Virus record (IMG/VR): IMGVR_UViG_3300044701_003160
Location: 62,001 to 126,000 of that record
Reading direction: 5' to 3' (one strand)
Length of the DNA: 64,000 nt
In this document: positions 1 through 64,000 of the stretch, in pieces
Layout of the letters: each line of letters begins with the position of its first letter
How positions within the stretch are numbered: the first letter of the stretch is position 1
Program-made: the position numbers and the translations under genes
Notes under the pieces: model-generated
Told to the model about the DNA's origin: nothing
The model's database searches: none
What the model saw: only the letters and a program-made list of their open reading frames with translations

Positions 1-817
1 CTGCTCCACGATCAGGTGTTACTATTATTTGATCACCTGGTTGATATCCAAATCCAGGATTATCAATATCTATATCTTCTATCTCAAGAATTACTGGATA
101 TATTGATGGTTGTATGGGTGGGATACTTGGTGGAATAAGTATGTCTTCTGGTTCTAATTCTGGAGTTACATTTGGTGGTACAACAACATAAGTTCCATCA
201 GGTTTTTGAATTAGACCCTGCTCTGGTCTTTTAATTACCCTACCACCACCACTATAACTGCCATCTGGAGCAGCAAGATATCCATCACCAGGTGCTTTAA
301 TTTTTATTCGAGTAACACTTCCATTACTTATTTCTGTTTGCAATTTACTTCCAGATCCCTTTCCAGACTGATCAACAAGTTGTGCGAAGGGTGGTGAGGT
401 ATAATTTTTTCCACCATTAACAATATCAAATCCAATAACTCCAGAAGAAACTGGACTTATAATTGTATTTGCCTGTACACCTAAACCTTCCCCACCAAAA
501 ATATTTAAAATTGGAGGTCCAGAGGGTTTTGCTCCTGTATCGCAAGGAGATGATGTTGCCAAATCGTTAGATGGAACTAAAGCATTAACTTGACTTATTG
601 TTAATTCTTGTTGAATCCTATTCTTATCTTGAAAATAAAAAAGTTGTGATGGATTTGCGGCCGCGATTTTATTTGCTTCACTTCTTGTCACATCATTTAC
701 TCTCATTTCATCAATATCATAAAAAGAAACTCTTATAGGATCATTTTTAAATCCATTAAATTCTTTTCTTTTTTTATCTTGACGATCTACAAATTCCTCT
801 CTAAGTAATTCTGTCAT
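1..817 (-). CDS. Partial baseplate hub-associated protein (likely C-terminal part of cyanophage gp5), runs off window edge
   Basis: Not in ORF track; manual translation from ATG at 817 (MTELLREEFVDRQ...) is open to base 1 and has Gly-rich motifs (DIVNGGKNYTSPP, IKAPGDGY, DIDNPGFGYQPGD); start overlaps upstream stop (ATGA). Confidence 0.6.
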   Translation of the reverse strand, partial: MTELLREEFVDRQDKKRKEFNGFKNDPIRVSFYDIDEMRVNDVTRSEANKIAAANPSQLFYFQDKNRIQQELTISQVNALVPSNDLATSSPCDTGAKPSGPPILNIFGGEGLGVQANTIISPVSSGVIGFDIVNGGKNYTSPPFAQLVDQSGKGSGSKLQTEISNGSVTRIKIKAPGDGYLAAPDGSYSGGGRVIKRPEQGLIQKPDGTYVVVPPNVTPELEPEDILIPPSIPPIQPSIYPVILEIEDIDIDNPGFGYQPGDQIIVTPDRGA

Positions 818-2187
818 TTGAAAGCAGTACTATAGTCTGGTTGATTTGAAGAACTTCCATTTCCAGATCCATAAGAGAATACTGGATTTGGTCCAATTAA
901 CTTATCAAAAGAAACCTGAGGATCTCCACCCTGAGAGAATGCTCCCGCCAAATTAATTTCTTGTTGTTGAGGACATGCTGCATCATCATCACATTTGAAA
1001 AAGTTAAGAATACCATTTGCAAAATCTAATGCATTAAATATAGAATCTATGGCACCAGTTACAAGACCAACACCCTGAGAAAATAATGCAATTGCAGTTT
1101 GTACTGCATTTGTAATTTGATCTAAAATACCAAAGTTATTTAATAAGTCAGATACAAAACTTTCAACAAAACAAAATGCAGTATCAATAAGTTTATCAAG
1201 TAAACCTGATAATATATTTCCAATTAAACCTGGAAGTTGTCTTACTAATTTATTAAACAAACAAGAAAGAAGATTGGTTCCTTCATTTATTTTCTTCATA
1301 AATTTTGGCATCTCACTTGGAAATAGAAAAGGCAATACCTTTTTTGCAGAATCGGAAACTACATTATAAGCATAACCACGAATACTATCAAATAAACTTT
1401 TTACATATCCTGTAATATCGCCAGTTGCAATATCTAAAACTTTCTGAATAAATTTTTCTCTATCAGGATCTCCACCACCAAAAAGTTCTGCAATCGTATC
1501 ATAATCTTTAATATCATTCAGTAGATTTTGAATTGTTGTTTGAATTCCCTTGAAAGGACTATTATCAGTTTTACAGGGACTTGCGAGTGGTGTTGGTTTT
1601 TTCCTATCAAGATCTTGTTCTGTCCAAGCTTGAACTGCACTGTCACTTAAATGAATTTTATCACCAATTGATTGAATTACTTTCCAATATTCTTGAGTTC
1701 CTATTAAATTGGTTGGGACAAATGCACCTCTTTCTGGTGTTCCTTCTTTATAAGTTTGATTAAAGAGTTGACCACCACCTATTTCACCTTTTGGTTGTTC
1801 TTTTGGAACATCATTATTGGAGTTAATTAATACTCCATCAATATAAGGCTCTTGTCCTGCCATTCCATCTAAGAACCATCCAGTTACAATCGTACCAGAA
1901 GAAAGTGCAGGAGTGTCATGAAATCCACCAAGACCAGAACCTGCAGTAACTGGCATAACCACATTTGCCATAGGCAACTGTTCGTCAGGAAGATCCTGAG
2001 TATTTGCAGAATGCAATCCAAAATATCTTATGCGATATCGATATCCCCATCCTTTTTGTTGTTCTGCTTCACTAAAAAGTTCGTCCTCAATATTTTCCTG
2101 CCAAGATACATCAGAAACTACTCTACCAAACCATCTTGGTACAGAAGAAACTGTATTTAAATCAAAATTTCCAGAATATTCACTCAT
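814..2187 (-). CDS. Baseplate hub gp5 N-terminal (OB-fold) portion
   Basis: WFGRVV...RYRIRYFGLH...LPDEQLPMANVVMPVT...G.IVTGWFLDG...PYIDG matches the T4 gp5 N-terminal pattern; baseplate context. Confidence 0.75.
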   Translation of the reverse strand: MSEYSGNFDLNTVSSVPRWFGRVVSDVSWQENIEDELFSEAEQQKGWGYRYRIRYFGLHSANTQDLPDEQLPMANVVMPVTAGSGLGGFHDTPALSSGTIVTGWFLDGMAGQEPYIDGVLINSNNDVPKEQPKGEIGGGQLFNQTYKEGTPERGAFVPTNLIGTQEYWKVIQSIGDKIHLSDSAVQAWTEQDLDRKKPTPLASPCKTDNSPFKGIQTTIQNLLNDIKDYDTIAELFGGGDPDREKFIQKVLDIATGDITGYVKSLFDSIRGYAYNVVSDSAKKVLPFLFPSEMPKFMKKINEGTNLLSCLFNKLVRQLPGLIGNILSGLLDKLIDTAFCFVESFVSDLLNNFGILDQITNAVQTAIALFSQGVGLVTGAIDSIFNALDFANGILNFFKCDDDAACPQQQEINLAGAFSQGGDPQVSFDKLIGPNPVFSYGSGNGSSSNQPDYSTAFK

Positions 2188-2402
2188 CAGTCATCATACA
2201 TACGGCATTCGAGAGCATCTGGATTTGAATCACAGTAGAGTTCCAAGGGAGTTGGATCGTGTTCATCATCAGGATGTCTTTCTTGATACTTTTTAAGAGC
2301 ATCGAGTTCATCTTCCAAATGACGCCGACGTTGGCTGTTTGTATTGGGACTATCTAATTCGTCCTTATCATTATTAATGTGCTGCTGAAGTGTCCTATCC
2401 AT
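2187..2402 (-). CDS. cp12: CP12 Calvin-cycle inhibitor
   Basis: C-terminal DPTPLELYCDSNPDALECRMYDD CP12 signature; ATG at 2402 preferred to GTG at 2411. Confidence 0.9.
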   Translation of the reverse strand: MDRTLQQHINNDKDELDSPNTNSQRRRHLEDELDALKKYQERHPDDEHDPTPLELYCDSNPDALECRMYDD

Positions 2403-2445
2403 TTGGAACACGATGTTAATTGTTATTATTTATTATCATTTATAC

Positions 2446-3759
2446 TTATTTTCTCCCAATTGATTCTCTTACAAGATTGAGTCTTGTATAACATCCATTT
2501 TTTGTTATATGATTACACAAATCTGCAATCATATAAACTCCACTTACTTTTTGACTTACAAGTTTTGTGGGATTACTAGAAATCTCTGGGAAATCACAGT
2601 AAACTAAATCTCCAGCACGAAGATCGAAGTCTCCTGGAATTGCGATTGAAAGTTTAGTAGAGAAAAGATTATTATATCTCATATAAGATTGTCTTAAAAT
2701 CTCATCATTATTATAGTTTATCTCTTTTGATTTTGGAAGTTGAGACTTTAAATCTTTTCCTTCAACCAAAGCACCTTGGTCATCAAATTTAAAAGATCTT
2801 CTTGATGTTTTATTTTGGATATCTAAGTCTTTTGCAATTACAGGTTGTTCTTTTCCACCAATATTATTTTCTTTAAATTGTTCTTTAGAATCAAAATCAT
2901 TCTTACGATATTTACTTTGATAAGTGTTTACTGCATTAAGTTCTGATTTTAATTGAGATCCTGTAGTTAATATATTTTTAAGATCCAAAGAACTCTCAAA
3001 GGAATATTGTAAAATTTTTGCATCATAAGTTGGTGGAATTTCTCCGATTATATTATTAAATATCAATCTCCTTTTTGGTTTTTGCTCAAACAGTTTATCA
3101 ATTGACTTGAATTTATATCCCTCATAAGTTTCATAAAAGAAAAATCCTGCAAGTTTTCCTTTTGAGTCTGCAACATCAGGTACAGATCTTGGTGCTAACC
3201 ATGCAGATTTATAAAAAGGTTTTTCAACATTCCCAATAAAACTTAGATTGTTTAGTGTAGTATCAATATCAATTTCTTTTTGTGTCTTTAAAACCTCTGT
3301 TAAAATTTTATTTACTGAATCGGATATTTTTCCATCATATCTTTTTTTAACCCGATATTCCACTAACTCATTATCAATTGCTTCCTTAGTGAAAAGATCG
3401 ACTGTAAATGTGACTTTGTTTGTTGTACTTACGGTTTGTCTTGGTTCTTTAATTCGCAAGTGCTTAGAACCAAGAAGTGAGAGTGTTTTATCATATCCAT
3501 CAGTCATCTTAAGTTCAACTTTTTCACCTACAGTAAGTTTAAGACCTTCCTCTTCAGTAACTGCAGAACCTTCTTCTTTTCGATATCCAGTATCTGCAAA
3601 TGTTGCATTAACTCTAATAGTAGGATCTAAAATACTCTCATAATAATTAAGTTCAACAATACCCCCCGACATATCAACTTTAGGTCTACCATAATTTGAA
3701 TAAAATTCAAATAAATCAATTTGGGCTTGGCCGCCTTGTGCTGCAATATTTGCTGGCAT
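2446..3759 (-). CDS. Putative baseplate hub protein (gp27-like)
   Basis: 437 aa, next to gp5; ELNYYESILDP..., FFFYETYEGYKFKS, IAIPGDFDLRAGD, SGVYMIADLCNHI resemble contractile-tail hub proteins. Confidence 0.5.
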   Translation of the reverse strand: MPANIAAQGGQAQIDLFEFYSNYGRPKVDMSGGIVELNYYESILDPTIRVNATFADTGYRKEEGSAVTEEEGLKLTVGEKVELKMTDGYDKTLSLLGSKHLRIKEPRQTVSTTNKVTFTVDLFTKEAIDNELVEYRVKKRYDGKISDSVNKILTEVLKTQKEIDIDTTLNNLSFIGNVEKPFYKSAWLAPRSVPDVADSKGKLAGFFFYETYEGYKFKSIDKLFEQKPKRRLIFNNIIGEIPPTYDAKILQYSFESSLDLKNILTTGSQLKSELNAVNTYQSKYRKNDFDSKEQFKENNIGGKEQPVIAKDLDIQNKTSRRSFKFDDQGALVEGKDLKSQLPKSKEINYNNDEILRQSYMRYNNLFSTKLSIAIPGDFDLRAGDLVYCDFPEISSNPTKLVSQKVSGVYMIADLCNHITKNGCYTRLNLVRESIGRK

Positions 3760-3760
3760 T

Positions 3761-6700
3761 TTATCCTCTACTTAAACTTAAATCAGGCATACTACTATTT
3801 ACTGGAATTGGAACTATCATCGGAAAGTCAATTGATTTTGAAGATGATGGTTTCTCAATATATTGAATCATTGGTTGAATTGCAATCATCATTCCAGATC
3901 CTGGAGTCTCATAAGAAGCAAATGAGTTTGGTATTGTGCGATTTGGTTTTGATGGTGCTATGAGACCACCATCTTGTAATTTTCCTTGTACTTGTATTCC
4001 ACTTTGTCTTAATTGTTCTGCTGTGGAAGGTCTACCCCCAATTTGTGTTGGTTTTTGTGGAGAATTTGATGCCTGACTTTGGGCACTATTATATCTTTGC
4101 TTTTCTTCTGGAGTCCACTTTTTAGCTTTCCATATTCCCTTTTCTATAATACCTTCTTTTCCTCCTTTCATAGCTAATTTATATGTTATCGATGGTTTAA
4201 CATTATCACCAAACAAGAAAGTTTTATCCGCTTTTGAATTTAAAGTTTGCCAATTGGATACCGTATTTCCATTAGGATCATCATATTCAAAGTGTAAATG
4301 TGAACCAGTTGACCCCCCTGTACTACCAACAGTTCCAATCACACTTCCTGCTTTTACTTTACTCCCAACACCAACTTTTCTATCAGATAAATGCGCGTAT
4401 ATTGATTTTGATCTATCAGAATGTTGAATCTCGATCAAGTTTCCATATCCACTAGTCATCGAACCATTAACCTCAGATCTAGTAACCACCCCATCTCTAG
4501 TAATAGTAATAGGAGTTCCATCCGGCATAGGATAATCATTTCCAGAATGCATTTTCCATTCACCAGTTATTGGATGTTTTCTATCACCCGCTTTAGAACC
4601 AAGTTTTGTACTTGGTAGTACTCCACCAGTAAAAGAAGAAGAACTTTCACCTTCTCTAAATTTTGCAGTTCCGTCAGGTGCTTTTGGAACCTTTGATAGA
4701 TATTCTCTATGCTTTTTGGGACCAGTACTACTTTGAATATATTCTGCAGGTCTTTCCCACTTTCTCATCCACCAGTCGGCAGCTTCTTCCGATGAAGAAA
4801 ACTTTTTAGAAAGATATTCTTGTCCAGGTTCTCCGGGTTCTTTTAAAGCATAATCTACTTGTGCCTTCCAATTTTTTTCCCAATCCGGAACTGCTCTCAA
4901 AAATGCTTCTTTTCTTCCCGCAGAAGAATATTGAAATAAACCAATTCCAGGTCCATCAGGTTGTTTTGCATCTACTCTGAATCCACTTTCTCTAAAAATA
5001 TTAGCCATAATTCCAAGTGCCTGAGCGTCACTCATTTTTTTCTCATTAATTAAATACTCATAAATTTCTTTCTGTATTCCTGATGGTGCATATCCACCAT
5101 ATTCTCCACCAGAAGTTCCAGTAAAACCATTACCAGGGCCCTGCATATCATCCTTAGTAGTGTCTTTCTTCAACATCAATTCTTTTTCAATACTCTGAAT
5201 TGCCTCATTAACTCTTTGATCAATTGTAGGACCAATAAGTTTTGCAAGTAAATCACCGGTACTCATATCTCCATAAGATCCTCTCAATTCTCTTGAAGGA
5301 ACTGTACCTCCTTCAGCAAATCCTCTGATTTGAGACATCAAGGAACTCATACTCTTATTTGTTCTTTGATTTGCAAGAGTATCTGCAACATAACCAATAC
5401 TATCAAAGAATGCCTTAAAAACTTTTTTATCTGGTTTTTGTCCTAACGCCATATCAATACCAGAACTCATCACACCAAGAATTCCTTTTGCAAGAGTTTC
5501 GTCAGACTTTAATGTACCCGACATTTTCTTGAGAGTATCAAAGGCAGTTAGATCCTTTTTTTCTCCATCAAATAAAGTTGATAACCAACCTCCAGAAGGT
5601 CTTGTATATTTCTTACTTTCATCTTGCGGTTTTGCATAAAATTCTTTTATTTTCTTTTCTCCACCAACATCTTTACCTGGTTGAGTTTTAGGTAGAGAAA
5701 CTCTTGGTGGTTTTTTTCTTGTTGGAGTAATTGATCTTCTTGATGGACCACCAACTGGTCTTCCACCTCTTGTAGTTCCACCACCTTGATATCTACGAAC
5801 AACTCTTCCTCCACCAGAAAACATCGGAAGCCAAGGAGCATAAGTTTCTTTTATTACCTTTCCAATATCACGAATCAAAAGTAAAATATCAATACCAATA
5901 CTGACTCCACCAAAAATAGCAGCAGCAGGAACACCAACTCCAGTTAATGCAAGAATCGCAGTAATCGTATCAAGGCCTGCAGATACTGATGCTAATGCTC
6001 CACCAATATTATCTCCCGATTTAAACCTTGCTGCTGCGTCAGCTGCTCCAACTGCTGCACCAAGACCAGGAACTGCCGCGCCAGCAAACTTACTTAAAGG
6101 ACCTTTAAGTTTTGCAAATGGTCCTTTGAATAAATTATTCCACCATCCAGGAACTTTACCACCTTTTCCAGTTGTTACTTTCGGTTTTCCTGTTGGTTTC
6201 TTTCCACCTCTACCTTCAGTTACTTTTGGTTTTCCTCCTTTTTTACCTTTCTGTGGTTCAGGTGCGCTTTTCTTTCTCCACTTATTATACTCGTCAACCG
6301 CAGCACCACCAATATCAGCAGCAAGAACACCTACAATAATCGAAGCATTTACAAAAGTATTAAATTGTTTTTCTAACTTATCAAATTCAGTTTGATAATT
6401 ACCACCTACTCCTGCCTTTGCGCTTGCGATGAATCCTAATGTTTTTTCTTTTAAGTCTCCACCAAACTTCACGAGACTCATAAACCCATCAAAGAGTTTA
6501 CCAAACAATCCTTCACCAAACTTATAAATTCCACCTACGATTTTTGCAAACCCTTCAAGTTTTGGTAGAAACTCAAGTATCTTTGGAAGCAACCATCCAA
6601 GAGCAGTAAAGAATAAAAATCTCTTTACACGATCAAGAAATCCTAAAGAAGGTGCAGATATTCCGGGAAGTCTTAATCCTTTTGATTGTGGTGTTTCTAG

Positions 6701-6958
6701 TTTCTTTTCTGCAGCATCAAAATCTTGTTTTTCTTTTTCTTTTCTTTTAACCTCTGCTTTCTTTTGAGATACAATTAAATCTGACTTTAAGAACTTTTCA
6801 ATATTAACTAACTTACCACCAACATCATTACTCTTAACTATTGCTACACTCTTTTTATTAATATTAATTGGAGAAATTAGTCCAGACTTTCCAACTTTTG
6901 TAATTGCCGTAGACTTTGCTGATGGAAGTAGTTTAGAAGGATTTGTAATTTTTGCCAT
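3761..6958 (-). CDS. Tape-measure-like virion protein with phage-tail-lysozyme and M23 peptidase domains
   Basis: AQALGIMANIFRESGF...GIGLFQYS (tail lysozyme); HSGNDY...GYGNLIEIQH...YAHLS...STGSHLHFE (M23); Ala/Gly-rich hydrophobic middle region. Confidence 0.7.
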   Translation of the reverse strand: MAKITNPSKLLPSAKSTAITKVGKSGLISPININKKSVAIVKSNDVGGKLVNIEKFLKSDLIVSQKKAEVKRKEKEKQDFDAAEKKLETPQSKGLRLPGISAPSLGFLDRVKRFLFFTALGWLLPKILEFLPKLEGFAKIVGGIYKFGEGLFGKLFDGFMSLVKFGGDLKEKTLGFIASAKAGVGGNYQTEFDKLEKQFNTFVNASIIVGVLAADIGGAAVDEYNKWRKKSAPEPQKGKKGGKPKVTEGRGGKKPTGKPKVTTGKGGKVPGWWNNLFKGPFAKLKGPLSKFAGAAVPGLGAAVGAADAAARFKSGDNIGGALASVSAGLDTITAILALTGVGVPAAAIFGGVSIGIDILLLIRDIGKVIKETYAPWLPMFSGGGRVVRRYQGGGTTRGGRPVGGPSRRSITPTRKKPPRVSLPKTQPGKDVGGEKKIKEFYAKPQDESKKYTRPSGGWLSTLFDGEKKDLTAFDTLKKMSGTLKSDETLAKGILGVMSSGIDMALGQKPDKKVFKAFFDSIGYVADTLANQRTNKSMSSLMSQIRGFAEGGTVPSRELRGSYGDMSTGDLLAKLIGPTIDQRVNEAIQSIEKELMLKKDTTKDDMQGPGNGFTGTSGGEYGGYAPSGIQKEIYEYLINEKKMSDAQALGIMANIFRESGFRVDAKQPDGPGIGLFQYSSAGRKEAFLRAVPDWEKNWKAQVDYALKEPGEPGQEYLSKKFSSSEEAADWWMRKWERPAEYIQSSTGPKKHREYLSKVPKAPDGTAKFREGESSSSFTGGVLPSTKLGSKAGDRKHPITGEWKMHSGNDYPMPDGTPITITRDGVVTRSEVNGSMTSGYGNLIEIQHSDRSKSIYAHLSDRKVGVGSKVKAGSVIGTVGSTGGSTGSHLHFEYDDPNGNTVSNWQTLNSKADKTFLFGDNVKPSITYKLAMKGGKEGIIEKGIWKAKKWTPEEKQRYNSAQSQASNSPQKPTQIGGRPSTAEQLRQSGIQVQGKLQDGGLIAPSKPNRTIPNSFASYETPGSGMMIAIQPMIQYIEKPSSSKSIDFPMIVPIPVNSSMPDLSLSRG

Positions 6959-6962
6959 CTAC

Positions 6963-9341
6963 TTATCCTCTCAGACCGTAGATTGATGCATACTCTGCTC
7001 TATTATTACTTGGAGCAACTGCAGAAAAATTAGGAACTTCAGATGCACCAGCAAGTCCTGCTGCTCTTGGTCTTGATGATCCACCTCCAGATGCAACCAT
7101 AGGTGGTAGAGTCATCATACCGTTCATTCCCGATCCACCAAAAGTTTTGTATGGAGTAATTGATCTATATCCTCTTCTTGCTGCTTCTGAATTTGGATCC
7201 AGTTTAGCCTGAATTAAATTTGCAATCTCAGATGCTCCTCTTTCAGTTGCTTGTTTAGTAAAAATATATTTGGATTCACCTGGTTGAACTGCAACATTAA
7301 TTAATTGTCTATCGGCTGTCGCTCCAGGAATATTCATTCCAGTATTTTCCTTAATTTCTCCACCTCGCATAAATGGAAGCATAGATGGCATAAAGTTAAG
7401 AGCAGTACCTAGTGTTTTCATTATGCCTAAAGATTTTTTCTTTGCTTTTGGTTTTGCAGGTGCTTCTAGGTTTAACGCGCCGGAGTTGAGTTTCTCTCTA
7501 TATTGATTGAACCTAGAAACTCTATCTTCATATCCATTAATTCCTTTTGGACTGGAAGCAGATGGATTGTTTATTGCTCTAGATGCAGAAAAAACATCAT
7601 TCCAATTATTACCAACTGCAGGTCTTACATTTTCTTTCCAATACATCACAGCAATTTTTGCAGCAATATCACTATTTGTTGCAAGATCTGGATTATTTAC
7701 CAAATCAATTCCCAATTTATCTCCATACTTTTTATAATTATAATCGTGAGTTAATTGGATATATCCTCTACCTTTGTATTTTTTTCCACCACTATAACTG
7801 CTACTTCCACCACCAAGTTCAGTACTCCACTTATATCCTCCAGTTTCGTGAGACATTTGAGATAAGAAAGATGCTAATTCTAATCCCTTTATTCCAGCAG
7901 AGTTGGCGGCTTTTATTAAAGGAAGATCTCCAAACTTGGAAGTTCCAGATAATGGTGATTTTGGTTTTCCTACCATTCCTCCAATATTAAATCTTGGTAT
8001 CATTCCGCCAAGATTAAATCCCCCACCAAATCCAGGAAATCTAAGATTACTCATATTCACGGATCCTGGTTTTCTTCCCGCAAGATATTGTGGTATGTTT
8101 AATGGTTGCCCAGTACGTCTATCAACATATCTTTGTCCAATATCTTGTTGATCTTTTTCTGTGAGAATTGCTTCTCCAGTTTTTGCAGCAATCAGAGTAT
8201 CGTCAGATCCAGCACCAGCAATTGGAACTCCTTGTGAGAAATCCATTCCACCATATGGATTAAATCCTCCCATTTTAAAACTAGGAATCATTCCCCCAAA
8301 ATTAAATTTTGGAACCCGAGTATCTTGTGCTTTATCTACAGATTTTTGTGCTTCATTAAGTTCTGGATTTGTTTTTGGAATTAATCCTGACTCTGGTGTT
8401 TCTTTATCTGTAAATAAATTTCCAATCTCTCTACTTACTAAAGGTGCTGCAGCAAGTGCTAAGAACGCAAGTTTTTTATTTTTTCTTATGAACCCAAATA
8501 TTTTTGGAATATTCATTCCAATCGCAATAATCATTCGGGTAACGCCTTTCAGCAGTCCACGAACTAATTTTCCAAAACCAGTTCCAAATAAAATATAAAG
8601 TCCAGCAAGTGCAGGCCAGTGATCCGATAAGAATTCTATAAAAGAATTAAACTTATTTTGATTTCCTTTATTACTCATCCACTCCATAAAGGAAGTAAAT
8701 CCTCTTCCTAGTAAAGTGAAAAATATGAATTTAAAAATACGATCAATAATTGCCTGAAAAGGTGAAAGTAATTTTTTAGTGGTGGATACTATTGTACCTA
8801 TTCCTTTTTTAAATCCTTCTAATGCAGATTCTTTTTTTCCTCTTCCTTCTGTTTCTTTATCTCTTCTTTCCTTATCAGATTGTTTCTGATCAAATTTAAA
8901 TTTAGAACTTAAAATAGTTAAAATTGAATCTAAAGTATTTTTAATACCATCAGTTTCAAAATTAGAAGATACTGATATTGCATTTGTGGTTGATGCAAGT
9001 TTTCCTTTCTGCGCTTTTATAATTGCTGCAGAAGATGGAAGTTTTTTTTGTCCGGGAATACTAGAAGTCTTAGTAAAACTAACTTTTGTTTTTGCTTTTT
9101 TAACCTTGAATCTAAGACCTTTATCTTTTAAGGTACGAACTCTTTTAAATTCATTTCTTAAAAGTTCATCTTCTTCTCTTGGAAGTTCCTTTCCCGCAAG
9201 TCTTGCTATCGCTAACTTCTTTTTAATAATATCGTGATATGTTTGATAATCTAATTCGACGCCAACATTTAATCCAAGTAACCTGAGAATTACTTCATCA
9301 ATTGATTCAGATTTTACTTTGTTACTTGGATTACTAACCAT
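6963..9341 (-). CDS. Tape-measure-like virion protein with GH19 (chitinase/lysozyme-like) domain
   Basis: FLSQMSHETGG...YKGRGYIQLTHDYNY...AVMYWK...NGYEDRVSRF is GH19; repeated FNxGG motifs. Confidence 0.7.
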   Translation of the reverse strand: MVSNPSNKVKSESIDEVILRLLGLNVGVELDYQTYHDIIKKKLAIARLAGKELPREEDELLRNEFKRVRTLKDKGLRFKVKKAKTKVSFTKTSSIPGQKKLPSSAAIIKAQKGKLASTTNAISVSSNFETDGIKNTLDSILTILSSKFKFDQKQSDKERRDKETEGRGKKESALEGFKKGIGTIVSTTKKLLSPFQAIIDRIFKFIFFTLLGRGFTSFMEWMSNKGNQNKFNSFIEFLSDHWPALAGLYILFGTGFGKLVRGLLKGVTRMIIAIGMNIPKIFGFIRKNKKLAFLALAAAPLVSREIGNLFTDKETPESGLIPKTNPELNEAQKSVDKAQDTRVPKFNFGGMIPSFKMGGFNPYGGMDFSQGVPIAGAGSDDTLIAAKTGEAILTEKDQQDIGQRYVDRRTGQPLNIPQYLAGRKPGSVNMSNLRFPGFGGGFNLGGMIPRFNIGGMVGKPKSPLSGTSKFGDLPLIKAANSAGIKGLELASFLSQMSHETGGYKWSTELGGGSSSYSGGKKYKGRGYIQLTHDYNYKKYGDKLGIDLVNNPDLATNSDIAAKIAVMYWKENVRPAVGNNWNDVFSASRAINNPSASSPKGINGYEDRVSRFNQYREKLNSGALNLEAPAKPKAKKKSLGIMKTLGTALNFMPSMLPFMRGGEIKENTGMNIPGATADRQLINVAVQPGESKYIFTKQATERGASEIANLIQAKLDPNSEAARRGYRSITPYKTFGGSGMNGMMTLPPMVASGGGSSRPRAAGLAGASEVPNFSAVAPSNNRAEYASIYGLRG

Positions 9342-9513
9342 TGGCTCTTTGCTGTGCCCGTTGTTCTTCTTCTTCCAGATGCTGTTTTAGTAAAATCACA
9401 TAAATGTCCCTTTCCCAAGGTATCATATTTTCAATCTCTGTTAATGAATATTTATGATACTGCATTAAGGAAAAATTTAACTTGAAGTAACTCTCCAAGT
9501 CCATATGACTCAT
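9334..9513 (-). CDS. Baseplate hub assembly catalyst gp51
   Basis: 59 aa, below track cutoff: MSHMDLESYFKLNFSLMQYHKYSLTEIENMIPWERDIYVILLKQHLEEE...; LMQYHKYSLTEIENMIPWER motif; follows gp26. Confidence 0.85.
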   Translation of the reverse strand: MSHMDLESYFKLNFSLMQYHKYSLTEIENMIPWERDIYVILLKQHLEEEEQRAQQRANG

Positions 9514-9515
9514 TC

Positions 9516-10235
9516 CTATGCGAAAAAACTTGATAACCCTTCTAGAACAACTTCACTTTCAACTTCTGTCTTTGGATTTTTAACTTTAATTGTATGAGAA
9601 AGTTTAGGCATCGTTTCAAAGAACTTTTCAATTTCTTTGAATTGTGATGAGTTCATTTGATCTAAAAACTCCATTAATTCTTTCTTAGTTACATCTGCTG
9701 CAACCCAGACTTCATCCTCAGTATAAATTTTATCTACACAAGAACCAATCAATTCAAATGATTGATCCATCGTACCATCAGCAGAAAGATCAAAGTTACT
9801 CTTAATAAACTGTTCTAATGATGGATACTTCATCTCCATCACGATTGAATCATCAAGTTTAATTCTATTATTATGTTCTGAATTTTTTTGAACTTGAATA
9901 TCATCTACAAGAATCTTAACAGGAACAGTAGTCTCTCCATCATCCGGACAGATGATATTCACTTCAATCTCTTCTCCAACTGACTTACCGCGAATGTTGA
10001 GAAAGAGATATTCAATATCAAAAGTAGGAAGAGACTCTACTTTAATTCCTTTAGTCTCAATACAATTTTTAATGACTGTTTTGATCGCGGTAGTAATCTG
10101 TTTGGTATCTTCAGATTCTAATGCAATCACTAATAGTTTTTCTTCTTTTACTAGAAAGGGTCTGTATTTGATTGTTTGTCCAGTTGAAGGCAACTCAAGT
10201 TCATAAGTTGGTGTAGAAATCTTAGGTAAAGGCAT
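9516..10235 (-). CDS. Baseplate hub subunit gp26
   Basis: MPLPKISTPTYELELPSTG..IKYRPFLVKEEK...FDIEYLFLNIRGKSVGE. Confidence 0.9.
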   Translation of the reverse strand: MPLPKISTPTYELELPSTGQTIKYRPFLVKEEKLLVIALESEDTKQITTAIKTVIKNCIETKGIKVESLPTFDIEYLFLNIRGKSVGEEIEVNIICPDDGETTVPVKILVDDIQVQKNSEHNNRIKLDDSIVMEMKYPSLEQFIKSNFDLSADGTMDQSFELIGSCVDKIYTEDEVWVAADVTKKELMEFLDQMNSSQFKEIEKFFETMPKLSHTIKVKNPKTEVESEVVLEGLSSFFA

Positions 10236-10268
10236 AATGTCCTATAGAAACTTCAGTATGTTTATTTA

Positions 10269-11078
10269 TCAGTCTATTTCAACGAATCCATCAGACCCAA
10301 CTGGAAGGCCAGAACCTCCCTCCGGTACATTAAAAAATCCATCAGATCCAACTGAAAGTCCACCCCCTCCGCCGGGAATATTAACGAATCCATCAGCGCC
10401 AATAGGAGGAATACCAGTTGCTGTTGTTTGTCCTGGTTGCATAGGTTTTTCAACTGCAACGGAGTTTCTTACATAACGAATAAAGGAAAATGAAACAGTG
10501 CATTTTAATAATTGAGAGGACTCATAAGAAACTGGTATTGAATTGATACTTAAAGGATACGCACGAATGAATTTATATTCTAATGCTGAACCAACATAAT
10601 CTCTCTCAAACTTTGTTATGTATAATGCATCAGTCTGATAATCATCTGGAAAATTTACACGATAAAAATAGTTTCTATTTTCCAAATCCTCTGCATTATT
10701 TTCACCGACACAATAAGAAATCCACCTTTCAAAAAAGTTTATAATTCCATAGTTTTTATCTACATAAAAAGTAAAATCAATGCGGTCGTCATACTGCCTT
10801 CTATATGCGGGTCTTTCCGTGACTCCAGTGTGATCATCAGTAATCTCATTTGTCATCAAAGAAGCACCAGGAAGTGATGCTTCAGAACAAGACAATTCAA
10901 TTAGTTCTTGATTTTTTCTTGCATTATAATCAGATCCAGGAAATCTTCCTTCACCCTGCTTAAGAAATGCTGCAGTGGCCGCTGGGGGTTGAAATCTACA
11001 AACATAATGAGAAGTTAATGCCGGTCTTAATAACTTCTGTTTTATCTCAAAGTTTTTAACTACAGTTGGTCCTGCCAT
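10269..11078 (-). CDS. Tail tube initiator / tube-like protein (gp54-like)
   Basis: LSCSEASLPG...YRRQYDDRIDFTFYVD...AYPLSINSIPVSY...CTVSFSF tube-fold motifs; Gly-rich repeated C-tail. Confidence 0.7.
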   Translation of the reverse strand: MAGPTVVKNFEIKQKLLRPALTSHYVCRFQPPAATAAFLKQGEGRFPGSDYNARKNQELIELSCSEASLPGASLMTNEITDDHTGVTERPAYRRQYDDRIDFTFYVDKNYGIINFFERWISYCVGENNAEDLENRNYFYRVNFPDDYQTDALYITKFERDYVGSALEYKFIRAYPLSINSIPVSYESSQLLKCTVSFSFIRYVRNSVAVEKPMQPGQTTATGIPPIGADGFVNIPGGGGGLSVGSDGFFNVPEGGSGLPVGSDGFVEID

Positions 11079-11117
11079 CTATAAATACTTTTACTGATAT
11101 ATTATGTATGCTGGAAA

Positions 11118-11561
11118 ATGGCAGAAAGTATTAAGAGTATATACAAACCATCTCATCCAGAAAAATATCAAGGTGATGCATCAAACATCATTTGCAGAAG
11201 TAGTTGGGAGAGACGCTTTTGTTATTATTGTGACCATAATCCAAGCATAGTATCTTGGGCATCGGAAGAATTTTGCATCTCTTACGTGTCTCCAGTTGAT
11301 AACCGAGTTCATAGATACTTTCCAGATTATCTTATTAAAGTAAAAGAGGAATCTGGAAGAATTAAGACTTATGTAATTGAAGTCAAACCTAAGAAACAAA
11401 CAGTTCCACCAAAGCAAAGATCAAGAGTGACGAAATCATACTTGCACGAATGTAAAACTTATGCAGTCAATCAAGCAAAGTGGAAAGCAGCACAAGAATG
11501 GTGTGCCGATAGAATGTTAGAGTTCAAAGTCATTACAGAAGATGAATTAGGTATCAAATAA
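11118..11561 (+). CDS. Head completion protein gp4 (nuclease-like)
   Basis: YKPSHPEKY.GD..NII.RSSWE...WASEE...YVSPVDNRVHRYFPD...IEVKP. Confidence 0.9.
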   Translation: MAESIKSIYKPSHPEKYQGDASNIICRSSWERRFCYYCDHNPSIVSWASEEFCISYVSPVDNRVHRYFPDYLIKVKEESGRIKTYVIEVKPKKQTVPPKQRSRVTKSYLHECKTYAVNQAKWKAAQEWCADRMLEFKVITEDELGIK

Positions 11562-11956
11562 TGGCAGAGGGTTTTGGGCAATACGCAGAAAAAGCATCAA
11601 CAACTATAAGAGTCAGAGAACTCAAAAGAAAAATTGCTCAAAGTGGAACCAGCGACCCAGAAGATTTAATGTTAATGATAATGGATGCATTAAAAGAAGA
11701 AGTATTATATCCAGAACCAGGAAAGTTTTATACATTCATTTATAACCCAAAGACACCAGAAATTGAATACGACCAACATCCTTTGATTGCTTGTACTGAA
11801 CTCCAGAAGTGGGGATTCAAAGCAATCAATTTTCATTGGAGAGAATCAAGGCAATATACCTGGGAAGAAGTTGCAGGAAAACTTCACGTCGTTAAGTATA
11901 ATGAGTTGGATGAGTTACTCTCTATACCTTATGCAAAATTCCGTCTAAATAAATAA
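11561..11956 (+). CDS. gp2-like DNA end protector
   Basis: PGKFYTFIYNPKTP...YDQHPLI...GFKAINFHW resembles gp2 core; follows gp4. Confidence 0.55.
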   Translation: MAEGFGQYAEKASTTIRVRELKRKIAQSGTSDPEDLMLMIMDALKEEVLYPEPGKFYTFIYNPKTPEIEYDQHPLIACTELQKWGFKAINFHWRESRQYTWEEVAGKLHVVKYNELDELLSIPYAKFRLNK

Positions 11957-12032
11957 AAACTCTCTCATAAATGTCTCATACTCTACAAACAATTGAGATG
12001 ATTATTCCTTCAGTAAATGGAGGAGAGTTCTG

Positions 12033-13448
12033 ATGTCTCAAAAAACAATAGAGAGTAATCAATCCGGTCCAAAATTACCAGGAGCAACAACTCCACTTTT
12101 TATAAAAACAAAGACTACATTTATTCCAGATGTAAATGGAAATCCAATCGCAAACACAACAAAAACAGAACTATTATATACTCCTAACGGAAGTCAATTT
12201 TTTGTAGCTGCAACTTCAACAAAAGGAGGAGCTGCAGGATCTTGGGAATTGAAAAAATATACACCTGCCGAAATATTTGAAACTGGTATCTCACAGTATG
12301 CACAACCTGATGGAACAATTCTAGGACCTACAGCAGCTATATCATTAAACACTTCTGGTGGAATAATGTATCAAGCTGCTCAAAATTCAATAAAGCAAGC
12401 GGCGACTTCCAATGGAATTGTCGGTGGATATCAAAAACCACTAGCAAGTAGTTTACAAAATACCGCCATTCCAGGTTCAAATCCTCAACCACAAGCACCT
12501 CAACAAGGTGGAGCAAATGGACCAGCACCAGCACAACCAGTATTACCGACACCAGGAGAAAGTGTAGGTGATTTAAAGACTATAGATGTTCCATTAGAAG
12601 CAGCACAATTATCCATAGCACCTACTTCAGGATTAAGATATCCGAAGGAAATGAAAACTGAGCAAGATAAAATTAAATTTCAAGCTGTTAAAATAAAACC
12701 AAGAGCAGCATCAGGTACGGGATCACAATTTTCATTTGGATCTCCTGAATATGATATTGTTGATGGACCAGTTTGCTTATCAATTCAATCTCCAATTAAT
12801 GATCAAAATTCTGTTGATTGGGGTCCAGACAGTGTAAGTGCAATTGATGCTGCAATATTTAATTTATCATATACTGCTATGGGTCCAGATGGAACACCTG
12901 GAGCAGATGTAGAAAGTCAAATTAAAAACGCATATAAAGAATTTATAACTCAAAGTGATAGAGTTAAAAGATATCTTGCAGGGCAAGCAGCAAGTCTTAA
13001 CAATGTTTTGGCGAGAACTGATAACGTTATTCTCAATCCAAACCTTGAACTTCTTTTCCAAGCACCTCAATTAAGACCTTTTACCTTTACTTTTAAAATG
13101 TCTGCGAGAAATCAACCAGAAGCAAATGATATCAAAAAAATTATCAAATACTTTAAATATCATATGGCGGTTAGAAAAGAGAAAGGAATTTTTCTAAGAG
13201 CTCCTCACGTTTTTACGATAAGATATTTGAAAGGTGAAACAGAAAATCATCCAGGAATTAATTTAATTAGTCCAAATCCTACAACAAAAGCTTGTGCTCT
13301 TACAAACTGTTCTGTTGATTACACTCCACTTGGATCTTATATGACTTATAATGATGGAACCATGGTTTCTTATACTTTAAATTTACAGTTTCAAGAAATC
13401 ACTCCAGTTTATGATACTGATTACGATGGTCATCCAATAGGTTACTAA
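12033..13448 (+). CDS. Baseplate tail-tube cap gp48
   Basis: LRYP..., NPNLELLFQAPQLRPFTFTFKM, CALTNCSVDYTP, LQFQEITP. Confidence 0.85.
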   Translation: MSQKTIESNQSGPKLPGATTPLFIKTKTTFIPDVNGNPIANTTKTELLYTPNGSQFFVAATSTKGGAAGSWELKKYTPAEIFETGISQYAQPDGTILGPTAAISLNTSGGIMYQAAQNSIKQAATSNGIVGGYQKPLASSLQNTAIPGSNPQPQAPQQGGANGPAPAQPVLPTPGESVGDLKTIDVPLEAAQLSIAPTSGLRYPKEMKTEQDKIKFQAVKIKPRAASGTGSQFSFGSPEYDIVDGPVCLSIQSPINDQNSVDWGPDSVSAIDAAIFNLSYTAMGPDGTPGADVESQIKNAYKEFITQSDRVKRYLAGQAASLNNVLARTDNVILNPNLELLFQAPQLRPFTFTFKMSARNQPEANDIKKIIKYFKYHMAVRKEKGIFLRAPHVFTIRYLKGETENHPGINLISPNPTTKACALTNCSVDYTPLGSYMTYNDGTMVSYTLNLQFQEITPVYDTDYDGHPIGY

Positions 13449-13449
13449 A

Positions 13450-14463
13450 ATGACTAAACCATACTTCAGACAAGTACCAAACTTTGATTATGTCTCCAGA
13501 AATCCAGGAGACAAATATATCTCTGAGTATATTCCAGTTAAAAATCTTTTTAAGCGTGGAAAGTTAAGAGAAGATATTTTTGGCGACTTAGCATTTTTTG
13601 AGAAGTATTCAATTATTGGTGACGAGAGACCTGATAATGTTGCTAATAAGTTTTATGAAGACTCCACATTAGATTGGGTAGTTCTTCTTTCTAACAACAT
13701 TTTGAATATTCAATCAGAGTGGCCTATGACTCAAGATACCTTTGATAAGGTGATGCTAGAAAAGTATGGTTCTTATGAAAACTTATATTCTGGGGTTCAT
13801 CATTATGAAACAGAAGAAATTAGGAATTCGTTGGGCATTACAGTTCTTAAAAATGGTTTGAGAATATCTCAAAATTGGAAGACTAATGGAAACTTTATAG
13901 AGACTATTAATTCAATTATTAACTCAATAGCAGCAACTCAAGATGGCGGAGTTACTCCGAGCAAAACTGTAAGTGTTTTTATGAGAGATAATATTCCAGC
14001 ATCTGTGGGAGATCAGATTACAATTGATGGAGTTTCTGAAAGAGAATATAACGGAAAACATATTATTACTGAAATATCTGGAAGTTATTTTACTTATGAA
14101 CTTCCAGATATTCCAAATATTCTTATTCCGGCAATTTCTACTTCTGGAAAAGAACAAGTTAATTATACATTATTGGAAAATTCTTTAATTAGCAGTCTCA
14201 CCAATCCACGATATTATGAATTCTGGGATGATGGTCTCGGATATTCTGTTCAGATTCCTTCAACTTCTTTTGTGAAACCAATAACAAATTATGAATATGA
14301 AAAGCAAATAGAAGAGGATAAGAGAAATATTTTTGTGCTCAAACCAAGATACTTAAATGTAGTGTTTAATGATATGGACGATATTATGCCATATAAAAAA
14401 GGGTCTCAACAATATGTGTCTGAGACCCTTAAGAGAGGAGATAATATTAGACTTTATACTTGA
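13450..14463 (+). CDS. Baseplate wedge gp53
   Basis: YFRQVPNF...KNLFKR...ERPDNVA.KFY.DS.LDWVVLLSNNI...EWP (LysM-like gp53 pattern). Confidence 0.85.
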   Translation: MTKPYFRQVPNFDYVSRNPGDKYISEYIPVKNLFKRGKLREDIFGDLAFFEKYSIIGDERPDNVANKFYEDSTLDWVVLLSNNILNIQSEWPMTQDTFDKVMLEKYGSYENLYSGVHHYETEEIRNSLGITVLKNGLRISQNWKTNGNFIETINSIINSIAATQDGGVTPSKTVSVFMRDNIPASVGDQITIDGVSEREYNGKHIITEISGSYFTYELPDIPNILIPAISTSGKEQVNYTLLENSLISSLTNPRYYEFWDDGLGYSVQIPSTSFVKPITNYEYEKQIEEDKRNIFVLKPRYLNVVFNDMDDIMPYKKGSQQYVSETLKRGDNIRLYT

Positions 14464-15417
14464 TCACTCTTCAGCCAATTTTTGGAAATATGAGAGTGCA
14501 TCATCTTCATCTTCATCATCCGAAGTGATCTTGGGAAGTGAAGGAGACTTGGAGCGATTGTAAGAATCCTCAAGTTCTTCCATTACTTTATCTTCACGAC
14601 TTACAGGTTTGCTGTAAGATTCATATTCATCTTCCTGCTCTACCACAGCACGAGACTGTGTGGGAGTTGTAGTACCACCCAGACCAAGAACCATATTCAT
14701 ACGACGCTCAAGATCTTCATAAGACTTGAATTGGTCAGGTGCAGTAATTGCAGATAGAGAATACTCTTTCTTCCACAGTGCTTCCAGAGCATCATCATCG
14801 TCCAGTAGAGGACCTACGCGATCAAATTCAGACTTATCATAATTCCAATAACCATCTTTCTTTACGATTTTGATTTTGAAATTAGCACCTTGCCAGAAGT
14901 CAAAAGGATTGATAGGATCTTCATCATCAAACTCTGGTTGCATAGCATTCAGAATCTTATCAAAGATTTTCTTACCATACTTAAAGAGAAATACTTTACC
15001 TTCGTTTGCAGGATTCGCAGGATCCTTTACGACGTAGATATTAGAATAGTAAGAAAGCTTACGCTTTTGCTTACGAACAGTTTCTTTATCTTTTTCGTTA
15101 CCACTATTCCAGAGACCACGATTGTACTCTGAAACAGGATCTTTCTGACCAATAGTAGTCAGAGAATTTTCAATAAACCACCCACCAGGACCTTGGAAAG
15201 CGTGAGAATACATCTTTACCCAAGGAAGTTCTTCACCATCAGGAGCGGGAAGAAAGCGAATAGTTGCAGAACCAACACCAGTTTTATCCATCTCTGGTTT
15301 CCAGAGACGATCATCAGCACCACTATTGGTGGTATTATTCATCTTCTCAACCTGTTTCACCAGTTTTTCAGTCAGTGAACCAAGAGAAGATTGTTTTTTA
15401 AGATTTTGAAAACTCAT
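14464..15417 (-). CDS. Single-stranded DNA-binding protein gp32
   Basis: DDRLWKPE.DK.G.GSATIRFLP...HAFQGPGGWFIENSLTT...NPFDFWQGANFKIKI; acidic tail. Confidence 0.95.
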   Translation of the reverse strand: MSFQNLKKQSSLGSLTEKLVKQVEKMNNTTNSGADDRLWKPEMDKTGVGSATIRFLPAPDGEELPWVKMYSHAFQGPGGWFIENSLTTIGQKDPVSEYNRGLWNSGNEKDKETVRKQKRKLSYYSNIYVVKDPANPANEGKVFLFKYGKKIFDKILNAMQPEFDDEDPINPFDFWQGANFKIKIVKKDGYWNYDKSEFDRVGPLLDDDDALEALWKKEYSLSAITAPDQFKSYEDLERRMNMVLGLGGTTTPTQSRAVVEQEDEYESYSKPVSREDKVMEELEDSYNRSKSPSLPKITSDDEDEDDALSYFQKLAEE

Positions 15418-15488
15418 TTAAATTACCTTTGATTAATTGGATTTGGCATTTGTGACTTTGCTTAATGGATCGTCCAGCCAAACTTATT

Positions 15489-15833
15489 CTACAGGTCGGA
15501 ACCAGTTTTGTCAATCTGTTCTTTCATCACTTCAAGCATCTTAGACATATTGTTAAGAATGATATTCATATCAGTTCCAGGAGGCATACCCATCATAATT
15601 GCAGAATGCATAATACGTTCCTTCATTTCAATTGCTTCAGGATCATCAGATAAACTCATTCTTGTATAAAGAACTTTTTGTTTATCTAAAAGACGCTCCA
15701 TTAATTCAACGTGTCTTATTCTTTCCTCTTTTTTCATAGAAGGAAACTTAAAGACACTCCCATAAACTTCTTCTTGAAGTTCAGAAATCTCAGCCATTTC
15801 TGCACGAACCATTTCAGAATCAAAGAAACTCAT
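15489..15833 (-). CDS. Conserved cyanobacterial/cyanophage protein (DUF1825-like)
   Basis: MSFFDSEMVRAEM...QKVLYTRMSLSDDPEA. Confidence 0.65.
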   Translation of the reverse strand: MSFFDSEMVRAEMAEISELQEEVYGSVFKFPSMKKEERIRHVELMERLLDKQKVLYTRMSLSDDPEAIEMKERIMHSAIMMGMPPGTDMNIILNNMSKMLEVMKEQIDKTGSDL

Positions 15834-16426
15834 TTCTCTCCCAGAATTACTTCTTTTAATATTTTTTTAAATTTAAATACGTCAATATTTAGAAAGGAAT
15901 TATACTTTCTTATTCTACGACTGACGGTTTCCCACACTGGATCTTGTAGTTTCTTATCAAAGTCTTTACTGAACATAAAGATTTTATCATAGATTACCAG
16001 AGTCTCTAAACTTACTTTACCAGTTAGAAACTTTTTAAGTAGTGGTGGGTGACCTTTAGAGCATTTAAAAACTTCATCAAACTTATTTTCTTCAAAGAGA
16101 GATTGTGATTCTTCCTTAAAAAGATAAGATAGTGATTGAATTTTTTTCTGCCAGTTCTGATATCTTTCTTCTCCATCCTTCATCACCTCACCAATCCAGA
16201 GTGTTTCTGGGTCTTGACAAGAAACAAAGTTTGCAACAAAGAAGTCTTCTACTTCTTTTTCATCTCTTTGTCTTGACATCTTCTCAAAGAAAAATCTATC
16301 CTTCCGTTTATAAAAAGATTGAAGACTCGCTCTGGTTTTTTTATTGTACTTATGATAGTCGTAAGAGTCTTTTGTAAAATGATTTTTTAATGCAAGATAA
16401 GTTTTATAGCAGTCAAATGGCATCAT
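15830..16426 (-). CDS. Helicase loader gp59
   Basis: FDCYKTYLALKNHFT..SYDYHKY...RKDRFFFEK...SLETLVI. Confidence 0.9.
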   Translation of the reverse strand: MMPFDCYKTYLALKNHFTKDSYDYHKYNKKTRASLQSFYKRKDRFFFEKMSRQRDEKEVEDFFVANFVSCQDPETLWIGEVMKDGEERYQNWQKKIQSLSYLFKEESQSLFEENKFDEVFKCSKGHPPLLKKFLTGKVSLETLVIYDKIFMFSKDFDKKLQDPVWETVSRRIRKYNSFLNIDVFKFKKILKEVILGEK

Positions 16427-16684
16427 TCAAAAAATTAATTTAGCACGGGAAGTTTTCTTAAGAAAATTGAGTTCCATCGCCTCATACTTAATTTTTTCTT
16501 TTAGTGGTTTTGAAATGAGTTTTGGAACTGATTCCAAATCAATATTGTTTTGCTCGCAGAAATAAATGATCGCATCAATATAATTCATTTCAATATTAAT
16601 TTGCACAAGATTTTCAATTTCTTGTGCAAATTTAGATGGACAGAAAAACTTATTTTCTAGTGCTTTCTCTAATTCATTCTCCAT
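16427..16684 (-). CDS. Late transcription co-activator gp33
   Basis: KFAQEIE.LV...NYIDAII.FCEQNNIDLESV.KLISKPLKEKIKYEA.ELNFL. Confidence 0.85.
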   Translation of the reverse strand: MENELEKALENKFFCPSKFAQEIENLVQINIEMNYIDAIIYFCEQNNIDLESVPKLISKPLKEKIKYEAMELNFLKKTSRAKLIF

Positions 16685-17354
16685 CTGGCCTAATATTGTG
16701 ATGTACAAATTCTTTAATGTAACGAACTAATAACTTAATATAATCCCCTTTGTTTCTTTTGTCAAATACTTTGACTTCTCCTCCAGGCGTTACCATAATT
16801 GTAATAAGTTTGACTGAAGGAATTTTTGTCAGTTCATAGTAAGCAGTAGCATAAAACATTTCCTGAACAAAGTAATTTTCAAGCCATTCTTCTGGTTTAA
16901 TTTTTTCAGAAGTTTTAAAGTCTATGACTGCAAGTTCTCCCTCGTATTCTCCAATACAATCAACTCTTCCAGCAAGTCCAAGATATTCAGAATAAAGAGT
17001 TCTTTCAATTGCGTGAATATTATTTATCTTATCAAGATAAGGTTTAGCGTGATGAAACATAATCTTTGTAATTGGTTGGTAGTTATTCCAATCCAATTCT
17101 TTGTTTTCCAAATAATCCTGACAGGCTTGGTGGAAATCAGTTCCTCTTGCAGTTGCTCTTTTAGTGATCCGATTTGCCTCTTCAAGACCTACTCTTTTTC
17201 TCCACTTAATAAAAATCTCACGATTATAAAACGAAGTCACAGAAGTAATTGAAGGCACCCACTGACCATTTGGAAGATTGTACAGTCGGATGCCGTTGGT
17301 TTCTTTCTTTTCTAATTCAAGATCACCCAAATAATTATGATGAATAAATGTCAT
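16674..17354 (-). CDS. PD-(D/E)XK exonuclease
   Basis: PSITSV...RGT.FH...IERTLYS...AGRVDCI...IDFKTS...Q..FYA.AY. Confidence 0.85.
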   Translation of the reverse strand: MTFIHHNYLGDLELEKKETNGIRLYNLPNGQWVPSITSVTSFYNREIFIKWRKRVGLEEANRITKRATARGTDFHQACQDYLENKELDWNNYQPITKIMFHHAKPYLDKINNIHAIERTLYSEYLGLAGRVDCIGEYEGELAVIDFKTSEKIKPEEWLENYFVQEMFYATAYYELTKIPSVKLITIMVTPGGEVKVFDKRNKGDYIKLLVRYIKEFVHHNIRPDGE

Positions 17355-18109
17355 AAACCACTTTCTATTTTTGCGAGAATATATTCTTTCACGAATCCAG
17401 AGCGAACAATATCTTCAACACCAAATTCAATAATATCAATTGAAGGCATATTACGAAGAATTTTCATAAAATCAACGATACCATTTTTTTCATTTGACTT
17501 AATCAAATCAGATTGAGTTGCGTCGCCACAGAACATAATTTTTGAGTTTTCACCTACACGAGTGATGATGGAATCTAACTCGTGGAAGTTAAGATTCTGA
17601 AATTCATCTACAATGACAATTGCATTATCCAGGGTAGTTCCACGAATAAAAGAAGTACTCCAAAAACTAATCGTTCCTTGAGTTTTCAGATTTCCATAGA
17701 GCATCTCAAAGTCAGCATCTGAAGGAAGTTGGAACATAAACTTTACCATATTCTTATAAGGAATTTGATAAAGACTTGATTTATCTTCGTGATCTCCTGG
17801 AAGAAATCCAATCTCACGAGTAGCAACAAGAGACCTTACAATATAAATTTTTTCATATGGCGACCTTTCATCGAGAACATCTTGAAGTGCATTATAGAGT
17901 GTGATAAAAGTTTTACCAGTACCTGCACATCCATAAGCAACGATGTTTTGATTTGACTCGTATGCTTTATAAAGTAATTCTTGATTGTCAGTAAGAGGTT
18001 CAATCTCTCTCATTAATTCGGAGTTAATTGGTTTCTTACGTTTTGCTTGTTTTGCGGTAAGACCAACTCCGATTGGTTGTTCATTCGTCGTTCTTTTTCT
18101 TCTTGCCAT
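17351..18109 (-). CDS. phoH: PhoH-family ATPase
   Basis: GCAGTGKT Walker A; IGFLPGD..DK; STSFIRGTT; VDEFQN; FCGDATQSDL. Confidence 0.95.
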   Translation of the reverse strand: MARRKRTTNEQPIGVGLTAKQAKRKKPINSELMREIEPLTDNQELLYKAYESNQNIVAYGCAGTGKTFITLYNALQDVLDERSPYEKIYIVRSLVATREIGFLPGDHEDKSSLYQIPYKNMVKFMFQLPSDADFEMLYGNLKTQGTISFWSTSFIRGTTLDNAIVIVDEFQNLNFHELDSIITRVGENSKIMFCGDATQSDLIKSNEKNGIVDFMKILRNMPSIDIIEFGVEDIVRSGFVKEYILAKIESGL

Positions 18110-18120
18110 ATAAAATTAAA

Positions 18121-18363
18121 TTAGATTTTTTTAACTTTTGAGCCAGGCATTTTTCCGGCACGATCTAGTACATCATTCCATCCTGGATGTTTGTTGGCAA
18201 GTTTATTTTGCCACTCTCCGAGTTCTCCTGGAGTTGCACATCCTTCACTCCAATCGCGTTTCCAATCCGGATTCTCAACATACCACTGAGTGATATCGTG
18301 AACACTCATTTCAACGACTTTCTTCTCGCCAGTTTCTTTATGAATAATTGGATAGATTGCCAA
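18121..18363 (-). CDS. Hypothetical protein
   Basis: 80-aa ORF preceded by late-promoter-like ATAAATA; co-directional. Confidence 0.7.
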   Translation of the reverse strand: MAIYPIIHKETGEKKVVEMSVHDITQWYVENPDWKRDWSEGCATPGELGEWQNKLANKHPGWNDVLDRAGKMPGSKVKKI

Positions 18364-18556
18364 AGTTATTTCTCCATAGTGTGTAAGGATATTTATTCGA
18401 GCGTGATAGACGGTGCATCATCACATTCAACACAGTCAATACATTCATCCATATCAGGATTACTCTTAAGAAATTCTTGAAACTTCTCTTCAGTTACAAA
18501 AACCTTAAAAATGTGACCAGTAAGATGGTCTTTAATGCAATAACTTTTCATAAAAC

Positions 18557-19312
18557 TCAGGGGCTAAGTCTTGCCTTATGTAGACGCTTCTCTTCATAAT
18601 AACTAAAGATCTCAGGAACCCACGCTTTCATTACAGGAACCATTCCTTCACAAAGTGCTTGAATCTCTACTTGAGCATCTAGTTTTGCTCTTAGGTCTAG
18701 GAAGTGTAGTGCAGCACGAAGAGAGAATGAGACTACAAAGTTCTGACGAATATTCTGGGGAAGATAATCACGAAGATGTTCTTCCGCCATACCACGCTTC
18801 TCATAGCCCTCTGCATACCTCTCAGATGCCGATAGACAGAACTTTAACTGCCTTTCGTAATCTTCCCTCGTCCATTCATACTTGTGCCCTTTACGGTCCA
18901 GGTAGAGACCTTCTGGACGCACATAATAAACCTCTTCTGGTTTCAGTTCACCCTTGGCAACCTTCAGTACACGACGACCGGTATAACGCTGAGATTGAAC
19001 ATCAAAACTTACACCAACACGATGAGTTCTTGCCTGAACAATTACGTTGTGAACAAATCCAACACAATCTAAAGTAATTGCAGGATGTTCTAGTGGACCC
19101 CAATGACCTCTCTCATTTGCAAGCAGTTGTTCAATGACCCATTTACCACAATCCTTTTCTCCAGGAGTCATTTTGGTATGAATGGGATCTTCCGAATAGT
19201 CATTCTTACCTGCTTGATAAACAAGAGTTTGGGGAAGTTGCGTCTGACGAATCATCACAACTTTCATATGTTGGTCTAATTCAAGAAGGTCTTTTGCTTT
19301 AATTGGTTTCAT
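18557..19312 (-). CDS. thyX: Flavin-dependent thymidylate synthase
   Basis: GHWGPLEH; QARTHRVGVSFDVQSQRY ThyX motif; LDLRAKLDAQ.EI. Confidence 0.95.
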   Translation of the reverse strand: MKPIKAKDLLELDQHMKVVMIRQTQLPQTLVYQAGKNDYSEDPIHTKMTPGEKDCGKWVIEQLLANERGHWGPLEHPAITLDCVGFVHNVIVQARTHRVGVSFDVQSQRYTGRRVLKVAKGELKPEEVYYVRPEGLYLDRKGHKYEWTREDYERQLKFCLSASERYAEGYEKRGMAEEHLRDYLPQNIRQNFVVSFSLRAALHFLDLRAKLDAQVEIQALCEGMVPVMKAWVPEIFSYYEEKRLHKARLSP

Positions 19313-19467
19313 CAATCCTCTTCCTCGTAAAATTCAATATCATCATCAACCAAATATGGAGCAACCTCCTCATAATTCAGAGACGGAGGTTCTTTTAGTT
19401 CTTCCTTTAAGGAACGAACAAGTAATTCCATATTATGAATAATCAGTTTTACTTTTTCTCGGTTCAT
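19312..19467 (-). CDS. Small acidic hypothetical protein (51 aa)
   Basis: MNREKVKLIIHNMELLVRSLKEEL...EEED; stop overlaps thyX start; promoter directly upstream. Confidence 0.65.
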   Translation of the reverse strand: MNREKVKLIIHNMELLVRSLKEELKEPPSLNYEEVAPYLVDDDIEFYEEED

Positions 19468-19488
19468 ATTATTATAATACTTATTAAT

Positions 19489-19527
19489 ATTTTACACAAA
19501 AAAAGGAAGGTTGTCAATCCTTCCTTT
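19489..19527 (-). terminator. Intrinsic terminator overlapping a sigma70 promoter
   Basis: GGAAGG-attgacaa-CCTTCC-T7; TTGACA(19512-19517)-N17-TAAAAT(19489-19494). Confidence 0.8.
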
Positions 19528-19532
19528 TGATT

Positions 19533-19634
19533 TTAGGCAACTTGGGGTTGCTTTGCCATATTCAATTGTGCGATATGAAGTAGTTTTTCTTTCTTATCTT
19601 TTTTCTTTAGATAACGAACAAAATAAGTATTCAT
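19533..19634 (-). CDS. Small basic peptide (33 aa)
   Basis: MNTYFVRYLKKKDKKEKLLHIAQLNMAKQPQVA; ATGA-coupled to upstream ORF. Confidence 0.55.
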   Translation of the reverse strand: MNTYFVRYLKKKDKKEKLLHIAQLNMAKQPQVA

Positions 19635-19765
19635 TTTTCTACCTCCTTCACAAACTTAACACCACGATAGGTTTCATTATATTGTTGAGGTTGTTGCTGG
19701 GCCTGCTGCTGCTGGCGGCGAATTTCGGTGTCATATTCAACACCACGATAAACGACTTTAGACAT
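19631..19765 (-). CDS. DUF4278-like small protein (44 aa)
   Basis: MSKVVYRGVEYD...QQQQAQQQPQQ...TYRGVKF: two YRGV motifs; AAGGAG RBS. Confidence 0.8.
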   Translation of the reverse strand: MSKVVYRGVEYDTEIRRQQQQAQQQPQQYNETYRGVKFVKEVEK

Positions 19766-19794
19766 TAGGGTTCTCCTTAGTTTTGAGTTAAAGA

Positions 19795-19893
19795 GCGTTC
19801 CTTCAGTCGGCGTTTGCGTTCGCTATTTGCGAATAGCGAATGAACGATCCGTTCCGCGTCGGCTTACTTCCGTCACATAATGTGATGAACGAT
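19795..19893 (-). ncRNA. Tandem glutamine riboswitch (glnA-type) candidate
   Basis: Two units each opening ATCGTTCA and closing GGAACG; first has GACGGAAGTA, second CCGACTGAAGGAACGC; hairpins TCACAT/ATGTGA and TTCGCTATT/AATAGCGAA; upstream of DUF4278. Confidence 0.75.
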
Positions 19894-19926
19894 ATTATTA
19901 TTTACCGGAAACTTTTGTATCTTTTG

Positions 19927-20253
19927 TTACCGTTCGATATAACTTAATGTATGATTGGTTGCAGATAACTGCTGAATGATTATATCACATCCAATCTTCG
20001 GTTGGCAATCGCCACAAGTATAAACATCTACCGCTGCTTTGCCCTCTTCAGGCCACGTATGAATGCTAATATGACTCTCTGAAAGTAAACATAAAACAGT
20101 AACTCCCTGAGGATCAAACTTTTTTGATATTGTTTGAACCACAGTAGCACCGCTTGCTGCTGCTGCGTTTTCTAATAAGTCTATAAGACAACGCTCGTCG
20201 TCCAAAAGGACAAACGAGCAACCGTACAGGTTTAAAAGATAATGCTTACCCAT
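19927..20253 (-). CDS. speD: S-adenosylmethionine decarboxylase proenzyme (pyruvoyl type)
   Basis: GKHYLLNLYGC; LSESHISIHTWPE.G.AAVDVYTCG. Confidence 0.9.
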   Translation of the reverse strand: MGKHYLLNLYGCSFVLLDDERCLIDLLENAAAASGATVVQTISKKFDPQGVTVLCLLSESHISIHTWPEEGKAAVDVYTCGDCQPKIGCDIIIQQLSATNHTLSYIER

Positions 20254-20459
20254 TAGTCTACAGAGTTTTCCTCTGCTTCTTTAATCAATTGACTGACATA
20301 ATTTTCAGTACCATCCATTGTCTTAACTGTAAACAAAGGAGACTTCATATACTTTTTAATTTTTTTATACTTCTTTAAAAGTTTATCAACTTCATTATCG
20401 TCAATTACAACTACTGCCTTACCATCTTTAAGTTTTTCGCCACCAAATCCTGCACTCAT
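20253..20459 (-). CDS. Hypothetical protein
   Basis: 68-aa ORF tightly packed in a co-directional run. Confidence 0.6.
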   Translation of the reverse strand: MSAGFGGEKLKDGKAVVVIDDNEVDKLLKKYKKIKKYMKSPLFTVKTMDGTENYVSQLIKEAEENSVD

Positions 20460-20761
20460 TTTCTTTTCTTTTTCTCTGGTTGTTTATATCCCCAAACTCT
20501 TGGGTTCGCTCTACCATATCCAAAATCAATTTTTTGAATTGCATCAGATCCGTATTGGTCGTAATACATATCAAAAATACGAACTCTTGATCCTCTTACA
20601 AGATCTATATGACTTTCCCCACATACAGTATACCAAATCAAATAGGCATCATTTGGGAATGAAGTATCCTTTGCCTTTTCAAGAGTAGTTTTTTCTAAGA
20701 GAACTTCACATCCATACTCGTGGGGCAGAACTTGTTTTTCTCTTTTTGAAGATTCTGCCAT
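20456..20761 (-). CDS. Hypothetical protein
   Basis: Likely ATG start MAESSKRE; overlapping stop/start with neighbours. Confidence 0.65.
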   Translation of the reverse strand: MAESSKREKQVLPHEYGCEVLLEKTTLEKAKDTSFPNDAYLIWYTVCGESHIDLVRGSRVRIFDMYYDQYGSDAIQKIDFGYGRANPRVWGYKQPEKKKRK

Positions 20762-20790
20762 TTTTTCTTTTTCTCCAACAACTACTGCCA

Positions 20791-21372
20791 TCAACGGTTA
20801 CCCCACTGAATATCAGAATATGCTTCCTTTACATTATCAAAAGATATCTTATATTTATCGGTTAGTTTCTTGTCTTTTGTAAGAATTAATACCTCTGCTT
20901 CTTTTGGATGAAGTCCTCTCAGAAGATTAATAAACATCATCTCTCTACGAATCGTTGTAAGACTATCGTTTCCACCTCTTACATAATGATAAAGATTTTG
21001 ATATTCTCTACGAAGTGATGTTTTACCTCTACCATCAAGATCTTGTCCTGTAGCTAATTCACCACCCTCTGCTTCCTTTCTCAGATTTTCAGAAAGAGTT
21101 CCAGAATAAACAGACTGTTCATCTGCATTTCCATAAGGAACATCTCCTTCAGGAAGAAGAGAGGATACTGATTCATCAAAGTTCCAAATAAAAATAGACT
21201 TCAGAGAATCGTGTTCATACGTTTTAAGGACTTCAATTTTTTTAGCATTACTTCTTTGTTTTGAAGCAAGCTCTAAGACCTCAAAAACAAATGGATTTGT
21301 TGGAAGAGTTTCAATCGGTTTTTCAATTGTTGTCTTTTTTGTCTTCGTCGTAGTCATAAATTTCAATTGCAA
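20791..21372 (-). CDS. Hypothetical T4-like protein
   Basis: 193-aa ORF (NPFVFEVLE...RREMMFINLLRGLHPKEAEVL) after CTAAATA late-type motif. Confidence 0.7.
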   Translation of the reverse strand: MQLKFMTTTKTKKTTIEKPIETLPTNPFVFEVLELASKQRSNAKKIEVLKTYEHDSLKSIFIWNFDESVSSLLPEGDVPYGNADEQSVYSGTLSENLRKEAEGGELATGQDLDGRGKTSLRREYQNLYHYVRGGNDSLTTIRREMMFINLLRGLHPKEAEVLILTKDKKLTDKYKISFDNVKEAYSDIQWGNR

Positions 21373-21402
21373 TATTATAGTTTAAGATATTTAGTGGTAT
21401 TT

Positions 21403-21627
21403 TTAATCCTCTTCTTCGTCTTCATCATCAAAGTATCCTTCCTCAAATCTAACAGAGACAACCTCATCAGGTATAATCTGTCCGTTCTCATCAAAGAATT
21501 CTGGATGTAAGTAAGGAGGTCTTGTTTCTAGCAAATGCCTATAAGTTAACCAACCAATTATACTTCCTACCATAAAAAAAAGCAACGTGAACATTACTGT
21601 GAATGCTATTACATATGCTGGTTCCAT
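21403..21627 (-). CDS. Small membrane protein
   Basis: N-terminal hydrophobic helix then HPEFFDENG and acidic tail. Confidence 0.7.
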   Translation of the reverse strand: MEPAYVIAFTVMFTLLFFMVGSIIGWLTYRHLLETRPPYLHPEFFDENGQIIPDEVVSVRFEEGYFDDEDEEED

Positions 21628-21645
21628 TTGTTTTCTCCAGAGAGT

Positions 21646-21870
21646 TTATTTTTTCTTAACGTCAAAGTGAAATTCAATAAAGAAATGAAACTCCCTTTGA
21701 AAGAGAGAAACCATTTTACCAAACTTCACTTGGAAAGTCTTTGGATTTAATGCTCTCTTCCTCCTATTGCGTAATAATAACTCAATTCCCCGATTAATTT
21801 CGGGTCCTGAGTTATTTAGTTTTCTTTTTTCGTCGTCCCCTTCTCTTATCATAGTTATACTTCCAGGCAT
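21646..21870 (-). CDS. Hypothetical protein (start uncertain)
   Basis: ORF track; fills gap between neighbours. Confidence 0.5.
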   Translation of the reverse strand: MPGSITMIREGDDEKRKLNNSGPEINRGIELLLRNRRKRALNPKTFQVKFGKMVSLFQREFHFFIEFHFDVKKK

Positions 21871-22171
21871 CTTCTAGGATGCAGTGCAAATAGTTTCGTA
21901 TTTTTCTTGCCTGAGGTTTTGGAATATGCCCATAGCCCTCACGAAGTTGTTTATGAATTTCGTCAGAACCACCTTCTAGATAATCATCAAGGTCCATTAT
22001 AAGACTACTGATTTCATTTGCAGTCTTACTTTCAATGAACTCCTCTACTTCAAATTTTCGTACACTCTTAATTTTCAGGTAATCGTAAAATTTTAACACA
22101 AACTGTCCATTAAAAGCAAGATCAATTGCTTTCTCTACATCAAAATAAACTTCGTGAAATGTACTTTCCAT
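21812..22171 (-). CDS. Hypothetical protein
   Basis: ATG at 22171 overlaps glutaredoxin stop (MESTFHEVYFDVEKAID...). Confidence 0.65.
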   Translation of the reverse strand: MESTFHEVYFDVEKAIDLAFNGQFVLKFYDYLKIKSVRKFEVEEFIESKTANEISSLIMDLDDYLEGGSDEIHKQLREGYGHIPKPQARKIRNYLHCILEDAWKYNYDKRRGRRKKKTK

Positions 22172-22410
22172 TAAACCAAATTTTGCTCCTTTAGATATTG
22201 AACCGTATCCATACAACCACCAAGATGTTCTTGATCATTTAAAATTACCTGAGGAAAGGTAGACCCTTCTCCAAACTCTGCATAGAATCCATCACGATCA
22301 AAGTTTTCCCCAAGAGTATAAACTACGTGTTCAAGATTTGCCAACTCTAACACTTGTTTGATTTTAGTGCAATAAGGGCAACCGTGTTTTGAATAAACTG
22401 TAAATTTCAT
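22171..22410 (-). CDS. Glutaredoxin (NrdC-like)
   Basis: CPYC active site; TFPQV; LGGC.D. Confidence 0.92.
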   Translation of the reverse strand: MKFTVYSKHGCPYCTKIKQVLELANLEHVVYTLGENFDRDGFYAEFGEGSTFPQVILNDQEHLGGCMDTVQYLKEQNLV

Positions 22411-22502
22411 AGTAGTATGAGTATTGGAATTAAAATTATGAGTATTGAAATTAGAAATCCCCCAGCCGTTTCTAGCAGGGGGCGAATACTGTAAGAGTCC
22501 AT
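22407..22502 (-). CDS. Small hydrophobic peptide (31 aa)
   Basis: MDSYSIRPLLETAGGFLISILIILIPILILL; stop overlaps glutaredoxin ATG (ATGA). Confidence 0.5.
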   Translation of the reverse strand: MDSYSIRPLLETAGGFLISILIILIPILILL

Positions 22503-22512
22503 CAATTAAATT

Positions 22513-22875
22513 TTATTGATATTTAGGGCGGTAGACGCTGTACTCAATATTATTAATCTGTTTTTGCCACTCAATAATATCAGACAATCTTTCTGTTGTA
22601 AAGAATGGTTGTTGTAAGTACCAATCATACCATTTTTGATGTCCCTTTGAGTGATTGCATTTTTTGCAAGCACATAAGACATTTGTAACCCTATCACTTC
22701 CACCTTTAGATCTTGGAACTATATGATCTAATGTAAGAACTTCATCACTCCCACAATATGCACATTCATAATTCCATCTTTCTTTAATTGATTGTCTCCA
22801 TTTTCGTCTTGCTTCTGAACTTGAGATCGCTTCAAGATTAAATAAAAGTTCTTCTGAAGTGGAGTAAAGTGGCAT
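22513..22875 (-). CDS. HNH endonuclease
   Basis: CAYCG...TLDHIVPRSKGGSD..TNVLCACKKCNHSKG. Confidence 0.9.
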   Translation of the reverse strand: MPLYSTSEELLFNLEAISSSEARRKWRQSIKERWNYECAYCGSDEVLTLDHIVPRSKGGSDRVTNVLCACKKCNHSKGHQKWYDWYLQQPFFTTERLSDIIEWQKQINNIEYSVYRPKYQ

Positions 22876-22919
22876 TCGTAAGATGCGTACCGCAAATATT
22901 TAGAGTTCCTTATGACTCA

Positions 22920-23192
22920 TCATACTTTAACAGGTTCTTGTTGTCCTTCTGGAAGTTTGATCTTATGGGGTTCCAATTGATTTACCTGACCAGCAGGCAA
23001 TCCAAGTTGTCCAGGGAGTTGCTTATCTGTTGTTGAGGTTACATTAATCACCTGATCCATTATAAAACGATGACGACTGTAAGAGCGATAATGAGGATCA
23101 AATCCAACCATCATTATCGCATCATTAATATCCGCACAATGGCAGATAACTTTTCCTGTTCGATTGTCTGTTACAACCCAATATTCATTCAT
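22920..23192 (-). CDS. Hypothetical protein
   Basis: 90-aa co-directional ORF. Confidence 0.65.
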   Translation of the reverse strand: MNEYWVVTDNRTGKVICHCADINDAIMMVGFDPHYRSYSRHRFIMDQVINVTSTTDKQLPGQLGLPAGQVNQLEPHKIKLPEGQQEPVKV

Positions 23193-23424
23193 TCTCAGGT
23201 GCCTTTGATGAAACTACAGGATTACGACTACGATTTTTGATAACAACAAATGCATCATTTTGATAAGTTACAGATCCAAAAGGTTTTGCCCACTTTGGAT
23301 TTGCATCGGGATGAGTTGCAGTTCCTGTAGCTGCAACTCCGCCAACTTCTACACGAATATCATCATCAATATTCCATCCCAAAGTTTCAATTGTAGTTGT
23401 GATTTGATTTAGTATATCGTCCAT
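23185..23424 (-). CDS. Hypothetical protein
   Basis: 79-aa ORF preceded by ATAAATA-like motif. Confidence 0.65.
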   Translation of the reverse strand: MDDILNQITTTIETLGWNIDDDIRVEVGGVAATGTATHPDANPKWAKPFGSVTYQNDAFVVIKNRSRNPVVSSKAPENE

Positions 23425-23460
23425 TATTTGTAGAAGTATTTCTATCAGTATAGAATACTT

Positions 23461-24822
23461 TTACTGACCTGTAAAGTCAAACCCACCAAGATCATCTGGA
23501 TAATCAGGAACTTGAAAATCAATCAGAGGTTCTGGAACATCTGGAATATTTACATCGTCAGTATTCTGTGGTTCATACTCAAACTCTGGTCTTCCTCCAC
23601 GATTATCATATTCATCGTTGAAAGAATGATCCTTCAAGAATTTATCTACAAGATCTCCAGTATTTGAACCTGGAGTTTGATCATTTTCAGCGTCATTATT
23701 AGGTCCTGAATTACCTGGAGCATCATCATCTCCGTTACCCCATCCATTATTTTGCCCTCTTTCAGGAACATCTCCTCCACCTCCTCCATTATCATTACCA
23801 TTTCCAGGAGTATTATTTTGTCCTGATCCATCGTTCTTTGAGTCGCCTGGTGGTTGATTAGTTTCTGGGTCTTGCCCATCTTGATGATTTCCTTTTCCTG
23901 GATTATCAGATGCTCCTGTTTCTCCATCCCAAGGCGAATTACCAACTTCCTTATCATTACCAGGATTTCCTTTACCAGGACCTTCAGGATCCTCTGGATC
24001 CTCTGGATCCTCTGGATCTTCAGGATCTTCGGGATCCTCAGGGTCTTCGGGATCCTCAGGGTCTTCAGGATCTTCGGGATCCTCAGGGTCTTCAGGGTCT
24101 TCGGGATCCTCAGGGTCTTCAGGGTCTTCAGGGTCTTCGGGATCCTCTGGATCTTCAGGATCCTCAGGGTCTTCGGGATCAACAGGAGGATCAACAGGAG
24201 GATCAACAGGTGGGTCTACTGGAGGATCAACAGGAGGATCAACAGGAGGATCAACAGGTGGGTCTACTGGAGGATCAACAGGAGGATCAACAGGTGGGTC
24301 TACTGGAGGATCAACAGGTGGGTCTACTGGAGGATCAACAGGAGGATCAACAGGTGGGTCTACTGGAGGATCAACAGGAGGATCTACAGGAGGATCTACA
24401 GGAGGATCAACAGGAGGATCTACAATTTCTTCTTCATCAACAGGATTATCAGTACTGTTGAAACTGTTGTTAGTAATATTGTTAGTGTTAGGTAAAGAAT
24501 CCAGAGAAGCATTATTGATTGCTGATAATGGAATTGAATTTGATACTCTAGTTCTAGCAGTATCATTATCACCAAGAACAGGAACATCACCCGAACCACC
24601 AAAGACCTCATTAAAATTTGCATCTTCTAATTGAGGATTTGTGACCTGAACCTGGCCAACATTAATTGGTTCAACTTCTTCTATCGGAGTTTCAGCAAGA
24701 ACATCAGGAACTTGCGTATATCCTTCTGGATTTCTGAGTGCTGCACTAGGATCGTGTGGAGTTGAATCCTGTGACTGTTGATTTGTTCGTTGAGTTTCCT
24801 CAAGTTGCAGTTGTTCTTCCAT
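23461..24822 (-). CDS. Acidic low-complexity repeat protein
   Basis: 453 aa with 20x DPPV then 22x DPE followed by a Gly/Asn/Asp-rich domain. Confidence 0.75.
   Translation of the reverse strand: MEEQLQLEETQRTNQQSQDSTPHDPSAALRNPEGYTQVPDVLAETPIEEVEPINVGQVQVTNPQLEDANFNEVFGGSGDVPVLGDNDTARTRVSNSIPLSAINNASLDSLPNTNNITNNSFNSTDNPVDEEEIVDPPVDPPVDPPVDPPVDPPVDPPVDPPVDPPVDPPVDPPVDPPVDPPVDPPVDPPVDPPVDPPVDPPVDPPVDPPVDPPVDPEDPEDPEDPEDPEDPEDPEDPEDPEDPEDPEDPEDPEDPEDPEDPEDPEDPEDPEDPEDPEDPEGPGKGNPGNDKEVGNSPWDGETGASDNPGKGNHQDGQDPETNQPPGDSKNDGSGQNNTPGNGNDNGGGGGDVPERGQNNGWGNGDDDAPGNSGPNNDAENDQTPGSNTGDLVDKFLKDHSFNDEYDNRGGRPEFEYEPQNTDDVNIPDVPEPLIDFQVPDYPDDLGGFDFTGQ
23983..24420 (-). repeat. Coding tandem repeats: 20x12 bp (DPPV) then 22x9 bp (DPE)
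   Basis: 24181-24420 and 23983-24180; synonymous variants among units. Confidence 0.95.
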
Positions 24823-24852
24823 AATAATTTGACTCTGATATGATAAAGATAT

Positions 24853-24975
24853 TTAGTTATTATATGACTTTTTAGACTGTGATGGTGGTTTGTAATTCTT
24901 TGCAGGTCTATAGAGATTAGGCCAGGTATCTCTGAGGATCTCTGCGATTTTATGAGGCGTTGTGGAGGATATCAT
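24853..24975 (-). CDS. Small hypothetical protein (40 aa)
   Basis: MISSTTPHKIAEILRDTWPNLYRP...; ATGA-coupled. Confidence 0.55.
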   Translation of the reverse strand: MISSTTPHKIAEILRDTWPNLYRPAKNYKPPSQSKKSYNN

Positions 24976-25046
24976 AGGTCTTGTGATATAGAAATAATAA
25001 ACATAAAAATACCGAATGCTATGAATGCTGCGAGTAATGTGAGCAT
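24972..25046 (-). CDS. Small hydrophobic peptide (24 aa)
   Basis: MLTLLAAFIAFGIFMFIISISQDL. Confidence 0.45.
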   Translation of the reverse strand: MLTLLAAFIAFGIFMFIISISQDL

Positions 25047-25594
25047 TTGAGATTTTCTACGAGTGTTTGGAGTTCTTGTAGGGAAGCGTCGTTTTTGAGT
25101 GTGTTGGCTCTATTGCTTATGACCCACACATTACCTTTTATGTATCCTTTTTCTGGAATGATTTTATCTAATGAAGGACTATTTGGATGATAACCTTTTT
25201 TAGGTTGTATCTCAATAGGAATACCAAGTAAAGGGCAAGTTTCGGGAATGACTATATCAATAAGTTCCAGATTGAATGGAATATTATTTTGCTTTGCTCT
25301 ACTTTTTGCTCTGGTCAAAATTCTATATTCAACTGATTTTGATACTGCGTTGGGGTCAAATCTTTCACGATTTTTGGCGTTTACTATTTCTTTACGAATA
25401 CATCCACAAGATTGAGTTCTACCATTTAACAATCCCTCTCTTCTTGTTGAAGTTGTATTTCCACCGCAAGAACAAGAGCACTCGCATAGAATATATTTTT
25501 TATTACTATATTCTCTTAAAACAGTCAGTCTCCCAAAAGTTTTTCCAACTAATCCTCCGCAAGGAATTGATTTTTTATTTAATCCCATATTCAT
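25019..25594 (-). CDS. Free-standing HNH-type homing endonuclease
   Basis: GKTFGRLTVL...CECSCG...SCGC N-domain; PSLDKIIPEKGYIKGNVWVISNRAN.LK nuclease motif; just downstream of psbD. Confidence 0.75.
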   Translation of the reverse strand: MNMGLNKKSIPCGGLVGKTFGRLTVLREYSNKKYILCECSCSCGGNTTSTRREGLLNGRTQSCGCIRKEIVNAKNRERFDPNAVSKSVEYRILTRAKSRAKQNNIPFNLELIDIVIPETCPLLGIPIEIQPKKGYHPNSPSLDKIIPEKGYIKGNVWVISNRANTLKNDASLQELQTLVENLKCSHYSQHS

Positions 25595-25649
25595 TTAACA
25601 CTCTATTATTATTTATATAATATCATAGTTGGGGTCATAAGTCAATAAA

Positions 25650-25677
25650 AAGACCCCGAAGGGTCTTTGCGTTTCCG
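25650..25677 (-). terminator. psbD terminator, followed by TTGACT-N17-TATTAT promoter and TATAAATA
   Basis: AAGACCC-TTCG-GGGTCTT-TTT on the minus strand. Confidence 0.8.
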
Positions 25678-25695
25678 CAGGGTATTATATTTTTA

Positions 25696-26757
25696 TCACA
25701 AGGCGTTCCCACGAGGGAGAACTTCATCTGGAAAGACAAATCGTTCCCCAGGTTGATCAACTGGAGCCATCCATGCCCTTAATCCCTCATTAAGAAGTAT
25801 ATTTTTTGTGTAAAATGTCTCAAATTCTGGATCTTCTGCTGCTCTAATTTCCTGAGATACAAAGTCGTAAGCACGGAGGTTAAGAGCAAGACCGATGATG
25901 CCGATAGAAGAAGTCCAGAGACCCATAACTGGAACGAAAAGCATAAAAAAGTGCAACCAACGCTTGTTACTAAAGGCAATACCGAAAATCTGAGACCAGA
26001 ATCTGTTAGCAGTAACCATTGAATAGGTCTCTTCCTCTTGTGTTGGTTCAAATGCCTTGAATGTGTTTGCTTGTTCACTGTCTTCAAATAGAGTGTTTTC
26101 TACAGTTGCTCCGTGAATGGCACAGAGCAGTGCTCCACCCAGTATACCAGCAACTCCCATCATATGGAAGGGGTTGAGGGTCCAGTTGTGGAAACCCTGA
26201 AGGAACAGAAGGAACCTGAAGATTGCTGCCACTCCAAAAGAGGGAGCAAAGAACCAACTGGATTGACCCAGTGGATACATCAGGAATACAGAAACGAATA
26301 CTGCAATAGGACCAGAGAATGCGATTGCGTTGTAGGGTCTAATCCCTACTAAACGAGCAATCTCAAACTGACGAAGCATAAAACCGATTAGAGCGAAAGC
26401 CCCGTGGAGCGCCACAAAAGGCCAGAGTCCCCCAAGTTGGCACCACCTGACGAAATCCCCTTGAGCCTCAGGACCCCAGAGAAGCATAAGAGAATGACCC
26501 ATAGAATCTGCTGGAGTAGAAACTGCCACAGTAAGAAAGTTTGCACCCTCCAGATAGGAACTTGCCAACCCGTGAGTGTACCAACTCGTAACGAAAGTTG
26601 TCCCAGTAAGCCAACCACCAAGAGCAAGATAAGCAGTGGGAAAAAGAAGAAGTCCAGACCAGCCAACAAAAACGAAACGATCTCTCTTAAGCCAGTCGTC
26701 CAAGACATCAAACCACCCCCTTTGTTGAATAGGTTTTGAAAGTGTAGATGAAACCAT
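25696..26757 (-). CDS. psbD: Photosystem II D2 protein
   Basis: Full length 353 aa: [13 protein letters not shown]...[14 protein letters not shown]...EVLPRGNAL. Confidence 0.99.
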
Positions 26758-26783
26758 AGCCTCCTCATTGATTTATCATATTT

Positions 26784-26812
26784 ATGTTAACAGTTCTTAA
26801 CAAAGAAGTCAA
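26784..26812 (-). promoter_or_regulatory. psbD sigma70-type promoter
   Basis: TTGACT(26807-26812)-N17-TAACAT(26784-26789); GAGGAGG RBS downstream. Confidence 0.7.
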
Positions 26813-26818
26813 TGAGTA

Positions 26819-27343
26819 TTAGTGCTTATGCTTTTGTAGGTATCTAACTGCGTTGCTTAATGTATCTAAGTTGTCTCCAACCAATCCTAGCATTCTGTTG
26901 CAGTTGCTACAAAGCAATCCACGAACCTTTCCTGTCTTATGGTCGTGGTCCACATAAAGGTTATTACTATCCTTTCTACCATTTGTATTTGGATTAAAAC
27001 AAATAACACAAACTTCATTTTGTTCTTGTAGAAGGTTTTTATATTGCTCTAATCCAAAATCTTCACCATAAGTATATTTCAACATATAGTCTTTCTTATC
27101 GTCATAAGAAGGTCTCTTATCTTTATAGTCTTTACTATAACACTCTTTACACCTCTTATGACCTTTATAATATTCTGAAATAAGTTTTTCTACACCACAC
27201 TTGTTGCAGACGATATGAGTTTTACTCGCCCAGTTTTCTGCATAAGTTTTTTCTTCACATCTTATACACCTTCTACGACCTTCTCTAAAATCAGAGACAG
27301 AAAGTTCTTTGTTGCAACTTCTACAAATCTTCGTGGTTCTCAT
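26819..27343 (-). CDS. Endonuclease VII-like free-standing homing endonuclease (F-CphI-like)
   Basis: CVIC...LYVDHDHKTGKVRGLLCSNCNRMLG; two N-terminal CxxC repeats; between psbA and psbD. Confidence 0.85.
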   Translation of the reverse strand: MRTTKICRSCNKELSVSDFREGRRRCIRCEEKTYAENWASKTHIVCNKCGVEKLISEYYKGHKRCKECYSKDYKDKRPSYDDKKDYMLKYTYGEDFGLEQYKNLLQEQNEVCVICFNPNTNGRKDSNNLYVDHDHKTGKVRGLLCSNCNRMLGLVGDNLDTLSNAVRYLQKHKH

Positions 27344-27386
27344 TATGGTATTTAAACTTTTAACTATTTATAAAATATTAAACTCC

Positions 27387-27424
27387 ATTATAACACAAAA
27401 AAAGAGACCCGTAAAGGGTCTCTA
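27387..27424 (-). terminator. psbA terminator overlapping a promoter
   Basis: GAGACCC-tttac-GGGTCTC-T7; TTTACG-N17-TATAAT. Confidence 0.75.
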
Positions 27425-27430
27425 ATTTTA

Positions 27431-28947
27431 TCAACCGATTGAAGGAGCAGTGAGAGCAACTGGTGTTGCTTCTGCTGCTGCAAGGTCAAGTGGGAAGTTG
27501 TGCTTACAGTTTGGACTATATCTTCACCATACTCTTTATGAGGTTAGGTGTCGGACGCTATTGGTGTATTACATCTCACGCTTGAGAAACCACCTAGTCT
27601 CTGAACCTTCCAATCAAGTTCGTGATTGGCTTGGCTGCTGATTGCCCGTTAGGGTTTCCAGCAATTCATCCGAAGTTTATCTTACCTTTTCAGATAAGAG
27701 CGCCCACAAATCGAGCGTTGCGTTCATGCATGACTTCCATTCCAAGTCCTGCACGATTTAGGACATCTGCCCAAGTGTTAATAACTTTACCTTGACTATC
27801 AACGATAGACTGGTTGAAGTTGAAACCGTTGCACTGAACCCATAAGTTTACCATTCTTATGGAGTGGACTATATCTTCATCCATTTAGGATGTTGGGCGC
27901 TATTGGTGTATTACATCTCACGCTTGAGAAACCACCTAGTCTCTGAACCTTTCCAAGAAGCGTCTTGGACTTGGCTGCTGATTACCCAATATGGAGGGCT
28001 TCCAGCAATTCACCCAATGTTTACCGTCAAATTGCTAGGACGGGACCCCGACGATTGAGGTTAAATGCCATCGTAGAAACACCAAGAGCAGTGAACCAGA
28101 TGCCTACAACAGGCCAGGCAGCCAGGAAGAAGTGCAGTGAACGGGAGTTATTAAAGGAAGCATATTGAAAAATAAGGCGTCCAAAATACCCGTGAGCAGC
28201 AACGATGTTGTAGGTCTCTTCTTCTTGACCGAACTTATATCCGTAGTTCTGTGACTCATTCTCAGTAGTTTCACGAACCAGTGAAGAAGTCACCAGTGAA
28301 CCGTGCATAGCACTGAAGAGTGAACCACCGAACACACCAGCAACTCCAAGCATGTGGAAGGGGTGCATCAGGATATTGTGTTCTGCTTGGAAGACAAGCA
28401 TATAGTTAAACGTACCAGAGATACCAAGAGGCATCGCATCAGAGAAAGAACCTTGACCGAAAGGATAAACCAGGAATACGGCAGAAGCAGCAGCAACAGG
28501 TGCGCTGTAAGCAACACAGATCCAAGGACGCATACCTAGACGGTAAGAGAGTTCCCATTCACGTCCCATATAAGCATAGATGCCGATGAGGAAGTGAAAT
28601 ACAACGAGTTGGAAAGGTCCACCGTTATAAAGCCATTCATCAAGAGAAGCAGCTTCCCAGATAGGATAGAAGTGAAGTCCGATAGCATTAGAAGAAGGAA
28701 CAACGGCACCAGAGATGATGTTGTTTCCGTACATTAGAGAACCAGCAACTGGTTCACGAATGCCGTCGATGTCCACTGGGGGAGCACCAACGAAAGCGAT
28801 AATGAAGCAAGTCGTAGCAGCAAGCAGGCAAGGAATCATCAGGACTCCGAACCAACCAACATACAGACGATTGTTAGTGGAAGTAACCCACTCACAGAAT
28901 TGGTTCCAGGTATTTGTGGAACGTTGTTGAGCAATTGTAGCAGTCAT
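27431..28947 (-). CDS. psbA: Photosystem II D1 protein, three exons (28058-28947, 27714-27831, 27431-27502)
   Basis: Joined exons give 1080 nt = 359 aa + stop, restoring ...[12 protein letters not shown]...[14 protein letters not shown]... Confidence 0.97.
27503..27713 (-). mobile_element. Group I intron 2 of psbA (211 nt, no ORF), after codon A336
   Basis: 5' exon ends in U, intron ends in G; core elements TCAGAGACTA and AAGATATAGTCC; guide UUUGUGGGCG pairs exon 2 end and exon 3 start (CACAA). Confidence 0.93.
27832..28057 (-). mobile_element. Group I intron 1 of psbA (226 nt, no ORF), within codon L297
   Basis: Exon ...AACCU / intron ...CAGUG / exon CAACGG restores frame; core AGAGACTA and AAGATATAGTCC; guide GGGGU pairs ACCU. 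Confidence 0.9.
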
Positions 28948-28949
28948 TT

Positions 28950-29070
28950 GTTTTAAAAGGGTAAGTATGATTCAGGGGGACTGAATGGTTACAAGTATTC
29001 CCACGACACCCTCCATCGTGGGTATGAGGGATGCTTTACTTCTCGTGATCCCGGTTGGAGAAGATTCCGT
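28950..29070 (-). ncRNA. Structured psbA 5' leader (PhotoRC-II-like RNA motif)
   Basis: Hairpins CTTCTC/GAGAAG, CCCACGA/TCGTGGG and ATTCAG/CTGAAT between promoter and psbA ATG; family name from recall. Confidence 0.6.
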
Positions 29071-29112
29071 AGGTAAGAAATTGTTACATTCCTTAACCCC
29101 GTGTATGTATAT

Positions 29113-29141
29113 ATAATAGCACTGTCAGGAAATGCTGTCAA
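29113..29141 (-). promoter_or_regulatory. psbA sigma70-type promoter
   Basis: TTGACA(29136-29141)-N17-TATTAT(29113-29118). Confidence 0.8.
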
Positions 29142-29183
29142 TAGGTCCAATTACCTAGGTGGCACAAGATAAATAAGAACCTT

Positions 29184-30434
29184 TTAGTAAATCTCTCTCC
29201 ATCTCATAGATACTCCAACATTACTAGGATCTGTTCCAATATTACTTACACGAACTGAAAAGATTTCTGAGTCTGTCGAATCAAAATTTTGTGTTAGATA
29301 ATTCTTTTTAGATGTTGGGCCTGATTGGGCAACAGTAGTTGTTGCTGATGGTTTTGTTACATTTTGACTGTCTCCTGCAGCATAACCACCCATAAAATCT
29401 TCAAAATATGTGGTGCTAATTCCAGTAGCACTTTCATTAAATTCAACAACAGATTCTGTATTTTCAGAAACCCAAGTTCCTGTCGTATTAATTCCAGTTG
29501 AACTTCGTAATTTTACAACTTCATATTTTACATTTGCCCCACTACTAAACACAGAGACATCTTCAAGTTTTACTGTTGCTCTATTTGGATATCCCTTAAA
29601 TGAATTCTTAAGTCTAATTGCAATAATTGGAACTGTAGTGCCTACACCAACAGTTCTAAGATTTGTTGTATGTGAAAATTCTCTTCCTGCCTCTGTATAT
29701 CCACCTTCACTCATTACACTAGAACAAATTTGAATAAAAGAACCTCCAGCACCTACTTGTGTTCCTACATTTCTAACCTCACATCTTACTGGAAGATTTG
29801 GATTAGACATATAAACTGTTGGGATATGATTTGAATTATAAAATTCGTGACAAACAACATTCTTACCATCGATTGAAAATCCGCAACGAACTCTACCAAC
29901 ACCTAACCATTCAAAGTCAGTAAAGAACAATTGAGTTTTGGTAATATCTAATGTAAATCCAGAAGGGTCTTGTCCTGTTAATCTATCTTTGTTCCATTGA
30001 GACTGAGTAACTCTTCTATCTGAAGCAATTCCAGTTACATAAGACCTAATTACGAAACTTAAAGTTCCATCTGGTGCTTGCTCAAAGAAAATTCCATCCC
30101 TATCATCAAAGTATCCAGTTCTCTTATAGACATTTTGCTGTGCCGTACCAAAATTAAATGTTGAGAAAATCAATTGAGATTTACCAGGCATATAATGATG
30201 ATATCTCTTTGTCTGGTGAATAGTATATCCATCAGTACTGATACCAGAACTTAAAATTGCTGCAGCTTGATTTACATCAAAAGTTACAGTTGCGCCAGTA
30301 CCTACCTTTACATCTATAAAGTCTGGGTCAATAGAATAAAGGTGCTTATAATCTCCAAGAGTAAATGGTTCTGATACCCTTAATCTTCCAAAAGCGTCAT
30401 CTCCGGGTTTCCACGGATCATATAAGTGTGACAT
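29184..30434 (-). CDS. Putative virion structural protein (beta-rich)
   Basis: DAFGRLRVSEP..., YHHYMPGKSQ, WLGVGRVRCGF; Thr/Ser/Gly-rich. Confidence 0.55.
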   Translation of the reverse strand: MSHLYDPWKPGDDAFGRLRVSEPFTLGDYKHLYSIDPDFIDVKVGTGATVTFDVNQAAAILSSGISTDGYTIHQTKRYHHYMPGKSQLIFSTFNFGTAQQNVYKRTGYFDDRDGIFFEQAPDGTLSFVIRSYVTGIASDRRVTQSQWNKDRLTGQDPSGFTLDITKTQLFFTDFEWLGVGRVRCGFSIDGKNVVCHEFYNSNHIPTVYMSNPNLPVRCEVRNVGTQVGAGGSFIQICSSVMSEGGYTEAGREFSHTTNLRTVGVGTTVPIIAIRLKNSFKGYPNRATVKLEDVSVFSSGANVKYEVVKLRSSTGINTTGTWVSENTESVVEFNESATGISTTYFEDFMGGYAAGDSQNVTKPSATTTVAQSGPTSKKNYLTQNFDSTDSEIFSVRVSNIGTDPSNVGVSMRWREIY

Positions 30435-31267
30435 TAGACTACCCTCCAACCATTTCTATAAACAAAAGTAAGTGACCCATAATCATAAGCAATAATTGCT
30501 CTGTCTCTACCATCAATAGTATCAGAACCAGATGGGAGAATTGTGATATATCTATTAACTCCTCTGGATGCTTCTCCAAGTTCATCTTTTACTATGTAGG
30601 TCTTTCCATCCTTCCTTGGTGTTGGAAGAGTGATTGTAACTGCTCCTGCATAATTAACACCAATATAATAATCTTGTGGAGTTATTGTATACGATGAAGT
30701 GGTGATATATGTAAGAGGCATATCCATATATGCCAGATTTGTCTCACCACCTCCACCTAATGTGGAAAGTTGTTGCTGTATTCTATTGAGAAACAGATTG
30801 TAATGTTTCTGTAAATCTTCAATTGTTGCAAACTTCTGATCTAAAGGAGCTAATGGATCTTGTTGAACTTTAGCATCCGATGGTTCTGCAAGAAGACCTA
30901 AAGATTTTTCTATAAGTGTAAGTTCTTTAGGTTTTTCTGAAGATTCTTCTACTATATTATCTACAATTTCCTGAACTTCTTCAATAACTTCTTCTACAAT
31001 TTCTTGTACTTCTTCTATTGGTTTTTCTTTTACTTTATCAGAATACAACCAATTCTCAAATGATTCTAAAGTTTTTTGCTCTTTCTTTTTTTGAATCTTA
31101 TTTTTTTTCTTTAGTGTCGTTACTTCTTCAAATACATTACTTAAATTCAAATCTCCAACAATAGAAGTAAATTCATCCTTCTGTCTTTTTTTCTCAGAAT
31201 TAACCAAAGAAAAAAAATCAGAAAGATTTAAACTATCTTCTATGTCTATAGGTTTCTTAAATTCCAC
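30434..31267 (-). CDS. Putative tail-fibre-associated protein
   Basis: Acidic coiled-coil N-half; C-terminal YYIGVNYAGAVTITLP...TYIVKDE.G...ITI..SGSDTIDG fibre-type module. Confidence 0.55.
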   Translation of the reverse strand: MEFKKPIDIEDSLNLSDFFSLVNSEKKRQKDEFTSIVGDLNLSNVFEEVTTLKKKNKIQKKKEQKTLESFENWLYSDKVKEKPIEEVQEIVEEVIEEVQEIVDNIVEESSEKPKELTLIEKSLGLLAEPSDAKVQQDPLAPLDQKFATIEDLQKHYNLFLNRIQQQLSTLGGGGETNLAYMDMPLTYITTSSYTITPQDYYIGVNYAGAVTITLPTPRKDGKTYIVKDELGEASRGVNRYITILPSGSDTIDGRDRAIIAYDYGSLTFVYRNGWRVV

Positions 31268-31339
31268 TTATAAACTATTAGCATTTCCTATGATAATATT
31301 TATTATATCATAAATATTTCGGTATCACAAAAACCTCAG

Positions 31340-31453
31340 ATGTCTAAGTCAGCAAACAAGGGTAAGAAGGGATCTGCTGGCGGGAAGCAGTCGAAACAAA
31401 ATTCTGGTAATGCGACTGCAAAGAAAGCCAAAAATGGTGGTAAGAAAAAGTGA
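31340..31453 (+). CDS. Small Lys/Gly-rich basic protein (37 aa)
   Basis: MSKSANKGKKGSAGGKQSKQNSGNATAKKAKNGGKKK; ATAAATA upstream. Confidence 0.6.
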   Translation: MSKSANKGKKGSAGGKQSKQNSGNATAKKAKNGGKKK

Positions 31454-31459
31454 GGATGT

Positions 31460-31651
31460 ATGCCACGAGAATGGAATACTCCAAATCGTGAGCCTTGGAA
31501 CGCACCGATACATAATATCCTAAAAGCAATAGACAATCACACTCACGAGTATTTTAAGAGTGGTGATATTTGGCATCTTGAAAAAGCAGATATGTTAAGA
31601 CAATACTTGCACGAATTAAAAACTTGGATTCATAAGACTGAAGGAAGATGA
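31460..31651 (+). CDS. Hypothetical protein
   Basis: 63-aa ORF with GAGG RBS. Confidence 0.65.
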   Translation: MPREWNTPNREPWNAPIHNILKAIDNHTHEYFKSGDIWHLEKADMLRQYLHELKTWIHKTEGR

Positions 31652-32064
31652 TTGAGATCTTGGAAGGCATTAGTATTTTAATTTCTATTGGAAACTCTCT
31701 GAAAGATCTTAAAGATAAATTCTTTAACTCAGAGAGAAGAAAAGAAATATCAGAATGGTTATATGAAATTGGAAGCGTTGTTGAAGACATAGCAATCTCT
31801 TTAGATAAGGGAGAATATCCTCATCAAACTTGTGCGAGAATGGGATATATTGCAGAAACTTTTTCTGATGTTGTTGGAGATGCAATCACCTCAAAGGAAG
31901 AAGAAAAACTAAAATACCTATTATATTCCTCAGTAAATATTGAAAAAACATTTGGAGAATATATGTCTCTTGAAGGATTTGATAAGACTACATATATTCA
32001 AGAACTCTATTCAATATCAGGTTCAATTTTGGGTATTGCAGACACATTAAAATATAAAAAATGA
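31648..32064 (+). CDS. Hypothetical protein
   Basis: 138 aa, ATGA-coupled. Confidence 0.65.
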   Translation: MIEILEGISILISIGNSLKDLKDKFFNSERRKEISEWLYEIGSVVEDIAISLDKGEYPHQTCARMGYIAETFSDVVGDAITSKEEEKLKYLLYSSVNIEKTFGEYMSLEGFDKTTYIQELYSISGSILGIADTLKYKK

Positions 32065-32210
32065 TTCACGATTTTCCTTGGGGAGTAGTAATTATACTTG
32101 GTAGTGGATTGATATTTACTGCTTGGATAATTTACTACATATTAAGAGTAGCATATCTGGAGATGAAAGATGTATCAGTACAAAATCAAGAAGATCAACA
32201 GAGTCATTGA
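32061..32210 (+). CDS. Small membrane protein (49 aa)
   Basis: MIHDFPWGVVIILGSGLIFTAWIIYYILRVAYLE...; ATGA-coupled. Confidence 0.55.
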   Translation: MIHDFPWGVVIILGSGLIFTAWIIYYILRVAYLEMKDVSVQNQEDQQSH

Positions 32211-32508
32211 TGGCGACACAGTTGATCTTGATATTGATTTAGGATTTTGGATTACTGTATCATATAAAGTCAGATTAAAGGATATTGATGCTGCTGAAAC
32301 TAGAACAAAAGATCTAGCAGAAAAAGCAGAAGGTCTAGCAGCAAAAGCATGGCTAGAAAAAGAACTCTCCCGTGAGGGAGAGTGGATTATTGAAACGACA
32401 AAAGAGGACAAGTATGGAAGAATACTTGGAACTCTTTATCTTGTTGGCGATCCTGTCACAGTTAATGAAAGAATGTTGAATGAAGGAATCGCAAAACCTT
32501 ATGTGTAA
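32170..32508 (+). CDS. Thermonuclease (SNase-like) protein
   Basis: RVIDGDTVDLDIDLGF...VRL..IDAAE.R...DKYGRILG...LNEG.A. Confidence 0.85.
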   Translation: MYQYKIKKINRVIDGDTVDLDIDLGFWITVSYKVRLKDIDAAETRTKDLAEKAEGLAAKAWLEKELSREGEWIIETTKEDKYGRILGTLYLVGDPVTVNERMLNEGIAKPYV

Positions 32509-32672
32509 TGAGAAAGAAACTTCTTCCCATTCTCATTCTTCTGAGACTTCTAATAAATGATGGTCTCTTTATGGAAAACCGAAGGACTCAACCTAAACCT
32601 CAACCACCAGAAGTTCGTGCTGCTATTCGTAGAACTTGGAAAAGAGGTAGGAAGTTATTTACGACTCCATAA
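32508..32672 (+). CDS. Small hypothetical protein (54 aa)
   Basis: MRKKLLPILILLRLLINDG...; start overlaps upstream stop. Confidence 0.45.
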   Translation: MRKKLLPILILLRLLINDGLFMENRRTQPKPQPPEVRAAIRRTWKRGRKLFTTP

Positions 32673-33128
32673 AGTACCTTCAGCAACTCTTCTTCTCAAT
32701 AACCCTTTTTCTACTTTAGTTCCAGGATTACGATAAAGTTCTAATGCCCCCGGAACTTTAGACCATTCTTTATTTCTAAGGACTTTTGTTATGGTATTAA
32801 AATTGGGATTCCCATAAAAATCAGCCCCAAGATTATAAGCAAAAGAAAGAAGTGCTCCTTGTTGATTCTCATTCATTTCGTTCCAATAAGGGATTTTTCG
32901 AAGTGAAGGAAGAAACCGATTTTCAAGATCAAATAGCAATAACCTATTTGCATATTCTTGAGTGATTATTTTTCCCATCTTAAAAGCAGATCCATCAAAA
33001 TCCTTCGTACTTCCCCATCCTACTGTGATTGGAAGTTTTCCAGTTAGTGGATCTGGATATGAGTGTAAATGACATCCTTCAAATTCTTTAATTAGAAAGA
33101 CACCACTTTGAGGAATTTGTGATGTCAT
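32655..33128 (-). CDS. GH24 lysozyme (endolysin)
   Basis: IKEFEGC.L.SYPDP..G..PITVGWGST...ALLSFAYNLG...GLLRRR.AE. Confidence 0.9.
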   Translation of the reverse strand: MTSQIPQSGVFLIKEFEGCHLHSYPDPLTGKLPITVGWGSTKDFDGSAFKMGKIITQEYANRLLLFDLENRFLPSLRKIPYWNEMNENQQGALLSFAYNLGADFYGNPNFNTITKVLRNKEWSKVPGALELYRNPGTKVEKGLLRRRVAEGTLWSRK

Positions 33129-33130
33129 TT

Positions 33131-33835
33131 CTACTTTTTTGCGTAAAAAATTCTACCCCAACCAGTCTTATCCTTATTATTTTCTAACCAACGATACTGA
33201 AGATCGGAACGCTTATAAACCGCACCTTTACCGTTAGTTACTGCACCTGTATATCCATCGTTCAAAGATCCATAGGGGTCATTAATAATATAATCTGTTC
33301 CTTTTTTACCAATTACTACACACATGTGACCGCCAGTAGGAGCAGATAAAGTACCGCGATGAAGAATCCCGATAACAACGGGTCTCCCAGCGGCAAGCTC
33401 ACGATCAAGATCAGCGAAACCAAGATTATACTTAAACTCAGACTTAATTCCATAATCAACAAGAACTTTTGTCTGAACTGAGTGATCAGTCGTATCTCCT
33501 GTTGCGAGAACTTTCTTAAGATAGGCATCGTCGCCCTTTGCTCCTGGAAGTGTTCCTGGTTTGAAGTACTCAAGACACATTGCACAAGAAGAAGAATTGC
33601 AAGTTCTATCTGGTTGAGTATAGTTATCTACCTGAGGAAAATAAGGAACGTTCAGAATTCCTGGTTGGGCTGGGGGTTCTTGTTTGGTTCTGTAGATACT
33701 AACCCAAGTACTGGAGTCATCCATTAACTCGGGTACTTTTGCAAGTAAATCTTTTTCAAGTTGCTCTACTGATGCAACGTGATTTGGATTCTTAGGATCG
33801 TAATGTAAAAAGAAATTGTGAAGATCAATTTGCAT
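33131..33835 (-). CDS. Peptidase C39-like protein
   Basis: LNVPYFPQ.DN...RTCNSSSCAM...GGHM.VVIG...IINDPYG. Confidence 0.8.
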   Translation of the reverse strand: MQIDLHNFFLHYDPKNPNHVASVEQLEKDLLAKVPELMDDSSTWVSIYRTKQEPPAQPGILNVPYFPQVDNYTQPDRTCNSSSCAMCLEYFKPGTLPGAKGDDAYLKKVLATGDTTDHSVQTKVLVDYGIKSEFKYNLGFADLDRELAAGRPVVIGILHRGTLSAPTGGHMCVVIGKKGTDYIINDPYGSLNDGYTGAVTNGKGAVYKRSDLQYRWLENNKDKTGWGRIFYAKK

Positions 33836-33865
33836 ACTTATACTCCTCCAAGATTATCTTATTTA

Positions 33866-34027
33866 TTAACGAGCATACTCATTAATCTTATCGAGTACCA
33901 TATTCAGGTACTGATCTGCAAGCGATTTGGGATCTGAGGTATAACCAATATGTTCGTTTTGTAGTTTCTGCTTTAACTTTAAGACTTGACATTTCATCTC
34001 ATCTTTTGTTAATTGTCCCCTTGGCAT
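33866..34027 (-). CDS. Small hypothetical protein (53 aa)
   Basis: MPRGQLTKDEMKCQVLKLKQKL...; CTAAATA upstream. Confidence 0.55.
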   Translation of the reverse strand: MPRGQLTKDEMKCQVLKLKQKLQNEHIGYTSDPKSLADQYLNMVLDKINEYAR

Positions 34028-34088
34028 TATACTAAAAAACTCTGATTCTTTATTTAGAAACAGAGTTTAAGTATTATTGCTTATTATA

Positions 34089-34616
34089 TCAAACTGGTGT
34101 GGTTTCCCTCACAGTTGATTTTACATATTCTAGAACTGCTTCTGGTGTTGATTCCTCATAAGGATCAGTCGGAGCATTATCTTGCCTTCCTGTTTCCTCA
34201 AAGAGTTTCTCAATAATCCCATTATCTACCACAGCAGCATATCTCCAAGAACGCTCACCAAAACCAAGATTGGTCTTGGCAACGAGTTGACCCATAGAAC
34301 GAGTGAAGTAAGCGTTGCCATCAGGAATTAGTTGTACGTTTTGAATGTTTTGATCTTGTGCCCAAGCATTCATCGTAAAAGCGTCATTAACAGAAATGCA
34401 GTAAATAGCATCGATGCCAAGGTCCCTGAATGTTCCATAGTTCTCCTCAAATCCTGGAAGTTGATATGCACTACAAGTGGGAGTAAACGCACCGGGAAGT
34501 GAGAAAATTACTACACGCTTGTTGTTAAAGAGTTCGGCAGAAGTACGAGTTACGAATTCACCTGCCTCACGGAAAATAAATTCTACTTGAGGAATTTGAT
34601 AACCTTCTCTACGCAT
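34089..34616 (-). CDS. Type II peroxiredoxin
   Basis: VVIFSLPGAFTPTCS...CISVNDAF.M.AW...PDGN..FT...RSWRYA. Confidence 0.92.
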   Translation of the reverse strand: MRREGYQIPQVEFIFREAGEFVTRTSAELFNNKRVVIFSLPGAFTPTCSAYQLPGFEENYGTFRDLGIDAIYCISVNDAFTMNAWAQDQNIQNVQLIPDGNAYFTRSMGQLVAKTNLGFGERSWRYAAVVDNGIIEKLFEETGRQDNAPTDPYEESTPEAVLEYVKSTVRETTPV

Positions 34617-34627
34617 AATACCCTCCA

Positions 34628-34738
34628 TCAGAATACGCCAGGAATAATTTGTCCAGTCAGTGCATAAGCACCCATAGCAGCGACGACACCAATCATCGCA
34701 AACCAACCATTAATACGCTCAGCCTTTTCGTTAAACAT
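34628..34738 (-). CDS. hli: High-light-inducible protein (36 aa)
   Basis: MFNEKAERINGWFAMIGVVAAMGAYALTGQIIPGVF: AExxNGxxAMIG motif; missed by ORF track. Confidence 0.9.
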   Translation of the reverse strand: MFNEKAERINGWFAMIGVVAAMGAYALTGQIIPGVF

Positions 34739-34749
34739 TGTTTTTTTCC

Positions 34750-34836
34750 TCAATAAGTTTCAGAAAGTTGATTGACAGAATGTGCAAGAAGCACGAAAAA
34801 AGAAATACTAGTTACAGTAAAAATGAGTTCGCTCAT
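34750..34836 (-). CDS. Small hydrophobic peptide (28 aa) between hli genes
   Basis: MSELIFTVTSISFFVLLAHSVNQLSETY; start overlaps upstream stop. Confidence 0.5.
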   Translation of the reverse strand: MSELIFTVTSISFFVLLAHSVNQLSETY

Positions 34837-35045
34837 TAGATCACACCAAAGAAGAGGTGGCCTGTGAGTGCATAAGAAATAATTGCTGCAACGAATCCCA
34901 GCATCGCAGTACGGCCATTCAGTCGCTCTGCTCTTTCAGCATAAGTCTCAAGTGCATAACGCTCAGCATCAGTCTGAGAGATATACATCTGAGGTTCTTT
35001 GGCAAACATATTCTGCTGCCCACGCTCATTTGTTGTAACGGTCAT
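34836..35045 (-). CDS. hli: High-light-inducible protein
   Basis: AERLNGRTAMLGF; TTNERGQQNMFAKEP N-terminus. Confidence 0.93.
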   Translation of the reverse strand: MTVTTNERGQQNMFAKEPQMYISQTDAERYALETYAERAERLNGRTAMLGFVAAIISYALTGHLFFGVI

Positions 35046-35072
35046 TTTAGTTTTATTAAGAACTGTAACAAT

Positions 35073-35110
35073 ATTATATAGGAAAAATAAAGGGGCGTCA
35101 AGCCCCTTAT
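35073..35110 (-). terminator. pstS terminator overlapping hli promoter
   Basis: AAGGGGC-ttgac-GCCCCTT-T-rich; TTGACG-N17-TATAAT. Confidence 0.8.
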
Positions 35111-35118
35111 GTAAGAAT

Positions 35119-36084
35119 TTACTGACCGATACGCTTCACGGCAAGTCGTGATTTATTAAGAATGCTACCTGCAAGAGGAACATAACCCAAATCATCAGCA
35201 ATCATTTGTGCCTTTGCACTCAGAGCATAGTTGAGTGCCTGTTGAATATCACCTGCTTTCCTAGCACTATTACCAGTCTTATAGGCAAGAACCCAAGTCA
35301 GAGTGGAGATAGGATATGCACCAGAGGCAGAAGGATTGGGATTTTCACCAGCAAGATTTGCATCCAGTTTAATGGAGTTAAGAGCAATAGCACCAGACTT
35401 AGCAGTAGGAAGAACAAACTGCCCTGCCTTATTTTGAAGAGCAGCAACTTGCAGTTTGTTCGACTTCACAAATCCAGTATTTACATAACCAATTGAACCA
35501 GCAGTTTGGCGAATTGTTCCAGAGACACCTTCGTTTCCTTTACCACCAAGACCAACGGGCCAATTGACGGACTTACCTACACCAGGTTTCCAACCACCAA
35601 AAGCATCCAGAGAGTTAGTGAATGCAAAAGTAGTTCCAGAACCATCAGAACGATGAACAACAGTCATAGGACCTGCAGCACATCCAACTTGCTTCCAATC
35701 ACGGATACGACCTGAGAAAATATCCACAGTTTGCTTCTGAGTGAGTTTCAGAGAGCATCCTGCTTTGTTATAGGCAATCGCAATCGTTCCACCCACCATA
35801 GGGATTTGAACGACACCACGCTTCACTTTAGATGCCTCTTTTGACGAGATAGGTTCGTCAGTTGCTCCGAAGTCAACTGTACCCGCAACGAATTGACGGA
35901 CACCAGCACCAGAACCAACCGACTGGTAGTTTACACGATTTCCAGATGATTGTGCATAATCTTGGAACCAACGCTGATAGAGAGGTGCAGGAAAGGTTGC
36001 ACCAGCACCATTAATAGGGGGTCCGGCAATTGCCGCAACAGGAGCAGCAACTAGACCAGCAGCAATAAGGTTTTTAAGTTTCAT
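35119..36084 (-). CDS. pstS: Phosphate-binding protein
   Basis: GAGATFPAPLY..W; YQSVGSGAG..QF; HRSDGSGTT; GKGNEGV; YPISTLTW. Confidence 0.95.
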   Translation of the reverse strand: MKLKNLIAAGLVAAPVAAIAGPPINGAGATFPAPLYQRWFQDYAQSSGNRVNYQSVGSGAGVRQFVAGTVDFGATDEPISSKEASKVKRGVVQIPMVGGTIAIAYNKAGCSLKLTQKQTVDIFSGRIRDWKQVGCAAGPMTVVHRSDGSGTTFAFTNSLDAFGGWKPGVGKSVNWPVGLGGKGNEGVSGTIRQTAGSIGYVNTGFVKSNKLQVAALQNKAGQFVLPTAKSGAIALNSIKLDANLAGENPNPSASGAYPISTLTWVLAYKTGNSARKAGDIQQALNYALSAKAQMIADDLGYVPLAGSILNKSRLAVKRIGQ

Positions 36085-36143
36085 AAAAATTTGTTTAGAA
36101 GTGAAATAGACTTCTTAGAAATCATAAGAGAAGATGAAAAATA

Positions 36144-36176
36144 AGTCCACTAAGATTTGGTTAAGAAGTTCATAAC
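36144..36176 (-). promoter_or_regulatory. Pho-box-like direct repeats upstream of pstS
   Basis: GTTATGA / CTTAACC / CTTAGTG at an 11-bp period. Confidence 0.55.
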
Positions 36177-36179
36177 ATA

Positions 36180-36208
36180 AAAAAGCACCCAAAGAATGGG
36201 TGCTTTCA
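36180..36208 (-). terminator. Porin terminator
   Basis: AAAGCACCCA-ttctt-TGGGTGCTTT-TTT. Confidence 0.8.
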
Positions 36209-36228
36209 CTCAGATTATGAGTAATTTA

Positions 36229-37710
36229 TCAGAAGGTGAACTTGGTCTGAACCACTCCACCCCAGGAAGATTCACCTCGGAACCTTTGGTCGTTGCTCAC
36301 ATAGAAGAGAGCAGGAGTGATGCTGATGTTATCAGATACACGATACTTATAGAAGATTTCAAGCATCGTGGCATCATCACCAATGAATTCAGAATTACCA
36401 GGTTGACCAACGGCAACACCAGCGGTATTACCTTGAGCAAATACATCAGACCACTGAAGTCCAACGAACCAAGAATCAGAATCGGTAGCACCAGTCTTAG
36501 AACCGTCACCACTTACACCATTGTAACCATAACCAGCTGAGATAGAAGGAACAAACCCACTCTCAGAAGGTTGCCAGTAAGCATTCAGAGCAACGCTATT
36601 GCTTTCCTGACCAGCAGCAAGGGCACCAGAACCGCCTCCAAGGGCATTAAAGGTACGAACACGACTGCCTTCAGTACCATAACGGTAAGCAACAGCAGCA
36701 CCCCACTGAGGAGCACGATAGCCAACCTGAGCAAGGAGGTTGATTCCAGAATCAGAGTTGAATGCACCTGTCTGAGAACTGTCACCATCTTGGGAAACAT
36801 AATTCAGACCAGCAACAAATCCACCTTGACCTTTCTTGGTGGGTTGCTTCCACTGAGCACCAACACCAGCACCAGTTGCCTTGTTATAAACACCAGAGGC
36901 ACCGCCAAGTTGGAAGAAGTCCAGGATTTCCGACTTATAAGCAGAAGGAACCCAAGCCATTTCCGTGTTACGAACCAGAGGACCAGCAGTCAGAGTTACA
37001 CTCTTACTAACTGGGAACTGATAGTAAAGACGGTCAATTGTAACCTGATCAGCAAGGGATTCTGCCTTATCAAGTTTGAACAGAGAAGAACTGGAACCAA
37101 AAGGATCGCTACTGAAGTTACCGGAACGCAGACGAGTGCGGAGCAGGTCCTTACCAGTGAACGAGGTATCAAAGTTCAGACGAACATCATAATTAAATGC
37201 AGTATTACCCACATCGACACCTTTGTTAGTTTCAAGACCAGGAACTCCACCAAGAACAAAGTTTACCTCACCCTTGAGTTTAGTTGTGGTGGAGAATTGT
37301 GTTGCTTCCAAGTTTCCAACACGATTTTCCAGACCATCAACACGACCCTTGAGTACGGCAAGTTCACTCTTGAATTCGTCCAGCAGTTTCCGAAGTTCAT
37401 CTGTAGTTTCAGTTACACGATCCAAGCAAGCATTCAGAAGAGCAGCTGCTTCATAACGGGTCATTGCCTGGCCACCAACAAAAGTGCCATTAGGATAACC
37501 AGCAACGCAACCATAACGCTCTACAAGATTGCTGAGTGCCTGATATGCCCAATCAGAAGGTTGAACATCAGTAAATTGTGTAATGCTAGTAACCTGGGCA
37601 GCAGAGGCATACTTGTTGACATCCTCAATATTGAGTTCTGCAGCATTCACCGCAGGAGCAACAAGACCCAGTGCAACAGGCACGAGCATCAGTTGTTTGA
37701 GAAAATTCAT
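36229..37710 (-). CDS. Cyanobacterial Som-type outer-membrane porin (SLH + carbohydrate-selective porin barrel)
   Basis: Signal peptide; SLH motif FTDVQPSDWAYQAL..LVERYGCVAGYPNGTF...TRYEAAA; coiled coil; FSTTTKL.GE; terminal ...TKFTF. Confidence 0.93.
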   Translation of the reverse strand: MNFLKQLMLVPVALGLVAPAVNAAELNIEDVNKYASAAQVTSITQFTDVQPSDWAYQALSNLVERYGCVAGYPNGTFVGGQAMTRYEAAALLNACLDRVTETTDELRKLLDEFKSELAVLKGRVDGLENRVGNLEATQFSTTTKLKGEVNFVLGGVPGLETNKGVDVGNTAFNYDVRLNFDTSFTGKDLLRTRLRSGNFSSDPFGSSSSLFKLDKAESLADQVTIDRLYYQFPVSKSVTLTAGPLVRNTEMAWVPSAYKSEILDFFQLGGASGVYNKATGAGVGAQWKQPTKKGQGGFVAGLNYVSQDGDSSQTGAFNSDSGINLLAQVGYRAPQWGAAVAYRYGTEGSRVRTFNALGGGSGALAAGQESNSVALNAYWQPSESGFVPSISAGYGYNGVSGDGSKTGATDSDSWFVGLQWSDVFAQGNTAGVAVGQPGNSEFIGDDATMLEIFYKYRVSDNISITPALFYVSNDQRFRGESSWGGVVQTKFTF

Positions 37711-37773
37711 AAATGTGTTTTTTTGTTAAACGACAAGTGTTAAGAATTATAACTAATTCTCAACAACGTATTT

Positions 37774-37802
37774 AGTATAGTCGGTAACTTCAGTCTTGTC
37801 AA
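37774..37802 (-). promoter_or_regulatory. Porin sigma70-type promoter
   Basis: TTGACA-N17-TATACT. Confidence 0.75.
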
Positions 37803-38593
37803 GTGCTTTGTTGAGAAGATGATTCCGATACTCTACCAAGGTATGGATTATACTCTGTAATTTGATCTATTGTCAATTCAGAACCTTTTTGAGACCAGAA
37901 CCCAAGTATTGCATCGTGACTATTTTTATGAAAAACATCTATATGTTCAGGATGAATTGAAGAACCAAGTTCAATCTTATAAAGGAATAACGGAGTTGCA
38001 TAAGTTACTCCTGAATTGTAAATCAAATCATCAGCAACTGGTCTTGGTTTAACTCCATTATCCAGTTTATACTTATCTCCACGAATATGATTCCTAATAA
38101 GTTTTTCTGCATGATGCCTAGTAATTACATAACAAGCAGTTGAAAAATCATTTACAAATCTTGTATGAACTGGAACATGAATATCTCCAGTACAAATGAT
38201 TGCAAGTTGAATTACATCCCAAGCATAAGGAGCTCTTGCAATAAAATCCTGCCAAGCAAAATTCCAATATCTTGCAATATCAATATTGCAATCATCTTCC
38301 ATAATAATTGCATAAGGACTATCAGAAGTCTCATACCAGTATTTGATTGCCTTAAGATGAGATGTTACACAACCAATTTCACCAGAGCTCATCATATCAG
38401 GATACTTACCTTTGATAATACCACTTAGATCATCTTCACGACCATCATATGCAGAGATACGTGTATAATTTTCAAGTTCCCAATACTTAAATTGATCCTC
38501 CATATATTGTTTTCTTTCTGGTTGTCCGTCCAGATTGAGATAATATATTGGACCAAAGTTTTTAAGTTTATATACTGATTTATTTTTATCCAT
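37799..38593 (-). CDS. Glycosyltransferase family 25-like
   Basis: YYLNLD...ER...RISAYDG...GEIGC..SHL.A...IMEDD. Confidence 0.85.
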   Translation of the reverse strand: MDKNKSVYKLKNFGPIYYLNLDGQPERKQYMEDQFKYWELENYTRISAYDGREDDLSGIIKGKYPDMMSSGEIGCVTSHLKAIKYWYETSDSPYAIIMEDDCNIDIARYWNFAWQDFIARAPYAWDVIQLAIICTGDIHVPVHTRFVNDFSTACYVITRHHAEKLIRNHIRGDKYKLDNGVKPRPVADDLIYNSGVTYATPLFLYKIELGSSIHPEHIDVFHKNSHDAILGFWSQKGSELTIDQITEYNPYLGRVSESSSQQST

Positions 38594-39530
38594 CGATAAC
38601 TTGCTGAATATTTGGCAGATAGTAATTTTCTAACATTCTACACCATTCAAACTCTTTTGCATAGTTAATAATTTCTTGACGATTGTTTATGGAATATTTT
38701 CTATTTTCAGATATAACATTTTCTACAAATTTTATATCATTAATTTTTTCTTCAGGTATAACACTAATAAATTTATTATTTAAATCCAAATTAGCAGTTG
38801 CCCATTCACTTACAACAACACCAAGGCCCGCAGAAAATGCTTCAAGACAAACTAATGGATGTGCCTCACCATCAGAAAGTAAGATAAGATTTGCATATTG
38901 AGTTAATTTTTTATGAACATCATCTTTAGACCATTCGCCAAGATAATTTTTTTTAACATCAAATCTAGCGTCAGCAATATTTCCAGCATACCAAACAGAT
39001 TCAATATCCTGAAAAAGAAATTGACGTTTTCTATAATCTATTTTTGCAAGATAGATTGATCTATCAGGATAAGTTGGTTTATCGGTTATTTCAAATAATT
39101 TACAGTTAACTCCATTTGGATTTAAATAGAGTCTTTCATCTGGAATATCAGCAAGGTCTTTATAAATTTTATTAATTCCTACAGACAACCCAAAGACATT
39201 TGGTTTAATTCTAGAGAAATGATCAAATACTCTTTCCTTATAACCACCCATTAATTCGGGTCGTTCAATATAAGCAAAGTGCGTAGTGACTGCACAAGGA
39301 TACTGAATAAATTCATAGATTGGAACCCAATCATCATAATTAATATGAACAAAATCAGGACGAAATTGGTTAATCATATTGATAATTTGATAGGGATCAC
39401 CAATATTAATAATTTGAACTTCATGACCCATTTCTTCTAAGGTCATTTTCATATCCCAAATTAAACTTTCAACAGCACCCCACCCAATTGGAGGAATAGG
39501 AAGTGCTGGTCCAATAATACTAATTCGCAT
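38586..39530 (-). CDS. GT-B (GT4-like) glycosyltransferase
   Basis: PIPPIGWGAVES; PNGV; SDGEAHPLVCLEAFSAGLGVV. Confidence 0.8.
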   Translation of the reverse strand: MRISIIGPALPIPPIGWGAVESLIWDMKMTLEEMGHEVQIINIGDPYQIINMINQFRPDFVHINYDDWVPIYEFIQYPCAVTTHFAYIERPELMGGYKERVFDHFSRIKPNVFGLSVGINKIYKDLADIPDERLYLNPNGVNCKLFEITDKPTYPDRSIYLAKIDYRKRQFLFQDIESVWYAGNIADARFDVKKNYLGEWSKDDVHKKLTQYANLILLSDGEAHPLVCLEAFSAGLGVVVSEWATANLDLNNKFISVIPEEKINDIKFVENVISENRKYSINNRQEIINYAKEFEWCRMLENYYLPNIQQVIDG

Positions 39531-40497
39531 TTGCTTCTAATTTTTCAATATTTTCAGCATATAATTTTACAAGACTTTCCCAAGAAAAATTATCAATTGC
39601 AAATTCACGAATTTCATCTCTCATACTCACAGATATCTCACGATTTTCTTTAATCTTTTCCTCAACATAAGAAATATCTTCAAGTTTATCATCAGGAATT
39701 ACTGTTACAAATGGTAACCCTTCTGGGAGATCATGTGCAGCATATTTTGAAATTACCACACCTAGTCCATTTACCATTGCTTCTTTCACAACCAAAGGCG
39801 TTCCATTTTCTCCATCAGAAAGAAGAACGAGATTACCATAATCAGTAAAATGTTCTCTCTTATATTCGTCACTCCATTCTCCAAGATAATTAATACTTGG
39901 GTCAAATGCGGTGGCACCAGTATTTTGCCCGACATAATCAATCGAATCAATTGATTGATACAACCATTGTTTTTTTCTATGATAAATTTGACCCAAATAC
40001 AGAGAACGATCTGGTTTTACTGCATCGGTTCGATAAGTAAATCTCTTATGATTTGCACCATTTTCAGAAAGAAGTAATCTACTTTCATCAGCACCTGCGT
40101 TTTTAAATGTATTAAAATCTTTTTTGGAGATGCAGAAGATATAATATTTTTTATTATTAATAATCCAATCAAAAGTGCGATCATAACCATCGCGGCGGTG
40201 CATATGTGGTTGATCAATATATGGATAATGACTACTAATAGCTAATTTTGAAATATTAGTTTCTTCGGATATCATATCCATAATTGGATGGAATACATCA
40301 TAATGAAGATGAGCGAATTCATAATTATCTTCATTCAAATATTTAATAATTTCATCCCAATTAGGAGTATTAATAATAGTACCTTCATGACCCAACTCAT
40401 CAAGTTCTAGTGCATAGTCCCAAATTAAACTTTCGACAGCACCCCAACCATCAGGAGGAATAGGCATAATCCCAGGGCCAATCAACGCTAATTTCAT
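39520..40497 (-). CDS. GT-B (GT4-like) glycosyltransferase, paralog of neighbour
   Basis: PIPPDGWGAVES; ENGTPLVVKEAMVNGLGVV; FSWE. Confidence 0.8.
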   Translation of the reverse strand: MKLALIGPGIMPIPPDGWGAVESLIWDYALELDELGHEGTIINTPNWDEIIKYLNEDNYEFAHLHYDVFHPIMDMISEETNISKLAISSHYPYIDQPHMHRRDGYDRTFDWIINNKKYYIFCISKKDFNTFKNAGADESRLLLSENGANHKRFTYRTDAVKPDRSLYLGQIYHRKKQWLYQSIDSIDYVGQNTGATAFDPSINYLGEWSDEYKREHFTDYGNLVLLSDGENGTPLVVKEAMVNGLGVVISKYAAHDLPEGLPFVTVIPDDKLEDISYVEEKIKENREISVSMRDEIREFAIDNFSWESLVKLYAENIEKLEANAN

Positions 40498-41270
40498 CAG
40501 TAAAGCTCCTTATACGCATGAACAAGTGCAAAGTCAGTATTACGAAAATTTGGAGTTTTCCAAACTTCTGTTAAATTGGTATTAATTGAATATTCTTTAC
40601 CCAAAATAAAATATACAATTTGCATATACAAGTCTAACCAACCAAATCTATAATCAAGAAATTTTAAAATATAATCAAAATCATAATCAATAAAATCATA
40701 AATTGTATGATAATTATCAAGAAATGTATTGATATTGTATATACTACCACCACCAGCACCATACCAGTCCACGTTAGGATTGGCATTGTATTTTGCTTTA
40801 ATATACTGAAGTAGACTTGGTTCTATTTTATTTCCTGGAACATCAAATCCTGCACATTCCCAAGTAGGATCAATCTTAACCTCTTTTTGAGTTAAAACAT
40901 CATCTTCCATCATAATCATATGACTTCCTCCCTGAGATTTCACATATCTTGCTGCTTCTCTAAACATATGAATCCAATGAAGACTCTCATCTTTAGTAAA
41001 TCCATAAACTCCTGATGGGTGTCCAGAATTTCTACGTCCAATTCTCATATAAGAATGAACGTAATTACAATTATATTTTTCAGCAAGATCAGAATAATCT
41101 ACTCCACCATCACAACAAATAGTATATGGTTCATTCGGATGAAATTTTCTAAATTCTTGAAGAATAAATTCTGTAGCTCTCTTATTTTCATAGACGGTAT
41201 GAAAACAACCAAATTTTGTACTCATGAATCTTTCAAATAATGTGGATGAATGTCGTCGCGATATAACCAA
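40497..41270 (-). CDS. Putative GT-A glycosyltransferase
   Basis: ICCDGG...MMEDDV; in glycan cluster. Confidence 0.55.
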   Translation of the reverse strand: MVISRRHSSTLFERFMSTKFGCFHTVYENKRATEFILQEFRKFHPNEPYTICCDGGVDYSDLAEKYNCNYVHSYMRIGRRNSGHPSGVYGFTKDESLHWIHMFREAARYVKSQGGSHMIMMEDDVLTQKEVKIDPTWECAGFDVPGNKIEPSLLQYIKAKYNANPNVDWYGAGGGSIYNINTFLDNYHTIYDFIDYDFDYILKFLDYRFGWLDLYMQIVYFILGKEYSINTNLTEVWKTPNFRNTDFALVHAYKELY

Positions 41271-41986
41271 AACCAGTGAGGTTCTCCTGGTGGAGTAGGT
41301 TGTACATCAGGTATCATATCTTTGAAGTCGTAACTAAAAGGTGGATTATAAAAACTAAAAACAGATGGGTCTTTCATACCTATCCATTTTTCAAAATTCA
41401 TTCTTTCAATAGGCCCAAAGTCTTGCGATTCTCTTTGAAATGCCTGTTTAGTTGGATGTTGAAGGGTTGAAATATAATCTGCTCTTGCCCACCAAAAATT
41501 GCCACTCATATGTGGCCATGGATCTAGGCAATAATTAACTCCAGATACTTGATAGTGATCTAGTTTATCTAGATTTTCTTTCCATTTGTCAATACAACCC
41601 CACTCCATGAGGTGTCTCCAACTATTTATTGCCCTCACTTTACGATCAGAGTAATGATCTCGCACACCACACATATGACTAATACCTTTAGTGTGAAAGT
41701 ACATTACCTTATGGGCCCGATCATTTACACAATCTTCATAAAGATGCTTAAGTGTAAATCCTTCATACTCATCATCATTGTCCCTACAATCAATGATATC
41801 AATCCAGTCATACAAAGAAACAAATTGTTTAATCCTAGAAGCTTGTGGTCCATTGATAGCACATTTTATGGTTGCAATATCAGTTAACCCACTTCTATAA
41901 AGTCTTTTTATTTGCTCATCAATTAAAATTTTCCACAAGTCAGTATCCGCAGGAGACCAAATGTGATAATAAATATTAACTCTCAT
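41222..41986 (-). CDS. Putative glycan-modifying protein
   Basis: YEGFTL...MYFHTKG...HMSGNFWWARADYI...EKWIG; in glycan cluster. Confidence 0.5.
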   Translation of the reverse strand: MRVNIYYHIWSPADTDLWKILIDEQIKRLYRSGLTDIATIKCAINGPQASRIKQFVSLYDWIDIIDCRDNDDEYEGFTLKHLYEDCVNDRAHKVMYFHTKGISHMCGVRDHYSDRKVRAINSWRHLMEWGCIDKWKENLDKLDHYQVSGVNYCLDPWPHMSGNFWWARADYISTLQHPTKQAFQRESQDFGPIERMNFEKWIGMKDPSVFSFYNPPFSYDFKDMIPDVQPTPPGEPHWFWLYRDDIHPHYLKDS

Positions 41987-41987
41987 A

Positions 41988-42719
41988 TTACCATTGATTA
42001 TTGTCTAGTGATTTATTGTCCTTAGCAAGATGAACCATTTTTTTCTCAAAATTACAATACTGCTCAAATAACTGAGGATATGCAAAAGAAGGGGACAAAG
42101 TATGTACTTCATCTTTATGAGATAAAAACCAACGATTCATATAACTCTCTTCATAATATCTCGCTTGAATACTTTTGTCAAGATCATCCTTAGTCCATTT
42201 ATCTATTTGCTCCATCATATCAAATATTGCAGGAACTTTTCCTCCCCACAAACATCCTTGATAGTACACAGACATATTCATAATATCTTCATCAATACAA
42301 GAGTTGGACAGTGGATTTACGTCGAAAGATCCTGGATATTGATTGTGGGGAGGGAATTCAAGAAAGTGACAAGGATGATGAACTCCAAAATATTTTTTTG
42401 TATCATCAAAAAATTCAGAGTAATTTATATCACACCAAGCATAAAGATCTGCATCAACAGAAATTAACCAGTCATAACCAACTACTTTATTCTTTAACTT
42501 TAACATTTCTTCAAAAGTTTTATGATAGGTAGTCGGAAATCCATAATGAGGTATTTCTATTTTGACTATATTGTCAGGTGATCCTTCCAAATCACCATCA
42601 GTAAAAACAAAATAAGTTTTCTCAATATCAGGTACAAAATAAGTTTCAAGTCTTTCATACCATTTAGGAAGAAACTCAATATATTTTTGTGTGCCCCAAA
42701 AAGTTACTGCAATTTTCAT
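41988..42719 (-). CDS. Glycosyltransferase family 6
   Basis: KIAV...KY..F...YFVFTD...VDAD...VHHP...YYQG.LWGG...EESYMN. Confidence 0.85.
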   Translation of the reverse strand: MKIAVTFWGTQKYIEFLPKWYERLETYFVPDIEKTYFVFTDGDLEGSPDNIVKIEIPHYGFPTTYHKTFEEMLKLKNKVVGYDWLISVDADLYAWCDINYSEFFDDTKKYFGVHHPCHFLEFPPHNQYPGSFDVNPLSNSCIDEDIMNMSVYYQGCLWGGKVPAIFDMMEQIDKWTKDDLDKSIQARYYEESYMNRWFLSHKDEVHTLSPSFAYPQLFEQYCNFEKKMVHLAKDNKSLDNNQW

Positions 42720-43501
42720 TTTAAAATATGCTGTGGTTGCCAATCAAAATACTTTCTAACTTTAGAATTTTCAATATGCAAATATGTTTTTTCTGCCTTT
42801 TGATTCAGTTTAAGGTTTAATGTGCCACGTTTTGACACAATATCTATTATATCAAGAATAGTTATACTTTGCCTTCCAACCAAAAATAATTCATGTTGCT
42901 TATTTAAATCAGTAGATACTACCTTGAATAAAAGATTAACAAAATCATCAATATGAACTAGATCTATTCTTGTTTTGAGATTTGCAAAAATTTCCACAAT
43001 TTGATTGGTATTCACAGAGTTTAAAAGTTTATCAACTAATCCATTAACTCTATCTTTTTTTACCTTTGCTCCCCAAATATTCGATGTCCTAAGAACAACT
43101 GTATTGCAACTAAGTTCTTTTAACATATTTTCAACATGCAACTTACATTCACCATATAAAGAATGTGGAGAGGGCTCAAATTCTTCAAATACTGTTCTTT
43201 CCTTCCCAAGATGCAAATCTCCAGCAGATGAAACAAAAATTATTTTTCCATTTGGATTTTTATTTACGTAGTAATCAAATAGAGTTTTACTATTTGACAC
43301 ATCATTTTTTATAACTTTTTGAAATTCATCATAATTATTTCTAGTAGTAGAAGACCAGGCAAGATGAATTAAACAAGATTCTTCATGACAATCAAAAATA
43401 TCAGAAACTTCATCTCGATAAGAAATTGTCGTAACTTTTTTATCACAAAGTTCCAAAAATCTACTACCAATTAATCCACTAGAGCCACTAAGATATATCA
43501 T
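42716..43501 (-). CDS. NAD-dependent epimerase/dehydratase
   Basis: GSSGLIG; IHLAW; FVSSAG; YGECK. Confidence 0.85.
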   Translation of the reverse strand: MIYLSGSSGLIGSRFLELCDKKVTTISYRDEVSDIFDCHEESCLIHLAWSSTTRNNYDEFQKVIKNDVSNSKTLFDYYVNKNPNGKIIFVSSAGDLHLGKERTVFEEFEPSPHSLYGECKLHVENMLKELSCNTVVLRTSNIWGAKVKKDRVNGLVDKLLNSVNTNQIVEIFANLKTRIDLVHIDDFVNLLFKVVSTDLNKQHELFLVGRQSITILDIIDIVSKRGTLNLKLNQKAEKTYLHIENSKVRKYFDWQPQHILK

Positions 43502-44319
43502 TTAATTATTATCCATTCTTTTGGAATTAAATCAGACGTATCTAAATGTGCATTATTTTTCCCAAACCATTTTTGGGGGTCAGGAGCACAAACCGTTTTA
43601 TTAATACTTTTAGATAACCAAGCACCCCACCAAGAAAAAGTGGAGTTTGCAATAATAAAGTCAGTACACAAATTCATTAAACAAAGATCAGTATAACTAT
43701 CGTTTCCTTCCGATACAAGAAACCTGTCAGATTCAAATAAAGATTGTTCTTTACACCATTCAGGATCATCCGAAAAGATAATCACAATTCTATCATTATC
43801 AAACTTTTGTAGAGCGGCATCATAATAATCAAGACCAAGATTTGTGTGATTTGCAGAATTAATTAAAAAATCTCCACGACGAACGTGAAGTGCAATTGGT
43901 CTATCAACTTCACTCATTTTATGTTTACAAAGAAATGAGATTTCGTTTTTGAATGTAAAATCTTGGCGGATTTCATCTTCAATATGCTTGAAGTATTTTT
44001 CTGTTTGAAAATATCCTTGAAGATTAACCCAATCTGGACAATCATCAAAAAGTTTTTTGTCAAAATTAAAATTATCTTCAACAATAGTTGGTCTATCTTG
44101 GTCTATTACTTGAATGTTTAATTGAGTAACATTTGACATTAAAAATGTATCAAAAAGTTCAATTCTAAGTTTATTCTCAAAACTATCAATAACAACTTCA
44201 TTATGATAAGGAATACAAAAATTATATCCTCTATTTTTAGCAATTCCGCGAAGAGAGGCATATTGGAACATTTGATTTCCAAGTTGACCCATTTTTCCCA
44301 AATAATTAAATCCTATCAT
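43498..44319 (-). CDS. Alpha-1,2-fucosyltransferase (GT11)
   Basis: GQLGNQMFQYA; GYFQTEKYF; HVRRGD; IFSDDP; IANSTFSWWGAWL. Confidence 0.92.
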   Translation of the reverse strand: MIGFNYLGKMGQLGNQMFQYASLRGIAKNRGYNFCIPYHNEVVIDSFENKLRIELFDTFLMSNVTQLNIQVIDQDRPTIVEDNFNFDKKLFDDCPDWVNLQGYFQTEKYFKHIEDEIRQDFTFKNEISFLCKHKMSEVDRPIALHVRRGDFLINSANHTNLGLDYYDAALQKFDNDRIVIIFSDDPEWCKEQSLFESDRFLVSEGNDSYTDLCLMNLCTDFIIANSTFSWWGAWLSKSINKTVCAPDPQKWFGKNNAHLDTSDLIPKEWIIIK

Positions 44320-44331
44320 TTTAAATAATAA

Positions 44332-45099
44332 TTATAAATTTCTAACATACTCTCGTATTGGACTATTGTAATTATACTCCACTCGGTGAATTATGTAAAT
44401 CTCTTCCTTAGATTGATTGCCAAAATATAAATGGCATAGAGAACTAATATTCCCGTCTAAAAATTTTTTAATTTCATCAAAATTTTGATAGTTATTGCAA
44501 GAAGAGTTTGTTGGATAATTTTTTATTTTTTTTGCAAATTTTAAAATACAAGAAGGTATTACAACTTCTTCAGGAACCCAACCAGTATTATTATATAAAT
44601 TATTATCATTTTGGATGAAATCAAACATTTTCATAGAAACATTTTTACTACAAGTTAGACCTTCAACTAAATTTTTAACAACGCCTTTAGGAAATTTGGA
44701 TGTAGAATTTTCTATGATTGGAGTAGATTCCCAATGAAATTCGTGCAAACTAATAAATCCATCAGCATCTTTTAAATATTCTTCAATGCCACGTTTAATA
44801 AAAAGCATTTGTGAATAAAAAATCATATGATAGTCAAATTTAATTTTTAGATCATTAACAACATAATTAAAGTTTGAGCAAAGAGGGTGGATAAAACTAC
44901 CACCCTTATATGTAAAAAATCTTTCTGGATTTATATAAACATTTTCTATATTTGAAAATCTGTCTTGATCAAAATCTTCAAATACTTTACTCACATGTAA
45001 GCAAATTACAGGATTTTTAACAAATTTTTTGATGTTAAAAATCATATCCTCCACTATATTATTATCAGTATGAACTAAACAATTAAAAAATATTTTCAT
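44332..45099 (-). CDS. Hypothetical glycan-cluster protein
   Basis: 255-aa AT-rich co-directional ORF. Confidence 0.55.
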   Translation of the reverse strand: MKIFFNCLVHTDNNIVEDMIFNIKKFVKNPVICLHVSKVFEDFDQDRFSNIENVYINPERFFTYKGGSFIHPLCSNFNYVVNDLKIKFDYHMIFYSQMLFIKRGIEEYLKDADGFISLHEFHWESTPIIENSTSKFPKGVVKNLVEGLTCSKNVSMKMFDFIQNDNNLYNNTGWVPEEVVIPSCILKFAKKIKNYPTNSSCNNYQNFDEIKKFLDGNISSLCHLYFGNQSKEEIYIIHRVEYNYNSPIREYVRNL

Positions 45100-45115
45100 A
45101 CAAAATTGTCAGATA

Positions 45116-45769
45116 TCAAATATTAAATTTTTCCTTAATTTCTTCTATAAGATCAGAATTATTTGATGCAACACCAAGCCCAGCAGAATTTGTAAAATTG
45201 ACTTTAGGAACTTCTAATTGAGAAAAGAAAACTCCAACACCATCAGGATTTGAAATAGTATCGTGAAAAATAATTACACCATTTTCTTTCAGGAATGGTG
45301 ACCAAGTATCACAATCATTTTTACAATTTTCATAATCATGAAGTCCATCAATATGTAAAAGATCTATTTCTTTATCCCACTCTTTTGCAACATCATCAAA
45401 ATAACCTTTAATAATTTCAAGATTATCTAACTTTAATTTATTCTTAACATCCAACACAAATTGATAGTCTTCATCTATCCTAATACCATGCTTTGTATTA
45501 TCAAAACAATCAATACCATAAACTTTCCCTTTATTGTTTAGAGACATTAAGAATGAAGAATATCCATAATCAACTCCAAGTTCAACCGTAACTTGAGGAT
45601 CAATTTTTTCAATCAACCAAGATACAAATTCGTTGTGACTCTTTGGAGGAACATTCCATGCGGATGGAATTGCACCCAAAATTTCACTCACATTATCATC
45701 ATCAAGGGAAAGAACATATTCTCTCCAATTATCTCTTTTATTTTCACACCAAGAAAAATTTTCAATCAT
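45116..45769 (-). CDS. Class I SAM-dependent methyltransferase
   Basis: VELGVDYGYS; GIDCF; IDLLHIDGLHDYE...D...W; IFHD. Confidence 0.88.
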   Translation of the reverse strand: MIENFSWCENKRDNWREYVLSLDDDNVSEILGAIPSAWNVPPKSHNEFVSWLIEKIDPQVTVELGVDYGYSSFLMSLNNKGKVYGIDCFDNTKHGIRIDEDYQFVLDVKNKLKLDNLEIIKGYFDDVAKEWDKEIDLLHIDGLHDYENCKNDCDTWSPFLKENGVIIFHDTISNPDGVGVFFSQLEVPKVNFTNSAGLGVASNNSDLIEEIKEKFNI

Positions 45770-46805
45770 TTATTTGCTCCTTAATCCAATTGTAAGTTTT
45801 TTTAATACCTTCTTCAAGACTCTGAGAATAATCCCAACCAAGTTCTTTGCGAATCAAATCATTATTAGAATTACGCCCACGAACACCGAGAGGTCCCTCA
45901 ATATGATTCTTTTCTACTTGTTTGTTAGCAACTTTAGCAGTAGTATCTACAAGTTGATTGATAGTGACCATTTCTTCTGACCCAATATTTATTGGTCCAA
46001 TAAAATCTGAATCCATCATTCTACGGGTTGCTTCGATACATTCGTCAATATACAAGAAGGAACGAGTTTGTAAACCATCTCCCCACACATCGATGGTTCC
46101 ACCTTCCTCTGGAAGATATGCGACTTTACGGCAGATTGCAGCTGGAGATTTTTCTCTTCCACCTTCCCAGGTTCCTTCGGGTCCAAAGATATTATGATAC
46201 CTAACAACCCGAACAGGGATCCCGTAATTACGATGATAAGCGAAAAACAATCGTTCTGAAAAGAGTTTCTCCCATCCATATTCACTATCGGGTGCTGCGG
46301 GATATGCGGATTCTTCACGACAATCAGGATTATCAGGATCTAATTGATTGTGTTCTGGATACATACAAGCAGAACTGGAGTAAAAGATTTTGGTCTTGTT
46401 GACTTCTTTAAAGTCATTCAGTTGTCGCTGTGCCTCAAGAACATTCAGATTAATGGTTGCAGAGTTGTGCATGATGTCTGCATCATTCACACCAGTAAAA
46501 ACGAATCCTGCACCACCCATATCAGCAGCAAACTGATAGATCTCATCAAAAGTATCAATATATCTGGATGGAACAAAATTATAGAAGTTTTGATAAGGAC
46601 CTTTATATTGAAGAACTCTTTCTACAAAGTTAGCATCACGAAGATCTCCAAGAACAAATTCATGTGCTTGGCTCATAGAAAATTCAGGATACTTAAGATC
46701 AACACCACGAACCCAGTATCCTTCGGATCGCAGTCGTTTTACCATATGACTACCAATAAATCCACCAGCACCAAGAACAAGTGCTGTTTTTTTATACTCA
46801 CTCAT
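45762..46805 (-). CDS. NAD-dependent epimerase, GDP-mannose 3,5-epimerase-like
   Basis: GAGGFIG; FAADMGGAGF; YSSSACMYP; YGWEK; KSPAAICRK; WGDG.QTRSF. Confidence 0.88.
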   Translation of the reverse strand: MSEYKKTALVLGAGGFIGSHMVKRLRSEGYWVRGVDLKYPEFSMSQAHEFVLGDLRDANFVERVLQYKGPYQNFYNFVPSRYIDTFDEIYQFAADMGGAGFVFTGVNDADIMHNSATINLNVLEAQRQLNDFKEVNKTKIFYSSSACMYPEHNQLDPDNPDCREESAYPAAPDSEYGWEKLFSERLFFAYHRNYGIPVRVVRYHNIFGPEGTWEGGREKSPAAICRKVAYLPEEGGTIDVWGDGLQTRSFLYIDECIEATRRMMDSDFIGPINIGSEEMVTINQLVDTTAKVANKQVEKNHIEGPLGVRGRNSNNDLIRKELGWDYSQSLEEGIKKTYNWIKEQIND

Positions 46806-46839
46806 AGTTTATTTTCTAAGTTCATTTATATAGTATAGA

Positions 46840-47658
46840 TCAAGTAGATAATATTTGCAATCCCTTTTCGATAGTCATCTCATATGAAAAATTAAAATCT
46901 TTTAATTTTTTATTATTCAAAGTCATGTTTTTAACTTGAATGAATTTTTGATTGTCTGGGAATGCAACATCAATTATTTTACTTTGACTTCCAGTTAATT
47001 CTTTTGCAGTTTCAATAAGTTCACGAAAAGTGAAAGAAGTGCCAGAGGCAATGTTGTAAATCTCATTTACATTACCTTTATCCAAAACTACCTTAATTGC
47101 TCTACAAATATCCTCAACATACATATAATCTTTTAAAAAATTACCACCATCATAAAGTTGAATATCTTTATTTTGTTTGAGAAGATTAATCATGTATCCA
47201 AGAACATTCTTACCTAAAGAAACTGTTTTATCTAATCCATAAACATTCCCAATCCTTAGAATCCTATACTTAACTCCAAAAGTTTCACAAAAAGATATTA
47301 ACAGTTGTTCAGCACATCGTTTGGTGATGGAATAAAACCCAGTAGGATTGCAACAGTCCGTTTCTTTGGCATCTATGACATCATTACCATAAACAAATCC
47401 AGAACTGATAAAATTAAAGACAATATCTTTACTCTTACAATTTTTAAGGACATCAACAAACAAACTCAAGTTAGTATCAATATCAATATGTAAGTCTTTA
47501 AAAACACTTTGATTTGTTGTTGTGCTAATGAAATAAAGAACTTGTTGAGTTTCAAAGTTTCTACTTTCCTTTGGAACTAACACCACATCTTTTGGATAAA
47601 GATTACAGAAAGTCCCACCAATAAATCCTGTTCCACCAAAGACTGATATCTTATTCAT
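46840..47658 (-). CDS. NAD-dependent epimerase/dehydratase
   Basis: GGTGFIG; FISSGFVYG; YSITK; RIGNVYG. Confidence 0.88.
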   Translation of the reverse strand: MNKISVFGGTGFIGGTFCNLYPKDVVLVPKESRNFETQQVLYFISTTTNQSVFKDLHIDIDTNLSLFVDVLKNCKSKDIVFNFISSGFVYGNDVIDAKETDCCNPTGFYSITKRCAEQLLISFCETFGVKYRILRIGNVYGLDKTVSLGKNVLGYMINLLKQNKDIQLYDGGNFLKDYMYVEDICRAIKVVLDKGNVNEIYNIASGTSFTFRELIETAKELTGSQSKIIDVAFPDNQKFIQVKNMTLNNKKLKDFNFSYEMTIEKGLQILST

Positions 47659-48190
47659 ACTTCTCACATTCTTCAAATGAAAGACCTTTCATATCTTTCT
47701 CAGACATAATAGGGTCAAAATAATTTCCCCAGTTGATATTCAAGTCTGGGTCATTCCACATTAAAGTTCTTTCGTGTTCTTTGTATTGATAATCAGTAAC
47801 CTTATAAAGAACCTCTACTCTTTCGGTCAGAGCTTTAAATCCGTGAGCGAATCCTGGGGGAACCCACAATTCAAGTTCTCCTGGGGAAAGTTTGTAAGCA
47901 GTCCATTGTCCGAATGTAGGAGAACTTTTGCGAAGATCAACAATCACATCATAAATTTCTCCAACCAAACAACGGACAATTTTACCCTGAGGATGTTGAA
48001 TCTGATAATGAAGACCTCTTACAACATTCTTTACAGATACTGAATGACAATCCTGAACGAACTTATATGGTCCGATGATTTTTTCAATCTCACGAAGATT
48101 GAAAGACTCTGTAAAAGAACCTCTGTTGTCACAAAAAATATTTGTAGTAATTAAATATGCGTCTTTTAGTTTAGTTCCAATTGCGTTCAT
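47651..48190 (-). CDS. rfbC: dTDP-4-dehydrorhamnose 3,5-epimerase
   Basis: DNRGSFTE; FVQD.HS.S...VRGLHYQ; VDLRK.SPTFGQW; PPGFAHGF. Confidence 0.93.
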   Translation of the reverse strand: MNAIGTKLKDAYLITTNIFCDNRGSFTESFNLREIEKIIGPYKFVQDCHSVSVKNVVRGLHYQIQHPQGKIVRCLVGEIYDVIVDLRKSSPTFGQWTAYKLSPGELELWVPPGFAHGFKALTERVEVLYKVTDYQYKEHERTLMWNDPDLNINWGNYFDPIMSEKDMKGLSFEECEKYE

Positions 48191-49097
48191 ACCAGTTAAT
48201 CGTGTGTTCTAATCCTTGTTCTATAGTAAATCGTGGAGACCATCCTAATTCTTGGCGAATCTTAGTAATATCTGTAGAGTATCTACGGTCGTGCCCTGGC
48301 CTATCATTTACATATTTTATCATACTTTCATCCATATTCATATGACCTAAAATCATATGGACTAGGTTAATATTCTCAATTTCACACTCTCCACCAATAT
48401 TATACTTCTCCCCCACTCTACCGTTCATCCAGACCTGACACAATGCCTCACAGTGGTCTTGAACGTATAGCCAATCACGAACTTGTTTTCCATCGCCATA
48501 AACAGGAACTTTCTTACCTTGCTTGAGATTTGTGATTGCTTTAGGAATCATCTTCTCCACGAACTGCCTAGGTCCGTAGTTGTTAGAGCAGTTTGTAATT
48601 ATTGCTGGAAATCCATACGTGTTGTGATATGCCATTACAAAGTGGTCTGATGCTGCCTTAGAAGCAGAGTATGGGTTGCGTGGAGCATAGTTAGAGTTCT
48701 CTGTAAATTTTCCCTCTTCTATAGACCCATAGATTTCATCAGTAGAGATATGAATAAACTTTTCTACTGCATACTTCAAAGATAGATTTAATAGATTAAC
48801 AGTTCCCGAAATGTTTGTATGAATAAAAGGTGAACAATCTTCTATTGAATTATCCACATGACTTTCTGCAGCCAAGTGAAAAACTACATTTGGTCTATGT
48901 TTTTTAAATATAAAATCACAATTATATTGATCTACAATATCAGTTGTATAAAACTTTACTTGATCGGGAATATTGTTCCAATCAGCAGCATAAGTCAATT
49001 TGTCGATACAAATTACTTCTTCATCAAATGTTTTTACTAAATGATGAAGTAAATTACTACCAATAAATCCTGCACCACCTGTTACTAGAATAGTCAT
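48171..49097 (-). CDS. rfbB: dTDP-glucose 4,6-dehydratase
   Basis: TGGAGFIGS; HLAAESHVD; HISTDE.YG; PYSASKA; NCSNNYGP; DRPGHDRRY. Confidence 0.93.
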   Translation of the reverse strand: MTILVTGGAGFIGSNLLHHLVKTFDEEVICIDKLTYAADWNNIPDQVKFYTTDIVDQYNCDFIFKKHRPNVVFHLAAESHVDNSIEDCSPFIHTNISGTVNLLNLSLKYAVEKFIHISTDEIYGSIEEGKFTENSNYAPRNPYSASKAASDHFVMAYHNTYGFPAIITNCSNNYGPRQFVEKMIPKAITNLKQGKKVPVYGDGKQVRDWLYVQDHCEALCQVWMNGRVGEKYNIGGECEIENINLVHMILGHMNMDESMIKYVNDRPGHDRRYSTDITKIRQELGWSPRFTIEQGLEHTINWYERNWN

Positions 49098-49109
49098 ATT
49101 ATTTTAACT

Positions 49110-49958
49110 TCACATCATATTTTTTAATTGAGAGAATACTTTAGATATTCCCTCTTGTATATTAGTTTTGGGTTGCCACCATTTAATTATAAATGTATCT
49201 GGTCGATTTCTTTTGTCTAACTGAACAGTATCCTTTTCTTCTGATGGAACTACTTTTACACCATGTTTGCCGATTAAATTAAATTGACCCACAATAATTG
49301 AAGCAACATCAATAATCTTAGTTGAATTAAAACTTGTAATGTGAAGTTTATCTTCTGGACGAAACTCATTATAGTTTAACATAATTGTTTCTAATGCCTC
49401 GCAACAATCTTCAGCATATAAAAACTCTCTTTCTTCTTGACCATCAGTAAGCATATCAATTACGCCAGTCTCAAAACCTTTTTTAATAAAATCACTAATT
49501 ACGTGAGACTTTTCTAGATCACTCTCAATTCCATAAACATTCCAGAAATGAACAGTAAGACCTTGAAGGGTTTGGGTATAAAGTTCTCCTACTCGTTTCA
49601 TTACACCATAAGGAGAATAACTCATATTACTCATTTGAGATGAAGCAAACACGAATTTCTTTTTATACTTCTCAAGTAGTTCAAAAACATTCACCATCAA
49701 TCTTGCATTATTATTAATAAAGTCAAATGTGTGTTGATATTTTTTAAGGTAGCGAGATCCACCAACATCAAATGCAAGGAAGAATACAAAATCTGCATCC
49801 TCAATTACTTTATTAAGCTCCAGATTAGGAATAATTCTCATATCCTGATGTTCACCGTTTAAAATATCAAACTCATGAACTTGATGATTTTTATTGCGAA
49901 AATATTCAGTTAGATATTTTCCTATTTGTCCCGATGACCCTAAAATAGTAATCTTCAT
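49110..49958 (-). CDS. NAD-dependent epimerase/dehydratase
   Basis: GSSGQIG; FASSQMS; YGVMK; GQEEREFLYAED. Confidence 0.85.
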   Translation of the reverse strand: MKITILGSSGQIGKYLTEYFRNKNHQVHEFDILNGEHQDMRIIPNLELNKVIEDADFVFFLAFDVGGSRYLKKYQHTFDFINNNARLMVNVFELLEKYKKKFVFASSQMSNMSYSPYGVMKRVGELYTQTLQGLTVHFWNVYGIESDLEKSHVISDFIKKGFETGVIDMLTDGQEEREFLYAEDCCEALETIMLNYNEFRPEDKLHITSFNSTKIIDVASIIVGQFNLIGKHGVKVVPSEEKDTVQLDKRNRPDTFIIKWWQPKTNIQEGISKVFSQLKNMM

Positions 49959-49981
49959 TTATTGAAAGTATTCTCAATATT

Positions 49982-50020
49982 ATTATACAAAAAAAGTAGA
50001 GTTTAGTCAACTCTACTTTT
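49982..50020 (-). terminator. Terminator/promoter cassette heading the glycan operon
   Basis: GTAGAG-ttgactaaa-CTCTAC-T7; TTGACT-N17-TATAAT. Confidence 0.85.
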
Positions 50021-50077
50021 AGATTACACTAATTTTCTAAAAACTACGCGGTAGTAAGTGCCAAGTAACTAGTATAG

Positions 50078-50590
50078 TCACAATTGATCATTTTTAAGTA
50101 AATATTTTTCCAATAATTCTGGAGAATATTGTTGAGGAGTTTCGATAATTTGTTTTTGTTCTCTTTTTTCTTTTTCTAAAAGATAAACACGATTTCGAAT
50201 TTCTGTTGAAGAATATTGGTGCCTTCGCAAATGATAATAAATTTGAATTCCATTATCAATACAATACTGTTTTCCAGTTACTTCGATATGGCGATATTCT
50301 TCACTTAAGAAACGAATGTGAAATGTTTGTGTCTGAATTAAATTTAACAAATCTGCTTCAGTTTCATACACTAAAATTTCATCAACATATTTACATCCTT
50401 GCAGTTGTACATAGCGTTCATAAGCAGACTGCACTGGTTTATTTTTAATTCCGGGTCGGTCTATCGTAGGATCTATTTGAAGTGCGACTTTCAGATAATC
50501 ACATAGTTCCCTTTCCATTCTAAGCATAGTTACATGCCCAGCATGAAATAAATCAAATGAGCTACAATTAAATCCTATTTTCATATACAA
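50078..50590 (-). CDS. Cytidylyltransferase (TagD / glycerol-3-phosphate CT-like)
   Basis: SSFDLFHAGH (HxGH); ER...L..CKYVDE; YSSTEIR. Confidence 0.88.
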   Translation of the reverse strand: MYMKIGFNCSSFDLFHAGHVTMLRMERELCDYLKVALQIDPTIDRPGIKNKPVQSAYERYVQLQGCKYVDEILVYETEADLLNLIQTQTFHIRFLSEEYRHIEVTGKQYCIDNGIQIYYHLRRHQYSSTEIRNRVYLLEKEKREQKQIIETPQQYSPELLEKYLLKNDQL

Positions 50591-50604
50591 GATGTTTTCA
50601 TACT

Positions 50605-50643
50605 ATTATACAAAAAAAGGAGAGTTTAGTCAACTCTCCTTTA
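50605..50643 (-). terminator. Second near-identical terminator/promoter cassette
   Basis: GGAGAG-ttgactaaa-CTCTCC-T7; TTGACT-N17-TATAAT. Confidence 0.85.
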
Positions 50644-50649
50644 GGGTCT

Positions 50650-50842
50650 TTTAGGCTCGCCACCAATTCTTTGACTGGAAATTGGAAACCAGGCGGGAGT
50701 AAGATCCCATCCGCACCACCAATCCTTGAGAGAGATTGGAAACTCATAATAGGGTCATATTGACTCCACCAGTACTTTTAGAGTCTCTCCGTGACTAAAG
50801 GGGTTCATCACCGACCAGGGCTAGTTTTAAGTCATACCGGGA
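50650..50842 (-). ncRNA. Structured ~190-nt RNA (manA/wcaG-type cyanophage motif candidate)
   Basis: No ORF; hairpins CCAATC/GATTGG, GCGG/CCGC, CCAATT/AATTGG; UGGUG and UGGCG motifs; lies between tRNA region and glycan genes. Confidence 0.6.
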
Positions 50843-51103
50843 CTATTCTTCATCTTCCTCACCATCATCTTTAATGTAACAAGGAACTGTATCTGGATCC
50901 AACCAACGGGCATATTGATGGTCCTCCATAGCAGTCAGACACTGCATTTGATTATCAAAGAGATAGATGTCATTCCATCTTTTTGTATATTCATTTTTCT
51001 TTTGAAGACGGTAATCAGGTTTACCGTTAAGTTCAATAATACCAACCTCAACAAATCGGTATTCTTCACGCTCCAAAAGAACTTTGGGAAGTTGAGTATT
51101 CAT
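50843..51103 (-). CDS. Hypothetical protein
   Basis: 86-aa ORF. Confidence 0.65.
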   Translation of the reverse strand: MNTQLPKVLLEREEYRFVEVGIIELNGKPDYRLQKKNEYTKRWNDIYLFDNQMQCLTAMEDHQYARWLDPDTVPCYIKDDGEEDEE

Positions 51104-51318
51104 TATGCAACTTCTACAGTTTCCAAATCAGCAGAGACATATTCCATAAGAATCTCATAGTCATCAAGAGGATCACCAGAGAATACTACACCTTCGTTCT
51201 CATAATAGCGGCGGACTTTTTTGTAAAGTTTCGGATTCTTTACATCAAGATAGAAATCACCATTCGCAGCAGAACGAAGAGTTTGAACGTCTTTCTTAAA
51301 TTTAGTAGTCAGAGTCAT
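51103..51318 (-). CDS. Hypothetical protein
   Basis: Likely start MTLTTKFKKD; stop overlaps next start. Confidence 0.65.
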   Translation of the reverse strand: MTLTTKFKKDVQTLRSAANGDFYLDVKNPKLYKKVRRYYENEGVVFSGDPLDDYEILMEYVSADLETVEVA

Positions 51319-51394
51319 TTTTTTGTTTGTTGACCTTGTAATTATAAAGGGTTGAAGTTTGAAAGTCAAGAGAGACACTTTGAGAAGTGTCTGA

Positions 51395-51467
51395 TGCTCC
51401 TTGCGTGGATCGAACACGCCTCAGGCGAATTATGAGTTCGCTGCATTCACCAGATTGCTAAAGGAGC
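51395..51467 (-). tRNA. tRNA with CAT anticodon (Ile2 or Met)
   Basis: GCTCCTT/AAGGAGC acceptor; GCGAA-CTCATAA-TTCGC; GTTCGAT T-loop; no encoded CCA. Confidence 0.88.
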
Positions 51468-51468
51468 G

Positions 51469-51882
51469 TTATTCATTTAATTGTCGTCTTTGTTTATGAT
51501 ACCCAACTTTTTTATTTAAAGTTTTATAAGTATCTGTTAAAGTATGACAATTAGGACACAAAACTCTTAAATTTTCTTTGTATCCATTTTCTCTTGATCC
51601 ATCTATGTGATCTATTTCAAGATAGATAATACCGTTTGTTGGATTTGGTTTTCCCCATCCACATTCGGAACACTTATATCCTGCCTCTTCAAGCATAAAT
51701 CTTCTAACAAAATCACTTGGTCTTCCATCTCTAACTTTGCCAGTTATTTTTTTAGATAACCAATCAGATATATTTTGTTTATAATAATCTTCTTGTTGGC
51801 ATTTATTAGAGCAGTAAATACCTTTTCCTTGTGAAGGAGAATACTTAAAGTTTTTTTTGCAGTTTTTACAAGTTCCTATCAT
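51469..51882 (-). CDS. HNH endonuclease
   Basis: CxxC...YCSNKC; CSECG...EIDHIDG...N.KENLRVLCPNCH. Confidence 0.9.
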   Translation of the reverse strand: MIGTCKNCKKNFKYSPSQGKGIYCSNKCQQEDYYKQNISDWLSKKITGKVRDGRPSDFVRRFMLEEAGYKCSECGWGKPNPTNGIIYLEIDHIDGSRENGYKENLRVLCPNCHTLTDTYKTLNKKVGYHKQRRQLNE

Positions 51883-51936
51883 CGATGTTAGACCACTCTA
51901 CACTTTTATTTATACTCTAAGTGTAGTTTAGAGTAA

Positions 51937-52024
51937 TACGAGTGCCTGGATTCGAACCAGGTCAAAGCCGCTAATCTGGCGGAAAGAGTTTATAAGACTC
52001 CTCTGACTACCAAGTCTCACTCGC
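51937..52024 (-). tRNA. tRNA-Ile(TAT) with long variable arm
   Basis: GCGAGTG/CACTCGT; GGAGT-CTTATAA-ACTCT; variable hairpin CCGC/GCGG; 88 nt. Confidence 0.8.
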
Positions 52025-52063
52025 ATAAAACCAAATCTATAATAGCGGATCTGGAACGCTTCG

Positions 52064-52291
52064 TCAAGACCCTTCTTCGTGATCGGTATGAATTTTGACT
52101 ATCTCCTCAAAATCCACATTTGACTCTTCACATATACTAACCACATCTTTATAAGGAACCATTACAGCATTTCCGTGTTTGCTAGTAATAAGAAATGATT
52201 CACCATTCTCAACTCTATTCATTAGAGCATCAAAGTCTGATTGAAATTCTTCGATTGTAAATGATTGAAGTTGGTTTAGTTCTTGATTCAT
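52064..52291 (-). CDS. Phd/YefM antitoxin-like protein
   Basis: FTIEEFQSDFDALMNRVENGESFLIT.KHGNAVMVPY fits the Phd N-terminal pattern. Confidence 0.55.
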   Translation of the reverse strand: MNQELNQLQSFTIEEFQSDFDALMNRVENGESFLITSKHGNAVMVPYKDVVSICEESNVDFEEIVKIHTDHEEGS

Positions 52292-52314
52292 TTTTATAAT
52301 ATAAAGATTATAAG

Positions 52315-52388
52315 TCGGGACGATAGGATTTGAACCTACGGCCTGACGCTCCCAAAGCGCCTGCTCTACCAAACTGAGCTACGTCCCG
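52315..52388 (-). tRNA. tRNA-Pro(TGG)
   Basis: CGGGACG/CGTCCCG; anticodon loop TTTGGGA. Confidence 0.95.
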
Positions 52389-52412
52389 ATTTCTTTGTGT
52401 ATCCTATCAGGT

Positions 52413-52571
52413 TTATCGAACCCTGTCAACCACCTGAAGAACACCGTGAGCATAAAAGAAAAGGAGTACTGAACCGATTGTTGCTGATATTATTGTAGCA
52501 GTTTTATTGTGCCTGTCAATGGCTTTTGCAACTGACTGGTCGATCATTTCTTGAACTTCTTCAGGTGTCAT
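52413..52571 (-). CDS. Small membrane protein (52 aa)
   Basis: MTPEEVQEMIDQSVAKAIDRHNK...IGSVLLFFYAHGVL. Confidence 0.55.
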   Translation of the reverse strand: MTPEEVQEMIDQSVAKAIDRHNKTATIISATIGSVLLFFYAHGVLQVVDRVR

Positions 52572-52716
52572 TTTTATTACCAAGAAATTTTGCCAGAGGA
52601 TCTCTTTTTGTTCTAATTATTTCACACGCTCTTTTATAAAACATATTATCAGTATTACCTGATGATTCAAACGTTTCCTTTATTTTAACCCAATTTTGGT
52701 ATGTGTGATCATCCAT
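52561..52716 (-). CDS. Small hypothetical protein (51 aa)
   Basis: MDDHTYQNWVKIKETFESSGNTDNMFYKRACEI... Confidence 0.6.
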   Translation of the reverse strand: MDDHTYQNWVKIKETFESSGNTDNMFYKRACEIIRTKRDPLAKFLGNKNDT

Positions 52717-52803
52717 TTGGGATCTATACGTTATTATTACTAATTTAGTTTAATTAACAATCTTATTTTGTCAAGTATGTGTGGATATCATCATAATTTT
52801 AAA

Positions 52804-52888
52804 CGGTGAGGAAAGGATTCGAACCTTCGGATGCTTTCACATCGACTGTTTTCAAGACAGTTGCCTTAAACCACTCGGCCACCTCACC
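52804..52888 (-). tRNA. tRNA-Ser(TGA)
   Basis: GGTGAGG/CCTCACC; ACTGT-CTTGAAA-ACAGT; long variable arm. Confidence 0.95.
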
Positions 52889-53243
52889 ATATTATTTCCA
52901 ATAAACCAGCGTGTATTTTACGATGACACGGAGAACAGAGCATATAACATTTATCTATTTCTGTTTGGATTGTCTCCCATTTGTATCCTTTTCCCGCTAA
53001 GTAAGAAACTTCCTTTTTCTTATTTTCTGCCTCAATATGATGAAAATCAAAACAACAGGGAGGATGGTAATCTCCACAAGCATCACAACAACCTTTTTCA
53101 AGTTTTAATTGATTTAGTTTTTCAACCATCAACTTTTTATTATTATATTCTCTTTGGTATTTAATTTTTTTAAATTCTCCAGATTGTTTTTGAGCCCAAA
53201 GACGTTGTGCTTCTTTTTGCTTTTCTTTATCTTTATAAGGCAT
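52884..53243 (-). CDS. HNH endonuclease
   Basis: CDACG..HPPCCFDFHH...EIDKCYMLCSPCHRKIH; stop overlaps tRNA-Ser 5' end. Confidence 0.85.
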   Translation of the reverse strand: MPYKDKEKQKEAQRLWAQKQSGEFKKIKYQREYNNKKLMVEKLNQLKLEKGCCDACGDYHPPCCFDFHHIEAENKKKEVSYLAGKGYKWETIQTEIDKCYMLCSPCHRKIHAGLLEIIW

Positions 53244-53284
53244 ATCATTTAAAAGGTTCTAATTTATTTATAAAAAATTAGAAC

Positions 53285-53536
53285 TTAACGGACTTCGAAA
53301 TCAAGACGCCTCACTTTTCTTTGGCGTCTTTGTTCTTGCCAGGCAATATCCTGGGAGGTTAACACGTTTGTTTTTGGTGTTTCCTTTAATGAGTTTAGCA
53401 TTACAATACGGGATAAGTCAACTGCCGAAATCTTATCTCCTCTAATTGTTGCCATATTGGGACATCCACAACTAATAGTTTTTGAAGAGTGCCCCACTAA
53501 TTCTTTACTGCAATCTTTGCATCTTATTGATATCAT
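53285..53536 (-). CDS. Hypothetical Zn-ribbon protein
   Basis: CKDC...CGCPN. Confidence 0.65.
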   Translation of the reverse strand: MISIRCKDCSKELVGHSSKTISCGCPNMATIRGDKISAVDLSRIVMLNSLKETPKTNVLTSQDIAWQEQRRQRKVRRLDFEVR

Positions 53537-53551
53537 TTTTTGTTACCGTAA

Positions 53552-53986
53552 TCACTGTAAATGTGCTCTTAATTGCCAAACAAATTTTCCGTGAGATTCC
53601 ATCAAATCTTGAACTAGATTGGCAGTTGCATAAGATTTTTGAGTTTCAGACTCTTCCGAAATTTCACCCATTAACTCACAAAATTTAGTATTGTTATCCA
53701 AAAGTTCTTGAAGCATCTCTTTTGCTCCCGTAGAACTTGTTGCTTCTTTGATTTGAGTTACTTCAAGCATTCTTGAAAGAGAACTTAAAGGTTTTACATT
53801 TAAGTATCTCATATGTTCGGAGAGCCTGTCAATCTCTTCAAACATCGTTTCATATTGTCCACCAAACAGTTGATGAAGTTGAGTAAAGTCTTCACCTACA
53901 ACATTCCAGTGAAATGCCCAGGTTTTATGGAACAAAACAAAAAGTGATGACTGAGCATCACTGAGTAATTTATAAAGTTTTTCCAT
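53552..53986 (-). CDS. dps: Dps/ferritin-like DNA-protection protein
   Basis: KTWAFHWNVVG.DF.QLH.LF..QY...EIDRLSEH ferroxidase pattern. Confidence 0.9.
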   Translation of the reverse strand: MEKLYKLLSDAQSSLFVLFHKTWAFHWNVVGEDFTQLHQLFGGQYETMFEEIDRLSEHMRYLNVKPLSSLSRMLEVTQIKEATSSTGAKEMLQELLDNNTKFCELMGEISEESETQKSYATANLVQDLMESHGKFVWQLRAHLQ

Positions 53987-54014
53987 TATACTTTTTTTCA
54001 AGTATTTATGCAAA

Positions 54015-54087
54015 TGGGAGCAGAGGGATTCGAACCCCCGACATTCTGCGTGTAAAGCAGACGCTGCTACCGCTGAGCTATGCTCCC
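54015..54087 (-). tRNA. tRNA-Val(TAC)
   Basis: GGGAGCA/TGCTCCC; TCTGC-TTTACAC-GCAGA. Confidence 0.95.
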
Positions 54088-54090
54088 TTG

Positions 54091-54162
54091 TCCTCTGTCT
54101 GGGAATCGAACCCAGTATCCGTGTGTGTTGTCCACCCGTCCTTACCAATAGACTACCAGAGG
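54091..54162 (-). ncRNA. tRNA-like element with non-canonical anticodon arm
   Basis: CCTCTG/CAGAGG acceptor, GTCT..TGGTAA..GGAC D-arm, CTGGG-TTCGATT-CCCAG T-arm; anticodon arm GGTGG-ACAACAC-ACACG lacks U33 and pairs poorly. Confidence 0.7.
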
Positions 54163-54164
54163 TA

Positions 54165-54236
54165 CTCCACAACCTGGATTCGAACCAGGGACCAATCGAT
54201 TAACAGTCGATGGCTCTACCGCTGAGCTATTGTGGA
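54165..54236 (-). tRNA. tRNA-Asn(GTT)
   Basis: TCCACAA/TTGTGGA; ATCGA-CTGTTAA-TCGAT. Confidence 0.95.
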
Positions 54237-54244
54237 ATGTTCTA

Positions 54245-54448
54245 CTACTTAGAACTTACAAAATCATTAATCGTTTCTGCTTGCTTAAGAACATCCTGTA
54301 GAGTTGGAAACTCTGGATAATCCATCTTCACAGTATTTGAAGAATTTAGATTCCAATAACGAGCAGTATCCATTTCAGTACTGAACTGATCATTTAGCAT
54401 ATTATATGCTTGCTTGAAGATTTCAAAACGAAGTTCGTAAGGTGTCAT
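54245..54448 (-). CDS. Hypothetical protein
   Basis: MTPYELRFEIFKQA...AETINDFVS; GGAG RBS. Confidence 0.7.
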   Translation of the reverse strand: MTPYELRFEIFKQAYNMLNDQFSTEMDTARYWNLNSSNTVKMDYPEFPTLQDVLKQAETINDFVSSK

Positions 54449-54495
54449 TTATTTACTCCCGTGTGTTTGTGTGTTTAAAGAACCTGAAGGTTCAG

Positions 54496-54566
54496 AGCGA
54501 GTGACGGGGATCGAACCCGTGACAAGAGCTTGGAAGGCTCGCATGTTACCGCTACACCACACTCGC
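54496..54566 (-). tRNA. tRNA-Gly(TCC)
   Basis: GCGAGTG/CACTCGC; anticodon loop CTTCCAA; own promoter TTGACA-N17-TATGAT (54576-54604). Confidence 0.95.
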
Positions 54567-54605
54567 AATAAGACAATCATAAGGTATAAAACCCAGATTG
54601 TCAAG

Positions 54606-54687
54606 TGCCCAAAAGAGGACTTGAACCTCCACAGATAAATCTACAGGAACCTAAACCCTGCGCGTCTACCAATTCCGCCATTTGGGC
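54606..54687 (-). tRNA. tRNA-Leu(TAG)
   Basis: GCCCAAA/TTTGGGC; CAGGG-TTTAGGT-TCCTG; variable arm. Confidence 0.93.
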
Positions 54688-54690
54688 GGA

Positions 54691-54763
54691 TGGAGAATAG
54701 GAGACTCGAACTCCTGACACCCGCCTTGCAAAGGCCGCGCTCTACCAACTGAGCTAATTCCCC
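54691..54763 (-). tRNA. tRNA-Ala(TGC)
   Basis: GGGGAAT/ATTCTCC with G3:U70; loop TTTGCAA. Confidence 0.93.
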
Positions 54764-54840
54764 AAGATGGAGTAAGTGTGATATACCTCATAAGGATATA
54801 ACAGTGACTTACCCTCTATCACTTTTATATATTACACCAG

Positions 54841-55392
54841 TTATTCGATGGTGTCAAGTCTTAATTTAGAGTGTATCTCTCTGTGACAATTAGAACAAAC
54901 ACATATACATTTGTCAAGTTCCTTTTTTTGGTCTTCCCATTTTCGTATTTTAATGTTACCAAAGTTTTTATCTTTTTGTGATGGGTCTATATGATGAAAC
55001 TCTAAAGCATCGATACACTTATCATATCCGCACCTCTCACATTTTCCACCTTTATAATCAACTGCTCTTTTTTTATTATTTTGCCACCTTTCTACAGAAT
55101 ATTTGTTGTGGCATTTTTTACAATTTGCTTGCCATATTTTTTTACTTTCACGCCAATATCCAGTTTTTTCTGTCAAAAGAACTTTACATTTAGAGCAATT
55201 TTGAATTGGTTTACCATCTACTTTTAAAATTGGATTTAAAATATATCCATCTTTAAATGTTTTATGTTTTGTTTTTAATTGATATTTGTCTAACCAATAC
55301 CTAACAGTGGTTTTTCCTTTACTTTCAAGTTTAGATATTTGTGAGGTTGACATTCCATCTTCAATATATTCTATTAATTTTTGTTTATCCAT
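54841..55392 (-). CDS. HNH endonuclease with N-terminal HTH
   Basis: YKGGKCERCGY.KC..ALEFHH.DP...ELDKC..VCSNCHREIH; contains TTGACA-N17-TAATAT promoter (54829-54857) for downstream tRNAs. Confidence 0.9.
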   Translation of the reverse strand: MDKQKLIEYIEDGMSTSQISKLESKGKTTVRYWLDKYQLKTKHKTFKDGYILNPILKVDGKPIQNCSKCKVLLTEKTGYWRESKKIWQANCKKCHNKYSVERWQNNKKRAVDYKGGKCERCGYDKCIDALEFHHIDPSQKDKNFGNIKIRKWEDQKKELDKCICVCSNCHREIHSKLRLDTIE

Positions 55393-55438
55393 TAGTCCAA
55401 AGGAAATATATTATTATTTATACAATTGAACTATTTAA

Positions 55439-55511
55439 CAGGCGTACCTGGATTTGAACCAGGGATAAGGCTTTAGAAGAGCCGTGTGATAATCCACTTC
55501 ACCATACGCCC
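55439..55511 (-). tRNA. tRNA-Arg(TCT)
   Basis: GGGCGTA/TACGCCT; GGCT-CTTCTAA-AGCC. Confidence 0.92.
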
Positions 55512-55624
55512 ATAAGGAACCTCCCTGTTTGTGCATCGTTGAGAGGCATAGGAGGTGTGGGATTTATGAGAAGTTTGGACCTCCTCCACCCGTGAAACTA
55601 CTATAAGGCATCAGAGCACTAAAG

Positions 55625-55813
55625 TCAACCCTTTGCTTCCTTACGTGCTGCCTTTTCTTCGGTAATCTCGGTTCTACGTGCCTTGACTAGTTTGGCGACC
55701 TCTTGAAGTGCCTTACGGGCCCGAGTACCTGCAGCATTGTTACCAGCAATAAATTTTTCGTCTTCTACTTTCCACGCTTCAACAGCACTCAGTAGTTCTT
55801 GTGATACAGACAT
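55625..55813 (-). CDS. Hc1-family histone-like protein
   Basis: EKF..GN.AAGTRARKAL.E..KL.K..R resembles Hc1-like DNA-binding proteins. Confidence 0.7.
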   Translation of the reverse strand: MSVSQELLSAVEAWKVEDEKFIAGNNAAGTRARKALQEVAKLVKARRTEITEEKAARKEAKG

Positions 55814-55856
55814 AATAATCTCCAAAATAAAATAGGATATGTTTATATATGCAAAC

Positions 55857-56336
55857 TTACTCTAAGGGCGTTTCACGAGGGTCTGGAGCAACCCAAGCAC
55901 CACGAATACCCATAGTACCGTCAGGAAACTCATAATAAATTGCATTCTCTACAATCAACTTCTGGAGTTTATCATATTTGTCTTTATTGATTTCTTCTAG
56001 AATGTTCTTGTTTTTCATATTGATAACTCTGTTTTTTTCTTCTTGAAGTTCATAATTTCTTATTGCACTATCAACTTCTGTTTGTATCTTTTGTTTGAGT
56101 AGTTCTGAATCATTATTAATTTGTTCGTTTAATTCATTATCAATATCGTCAATGATACTATCGGGCAAATCCCATTTGATAAGTTTTCTCAACTCATTAT
56201 AATACTTTAAAACATCTTGTTTTGTTATTCCACACTTAGTAGTCAAAAACGCAAGTGAGGATGCTATCAAAATAGCAATCAAAGAACGCTTTGGAGTTAG
56301 TCTTACTTTAAATGAGAACTCAGGAATTCCTTTCAT
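55857..56336 (-). CDS. Hypothetical protein with N-terminal membrane anchor
   Basis: LIAILIASSLAFL then acidic coiled coil. Confidence 0.65.
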   Translation of the reverse strand: MKGIPEFSFKVRLTPKRSLIAILIASSLAFLTTKCGITKQDVLKYYNELRKLIKWDLPDSIIDDIDNELNEQINNDSELLKQKIQTEVDSAIRNYELQEEKNRVINMKNKNILEEINKDKYDKLQKLIVENAIYYEFPDGTMGIRGAWVAPDPRETPLE

Positions 56337-56613
56337 AATCCTTAATTGATTTGTCTAAAACTCTTTCTATTCGATATCTTATGAGTTCATCATCTTGAAT
56401 AATATAATCATTTAATACGTCTATTCCAAGTTTTAGTTGAATGATGTCTACTAAATTAAAAACTTGTTTCTTTTTAACTCCAGGAACCATAGAAATCAAA
56501 TCTATAGAACCTTTAAGTAAAAGGCCCAACTTTACATAGTGAAAAATATCATATCGTTTTCTTCCATATTGAAACTCATACTTGTCCTTCCCAGAAGTCA
56601 TCGATAGCATCAT
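56320..56613 (-). CDS. Hypothetical protein
   Basis: 97-aa ORF, overlapping neighbours. Confidence 0.55.
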   Translation of the reverse strand: MMLSMTSGKDKYEFQYGRKRYDIFHYVKLGLLLKGSIDLISMVPGVKKKQVFNLVDIIQLKLGIDVLNDYIIQDDELIRYRIERVLDKSIKDYERNS

Positions 56614-56896
56614 CCAACATCTTATTAGTATCTATATTCTTTTTCGGTTCTCGTAGTTTCTTTGTATCAAAAGTCAAAGTTGGAGTTACAGACCCATCAT
56701 TCTCTACTTTCACCTTTGCCCCAAATGGAGTTCCTTTTGGTTGTATCTCTACAGAATTATGAGAGTTTAATTTAATATCGCCAATATCAGTCTTTACTTT
56801 TAAATATCCTGCCTTTGCGGCAATATCAACAATATCTTCTGGTTCTTCTGGAAGATTATCTATGGACATAAAAAAGGGGAGTATAGAACTCCCCAA
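56576..56896 (-). CDS. Hypothetical protein (start uncertain)
   Basis: Likely start MSIDNLPEE just after a terminator hairpin. Confidence 0.55.
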   Translation of the reverse strand: MGSSILPFFMSIDNLPEEPEDIVDIAAKAGYLKVKTDIGDIKLNSHNSVEIQPKGTPFGAKVKVENDGSVTPTLTFDTKKLREPKKNIDTNKMLDDAIDDFWEGQV

Positions 56897-56919
56897 TATT
56901 TATTTAATTGTATGTATTC

Positions 56920-57561
56920 TCAAACTTCAGTAAGAACCATTTTATTTGCATAACCATAAGCAAAGTCAGTTCTTGCTCCGTGATGACCCCAACGAATCCA
57001 CTTTCTAGCAAGTCGCATATAATCAGTAATAGACTTACCAGGTGTTTTCATCTGGGTTTCAATCATCTTCCAATCACCTTCGTGCAGCATATAGTCAAGT
57101 TGTGCATCCAGTGAGGAAGGATTAGCACCAATACGAGCAGCATGTCTTCCTAGTCCATAAAAACGAGGAGCATTAGTCCATTGGATAAGACCATACCCCC
57201 CACCACAGTTAGGATAGGAAGTTCTAGCACCACCTTCACAGATATTGGGAGTGAAGGTAGATTCTTGTCGGATATTGCCCATAATGGTTGCTAGGGCGTT
57301 TTTGTCAGTGATTCCTCGTTTCTGTAAGAATTCCAGAGTACGGGACTCATTAGTATTACATCCTTTACAAACTAATCGTTTTACTTTAGGTTTCTCGGGA
57401 ACAACCTCTTTGGTCTCTGTCTCTTGAGTAGGACCTTCAGGAACAATTGCAAATGGTTGTTGTACTGAAGATGTTGCCATACTCGGTGTTGGCAGTGTTG
57501 CCGCTGATGTTGCAACCGCACCTAAAAGAGCTACGGTTACATTTGTTAGGTTTTTAAGCAT
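56920..57561 (-). CDS. Exported phage-tail-lysozyme-family cell-wall hydrolase
   Basis: Signal peptide, Pro/Thr linker, ALATIMGNIRQES...GYGLIQWT...LDAQLDY. Confidence 0.8.
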   Translation of the reverse strand: MLKNLTNVTVALLGAVATSAATLPTPSMATSSVQQPFAIVPEGPTQETETKEVVPEKPKVKRLVCKGCNTNESRTLEFLQKRGITDKNALATIMGNIRQESTFTPNICEGGARTSYPNCGGGYGLIQWTNAPRFYGLGRHAARIGANPSSLDAQLDYMLHEGDWKMIETQMKTPGKSITDYMRLARKWIRWGHHGARTDFAYGYANKMVLTEV

Positions 57562-57692
57562 TTAGTTAAATTGAATTCGGCATCCGTATAGAAAGGGGGT
57601 CCACCCTCTTCTCAAAGGGCACTTTCCACGGCTCTAGGTGTCACGATCAAAATCTCATAACAAAAAACCCTGCTCATAACAGGGATTTTTAC

Positions 57693-57721
57693 ATTATAAG
57701 TTATTATTTAGAATTTGTCAA
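57693..57721 (-). promoter_or_regulatory. Sigma70 promoter upstream of lysozyme leader
   Basis: TTGACA(57716-57721)-N17-TATAAT(57693-57698). Confidence 0.8.
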
Positions 57722-57730
57722 GGAATCGGG

Positions 57731-57949
57731 TTACCGAATATCCAGTTCTTCCTCATCAGTCCATCCTTGTTCTTCTAAACAAAGATAATCAAGTTCTTCG
57801 GTTCCATCAGGAATATTAATCCACTCATCAAACTCTGCAGCAAGGGCTTTGGCATTTTTGTGACGATCTGCATCGTGAAGTAATTGAATTTTTTCAATTG
57901 CCCAATCTCTAACTTGTGCTACGGGTTCACTTTCAATCTGAGTTTCCAT
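57731..57949 (-). CDS. Hypothetical acidic protein
   Basis: Likely start METQIESEP; overlaps upstream stop. Confidence 0.6.
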   Translation of the reverse strand: METQIESEPVAQVRDWAIEKIQLLHDADRHKNAKALAAEFDEWINIPDGTEELDYLCLEEQGWTDEEELDIR

Positions 57950-58370
57950 AGTAATCTTTTCTGAAGTATCTGGAGAGGACGTTTGAATTATAGAAGGCTG
58001 GGACTCCGTTGTCAAGAGATTCTGTGAGGACATTATTGAGGAAGAGTTGTCTTGTCTCCTCATAGTTTGTTTTGCCCTTTGTTTTATGTAATGATATGAT
58101 AGTTCGACTAAAATTTTCTCTGCCAATTTTGTCAATGTCTTCTTTAAGTTCCGGACAAGACCCATAATAGTTTTTCCAATCAGATTCAGATTTTACTTTT
58201 CTTTTTTTCCCTTTAGGAGTTCTAAACTGCCAAAAATACTTCCTACCAACATATCTCCTACCATTAAGATTATTCTTGATAAGATAAACAAAACCAAAAT
58301 AATCTTGAATATCACCAGACTCAAAAGGTTTATCATTATAATACCACGGATTAGTATAACTGCAACTCAT
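57933..58370 (-). CDS. GIY-YIG-like (Seg-type) protein
   Basis: FGFVYLIKN..NGRRYVGRK...ESDWKNYYGS...E. Confidence 0.7.
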   Translation of the reverse strand: MSCSYTNPWYYNDKPFESGDIQDYFGFVYLIKNNLNGRRYVGRKYFWQFRTPKGKKRKVKSESDWKNYYGSCPELKEDIDKIGRENFSRTIISLHKTKGKTNYEETRQLFLNNVLTESLDNGVPAFYNSNVLSRYFRKDYYGNSD

Positions 58371-58406
58371 TCATATAACCCATTACCCTTTGAGGGTATT
58401 TATAAG

Positions 58407-58556
58407 TTATTCTTTTGTTCCCAACCATTCCTTACAGTAGTCATAATCACCAAACATAAATTCATCACATTCTGCAGCATCTTTGTATGCATTTAGAATT
58501 GCTTGTTCGCACCATTCATCATAATTGGAATCCTGCGAAAGTATTTTTGGTAACAT
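58407..58556 (-). CDS. Small acidic protein (49 aa)
   Basis: MLPKILSQDSNYDEWCEQAILNAYK...; overlaps nrdB 3' end. Confidence 0.5.
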   Translation of the reverse strand: MLPKILSQDSNYDEWCEQAILNAYKDAAECDEFMFGDYDYCKEWLGTKE

Positions 58557-59697
58557 CTTGTTTAATGCCTCCAACTACATAACTCTCAACTTCCGTTTCT
58601 TGTGGGGCTACCTGAAGTCCTTTAGAAGAAATCCAGTGCTGAGTCCAGGGAAGTGGATTATTGTTTGCCGAAATATCATACTGAGGTTTAAGACCAATTG
58701 CTTTTAGTCTGCGATTTGCAATCCATTCAACATACTGCTGAAGAAGTTTATCATTAAGTCCAATCATACTACCATCTTTGAACAGGTAATCTGCCCAACG
58801 CTTTTCTTCATTTACAGCACGATCAAACATTTTATATGTCCACTCTTCTTCTTCCTTCATAATTTTTTGCATTTCAGGATCATCACCATCCCTCCACTTA
58901 TTCAGAATGTTCTGAGTAAGTGCTAAGTGTTGATTTTCGTCTCTTGCGATGAGACTAATGATTTTAGCTGATCCTTCCATAAGCTTAAGTTCACCAAAGG
59001 CGAAACTGCAAGCAAAACTAACGTAGAAGCGAATACCTTCAAGAATATTAACGTTTGCGATTGCTCTGTAGAGTTTTCGTTTGACATCGTTGAGATTTTC
59101 CTTTGCGTTTGTGACTCCTTCAAGTCTGTACATCCAATCATTAGAAGTACCATAATTTTGTGCTGAATTAATGAAGTCATCATAAGACTCTGTAACGCTC
59201 TTAGCACGTTCCAGAATACGCTCATCGTGAATGATAGTATCAAACACCTCAGAAGGATCTGAGTAAATGTTTTTAATGATATAGGTATAAGAACGGGAAT
59301 GAATCATCTCCATAAATCCCCATACTTCCATACACGCTTCCAGTTCTGGAAGAGAGCAATAAGGAATAAATGCCATTCCAGGGCCGCGACCCTGAATGGA
59401 ATCTAGCATAATTTGGTATTTTAAATTAGAAGTATAAATGTGCTTTTGTTCGGGACGAAGAGTTTGATAATCTCCACGATCTTTTTGAAGAGACACTTCT
59501 TCAGGTCTCCAAAAATAACCTAATTGTTGAGTTGTGAGTTTATCAAAAACTGGGTATTTGTACGAATCATATCTTTGAATTCCAAGAGGTTTTCCAAAAA
59601 ACATTGGTTGTTTTTTAGTATCAACTTTTTCTGTATTAAATACTGTCATTCCTTTGATTTGTGTTTGATCTTCGGTTGAAGAAACCTTAAACTGCAT
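58519..59697 (-). CDS. nrdB: Ribonucleotide reductase class Ia beta subunit
   Basis: FWRPEEV; EMIHSRSY; LEGIRFYVSF; IARDENQH; APQETE..SY. Confidence 0.97.
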   Translation of the reverse strand: MQFKVSSTEDQTQIKGMTVFNTEKVDTKKQPMFFGKPLGIQRYDSYKYPVFDKLTTQQLGYFWRPEEVSLQKDRGDYQTLRPEQKHIYTSNLKYQIMLDSIQGRGPGMAFIPYCSLPELEACMEVWGFMEMIHSRSYTYIIKNIYSDPSEVFDTIIHDERILERAKSVTESYDDFINSAQNYGTSNDWMYRLEGVTNAKENLNDVKRKLYRAIANVNILEGIRFYVSFACSFAFGELKLMEGSAKIISLIARDENQHLALTQNILNKWRDGDDPEMQKIMKEEEEWTYKMFDRAVNEEKRWADYLFKDGSMIGLNDKLLQQYVEWIANRRLKAIGLKPQYDISANNNPLPWTQHWISSKGLQVAPQETEVESYVVGGIKQDVTKNTFAGFQL

Positions 59698-59747
59698 ACT
59701 CGCCTCTCTTCACTAGATTATTTAACATTAAAATTATTTGGGATTTC

Positions 59748-62048
59748 TCAGATGGAACAACTGTCACAAGAACCTTCATCAGCACCAGAAAGTTCGCCAA
59801 GAAGCGATTGAAGATCTTGTTTTGGTTCTTCTACTACCTCATCAGTTTTAATATCATAAGTGTTTTGGTAGTAGGAAGTTTTCCAACCATACTTATATGT
59901 GGTAAGAAAATCTTGCGCCATTACGCTAACAGGAACTTCATTATCGGCATAATTCTCTGGGTTATACGACCAGTTTCCAGAAATCGCTTGATCGAAGAAT
60001 TTTTGCATAACAGCAACAATATTGATATAACCACGATTGCTAGGCATATCCCAAAGCAACGTATAGTTGTTCTTAAGAGTATGATACTGGGGTACAATTT
60101 GCTTAAGAGGACCTTTCTTCGACTTTTTAATGGACAAGTACCCACGAGGAGGTTCGATTCCATTGGTTGCATTTGACACAACGGAACTGCTCTCCGAAGG
60201 CATCTGTGCGGACAGTGTTGAGTGCCTGAGACCGTGAGCCAAGATGGATGTTCTAAGTGATTCCCAATCATGCTGTAATTGTACCGAAGAGATTTCGTCT
60301 ACGTCTTTTTTATATGTGTCAATAGGAAGAATGCCATCAGCATACTTGGTGCGACCAAAGTATTCACAATGTCCCTTTTCCTTTGCAAGTTGATTAGATG
60401 CTTTCAAAAGATAATACTGAAATGCTTCAGAAAGTCCATGAACTGCATCCCACGCATCTTGAGAATCATAATTGAATCCAAGTTTGGCAAGGTAATGAGC
60501 AAGACCAATAAATCCCACTCCAAGGGATCTACGTGCCTTTGTAGCGACCTCTGCTGCAAGCACAGGATACTTCTGATAGTCAATCAGTTCTTCAAGGCCA
60601 CGAACTGAAAGATCGCAAAGTTCTTCAAGTTCTTCATCAGATTTTACTTTACCAACATTAATTGCAGAGAGAATACACAGAGCAATCTCACCAGTCGTAT
60701 CATCAATATGTTGAAGTGGATAAGTTGGAAGAGTAATTTCTTGGCAAAGATTACTCATTTCAACCTTATCCTTAAACGAACTATGAGAATTGCAGTGGTC
60801 AATATTCATGATATAGATACGACCCGTTTCAGCACGTTCTTTGAGGAGATTAAGAATAAGTTCTTGCGCCTTGATAGTTTTCTTCGAAATGGACGAATTG
60901 TTCTCATATTCAACGTATAGATCGTCAAACTTGTCTGTTCCGAAAGAATCATAAAGTCCAGGTACATCGTGCGGAGAGAACAGAGTGATCTCGCCGTCCT
61001 GAATAAATCTTTCGTAGAAGAGTTTACTGATTTGAATGCTATAGTCAAGTTTTCTAACACGATTGTCTTCCGTTCCTTTATTATTTTTGAGTACAAGAAT
61101 GTCCTCTATTTCTTGGTGCCAGATAGGAAAGTGAACTGTAGCAGAACCACCTCTGATGCCGTTCTGAGTGCAGCATCGGACAGTTGCCTCAAACTTCTTA
61201 AGGAAGGGGACAACGCCTGTGTGTTGTACCTCTCCACCTCTGATTTTAGAGTTGATACCACGAATTCTGCCTGCATTGATGCCGATTCCAGCCCTCTGTG
61301 CAACATACCTGCCAATAGCCATATCACTGCTAAAGATACTATCGAGGGTGTCATCAACATCAACGAGAACACAAGATGCAAATTGACGAAGTGGGGTTCT
61401 AACACCTGCCATGATGGGTGTTGGAATGTTGATTTTGTGCTTGCTGATTGCGTCATAGTACCTCTTAACATATGACATACGGGTTTCCTTTGGATACTCT
61501 GCAAAGATAGTCAGAGCAATCATCATATACATGAACTGGGGAGTTTCATATACTCCACCACCACTCCTATCCTGAACCAGATATTTATCAACTACTTGAC
61601 GAAGACCTGCGTAAGTGAAGAGATAGTCACGATCATGATCTATAAAACTATTTGCTTTGTCAATTTCTTCCTTTGAATACTTATTGAAAATATCATTATC
61701 ATAAACTTCTTGATTTACACACACATAAATGTGTTGCTCAAGATGTGGAAGTTCCTTCATTTTTCCATAAAGTTGCTTACGAACTGCAAAAAGAAGCAGC
61801 CTGGCAGCAACAAATTGATAATTAGGGTGCTCCAAATCAATTAGGTCACTTGCACTACGGATTAGAATTTCTTGAATCTCTTGTGTAGAAATTCCATTAT
61901 AAAACTGAATACCAGAGGTCATCTCAACTTGACTTGCAGAGACGCCTGCAAGACCCCTACACGCCTCTTCAACCATTACGTGCATCTTATCAAGGTCAAG
62001 AGACTCAATTGATCCATTTCTCTTGACTACTTTGGTTCCGTTACTCAT
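59748..62048 (-). CDS. nrdA: Ribonucleotide reductase class Ia alpha subunit
   Basis: ATP cone; PTPIMAG; SCVL; SNLCQEI; QMPSESSS; C-terminal CDSC; no intein visible. Confidence 0.97.
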   Translation of the reverse strand: MSNGTKVVKRNGSIESLDLDKMHVMVEEACRGLAGVSASQVEMTSGIQFYNGISTQEIQEILIRSASDLIDLEHPNYQFVAARLLLFAVRKQLYGKMKELPHLEQHIYVCVNQEVYDNDIFNKYSKEEIDKANSFIDHDRDYLFTYAGLRQVVDKYLVQDRSGGGVYETPQFMYMMIALTIFAEYPKETRMSYVKRYYDAISKHKINIPTPIMAGVRTPLRQFASCVLVDVDDTLDSIFSSDMAIGRYVAQRAGIGINAGRIRGINSKIRGGEVQHTGVVPFLKKFEATVRCCTQNGIRGGSATVHFPIWHQEIEDILVLKNNKGTEDNRVRKLDYSIQISKLFYERFIQDGEITLFSPHDVPGLYDSFGTDKFDDLYVEYENNSSISKKTIKAQELILNLLKERAETGRIYIMNIDHCNSHSSFKDKVEMSNLCQEITLPTYPLQHIDDTTGEIALCILSAINVGKVKSDEELEELCDLSVRGLEELIDYQKYPVLAAEVATKARRSLGVGFIGLAHYLAKLGFNYDSQDAWDAVHGLSEAFQYYLLKASNQLAKEKGHCEYFGRTKYADGILPIDTYKKDVDEISSVQLQHDWESLRTSILAHGLRHSTLSAQMPSESSSVVSNATNGIEPPRGYLSIKKSKKGPLKQIVPQYHTLKNNYTLLWDMPSNRGYINIVAVMQKFFDQAISGNWSYNPENYADNEVPVSVMAQDFLTTYKYGWKTSYYQNTYDIKTDEVVEEPKQDLQSLLGELSGADEGSCDSCSI

Positions 62049-63019
62049 ATTTTTTTCCAGGTGGTAAATTTAAGTTTTGCTTCTAATCCAGAATAAGTAT
62101 TTAATTCTATCACAGACTGAACGTCTAGTCCAGATAATATCATCTCATTAATATCCTTTTCTTTTATTGCTGAAGGCCAGATAACGACCTTTTCTCCCCT
62201 ATCAATAACTCTGGAGATTCTTGAGTGGATTTCTGCATTACGTGGTTCGTTATCGTATATCCAAACAGGATCGCTAATGCCCCACTTAGCAACATCACCA
62301 TCTGCACCACATAAAGCAATTGAATTGGAGATAAATGTAGAGTCAAAGGGACCTTCTGTGATGTACACAGTTTGACCTTTTTTGACTTCATCAAGACCAT
62401 AGATTTTTGGGGCATCGTCATCAAGCATCACAGTAATATATTTAATCTTGTTTGGACCAAGTGCTCTTCCTTGAAATCCGACTAGAGTATTTTGATAGAA
62501 CAAAGGAATAATAATCCTTGGTTCATCTCTTTCCGTACTGTCGAATGTTTTTTTGAGAGAGTTGGTCCACTCCTTAAATTTATTGGCGTAATAGAATTTA
62601 TAAGGATTTAAATTTCTATTTTCCAAATATTCTTTTGCATCAAGATTTTCTGATGCTTTTGGTAAATTTAATTTTGGTTTAAATTTTGGAGATTCAAATT
62701 TAAATACTGGTTCCCCTACAGCAAAATTCCTTCCAGTATTTCCTTCTTTAAATTTCTCAAAAGTATATTGTTTATGAATCGTAGTATCTATTTGCTTGAG
62801 AAAATTATTGAAGGATATATTAATTCCACAATTATGGCACTTAAAATTTGTATTGTTTTTGACTTGATACAAATATCCCCTTGCCTTATTTTTATTACTT
62901 TGAGAGTCGCCACAAATTGGACAGCGAAAATTATAAAGATTATTCTTTACCTTCTTAAACTTCTTAAAGCGAGAAGATATCAAATTGATGTACTTTACAT
63001 CAACAAAGTCCATAAACAA
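62045..63019 (-). CDS. DNA primase gp61
   Basis: FRCPICGDS...CHNC Zn finger; GFQGRAL; YITEGPFD; DNEPRN.EI. Confidence 0.95.
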   Translation of the reverse strand: MFMDFVDVKYINLISSRFKKFKKVKNNLYNFRCPICGDSQSNKNKARGYLYQVKNNTNFKCHNCGINISFNNFLKQIDTTIHKQYTFEKFKEGNTGRNFAVGEPVFKFESPKFKPKLNLPKASENLDAKEYLENRNLNPYKFYYANKFKEWTNSLKKTFDSTERDEPRIIIPLFYQNTLVGFQGRALGPNKIKYITVMLDDDAPKIYGLDEVKKGQTVYITEGPFDSTFISNSIALCGADGDVAKWGISDPVWIYDNEPRNAEIHSRISRVIDRGEKVVIWPSAIKEKDINEMILSGLDVQSVIELNTYSGLEAKLKFTTWKKI

Positions 63020-63048
63020 ACATTAATCTGTTGATCTATTCTACCAGA

Positions 63049-63162
63049 CTACCGCGTTTTGTCAAGACAGAGGGACGTTATTATTCCAGTCCACTTGATG
63101 ACAGAATTTGTTGTTTTTTGTAGTGAGTAAAGCGTAATCTTTTTTTGAGTTTTCATTGGCAT
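63049..63162 (-). CDS. Small hypothetical peptide (37 aa) carrying the primase promoter
   Basis: MPMKTQKKITLYSLQKTTNSVIKWTG...; internal TTGACA-N16-TAGAAT. Confidence 0.4.
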   Translation of the reverse strand: MPMKTQKKITLYSLQKTTNSVIKWTGIITSLCLDKTR

Positions 63163-63178
63163 AAAAGCCAACACTCAA

Positions 63179-63592
63179 TTATTTAGTTTTTTCTACTTGT
63201 ACTTCTGATACGTCCGGAGTTAAGAAATCAACAACAATATGAGATTGTGAAAATGCAAAACTACATACTGCAAAAATACCAACTACAATCCAACGAAATT
63301 TAACAAATTCTTCTAATTTATTCTCTATTTTTTCTATTCTTTCTGATACTACTTCGTGCTGATCTTTATTCTCAAGTCTCAGTTCTTCAATTACCCTACT
63401 AATATAATCGTCAGATTTATGACACTGTTCAATTCTTTCTTCGTGAACTGCAAGCATTTTACTAATATTCTGATTTGTTTTCCCCATTAACTGTATTGCT
63501 TCGTCAATCTTCCTCATCATAATTTCATATGCAGAAAGTCTTTCTTCCAACACAGCAATTTTAGTATCTGCGGATGCATTTGGATTAAACAT
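63179..63592 (-). CDS. Coiled-coil protein with C-terminal membrane helix
   Basis: KIAVLEERL...LAVHEERI...FRWIVVGIFAVCSFA. Confidence 0.65.
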   Translation of the reverse strand: MFNPNASADTKIAVLEERLSAYEIMMRKIDEAIQLMGKTNQNISKMLAVHEERIEQCHKSDDYISRVIEELRLENKDQHEVVSERIEKIENKLEEFVKFRWIVVGIFAVCSFAFSQSHIVVDFLTPDVSEVQVEKTK

Positions 63593-63660
63593 TTTGGTTA
63601 TAGTTATTGATTTTTTACTACTATTAAACTAATCAATAACCCAAGTAGTATTGGAATTAT

Positions 63661-63888
63661 TTATTTATCTATTGATTTCACCCATTTCCTATAAGGGGGT
63701 GAAAGTCTTCTAAAATCTACCGTTCCATCCTTCTTCTTCTTTCCCAACAAAGGATCAAACCCTGCGGTAGGCCCTTTAGGGTCAGAGGCACCAGTAAATC
63801 CACCAGTACCTACAACCATTCCCTCTTCTTTCAGATTTCTATAATTACGAAATGCCTCAATAATTTTATCAATCTTCTTCTTTTCCAT
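63661..63888 (-). CDS. Hypothetical protein
   Basis: 75-aa ORF with EEGM..GTGGF...AGFDPLLG. Confidence 0.6.
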   Translation of the reverse strand: MEKKKIDKIIEAFRNYRNLKEEGMVVGTGGFTGASDPKGPTAGFDPLLGKKKKDGTVDFRRLSPPYRKWVKSIDK

Positions 63889-64000
63889 TGTAGATTTTGT
63901 ATAGTTCTTCTAGACAATAAAGATCAACTTGTATATTGTGAATACCAGATTTTGGATACTCAGGAAGTCTGTTGAGAAAAATAACAAAACTTTTCATAGA
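63869..64000 (-). CDS. Partial hypothetical protein at window edge
   Basis: Open frame ...KSFVIFLNRLPEYP...LYKIYNGKEED*. Confidence 0.5.
   Translation of the reverse strand, partial: SMKSFVIFLNRLPEYPKSGIHNIQVDLYCLEELYKIYNGKEED

What the first reader, a model, noticed from the sequence alone, without database searches (positions are those of the whole stretch)
35119..37802. Phage-encoded Som-type porin directly upstream of pstS
Seen: a full-length SLH-porin (signal peptide, terminal Phe) next to pstS, each with its own promoter region and terminator, both visibly more GC-rich than the flanks. Known: phage pstS is common and cyanobacterial Som porins respond to nutrient limitation, but to my knowledge porins are not a standard cyanophage auxiliary gene. 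Inference: a two-part phosphate-uptake module (outer-membrane entry plus periplasmic capture), or a receptor-altering superinfection-exclusion protein.
Basis: partly seen in the sequence, partly recalled or inferred. Interest (0 to 1): 0.75.

Follow-up and report, generated by a model that had tools for sequence, protein, structure and literature searches.

The report
Freshwater cyanophage outer-membrane porin beside pstS
A T4-like virus of freshwater picocyanobacteria carries its own full-length outer-membrane pore gene, taken long ago from its host along with the neighbouring phosphate-capture gene pstS; hundreds of related viruses carry this pore, so these viruses probably re-equip the infected cell's nutrient entry at the outer membrane.

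Summary
On the minus strand, 36229-37710 encodes a 493-aa Som-type porin: signal peptide, SLH domain, coiled-coil stalk, 16-strand OprB-type barrel, terminal Phe. 35119-36084 encodes PstS. Each gene has a promoter-like site and a hairpin terminator.

It is not host contamination:
- Third-codon GC (0.34 porin, 0.28 pstS) matches the phage (0.25), not host porins (0.78).
- 403 IMG/VR contigs encode relatives; all 80 fetched loci lie among phage genes.
- 58 distinct phage porins form one clade (99/99), at most 67% identical to any of 301 host-family genomes.
- Median dN/dS is 0.25.
- Phage late-type promoter motifs precede the gene, and lake metatranscriptomes hold phage-type porin pieces.

The nearest host porins sit directly upstream of host pstS, with the same terminator-then-Pho-box spacer. 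The pair therefore looks like a captured host cassette. In marine cyanomyophages a small barrel protein (Pfam Phage_OMP, P-SSM2 gp247) fills the same slot.

The link to phosphate is not obligatory. A terminator separates the two genes, the Pho box serves only pstS, and pstS follows the porin in 24 of 61 informative loci.

Verdict: a real, widespread, undescribed auxiliary gene. It is a new variant of the known cyanophage "outer-membrane barrel plus PstS" theme. Its substrate and role are unproven.

The parts
37774..37802 (-). Sigma-70-type promoter-like site TTGACA-17-TATACT for the porin. The late-type motif CTAAATA (37775-37769) overlaps its -10 hexamer.
   Evidence: scores it 11 of 12. The same TTGACA...TATACTAAATA layout stands upstream of the porin in related loci L006, L025, L026, L057, L059, L070 and L076. 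In the genome, 13 of 34 CTAAATA copies lie 10-80 nt upstream of a same-strand ORF, where about 1 is expected. PMC2984593 describes NATAAATA late promoters and overlapping early-plus-late promoters in cyanomyoviruses.
37738..37765 (-). Predicted hairpin in the porin 5' leader (12-bp stem, 4-nt loop). Its 3' arm holds the conserved TTCTTAAC.
   Evidence: The window folds at -13.4 kcal/mol, z -2.8. A hairpin at the same place is predicted in 8 of 9 type-A loci, with different inner pairs. RNAalifold on the MAFFT alignment found none. Function unknown.
36229..37710 (-). Porin gene, 493 aa.
- Signal peptide: aa 1-23.
- SLH domain: aa 46-98, nt 37417-37575, with the TRYE motif.
- Stalk helix: aa 104-138, nt 37297-37401.
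- 16-strand beta-barrel: aa 143-493, nt 36232-37284.
- C-terminus: Phe.
   Evidence: Domains and family: Pfam SLH plus OprB; NF033921 at 302 bits.

Structure: the AlphaFold2 model has 16 strands and barrel pLDDT of about 80-93. Foldseek matches OprB 4gey, OmpF and OmpM1 8bys at E 1e-11 to 1e-12. The SLH-plus-stalk part matches OmpM1 8bym at E 5.5e-16.

Conservation: median dN/dS is 0.25 over 56 phage copies. The phage copies form one clade at 99/99.
36181..36207 (-). Intrinsic terminator of the porin gene: 11-bp stem, 5-nt loop, T-run.
   Evidence: A hairpin plus T-run is kept at this place in all 17 distinct porin-pstS spacers, with compensatory stem changes such as GCACCCA/TGGGTGC, CCACCCC/GGGGTGG and GGGGG/CCCCT. 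Host porin-pstS spacers have the same element.
36136..36165 (-). Pho-box-like site: CTTAACCA aat CTTAGTGG act TATTTTTC, three 8-mers with 3-nt linkers. A -10-like TATGAT follows at 36126-36121.
   Evidence: CTTAACCAAATCTTAGT(G/T)GA is nearly invariant in the porin-pstS spacers. A second variant, CTTAACTATCTTTTAACTT, occurs in L049, L053, L064, L075 and L078. The cyanobacterial SphR/PhoB site is three or more 8-bp repeats of consensus CTTAACCT with 3-bp linkers (PMC1906773). Host spacers carry CTTGACCnnnCCTTAACGnnnGCATAACG at the same position. A degenerate-consensus scan of this AT-rich genome alone does not discriminate.
35119..36084 (-). pstS, periplasmic phosphate-binding protein, 321 aa with a signal peptide.
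   Evidence: Pfam PBP_like_2 at E 3e-42; TIGR00975 at 276 bits against a cut-off of 205; phrog_5385. Median dN/dS is 0.19. It falls in a freshwater-phage clade of 17 (SH-aLRT 99, quick tree), apart from the marine cyanophage pstS.
35090..35108 (-). Intrinsic terminator after pstS. It overlaps the promoter-like site of the next gene, hli (35101-35073).

Best explanation
SHOWN
- The porin gene is a long-resident, selected gene of a lineage of T4-like cyanophages found mainly in freshwater metagenomes.
- It is intact, conserved, codon-adapted to the phage, preceded by phage promoter motifs, and seen in RNA libraries.
- Its nearest relatives are Som-type porins of Cyanobium and freshwater Synechococcus, many of which stand directly upstream of the host's own pstS.

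INFERRED
- Origin: the phage pair porin - terminator - Pho box - pstS is a copy of that host cassette, most simply captured as one piece.
- Export: during infection the host Sec and BAM machineries would export the protein and fold it into the outer membrane. There it would form a trimer-type 16-strand channel tied to the peptidoglycan layer by its SLH domain.
- Role: it would keep up or raise the inflow of small inorganic nutrients into the periplasm. In this phage that is most likely phosphate, which phage PstS then captures and passes to the host PstCAB transporter for viral DNA synthesis.
- Regulation: it is split. The porin has an early-type plus late-type phage promoter and should be made whatever the phosphate status. 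pstS sits behind a terminator and a Pho box, and should respond to the host's phosphate-starvation regulator.
For: Architecture: signal peptide, SLH with the TRYE motif, stalk helix, 16-strand barrel and terminal Phe.

A real phage gene:
- 403 IMG/VR contigs encode relatives, and all 80 fetched loci carry phage genes around the porin.
- The window itself is T4-like: baseplate, tail, ribonucleotide reductase and 11 tRNAs.
- GC3 is phage-like.
- The 58 phage porins are monophyletic at 99/99, in 100% of bootstrap trees.
- The best identity in 301 host-family genomes is 67%.
- Median dN/dS is 0.25. The SLH domain and constriction loop L3 are the most conserved parts; outer loops L1, L6 and L7 are the most variable.

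Expression:
- Late-type motifs (TATAAATA, GATAAATA or CTAAATA) stand at one aligned position before the porin in many loci, and a sigma-70 type site in others.
- Four lake or freshwater metatranscriptomes hold 400-600-nt pieces at 92-94% identity across the porin. One 5' end matches the phage-type leader.

Link to phosphate:
- pstS is the commonest gene after the porin, in 24 of 61 informative loci.
- The nearest host porins lie 177-265 nt upstream of host pstS, with the same terminator and Pho box.
- Both freshwater-phage pstS clades group with host pstS genes from such cassettes.
- Prochlorococcus porin PhoE rises more than 15-fold under low phosphate (PMC3349580).
- Marine cyanomyophages have a Phage_OMP barrel gene in the same slot. 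P-SSM2 g247 is induced by phosphate limitation.
Against: - No direct evidence of substrate, localisation or benefit.
- A strong, conserved terminator separates the porin from pstS, and the Pho box lies after the porin. The porin is therefore not predicted to respond to phosphate.
- In 37 of 61 informative loci the next gene is not pstS: ferritin/Dps-like 12, hli 11, epimerase 6, others 8.
- The curated family name is 'iron uptake porin'.
- pstS beside the porin has two separate origins while the porin has one. The pairing has therefore been rebuilt or exchanged at least once.
- The RNA evidence rests on assembled contigs from RNA libraries and on relatives of this phage. DNA carry-over is not excluded.
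Confidence: 0.55

Rival explanations
1. General or other-nutrient channel. The porin is a stand-alone auxiliary gene that raises outer-membrane permeability for small solutes in general, or for iron. Its position next to pstS is a leftover of the host cassette with no functional coupling.
For: - It has its own promoter and terminator.
- 37 of 61 informative loci lack pstS after it, and 12 have a ferritin/Dps-like gene there, as does isolate S-SRM01 nearby.
- NF033921 is named 'iron uptake porin'.
- The porin occupies at least two genome positions among relatives.
Against: - pstS is still the single commonest neighbour.
- The nearest host homologues are the pstS-linked ones.
- The same slot in marine phages holds a phosphate-limitation-induced barrel gene.
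- The family name comes from one Synechocystis protein and a subfamily-level model.
Confidence: 0.25
2. Envelope remodelling rather than nutrition. Three variants are possible:
- The phage porin replaces or dilutes host porins that serve as phage receptors, giving superinfection exclusion or less loss of progeny on debris.
- It protects the cell against grazing.
- It changes the SLH-mediated tie between outer membrane and cell wall to stabilise the cell or time lysis.
For: - The SLH domain is the most conserved part (entropy 0.28), and the outer loops L1, L6 and L7 are the most variable (1.2-1.6).
- Marine S-PM2 and estuarine S-CREM1 encode shorter SLH proteins in which Pfam finds no barrel. 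The S-PM2 one is reported as among the earliest and most abundant transcripts, and a protective role was proposed.
- The gene lies in a region of glycosyltransferases and near the lysozyme and C39-peptidase pair.
- From memory, lambdoid phages use the porins Lc and NmpC for conversion.
Against: - The full barrel, the constriction loop L3 (entropy 0.37) and the beta-signal are kept under purifying selection. A tether or decoy alone would not need that.
- Variable outer loops are the normal pattern in any porin.
- No receptor is known for these phages.
Confidence: 0.15
3. Passenger gene without function in the phage.
For: It lies in a hyperplastic, gene-shuffling region.
Against: - 76 complete ORFs of 487-509 aa were found among 80 loci, with no stops; the remaining copies are cut short at a contig end.
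- Median dN/dS is 0.25 at a median dS of 0.8.
- Codon usage is ameliorated.
- Phage promoter motifs are conserved.
Confidence: 0.04
4. Assembly artefact: a host fragment joined to a phage contig.
For: The record is a metagenome-assembled viral genome, and the region is more GC-rich than its flanks.
Against: - GT25-porin-pstS-hli synteny recurs in diverged contigs from other samples: L023, L025, L026, L037, L049, L070, L076 and L078.
- GC3 is 0.28-0.34, against 0.66-0.78 in hosts.
- No host genome searched exceeds 67% identity.
- Freshwater runs from two studies hold 0.68-0.79 of the stretch's words.
Confidence: 0.01

Closest known systems
Som-type porin to pstS cassette of freshwater Cyanobium/Synechococcus, the counterpart of the phosphate-stress porin called PhoE in Prochlorococcus
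   Same: - Same domain order and length class.
- Same gene order and strand.
- Same spacer layout: terminator hairpin, then three 11-bp-spaced Pho-box repeats, then pstS.
- Nearest relatives in both gene trees.
   Different: - Only 53-67% identical.
- The host porin leader ends in a conserved GGTGTGAGGACCCG motif that the phage copies lack. The phage copies instead carry phage early- and late-type promoter motifs.
- Phage GC3 is 0.34 against 0.78.
- The linker between the signal peptide and the SLH domain is about 16 aa shorter than in many host copies.
Cyanophage Phage_OMP (Pfam PF24653, formerly annotated DUF680; P-SSM2 gp246/gp247) directly upstream of pstS in marine cyanomyophages
   Same: - An outer-membrane beta-barrel gene with a signal peptide and terminal Phe, immediately upstream of pstS on the same strand.
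- In S-SM2 the neighbourhood is the same: GT25 - OMP - pstS ... hli.
- gp247 was proposed to act as a porin feeding PstS.
- One relative, L070, carries both: porin - Phage_OMP - pstS.
   Different: - A different family and size: about 120 aa, with no SLH domain.
- The window's genome has no PF24653 gene.
- According to the literature as I recall it, g247 and pstS respond together to phosphate limitation in P-SSM2. Here a terminator and the Pho box lie between the two genes.
'porin' QPX48248.1 of freshwater Synechococcus phage S-SRM01 (MW015081)
   Same: 72% identical over 95% of the length. It falls inside the phage porin clade.
   Different: - pstS is not next to it; a Dps-family gene lies about 500 nt downstream.
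- The paper describing the phage does not mention the porin.
OmpM1 of Veillonella parvula (PDB 8bym/8bys), an outer-membrane attachment porin
   Same: SLH domain, coiled-coil stalk and 16-strand barrel. The sequence match to SLH plus stalk is E 5.5e-16, and the fold match to the barrel is E 2.5e-11.
   Different: A distant lineage, with 15-16% identity in the barrel. It is a cellular protein, not a viral one.
SLH-domain proteins of cyanophages S-PM2 ('putative S-layer protein') and S-CREM1 ('iron uptake porin')
   Same: Their SLH and stalk region is 49% identical to the window's. The S-PM2 protein is reported as expressed early and abundantly.
   Different: They are only 279-292 aa. Pfam finds no barrel in the S-CREM1 protein; the S-PM2 protein was not scanned.
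Porins Lc (phage PA-2) and NmpC of lambdoid phages (recalled from memory, not tested here)
   Same: Phage-borne general porins expressed in the host outer membrane.
   Different: They belong to the OmpC/OmpF family, have no SLH domain, sit on temperate phages of enterobacteria, and serve lysogenic conversion.

Membership tests
Cyanobacterial Som/SomB-type porin (NCBIfam NF033921 por_somb; Pfam SLH + OprB) | Family model matched over the full length, above the curated cut-off | tested here: met
   NF033921 at 302 bits against a cut-off of 100, profile positions 1-485 of 485. OprB at 57.6 bits against 22.9; SLH at 36.4 against 20.8.
Cyanobacterial Som/SomB-type porin (NCBIfam NF033921 por_somb; Pfam SLH + OprB) | A single N-terminal SLH domain with the conserved TRxE motif, followed by a coiled-coil stalk | tested here: met
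   TRYE at aa 84-87, with R85 and E87 invariant in 40 sequences. Modelled helix at aa 104-138. Match to OmpM1 SLH plus stalk at E 5.5e-16.
Cyanobacterial Som/SomB-type porin (NCBIfam NF033921 por_somb; Pfam SLH + OprB) | C-terminal 16-strand beta-barrel ending in an aromatic residue | tested here: met
   16 strands in the model and barrel pLDDT of about 80-93. Foldseek matches OprB, OmpF and OmpM1. F493 is invariant.
Cyanobacterial Som/SomB-type porin (NCBIfam NF033921 por_somb; Pfam SLH + OprB) | Sec signal peptide and outer-membrane location; channel activity | not testable with these tools
   The leader with ...VNA|AE was read by eye. No predictor or experiment was available.
Cyanophage phosphate module (Phage_OMP/gp247 + PstS under host PhoB control) | Intact pstS of the PstS equivalog family | tested here: met
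   TIGR00975 at 276 bits against 205; phrog_5385 at E 4e-124.
Cyanophage phosphate module (Phage_OMP/gp247 + PstS under host PhoB control) | The upstream barrel gene belongs to Pfam PF24653 Phage_OMP | tested here: not met
   The upstream gene is an SLH + OprB porin. No PF24653 match was found in the genome by family search or tblastn. The family search rang in no control genome, so the tblastn result carries the weight.
Cyanophage phosphate module (Phage_OMP/gp247 + PstS under host PhoB control) | Pho box upstream of the unit | tested here: inconclusive
   A conserved 8+3+8(+3+8) CTTAACC-type motif precedes pstS in all 17 distinct spacers and fits the published consensus. It lies downstream of the porin, so it can serve only pstS. 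Binding was not tested.
Cyanophage phosphate module (Phage_OMP/gp247 + PstS under host PhoB control) | Induction of both genes by phosphate limitation of the host | not testable with these tools
   Needs infection experiments.
Host-derived auxiliary metabolic gene of a phage | Host homologues exist; the phage copies sit in phage context, are under purifying selection and are adapted to phage composition | tested here: met
Conversion porins of temperate lambdoid phages (Lc, NmpC) | OmpC/OmpF-family porin on a temperate phage | tested here: not met
   The family is OprB/SomB, not OmpC. The genome context is T4-like. Lysogeny genes were not searched.

The most novel reading that the evidence does not exclude
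A large lineage of freshwater T4-like cyanophages routinely installs its own peptidoglycan-anchored porin in the outer membrane of the infected cell. Viral control of nutrient acquisition would then start at the outermost barrier, not only at periplasmic binding proteins. The gene came in once, as part of the host's phosphate-stress porin-pstS cassette together with its Pho box. It was then freed from host control: new phage promoters, and loss of the host leader motif. It was also recombined with other partners (pstS of two origins, ferritin/Dps).
Probability: 0.45. Interest if true: 0.7.

Novelty: new variant of a known kind. Interest (0 to 1): 0.58.

Why it matters
Cyanophage pstS is a textbook auxiliary gene, but how phosphate reaches the periplasm of an infected cell has had little attention. 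The one suggestion found in the papers searched is that the small gp247 barrel may be porin-like.

This locus gives a clearer case: a full-length porin of a well-defined host family, present in hundreds of freshwater viral contigs and in one cultured phage, S-SRM01. That makes the question directly testable by outer-membrane proteomics, uptake assays and phage knock-outs.

It also gives a clean example of a regulatory cassette (terminator plus Pho box) carried over from host to virus. Finally, it shows freshwater and marine cyanophages filling the same genomic slot with different outer-membrane proteins.

For freshwater systems, where phosphorus usually limits production, a virus-encoded entry pore could affect how infected picocyanobacteria compete for phosphate.

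Tried and rejected
- A megablast of 5 kb against isolate phages found only a 656-nt peroxiredoxin/hli match. The protein searches were the informative ones.
- A genome-wide scan with the degenerate Pho-box consensus gave about 90 equally good sites in this AT-rich genome, with the pstS site not on top. I dropped it in favour of conservation across loci.
- I first read the conserved TTCTTAAC upstream of the porin as a Pho half-site. Its spacing (14 nt) is wrong, and it forms the 3' arm of a leader hairpin, so I rejected that reading.
- Rfam found nothing relevant in 34000-39000.
- RNAalifold found no consensus structure for the porin leader because MAFFT misaligns the 5' arm. Single-sequence folds were used instead.
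- The PF24653 search of the window's own genome had no positive control. I repeated it with tblastn of four family members.
- Cluster look-ups gave no names or accessions.
I rebuilt the alignment without that row.
- One genome search failed on a wrong handle type.
- I checked whether phage porins lack host outer loops. The length difference lies mostly in the N-terminal linker, not in the barrel.
- The papers on S-SRM01 and S-CREM1 do not mention the porin.
Full report
1. WHAT IS THERE

On the minus strand of the window lie two genes in tandem. 36229-37710 encodes a 493-aa protein and 35119-36084 a 321-aa protein.

The first protein has one SLH domain (aa 46-89) and an OprB-family porin domain (aa 101-493). 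It matches NCBIfam NF033921 (por_somb) end to end at 302 bits against a cut-off of 100. It starts with a Sec-type leader (…LVAPAVNA|AE) and ends in …QTKFTF.

An AlphaFold2 model built on 40 phage and host sequences gives three parts:
- a weakly modelled SLH domain;
- a long helix at aa 104-138;
- a 16-strand barrel at aa 143-493, with pLDDT of about 80-93.

The barrel matches OprB (4gey), OmpF and the SLH-stalk-barrel porin OmpM1 (8bys) at E 1e-11 to 1e-12. The SLH-plus-stalk part matches OmpM1 by sequence at E 5.5e-16.

The second protein is PstS: TIGR00975 at 276 bits against 205, and phrog_5385.

The surroundings are those of a T4-like cyanophage:
- glycosyltransferases upstream;
- hli, a peroxiredoxin, a C39-type peptidase and a lysozyme downstream;
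- baseplate, tail and virion proteins, ribonucleotide reductase and 11 tRNA genes elsewhere in the window.

The window is part of a 219-kb IMG/VR viral genome rated complete by CheckV.

2. SIGNALS AROUND THE GENES

These sites were found:
- Upstream of the porin: TTGACA-17-TATACT at 37802-37774.
- After the porin: an 11-bp-stem terminator at 36207-36181.
- Upstream of pstS: TGGACT-17-TATGAT at 36149-36121.
- After pstS: a terminator at 35108-35090.

Such consensus hits are no commoner here than in shuffled sequence, so on their own they prove little. The support comes from related loci.

In all 17 distinct porin-pstS spacers, three elements are kept:
- the terminator hairpin, with compensatory stem changes;
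- a motif CTTAACCA-aat-CTTAGTGG-act-… (or the variant CTTAACTA-tct-TTTAACTT);
- a -10-like hexamer.

The motif fits the cyanobacterial SphR/PhoB site: three or more 8-bp repeats of consensus CTTAACCT with 3-bp linkers (PMC1906773).

Upstream of the porin, relatives show one of two layouts:
- Type A, as in the window: a sigma-70-type site whose -10 overlaps CTAAATA, followed by a leader hairpin.
- Type B: a tRNA gene, a hairpin, and then TATAAATA, GATAAATA or CTAAATA at one aligned position 33 nt before the ATG.

TATAAATA and NATAAATA are the T4 and cyanomyovirus late promoter, and overlapping early and late promoters are described for cyanomyoviruses (PMC2984593). In this genome, 13 of 34 CTAAATA copies and 16 of 21 TATAAATA copies lie 10-80 nt upstream of a same-strand ORF, where about 4% would be expected.

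The porin therefore carries phage-type expression signals and is a transcription unit of its own. The Pho box can serve only pstS.

3. NOT AN ARTEFACT AND NOT A RECENT IMPORT

The region is more GC-rich than its flanks, but this is a matter of protein composition. GC1 is 0.59 and the Gly+Ala+Arg+Pro share is 0.28-0.34, against 0.19 for the genome.

| Gene set | GC3 |
|---|---|
| Window porin | 0.34 |
| Window pstS | 0.28 |
| Phage genome (mean +/- sd) | 0.254 +/- 0.086 |
| Host porins | 0.78 |
| Host pstS | 0.66 |

(All.)

A pattern search of IMG/VR found 403 contigs encoding a relative. In the 80 best loci the porin always lies among homologues of this phage's genes. The order GT25-porin-pstS-hli recurs in contigs whose porins are only 70-87% identical.

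Among isolates, only freshwater phage S-SRM01 has a full-length copy (72% identical, annotated 'porin'). PHROGs has no family for it.

Runs holding the stretch are mostly freshwater metagenomes. Two separate studies hold 0.68-0.79 of its sampled words.

4. ORIGIN

The nearest cellular homologues are porins of freshwater Cyanobium and Synechococcus, at 53-61% identity. In 301 genomes of that family, 292 have a match, and none exceeds 67%.

In a maximum-likelihood tree of 91 sequences, the 58 distinct phage porins form one clade. Support is ultrafast bootstrap 99 and SH-aLRT 99, and the clade appears in 100% of 200 bootstrap trees. It sits beside two host clades, with 46-50%-identical paralogues as outgroup (quick version). 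One old acquisition is the simplest reading. Host sampling is limited to the best hits.

The closest host porins stand directly upstream of host pstS on the same strand, 177-265 nt away. Their spacer has the same order: terminator hairpin, then three 11-bp-spaced Pho-box repeats (CTTGACC…CTTAACG…CATAACG), then pstS. This holds for L102, L105, L107, L109, L112, L113, L146, L148 and L149. One host genome has porin-pstS-porin (L097/L149), and a contig from another (L092) shows pstS-porin.

In the quick pstS tree (SH-aLRT support only), the genes next to phage porins form two clades:
- 17 sequences including the window's (support 99), which sit in an unresolved group that also holds the host pstS clade from such cassettes;
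- 4 sequences that are sister (support 99) to the pstS of Cyanobium T1B-Tous and C. usitatum.

The marine cyanophage pstS genes fall elsewhere. The pair thus looks like a captured host cassette, whose pstS half was later replaced or re-acquired at least once.

5. IS THE GENE USED?

- All 76 complete phage ORFs are 487-509 aa without interruptions.
- Median pairwise dN/dS is 0.25 for the porin and 0.19 for pstS, at a median dS of about 0.8.
- Within the phage clade, the SLH domain (mean entropy 0.28) and the long loop L3 (0.37) are the most conserved parts. Outer loops L1, L6 and L7 (1.2-1.6) and some periplasmic turns vary most.
- Contigs from four lake or freshwater RNA libraries cover most of the porin, with pieces of 400-600 nt at 92-94% identity. 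One loose 5' end reads exactly like the type-B leader. The glycosyltransferase side has no coverage.

The RNA result supports transcription of phage-type porins in nature. However, these are assembled contigs from relatives, and DNA carry-over cannot be excluded.

6. COMPARISON WITH WHAT IS KNOWN

In marine cyanomyophages (P-SSM2, P-SSM7, S-SSM7, S-SM1, S-SM2), pstS is always directly preceded by one or two genes of Pfam PF24653, 'cyanophage outer membrane protein like beta barrel'. These proteins are about 120 aa, with a signal peptide and terminal Phe. In S-SM2 the neighbourhood is GT25 - OMP - OMP - pstS - phoA … hli.

P-SSM2 g247 is one of two phage genes induced by phosphate limitation, and has been proposed to form a porin feeding PstS (bioRxiv 10.1101/2021.07.20.453049).

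The window's phage has no PF24653 gene. It has the full-length host-type porin in that slot. One relative, L070, has porin - Phage_OMP - pstS.

The idea of an outer-membrane barrel plus PstS is therefore known. What is new is a full Som-type, SLH-anchored porin in that role, widespread in freshwater phages. I found no discussion of it in the papers searched.

Two other phage-borne porins turned up in the searches: an OmpL-like porin next to viral amtB (PMC8115048), and metagenomic 'OmpC' or 'porin O/P' entries in the viral structure library. From memory, there are also Lc and NmpC of lambdoid phages.

7. MECHANISM AND ITS LIMITS

Best reading (confidence 0.55): the phage makes its own outer-membrane channel to sustain entry of small inorganic nutrients, phosphate above all in this genome. 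Phage PstS is added when the host signals phosphate starvation.

The steps from gene to outer-membrane channel are inferred from family membership. The phosphate link is inferred from the host cassette, from the marine analogue, and from the strong induction of the host porin PhoE at low phosphate (PMC3349580).

Against a strict coupling:
- The two genes are separated by a conserved terminator.
- The porin should be expressed regardless of phosphate.
- Of 61 informative non-redundant loci, 24 have pstS after the porin. The others have a ferritin/Dps-like gene (12), hli (11), an epimerase (6), or other genes (8).
- The porin sits at two or more genome positions among relatives.

Rival readings, which remain open:
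- A general or iron-related channel (0.25).
- Envelope remodelling, such as receptor replacement, protection, or modulation of the SLH tether (0.15). This rival draws on the very conserved SLH domain and on the barrel-less SLH proteins of S-PM2 and S-CREM1.

8. VERDICT

The artefact explanation is refuted.

This is a new variant of a known kind of cyanophage auxiliary system. It is common in freshwater viral metagenomes, testable with an existing isolate, and of moderate to high interest.

Noticed in passing
L102, L105, L107, L109, L112, L113, L146, L148, L149 (host loci): 25 nt before each porin ATG and just after each porin stop: Host Cyanobium-type porin leaders end in a nearly invariant CC(C/T)TATCGGTGTGAGGACCCG-ATG. 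A sense-strand ACTCCTCAC…CACACA follows the stop codon. The phage porins have neither. From memory, GTGTGAGGA is complementary to the conserved loop of the sRNA Yfr1, a repressor of som porins in Prochlorococcus. If so, the phage copy would escape that control.
   Followed up: no
window 37738-37765 (-) and the same place in L006, L023, L025, L026, L057, L059, L070: There is a leader hairpin before the porin start. Its outer pairs (AAGAA/TTCTT) are fixed and its inner pairs differ between loci. Z-scores run from -1.3 to -3.5 in seven of the eight folds; the L059 fold is no better than shuffles (z +0.7). No Rfam match.
   Followed up: partly
L005-L012, L022, L051, L052, L055, L056, L065, L067, L072; S-SRM01 locus L001: A second recurrent arrangement has the porin at another genome position, just after a tRNA gene, and directly followed by a ferritin/Dps-like gene (Pfam Ferritin, E 1e-20 to 1e-22). 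In S-SRM01 the Dps-family gene lies about 500 nt downstream of the porin, after two tiny ORFs. This may hint at an iron link.
   Followed up: partly
L070 7485-7844: One relative has a 119-aa PF24653 Phage_OMP gene inserted between the porin and pstS. The terminator and Pho box follow this gene, not the porin.
   Followed up: yes
pstS genes of L016, L017, L023, L046 versus the window's: pstS next to the monophyletic phage porin has two separate origins (59-66% identical to each other). Both are closer to Cyanobium pstS than to marine cyanophage pstS. The spacer with terminator and Pho box is nevertheless the same in both.
   Followed up: partly
window 34836-35045, 34089-34706, 33131-33835, 32655-33128 (all -): Downstream of pstS lie a high-light-inducible protein gene with its own strong promoter-like site, a peroxiredoxin, and a C39-type peptidase plus lysozyme pair (probably the lysis enzymes).
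   Followed up: no
window 51395-55512 (-): An array of 11 tRNA genes. One of them is read as tRNA-Ile with anticodon TAT and is 90 nt long.
   Followed up: no
window 36571-37743 (+): A 390-aa ORF runs antisense through the whole porin gene. It has no family match and is most likely a by-product of the porin's codon composition.
   Followed up: no
L002 (S-CREM1, OP535465) 3935-4813 and 6829-7887: By Pfam, the record's 'iron uptake porin' (292 aa) has only an SLH domain and no barrel. Its 'iron-binding protein' matches the Druantia DruA domain instead.
   Followed up: partly
L084, L088, L094, L095: Contigs binned as Microbacteriaceae, Verrucomicrobia and Chitinophaga MAGs carry a phage-clade porin with hli beside it (L084) or Cyanobium-type porins. 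They are probably misbinned.
   Followed up: partly

What the first reader, a model, noticed from the sequence alone, without database searches (positions are those of the whole stretch)
37799..50590. 13-kb glycan-building cluster including GT11 plus GT6 (blood-group-like pair)
Seen: GT25, two GT4-like genes, GT6, GT11, a methyltransferase, five SDR-fold epimerase/dehydratases including rfbB, plus rfbC and a cytidylyltransferase; no rfbA or clear rfbD. Known: GT11 makes Fuc-alpha1,2 and GT6 adds alpha1,3-Gal/GalNAc, the pairing behind ABO-like bacterial O-antigens. Inference: the phage builds a defined oligosaccharide to remodel host LPS (exclusion, grazer evasion) or decorate virions. The sigma70 promoter favours host-surface action.
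Basis: partly seen in the sequence, partly recalled or inferred. Interest (0 to 1): 0.6.

Follow-up and report, generated by a model that had tools for sequence, protein, structure and literature searches.

The report
Cyanophage sugar-chain operon with riboswitch-like leader
A freshwater T4-like cyanophage carries a 13-kb, 16-gene operon for making activated sugars and joining them into a blood-group-like sugar chain; the gene list is real, but such clusters have been known in large cyanophages since 2005 and what they glycosylate is still untested.

Summary
Window 37799-50590 (minus strand) carries 16 tightly packed genes. No RmlA, Gmd or Fcl exists anywhere in the 219-kb phage genome.

New points:
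- The 347-aa SDR is a GDP-mannose 3,5-epimerase.
- Two of the unnamed ORFs fold as GT-A glycosyltransferases, and a third has weak GT14 leads. That gives 7-8 transferases.
- A wcaG RNA (Rfam, 98 bits), followed by a terminator/sigma70-promoter hairpin, heads the cluster.
- GT11-(SDR)-GT6 is a conserved core in more than 200 viral contigs and many cultured cyanomyoviruses. The sugar-precursor genes upstream are swapped between relatives.
- dN/dS of 0.04-0.31 argues against "stuffer DNA".

All 16 products are soluble. The phage has no initiating transferase, flippase, polymerase or ligase, so it must use host donors and a host or phage acceptor. Remodelling of host envelope glycolipid is the most likely function (about 0.5), and virion glycosylation is the main rival. 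The cluster is a new member of a known kind (P-SSM2, S-SCSM1, S-SCSM2R, S-SRM01). Interest is moderate.

The parts
50649..50747 (-). wcaG RNA motif (RF01761), an orphan riboswitch candidate at the 5' edge of the cluster
   Evidence: Rfam scores 98.1 bits against a gathering score of 42, E 1.6e-17, over the full model. The same RNA heads the cluster in relatives.
50605..50642 (-). Terminator/promoter cassette 1 (PeSL-like): an 11-bp hairpin with TTGACT in its loop, a T-run, then TATAAT
   Evidence: A hairpin plus T-run follows the wcaG RNA in 25 of 25 distinct relatives, and the stem covaries.
50078..50584 (-). Cytidylyltransferase-like nucleotidyltransferase with an HxGH motif. Substrate is unknown. 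The likely start is the ATG at 50584; the ORF is listed from a TTG at 50590.
   Evidence: PF01467 46.1 bits. RfaE domain II and TagD models hit below cut-off. phrog_7878 scores 3.4e-28. Best solved relative is ethanolamine-phosphate cytidylyltransferase 3elb, 1.9e-16.
49982..50020 (-). Terminator/promoter cassette 2, with the same 15-nt core as cassette 1. It starts the 15-gene array.
49110..49958 (-). Short extended-SDR (282 aa) with GxxGxxG and YxxxK kept. Candidate NDP-sugar reductase or epimerase.
   Evidence: PF01370 87.3 bits. phrog_540 scores 1.6e-53. Solved relatives are only weak. Motif positions.
48171..49097 (-). RmlB, dTDP-glucose 4,6-dehydratase
   Evidence: TIGR01181 426.7 bits, above its cut-off of 365.1
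47651..48190 (-). RmlC, dTDP-4-dehydrorhamnose 3,5-epimerase
   Evidence: TIGR01221 215.5 bits, above its cut-off of 155.75
46840..47676 (-). Short extended-SDR (278 aa) that overlaps the end of RmlC. It is the best candidate for the 4-keto reductase step (RmlD- or Tll-like).
   Evidence: PF01370 99 bits and RmlD_sub_bind 31.3 bits. TIGR01214 scores only 32 bits against a cut-off of 224. Gene overlap.
45762..46805 (-). [quoted passage not shown]
   Evidence: Arabidopsis GME 2c59 matches at E 5.4e-84, while the next non-GME structure scores 1.6e-24. The SAC, YxxxK and REK catalytic motifs are kept.
45116..45769 (-). Methyltransf_24 class I methyltransferase. Probable sugar O-methyltransferase.
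   Evidence: PF13578 76.6 bits. This family is fused or adjacent to DUF8361 elsewhere.
44332..45099 (-). Unnamed 255-aa ORF, 25% GC. Possible GT14/'Branch'-like transferase, on weak evidence.
   Evidence: No hit in Pfam, NCBIfam or PHROG. It has 171 relatives, one of which hits PF02485. The protein Atlas gives 0.94 to a Branch cluster.
43498..44319 (-). GT11 alpha-1,2-fucosyltransferase family, with HVRRGD at residues 145-150
   Evidence: PF01531 104.8 bits. Homologues occur in 105 phage records. Motif position.
42716..43501 (-). Short extended-SDR (261 aa) wedged between GT11 and GT6. It is conserved there in relatives.
   Evidence: PF01370 71.3 bits. Synteny. dN/dS 0.15-0.21.
41988..42743 (-). 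GT6 of the DXD (cyanophage/Parachlamydia) clade. The likely start is the ATG at 42719.
   Evidence: PF03414 50.9 bits and NF041524 3.9e-36. BoGT6a 4ayj matches at 4.4e-11, with DAD aligned to its NAN and EES aligned to its catalytic DES. Conservation.
41222..41986 (-). DUF8361 protein with a GT-A glycosyltransferase-like fold and invariant H..HTKG..SGNFWW motifs
   Evidence: Protein Atlas and PF27674. Model pLDDT 88.9. Best structural matches are GT-A glycosyltransferases at Z 10.5-11.7. dN/dS 0.04-0.05.
40497..41225 (-). Unnamed ORF that folds as a GT-A transferase closest to GT6 enzymes, with an EDD (DXD-type) motif. The ORF is listed from 41270.
   Evidence: Model pLDDT 94.7. Foldseek top hits are BoGT6a, alpha3GalT and GTA/GTB at E 1.5e-8, TM about 0.55. 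Invariant M-E-D-D-V.
39520..40497 (-). GT4-like (GT-B) glycosyltransferase, paralogue a
   Evidence: phrog_33732 4e-83. Weak Agl16 hit. No Pfam hit.
38586..39530 (-). GT4-like (GT-B) glycosyltransferase, paralogue b, with an E-x7-E motif
   Evidence: phrog_33732 7.6e-150. Glyco_transf_4 and Glycos_transf_1 both hit below cut-off. No solved relative by sequence.
37799..38593 (-). GT25 (LOS/LPS beta-1,4-galactosyltransferase family), the last gene of the array
   Evidence: PF01755 47.8 bits. phrog_2835 5.2e-125.

Best explanation
This is the 'cell-surface glycan' cassette of a freshwater T4-like cyanomyovirus. It lies in the hyperplastic region between the tRNA cluster and the porin-pstS genes.

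A wcaG RNA with its own terminator hairpin marks the 5' edge. A sigma70-type promoter built into that hairpin, and a second copy 620 nt downstream, drives an operon-like array that is probably expressed early.

The upstream half diverts host nucleotide sugars. RmlB, RmlC and a short SDR turn host dTDP-glucose into a 6-deoxy-L-hexose such as L-rhamnose or 6-deoxy-L-talose. The epimerase turns host GDP-mannose into GDP-L-galactose or GDP-L-gulose. The cytidylyltransferase-like enzyme activates a further, unknown phosphate ester.

The downstream half is a conserved block of 7-8 soluble glycosyltransferases plus a methyltransferase, which assemble a defined hetero-oligosaccharide. Its constant core is GT11 followed by a DXD-type GT6. 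That predicts an L-Fuc (or L-Gal)-alpha1,2-Gal unit capped by an alpha1,3-hexose, which is an ABH-like motif.

The phage supplies no initiating, flipping, polymerising or ligating enzyme. The chain must therefore be built on an acceptor that already sits at the cytoplasmic face. The most likely acceptor is a host lipid-linked LPS core or O-unit intermediate, which the host then exports. This would change the surface of the infected cell. The expected benefits are less superinfection, less loss of progeny on infected cells and debris, or altered recognition by grazers.

Shown: gene content, motifs, folds, synteny, purifying selection, and the RNA and promoter elements. Inferred: donors, linkages, acceptor, timing of expression and benefit.
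For: -
- The genes are tightly packed.
- All 16 products lack hydrophobic helices.
- The genome lacks NTP_transferase, Gmd, Bac_transf, Glycos_transf_4, Wzy_C and GT2. No multi-pass membrane ORF of that kind was found.
- The block GT11-SDR-GT6-DUF8361-GT-A-GT4-GT4-GT25 is conserved in 9 distinct IMG/VR contigs at 57-92% aa identity, while the precursor genes are swapped.
- GT11 lies upstream of GT6 in 72 of 76 loci and in Bellamy, S-CAM9, S-PRM1 and S-8S53/55/56.
- dN/dS is 0.04-0.31.
- The cluster is identical in two further contigs from other metagenomes and is present in two studies' runs.
- The bacterial members of GT11, GT6, GT25 and GT4 that have been characterised act on LPS, LOS or O-units (established knowledge). 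PaGT6 needs Fuc-alpha1,2-Gal (PMC3516806).
- The neighbouring genes are envelope-directed: an SLH-OprB porin and PstS. The relative S-SRM01 carries a lipid-A gene, annotated as UDP-2,3-diacylglucosamine diphosphatase, near its own cluster.
- No late-type TATAAATA promoter lies in the array.
Against: - There is no expression data; no RNA run holds the locus.
- No acceptor is identified.
- Nothing distinguishes a lipid acceptor from a protein acceptor.
- The GT11 donor is uncertain. There is no phage GDP-fucose pathway, and a GME orthologue lies near GT11 in only 11 of 55 related loci.
- The GT6 donor pocket (Q-G-C) matches no characterised enzyme.
- The short SDRs and the cytidylyltransferase have no assigned substrate.
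- LPS remodelling by a strictly lytic phage has little experimental precedent.
- Relatives of the 255-aa ORF are common in giant viruses, which glycosylate their virions.
Confidence: 0.5

Rival explanations
1. Virion glycosylation. The enzymes decorate phage structural proteins (capsid, tail or fibres) in the cytoplasm before assembly, as in chloroviruses, mimiviruses and some mycobacteriophages. The glycan would shield virions from proteases, grazers or non-productive adsorption.
For: - All enzymes are soluble and cytoplasmic, and no lipid-carrier machinery is encoded. A protein acceptor needs none.
- The combination of deoxyhexose synthesis, a fucosyl-type transferase and a methyltransferase resembles giant-virus capsid glycan machinery (established knowledge).
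- Relatives of the 255-aa ORF are frequent in Nucleocytoviricota.
- A distant unk257 homologue sits in another T4-like phage next to GT2 and methyltransferase genes.
- DUF8361 and Methyltransf_24 genes lie beside discoidin-domain proteins in a cellular genome.
Against: - The promoters are sigma70/early type and no late-type promoter lies in the array, whereas virion genes are late.
- The cluster lies among host-directed auxiliary genes, not in the structural module.
- The bacterial members of GT6, GT11 and GT25 that have been characterised act on lipid-linked glycans.
- No cyanophage virion glycan has been reported in the papers read.
Confidence: 0.25
2. Another envelope or cytoplasmic target. 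The cluster glycosylates host or phage-encoded envelope proteins (for example the co-located SLH-OprB porin, pili or an S-layer) or peptidoglycan-linked polysaccharide. Alternatively it makes a soluble oligosaccharide, rather than acting on LPS.
For: - No terminator separates the porin gene, 88 nt downstream on the same strand, from the array; the first terminator-like hairpin follows the porin.
- The order GT25-porin-PstS is conserved in relatives.
- The acceptor is entirely unassigned.
Against: - The porin has its own strong promoter-like sites.
- Many relatives have the GT block without the porin.
- There is no oligosaccharyltransferase or O-glycosylation enzyme to move a glycan onto periplasmic proteins.
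Confidence: 0.12
3. The cluster is passenger or 'stuffer' DNA with no function in the phage, or it serves to glycosylate phage DNA.
For: - Sullivan et al. 2010 raised the stuffer idea for LPS clusters (PMC3037559).
- The authors of the S-SCSM2R paper suggested that glycosyltransferases might protect phage DNA (PMC12801897).
Against: - dN/dS is 0.04-0.31 with synonymous sites near saturation, ORFs are intact, and catalytic motifs and gene order are conserved.
- The genome has no thymidylate-synthase-family hydroxymethylase to make a glycosylatable base.
- The GT11, GT6 and GT25 families are not known to act on DNA.
Confidence: 0.05

Closest known systems
'LPS' or cell-wall-synthesis-and-modification gene clusters of large T4-like cyanophages: P-SSM2, S-SM2, S-SSM7 (PMC1079782, PMC3037559), S-SCSM1 (PMC9602691), S-SCSM2R (PMC12801897), S-SRM01
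   Same: - They sit in the same genomic neighbourhood: nrdAB, tRNAs, then the cluster, then pstS.
- They hold the same enzyme families: nucleotide-sugar epimerases including GME, RmlB/RmlC, GT11, GT25, GT1/GT4 and methyltransferases.
- The function is hypothetical in all of them.
   Different: - Gene composition differs module by module.
- This phage has GME but no Gmd/Fcl, which S-SCSM1 and S-SRM01 have.
- It carries the 8-gene block with DUF8361 and a second GT6-like GT-A enzyme.
- It appears to be freshwater.
Bacterial histo-blood-group mimicry loci: the E. coli O86 O-antigen genes wbnK (GT11) and wbnI (GT6), Bacteroides ovatus BoGT6a, and Parachlamydia PaGT6 (PMC3516806, PMC3961637)
   Same: - A GT11 is paired with a GT6.
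- The phage GT6 aligns over its whole length with BoGT6a and keeps the catalytic Glu.
- It belongs to the DXD clade typified by the P-SSM2 enzyme and PaGT6, and PaGT6 needs a Fuc-alpha1,2-Gal acceptor.
   Different: - There is no Wzx, Wzy, WecA or WaaL context.
- The phage enzyme lacks the C-terminal membrane-binding domain of the NXN bacterial clade.
- Its donor-pocket residues are Q-G-C, against L-G-G (GTA), M-G-A (GTB), A-G-G (BoGT6a) and C-G-G (Parachlamydia-type).
- Sugars and linkages are untested.
Virus-encoded glycosylation machinery of chloroviruses and mimiviruses, and virion glycosylation in mycobacteriophages
   Same: A virus encodes both nucleotide-sugar tailoring enzymes and several soluble glycosyltransferases plus a methyltransferase.
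   Different: Those systems are shown to act on capsid or fibril proteins. Here the target is unknown, and the promoter type and genomic neighbourhood point to host-directed genes.
Seroconverting temperate phages (gtrABC, oac and O-antigen polymerase modifiers of Shigella, Salmonella and Pseudomonas phages)
   Same: The proposed benefit is the same: change the host surface glycan to block further phage adsorption.
   Different: Those phages are temperate and use 1-3 membrane enzymes acting on the periplasmic side. This one is a lytic-type T4-like phage with 16 cytoplasmic enzymes.
wcaG RNA motif (RF01761; PMC2864571) and PeSL terminator/promoter cassettes of T4-type phages (PMC2839356, PMC4122927)
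   Same: - The RNA matches the full wcaG model and lies upstream of exopolysaccharide-type genes in a T4-like cyanophage.
- The hairpin carries the -35 box in its loop, followed by a T-run and a -10 box, as described for PeSLs. It occurs at module boundaries.
   Different: - The RNA lies upstream of the promoter, not in the leader that promoter would produce.
- In this phage five genes have been inserted between the RNA and the epimerase gene that it abuts in relatives.
- Neither PeSL paper mentions cyanophages (PMC4122927 searched; PMC2839356 by its abstract only), and a study of cyanophage S-PM2 found only sparse PeSL-like elements (PMC4503421).

Membership tests
CAZy GT6 (DXD clade) | Sequence profile match over the catalytic domain | tested here: met
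   PF03414 50.9 bits against a cut-off of 25. NF041524 covers profile positions 1-222 of 226 at 3.9e-36, but its 124.7 bits is below the 250-bit subfamily cut-off. BoGT6a and GTA/GTB match at 4e-11 to 1e-8.
CAZy GT6 (DXD clade) | DXD metal-binding motif and catalytic Glu (E303 of GTB, E192 of BoGT6a) | tested here: met
   D97-A-D99 aligns with the N-A-N of BoGT6a, and E199 in 'EES' aligns with its 'DES'. Both are invariant in 7 phage sequences.
CAZy GT6 (DXD clade) | Retaining alpha-1,3 transfer of Gal or GalNAc to a Fuc-alpha1,2-Gal acceptor | not testable with these tools
   Only inferred, from PaGT6 activity (PMC3516806) and the conserved upstream GT11. The donor-pocket residues Q-G-C are unlike any characterised member.
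CAZy GT11 (alpha-1,2-fucosyltransferase) | Profile match and the HxRRGD donor-binding motif | tested here: met
   PF01531 104.8 bits against 23.9. HVRRGD lies at residues 145-150.
CAZy GT11 (alpha-1,2-fucosyltransferase) | Uses GDP-L-fucose | not testable with these tools
   The phage has no Gmd or Fcl but does have GME. The donor could be host GDP-fucose or phage-made GDP-L-galactose.
dTDP-L-rhamnose pathway (RmlABCD) | RmlA, glucose-1-phosphate thymidylyltransferase | tested here: not met
   No NTP_transferase anywhere in the 219-kb genome
dTDP-L-rhamnose pathway (RmlABCD) | RmlB and RmlC | tested here: met
   Both score above the NCBIfam equivalog cut-offs
dTDP-L-rhamnose pathway (RmlABCD) | RmlD, the 4-reductase | tested here: inconclusive
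   Three short SDRs keep the cofactor and YxxxK motifs. The best TIGR01214 score among them is 32 bits against a cut-off of 224. The one at 46840-47676 overlaps rmlC.
GDP-L-fucose de novo pathway (Gmd + Fcl) | GDP-mannose 4,6-dehydratase and GDP-fucose synthase | tested here: not met
   The best TIGR01472 hit in the genome is RmlB, at 73 bits against a cut-off of 415. The best Fcl score is 83.8 against 500, and it comes from the GME gene.
GDP-mannose 3,5-epimerase | Close similarity to characterised GME, with the catalytic Cys, Tyr and Lys residues | tested here: met
   2c59 at 5.4e-84 and 8sg0 at 1.6e-83, against 1.6e-24 for the next family. The SSAC (144-147), YGWEK (176-180) and GGREK (215-219) motifs are present. 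Activity is not tested.
Wzx/Wzy- or ABC-dependent O-antigen gene cluster | Initiating polyprenyl-phosphate transferase, flippase or transporter, and polymerase or ligase | tested here: not met
   No Bac_transf, Glycos_transf_4 or Wzy_C. No suitable multi-pass membrane ORF exists in the genome. Wzx and ABC-transporter profiles were not searched directly.
wcaG RNA (RF01761) | Covariance-model score above the Rfam gathering threshold, upstream of exopolysaccharide-type genes | tested here: met
   98.1 bits against 42. The RNA is in the same position in 5 other loci by Rfam and in 20 of 55 IMG/VR loci by nhmmer. Ligand and mechanism are unknown.
PeSL (promoter-early stem-loop) cassette | Terminator hairpin carrying a -35 box, followed by a T-run and a -10 box, at the borders of swapped modules | tested here: met
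   The sequence features are met twice in the window. A scan for TTGnnn-16..18-TAnnnT hit 20 of 25 wcaG-downstream sequences; about 18 of these place the TTG in the hairpin loop, and the stems covary. Promoter and terminator activity and a role in recombination are not tested.
CAZy GT4 (retaining GT-B) | Profile match to the Glyco_transf_4 and Glycos_transf_1 domains | tested here: inconclusive
   Paralogue b hits both domains in the right order, but below cut-off (22.6 against 28.5, and 20.2 against 26.4). Paralogue a has no Pfam hit. The PHROG 'glycosyltransferase' family matches strongly. There is no solved relative by sequence.
CAZy GT25 | Profile match | tested here: met
   PF01755 47.8 bits against 24, but only profile positions 3-98 of 199 are covered. 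phrog_2835 5.2e-125.

The most novel reading that the evidence does not exclude
The wcaG RNA is a true riboswitch that senses a nucleotide sugar or a related metabolite. It gates transcriptional read-through at its invariant terminator into a pan-cyanophage glycan operon. The constant GT11 then DXD-GT6 core of that operon puts an ABH-like cap on the infected cell's surface glycolipid or on the virion. In phages with the epimerase, the cap would be an L-galactose analogue: hexose-alpha1,3-[L-Gal/L-Fuc-alpha1,2]-Gal. Phage-made 'blood-group' epitopes would then be widespread on aquatic picocyanobacteria.
Probability: 0.15. Interest if true: 0.7.

Novelty: new member of a known kind. Interest (0 to 1): 0.4.

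Why it matters
Large cyanomyoviruses have been known for twenty years to carry sugar-gene clusters, and nobody has shown what these do. One review even asked whether they are stuffer DNA.

This locus and its relatives show three things:
- The genes are under strong purifying selection.
- A GT11-GT6 pair is the constant core in hundreds of viral contigs, from both marine and freshwater samples.
- The orphan wcaG RNA, with an invariant terminator, marks the head of the cassette whatever gene comes first.

Together these give concrete tests. They name which enzymes to assay, with which donors, and which cultured phages carry the core. They also suggest candidate ligand classes for an orphan riboswitch.

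If host surface remodelling is confirmed, it would affect models of superinfection, phage decay on debris and grazing in picocyanobacterial populations. The locus is not a new kind of system.

Tried and rejected
- **Obligate GME-GT11 pairing.** I considered that GT11 always uses GDP-L-galactose from the adjacent epimerase. This is weakened: a GME orthologue lies within 6-8 kb in only 11 of 55 related loci, and several phages have wcaG-GT11-GT6 with no GME. S-SRM01 and S-SCSM1 carry Gmd and Fcl (PMC9602691). I kept it only as a minority reading for this phage.
- **DUF8361 as the missing nucleotidyltransferase (an RmlA substitute).** Structure search puts GT-A glycosyltransferases (Z 10.5-11.7) above nucleotidyltransferases (Z 9-10), and there is no G-rich loop. 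It is not excluded but is less likely.
- **Host origin of GT6.** A genome-contig scan with the GT6 alignment found no cyanobacterial hit. The best hit, at 44%, is on a contig of a marine MAG labelled Methanobacteriota, possibly misbinned phage DNA. All others are 24-30%. The scan is pattern-limited, so this is weak evidence of absence. Relatives cannot be drawn for a virus record.
- **Sequence searches of solved structures.** These gave nothing for GT11, GT4b or a profile of the 255-aa ORF family. They gave only weak generic SDR hits for the three short SDRs.
- **Expression.** No RNA run holds the locus. Read laying was not used, because only DNA contigs were on offer.
- **Other gaps.** The 'atlas' fold library was unavailable. 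Both structure-prediction jobs went to the two block ORFs, so the 255-aa ORF was not folded. Searches failed on wrong coordinates; in the repeat calls (60, 88) the L028 coordinates were corrected and the L015 stretch was dropped.
- **Search use and genetic code.** No alternative genetic code was used.

Full report
**Setting.** The window is bases 62001-126000 of a 219,018-bp IMG/VR virus record that CheckV rates complete. It is a T4-like cyanomyovirus. The window holds psbA and psbD, nrdA/nrdB, a primase, baseplate and tail-lysozyme genes, an 11-tRNA cluster and pstS. Genome GC is 35.7%, and the cluster genes are 25-39% GC. Public runs that hold the locus nearly completely are labelled freshwater metagenomes, from two studies. 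None is RNA. The closest cultured phage for the adjacent porin is the freshwater phage S-SRM01.

**Observation check.** Sixteen minus-strand ORFs fill 37799-50590. After the second gene they are packed, with gaps of -28 to +34 nt. The assignments, in order of transcription, are:
1. A cytidylyltransferase-like enzyme with an HxGH motif. Its closest solved relatives are ethanolamine-phosphate and glycerol-3-phosphate cytidylyltransferases, and the heptose adenylyltransferase models hit below cut-off.
2. A 282-aa SDR.
3. RmlB, above the NCBIfam equivalog cut-off.
4. RmlC, above the NCBIfam equivalog cut-off.
5. A 278-aa SDR that overlaps the end of rmlC.
6. A 347-aa SDR.
7. A Methyltransf_24 enzyme.
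8. An unnamed 255-aa ORF.
9. GT11.
10. A 261-aa SDR.
11. GT6.
12. An unnamed 254-aa ORF.
13. An unnamed ORF of about 242 aa.
14. and 15. Two paralogous GT4-like genes.
16. GT25.

'No rfbA' holds for the whole genome. Likely true starts are 50584 for the first gene, 42719 for GT6 and 41225 for the ORF of about 242 aa.

(a) The 347-aa SDR is a GDP-mannose 3,5-epimerase homologue.
- It matches the Arabidopsis enzyme at E 5e-84, against 1.6e-24 for the next family.
- It keeps the catalytic Cys, Tyr and Lys motifs.
- The genome has no Gmd or Fcl.

(b) The ORF of about 242 aa gives a confident model (pLDDT 94.7).
- Its best structural matches are GT6 enzymes: BoGT6a, alpha3GalT and GTA/GTB, at Foldseek E 1.5e-8 and TM about 0.55.
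- It has an invariant E-D-D motif.

(c) The 254-aa ORF is DUF8361.
- Its model (pLDDT 88.9) is a GT-A fold, and glycosyltransferases are the top matches (Z 10.5-11.7).
- The family is repeatedly fused or adjacent to Methyltransf_24.

(d) The 255-aa ORF has 171 relatives but only two weak leads to GT14/'Branch'.

(e) A wcaG RNA (RF01761, 98 bits against 42) lies at 50649-50747, just upstream of the first gene.

- The same cassette, with an identical 15-nt core, recurs 620 nt downstream, so the two copies bracket the first gene.
- This is the PeSL architecture described for other T4-type phages (PMC2839356, PMC4122927).

**Comparative anatomy.** GT6 homologues occur in 72 phage records and GT11 homologues in 105, almost all of them cyanophages. 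In Bellamy the order is nrdA-nrdB, tRNAs, wcaG RNA, GME, GT11, GT6. S-SCSM2R has a different 11-kb transferase cluster at the same position, ending near pstS.

Nine distinct IMG/VR contigs share the 8-gene block GT11-SDR-GT6-DUF8361-GT-A-GT4-GT4-GT25 at 57-92% aa identity. Their upstream precursor genes are replaced by other modules:
- a GHMP kinase, an NTP-transferase, dehydratases and an RmlD-like gene in one lineage;
- an HAD phosphatase, a PfkB kinase, an NTP-transferase/RpiB fusion and an FkbM methyltransferase in another.

Two further contigs from other metagenomes carry the whole cluster at about 100% identity.

A wider scan found 215 viral contigs. The figures below come from the best 78 of them. 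Near-duplicates were not removed, so the counts are not independent.

| Feature | Count |
|---|---|
| GT11 upstream of GT6 | 72 of 76 |
| ...directly abutting | 31 |
| ...with one small gene between | 31 |
| Full downstream block present | 21 of 54 |
| GME orthologue nearby | 11 of 55 |
| wcaG RNA upstream | 20 of 55 |

The first gene after the wcaG RNA varies: it is GT11, GME, RmlB or the cytidylyltransferase. In this phage five genes lie between the RNA and the epimerase gene that it abuts in Bellamy and three IMG/VR relatives.

A hairpin plus T-run follows the RNA in all 25 distinct sequences, and the stems covary. A scan for TTGnnn-16..18-TAnnnT hit 20 of the 25; in about 18 of them the TTG lies in the hairpin loop.

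**Are the genes functional?** Pairwise dN/dS against four relatives is 0.04-0.31 for every block gene, and synonymous sites are near saturation. DUF8361 and the GT6-like GT-A enzyme are the most constrained. Cofactor and catalytic motifs are intact in all five SDRs, GT6, GT11 and GME. This argues against the 'stuffer DNA' idea raised in PMC3037559.

**Mechanism.** None of the 16 products has a predicted membrane helix. The genome lacks all of the following:
- sugar-1-phosphate nucleotidyltransferases;
- initiating polyprenyl-phosphate transferases;
- Wzy/WaaL-type proteins;
- GT2 enzymes;
- any suitable multi-pass membrane ORF.

The phage therefore taps host dTDP-glucose, GDP-mannose and UDP-sugars. 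It also needs an acceptor that is made by the host or is a phage protein.

The characterised DXD-clade GT6 (Parachlamydia PaGT6) transfers GalNAc only to Fuc-alpha1,2-Gal acceptors (PMC3516806). This fits the conserved GT11-then-GT6 order. The phage clade carries Q-G-C at the donor-discriminating positions. GalNAc enzymes have Gly and Gal enzymes have Ala at the third of these positions. From this I infer a non-acetylated hexose donor.

Characterised bacterial members of GT11, GT6, GT25 and GT4 act on LPS, LOS or O-unit intermediates at the cytoplasmic face (established knowledge). Three further points bear on the target:
- The promoters are sigma70-type, and the array has no late-type TATAAATA.
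- The neighbours are an outer-membrane porin gene and pstS.
- S-SRM01 has a lipid-A gene, annotated as UDP-2,3-diacylglucosamine diphosphatase, near its own cluster.

I therefore favour remodelling of host envelope glycolipid (about 0.5). The rivals are:
- virion glycosylation (about 0.25);
- other envelope or soluble targets (about 0.12);
- stuffer DNA or DNA modification (about 0.05). The genome has no thymidylate-synthase-family hydroxymethylase.

**Regulation.** The wcaG RNA lies upstream of the hairpin promoter. It is therefore not in the leader that this promoter would produce. Two readings remain: it gates read-through from upstream transcription at its invariant terminator, or it is a separate terminated RNA. 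This is unresolved.

**Known or new.** Clusters of this kind were described in P-SSM2 in 2005, with the same surface-remodelling hypothesis (PMC1079782). They have since been described in S-SM2/S-SSM7, S-SCSM1, S-SCSM2R and S-SRM01 (PMC3037559, PMC9602691, PMC12801897). The cyanophage DXD GT6 clade and the wcaG RNA are also published (PMC3516806, PMC2864571).

The locus is a new member of a known kind. This analysis adds the constant GT11-GT6 core, the 8-gene block, the two extra GT-A folds, the modular swapping of precursor genes at terminator/promoter cassettes, and the evidence for purifying selection.

**Limits.** There is no expression data, no biochemistry and no host identification. Neighbourhood counts rest on 78 non-dereplicated loci. 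Promoter and terminator calls are consensus matches only.

Noticed in passing
window 26819-28947 (-): psbA (D1) is split. The ORF 28027-28947 ends after '...AFNLN'. Two Rfam group I introns follow (27840-28067 and 27491-27723), with a mini-exon between them that encodes the next conserved D1 stretch. An HNH-like ORF lies at 26819-27343. S-SRM01 is annotated with a similarly split psbA and homing endonucleases.
   Followed up: partly
window 25696-26757 (-): This ORF is psbD (D2), 31% identical to the D1 ORF. The PHROG label 'photosystem II D1' is generic.
   Followed up: yes
window 36229-37710 (-): A phage-encoded outer-membrane porin with an SLH domain and an OprB barrel ('iron uptake porin' NF033921, 302 bits) lies between the glycan array and pstS. 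A full-length phage homologue was found only in freshwater S-SRM01 (72%). The order GT25-porin-PstS-redoxin recurs in IMG/VR relatives.
   Followed up: partly
window 28987-29076 (-) and 55519-55555 (-): A PhotoRC-II RNA lies upstream of psbA, and an abiF RNA lies beside tRNA-Arg.
   Followed up: no
window 50605-50642 and 49982-50020 (-): Two copies of a terminator/promoter hairpin share the same 15-nt core and bracket the cytidylyltransferase-like gene. This suggests the gene is a separately acquired single-gene module.
   Followed up: partly
L111 (contig of GCA_030012865.1) 6576-14980: In a cellular genome, two DUF8361 genes sit beside a Methyltransf_24 protein carrying a discoidin domain and beside GT61-discoidin proteins. 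Fusions of DUF8361 with Methyltransf_24 also exist (P0119, P0125). The two families look functionally linked.
   Followed up: partly
L015 (contig PCAW01000016.1): The closest 'genomic' GT6 hit (44%) is on a contig of a MAG labelled Methanobacteriota, and its match contains two stop codons. It is possibly misbinned phage DNA.
   Followed up: no
G000:C1:9083-10078 (L028 84-1079, -): A sixth extended-SDR gene (331 aa, Epimerase 164.6 bits) lies far from the cluster, outside the window.
   Followed up: partly
window 33131-33835 and 32655-33128 (-): A Peptidase_C39-like cysteine protease ORF lies next to a lysozyme-family ORF.
   Followed up: no
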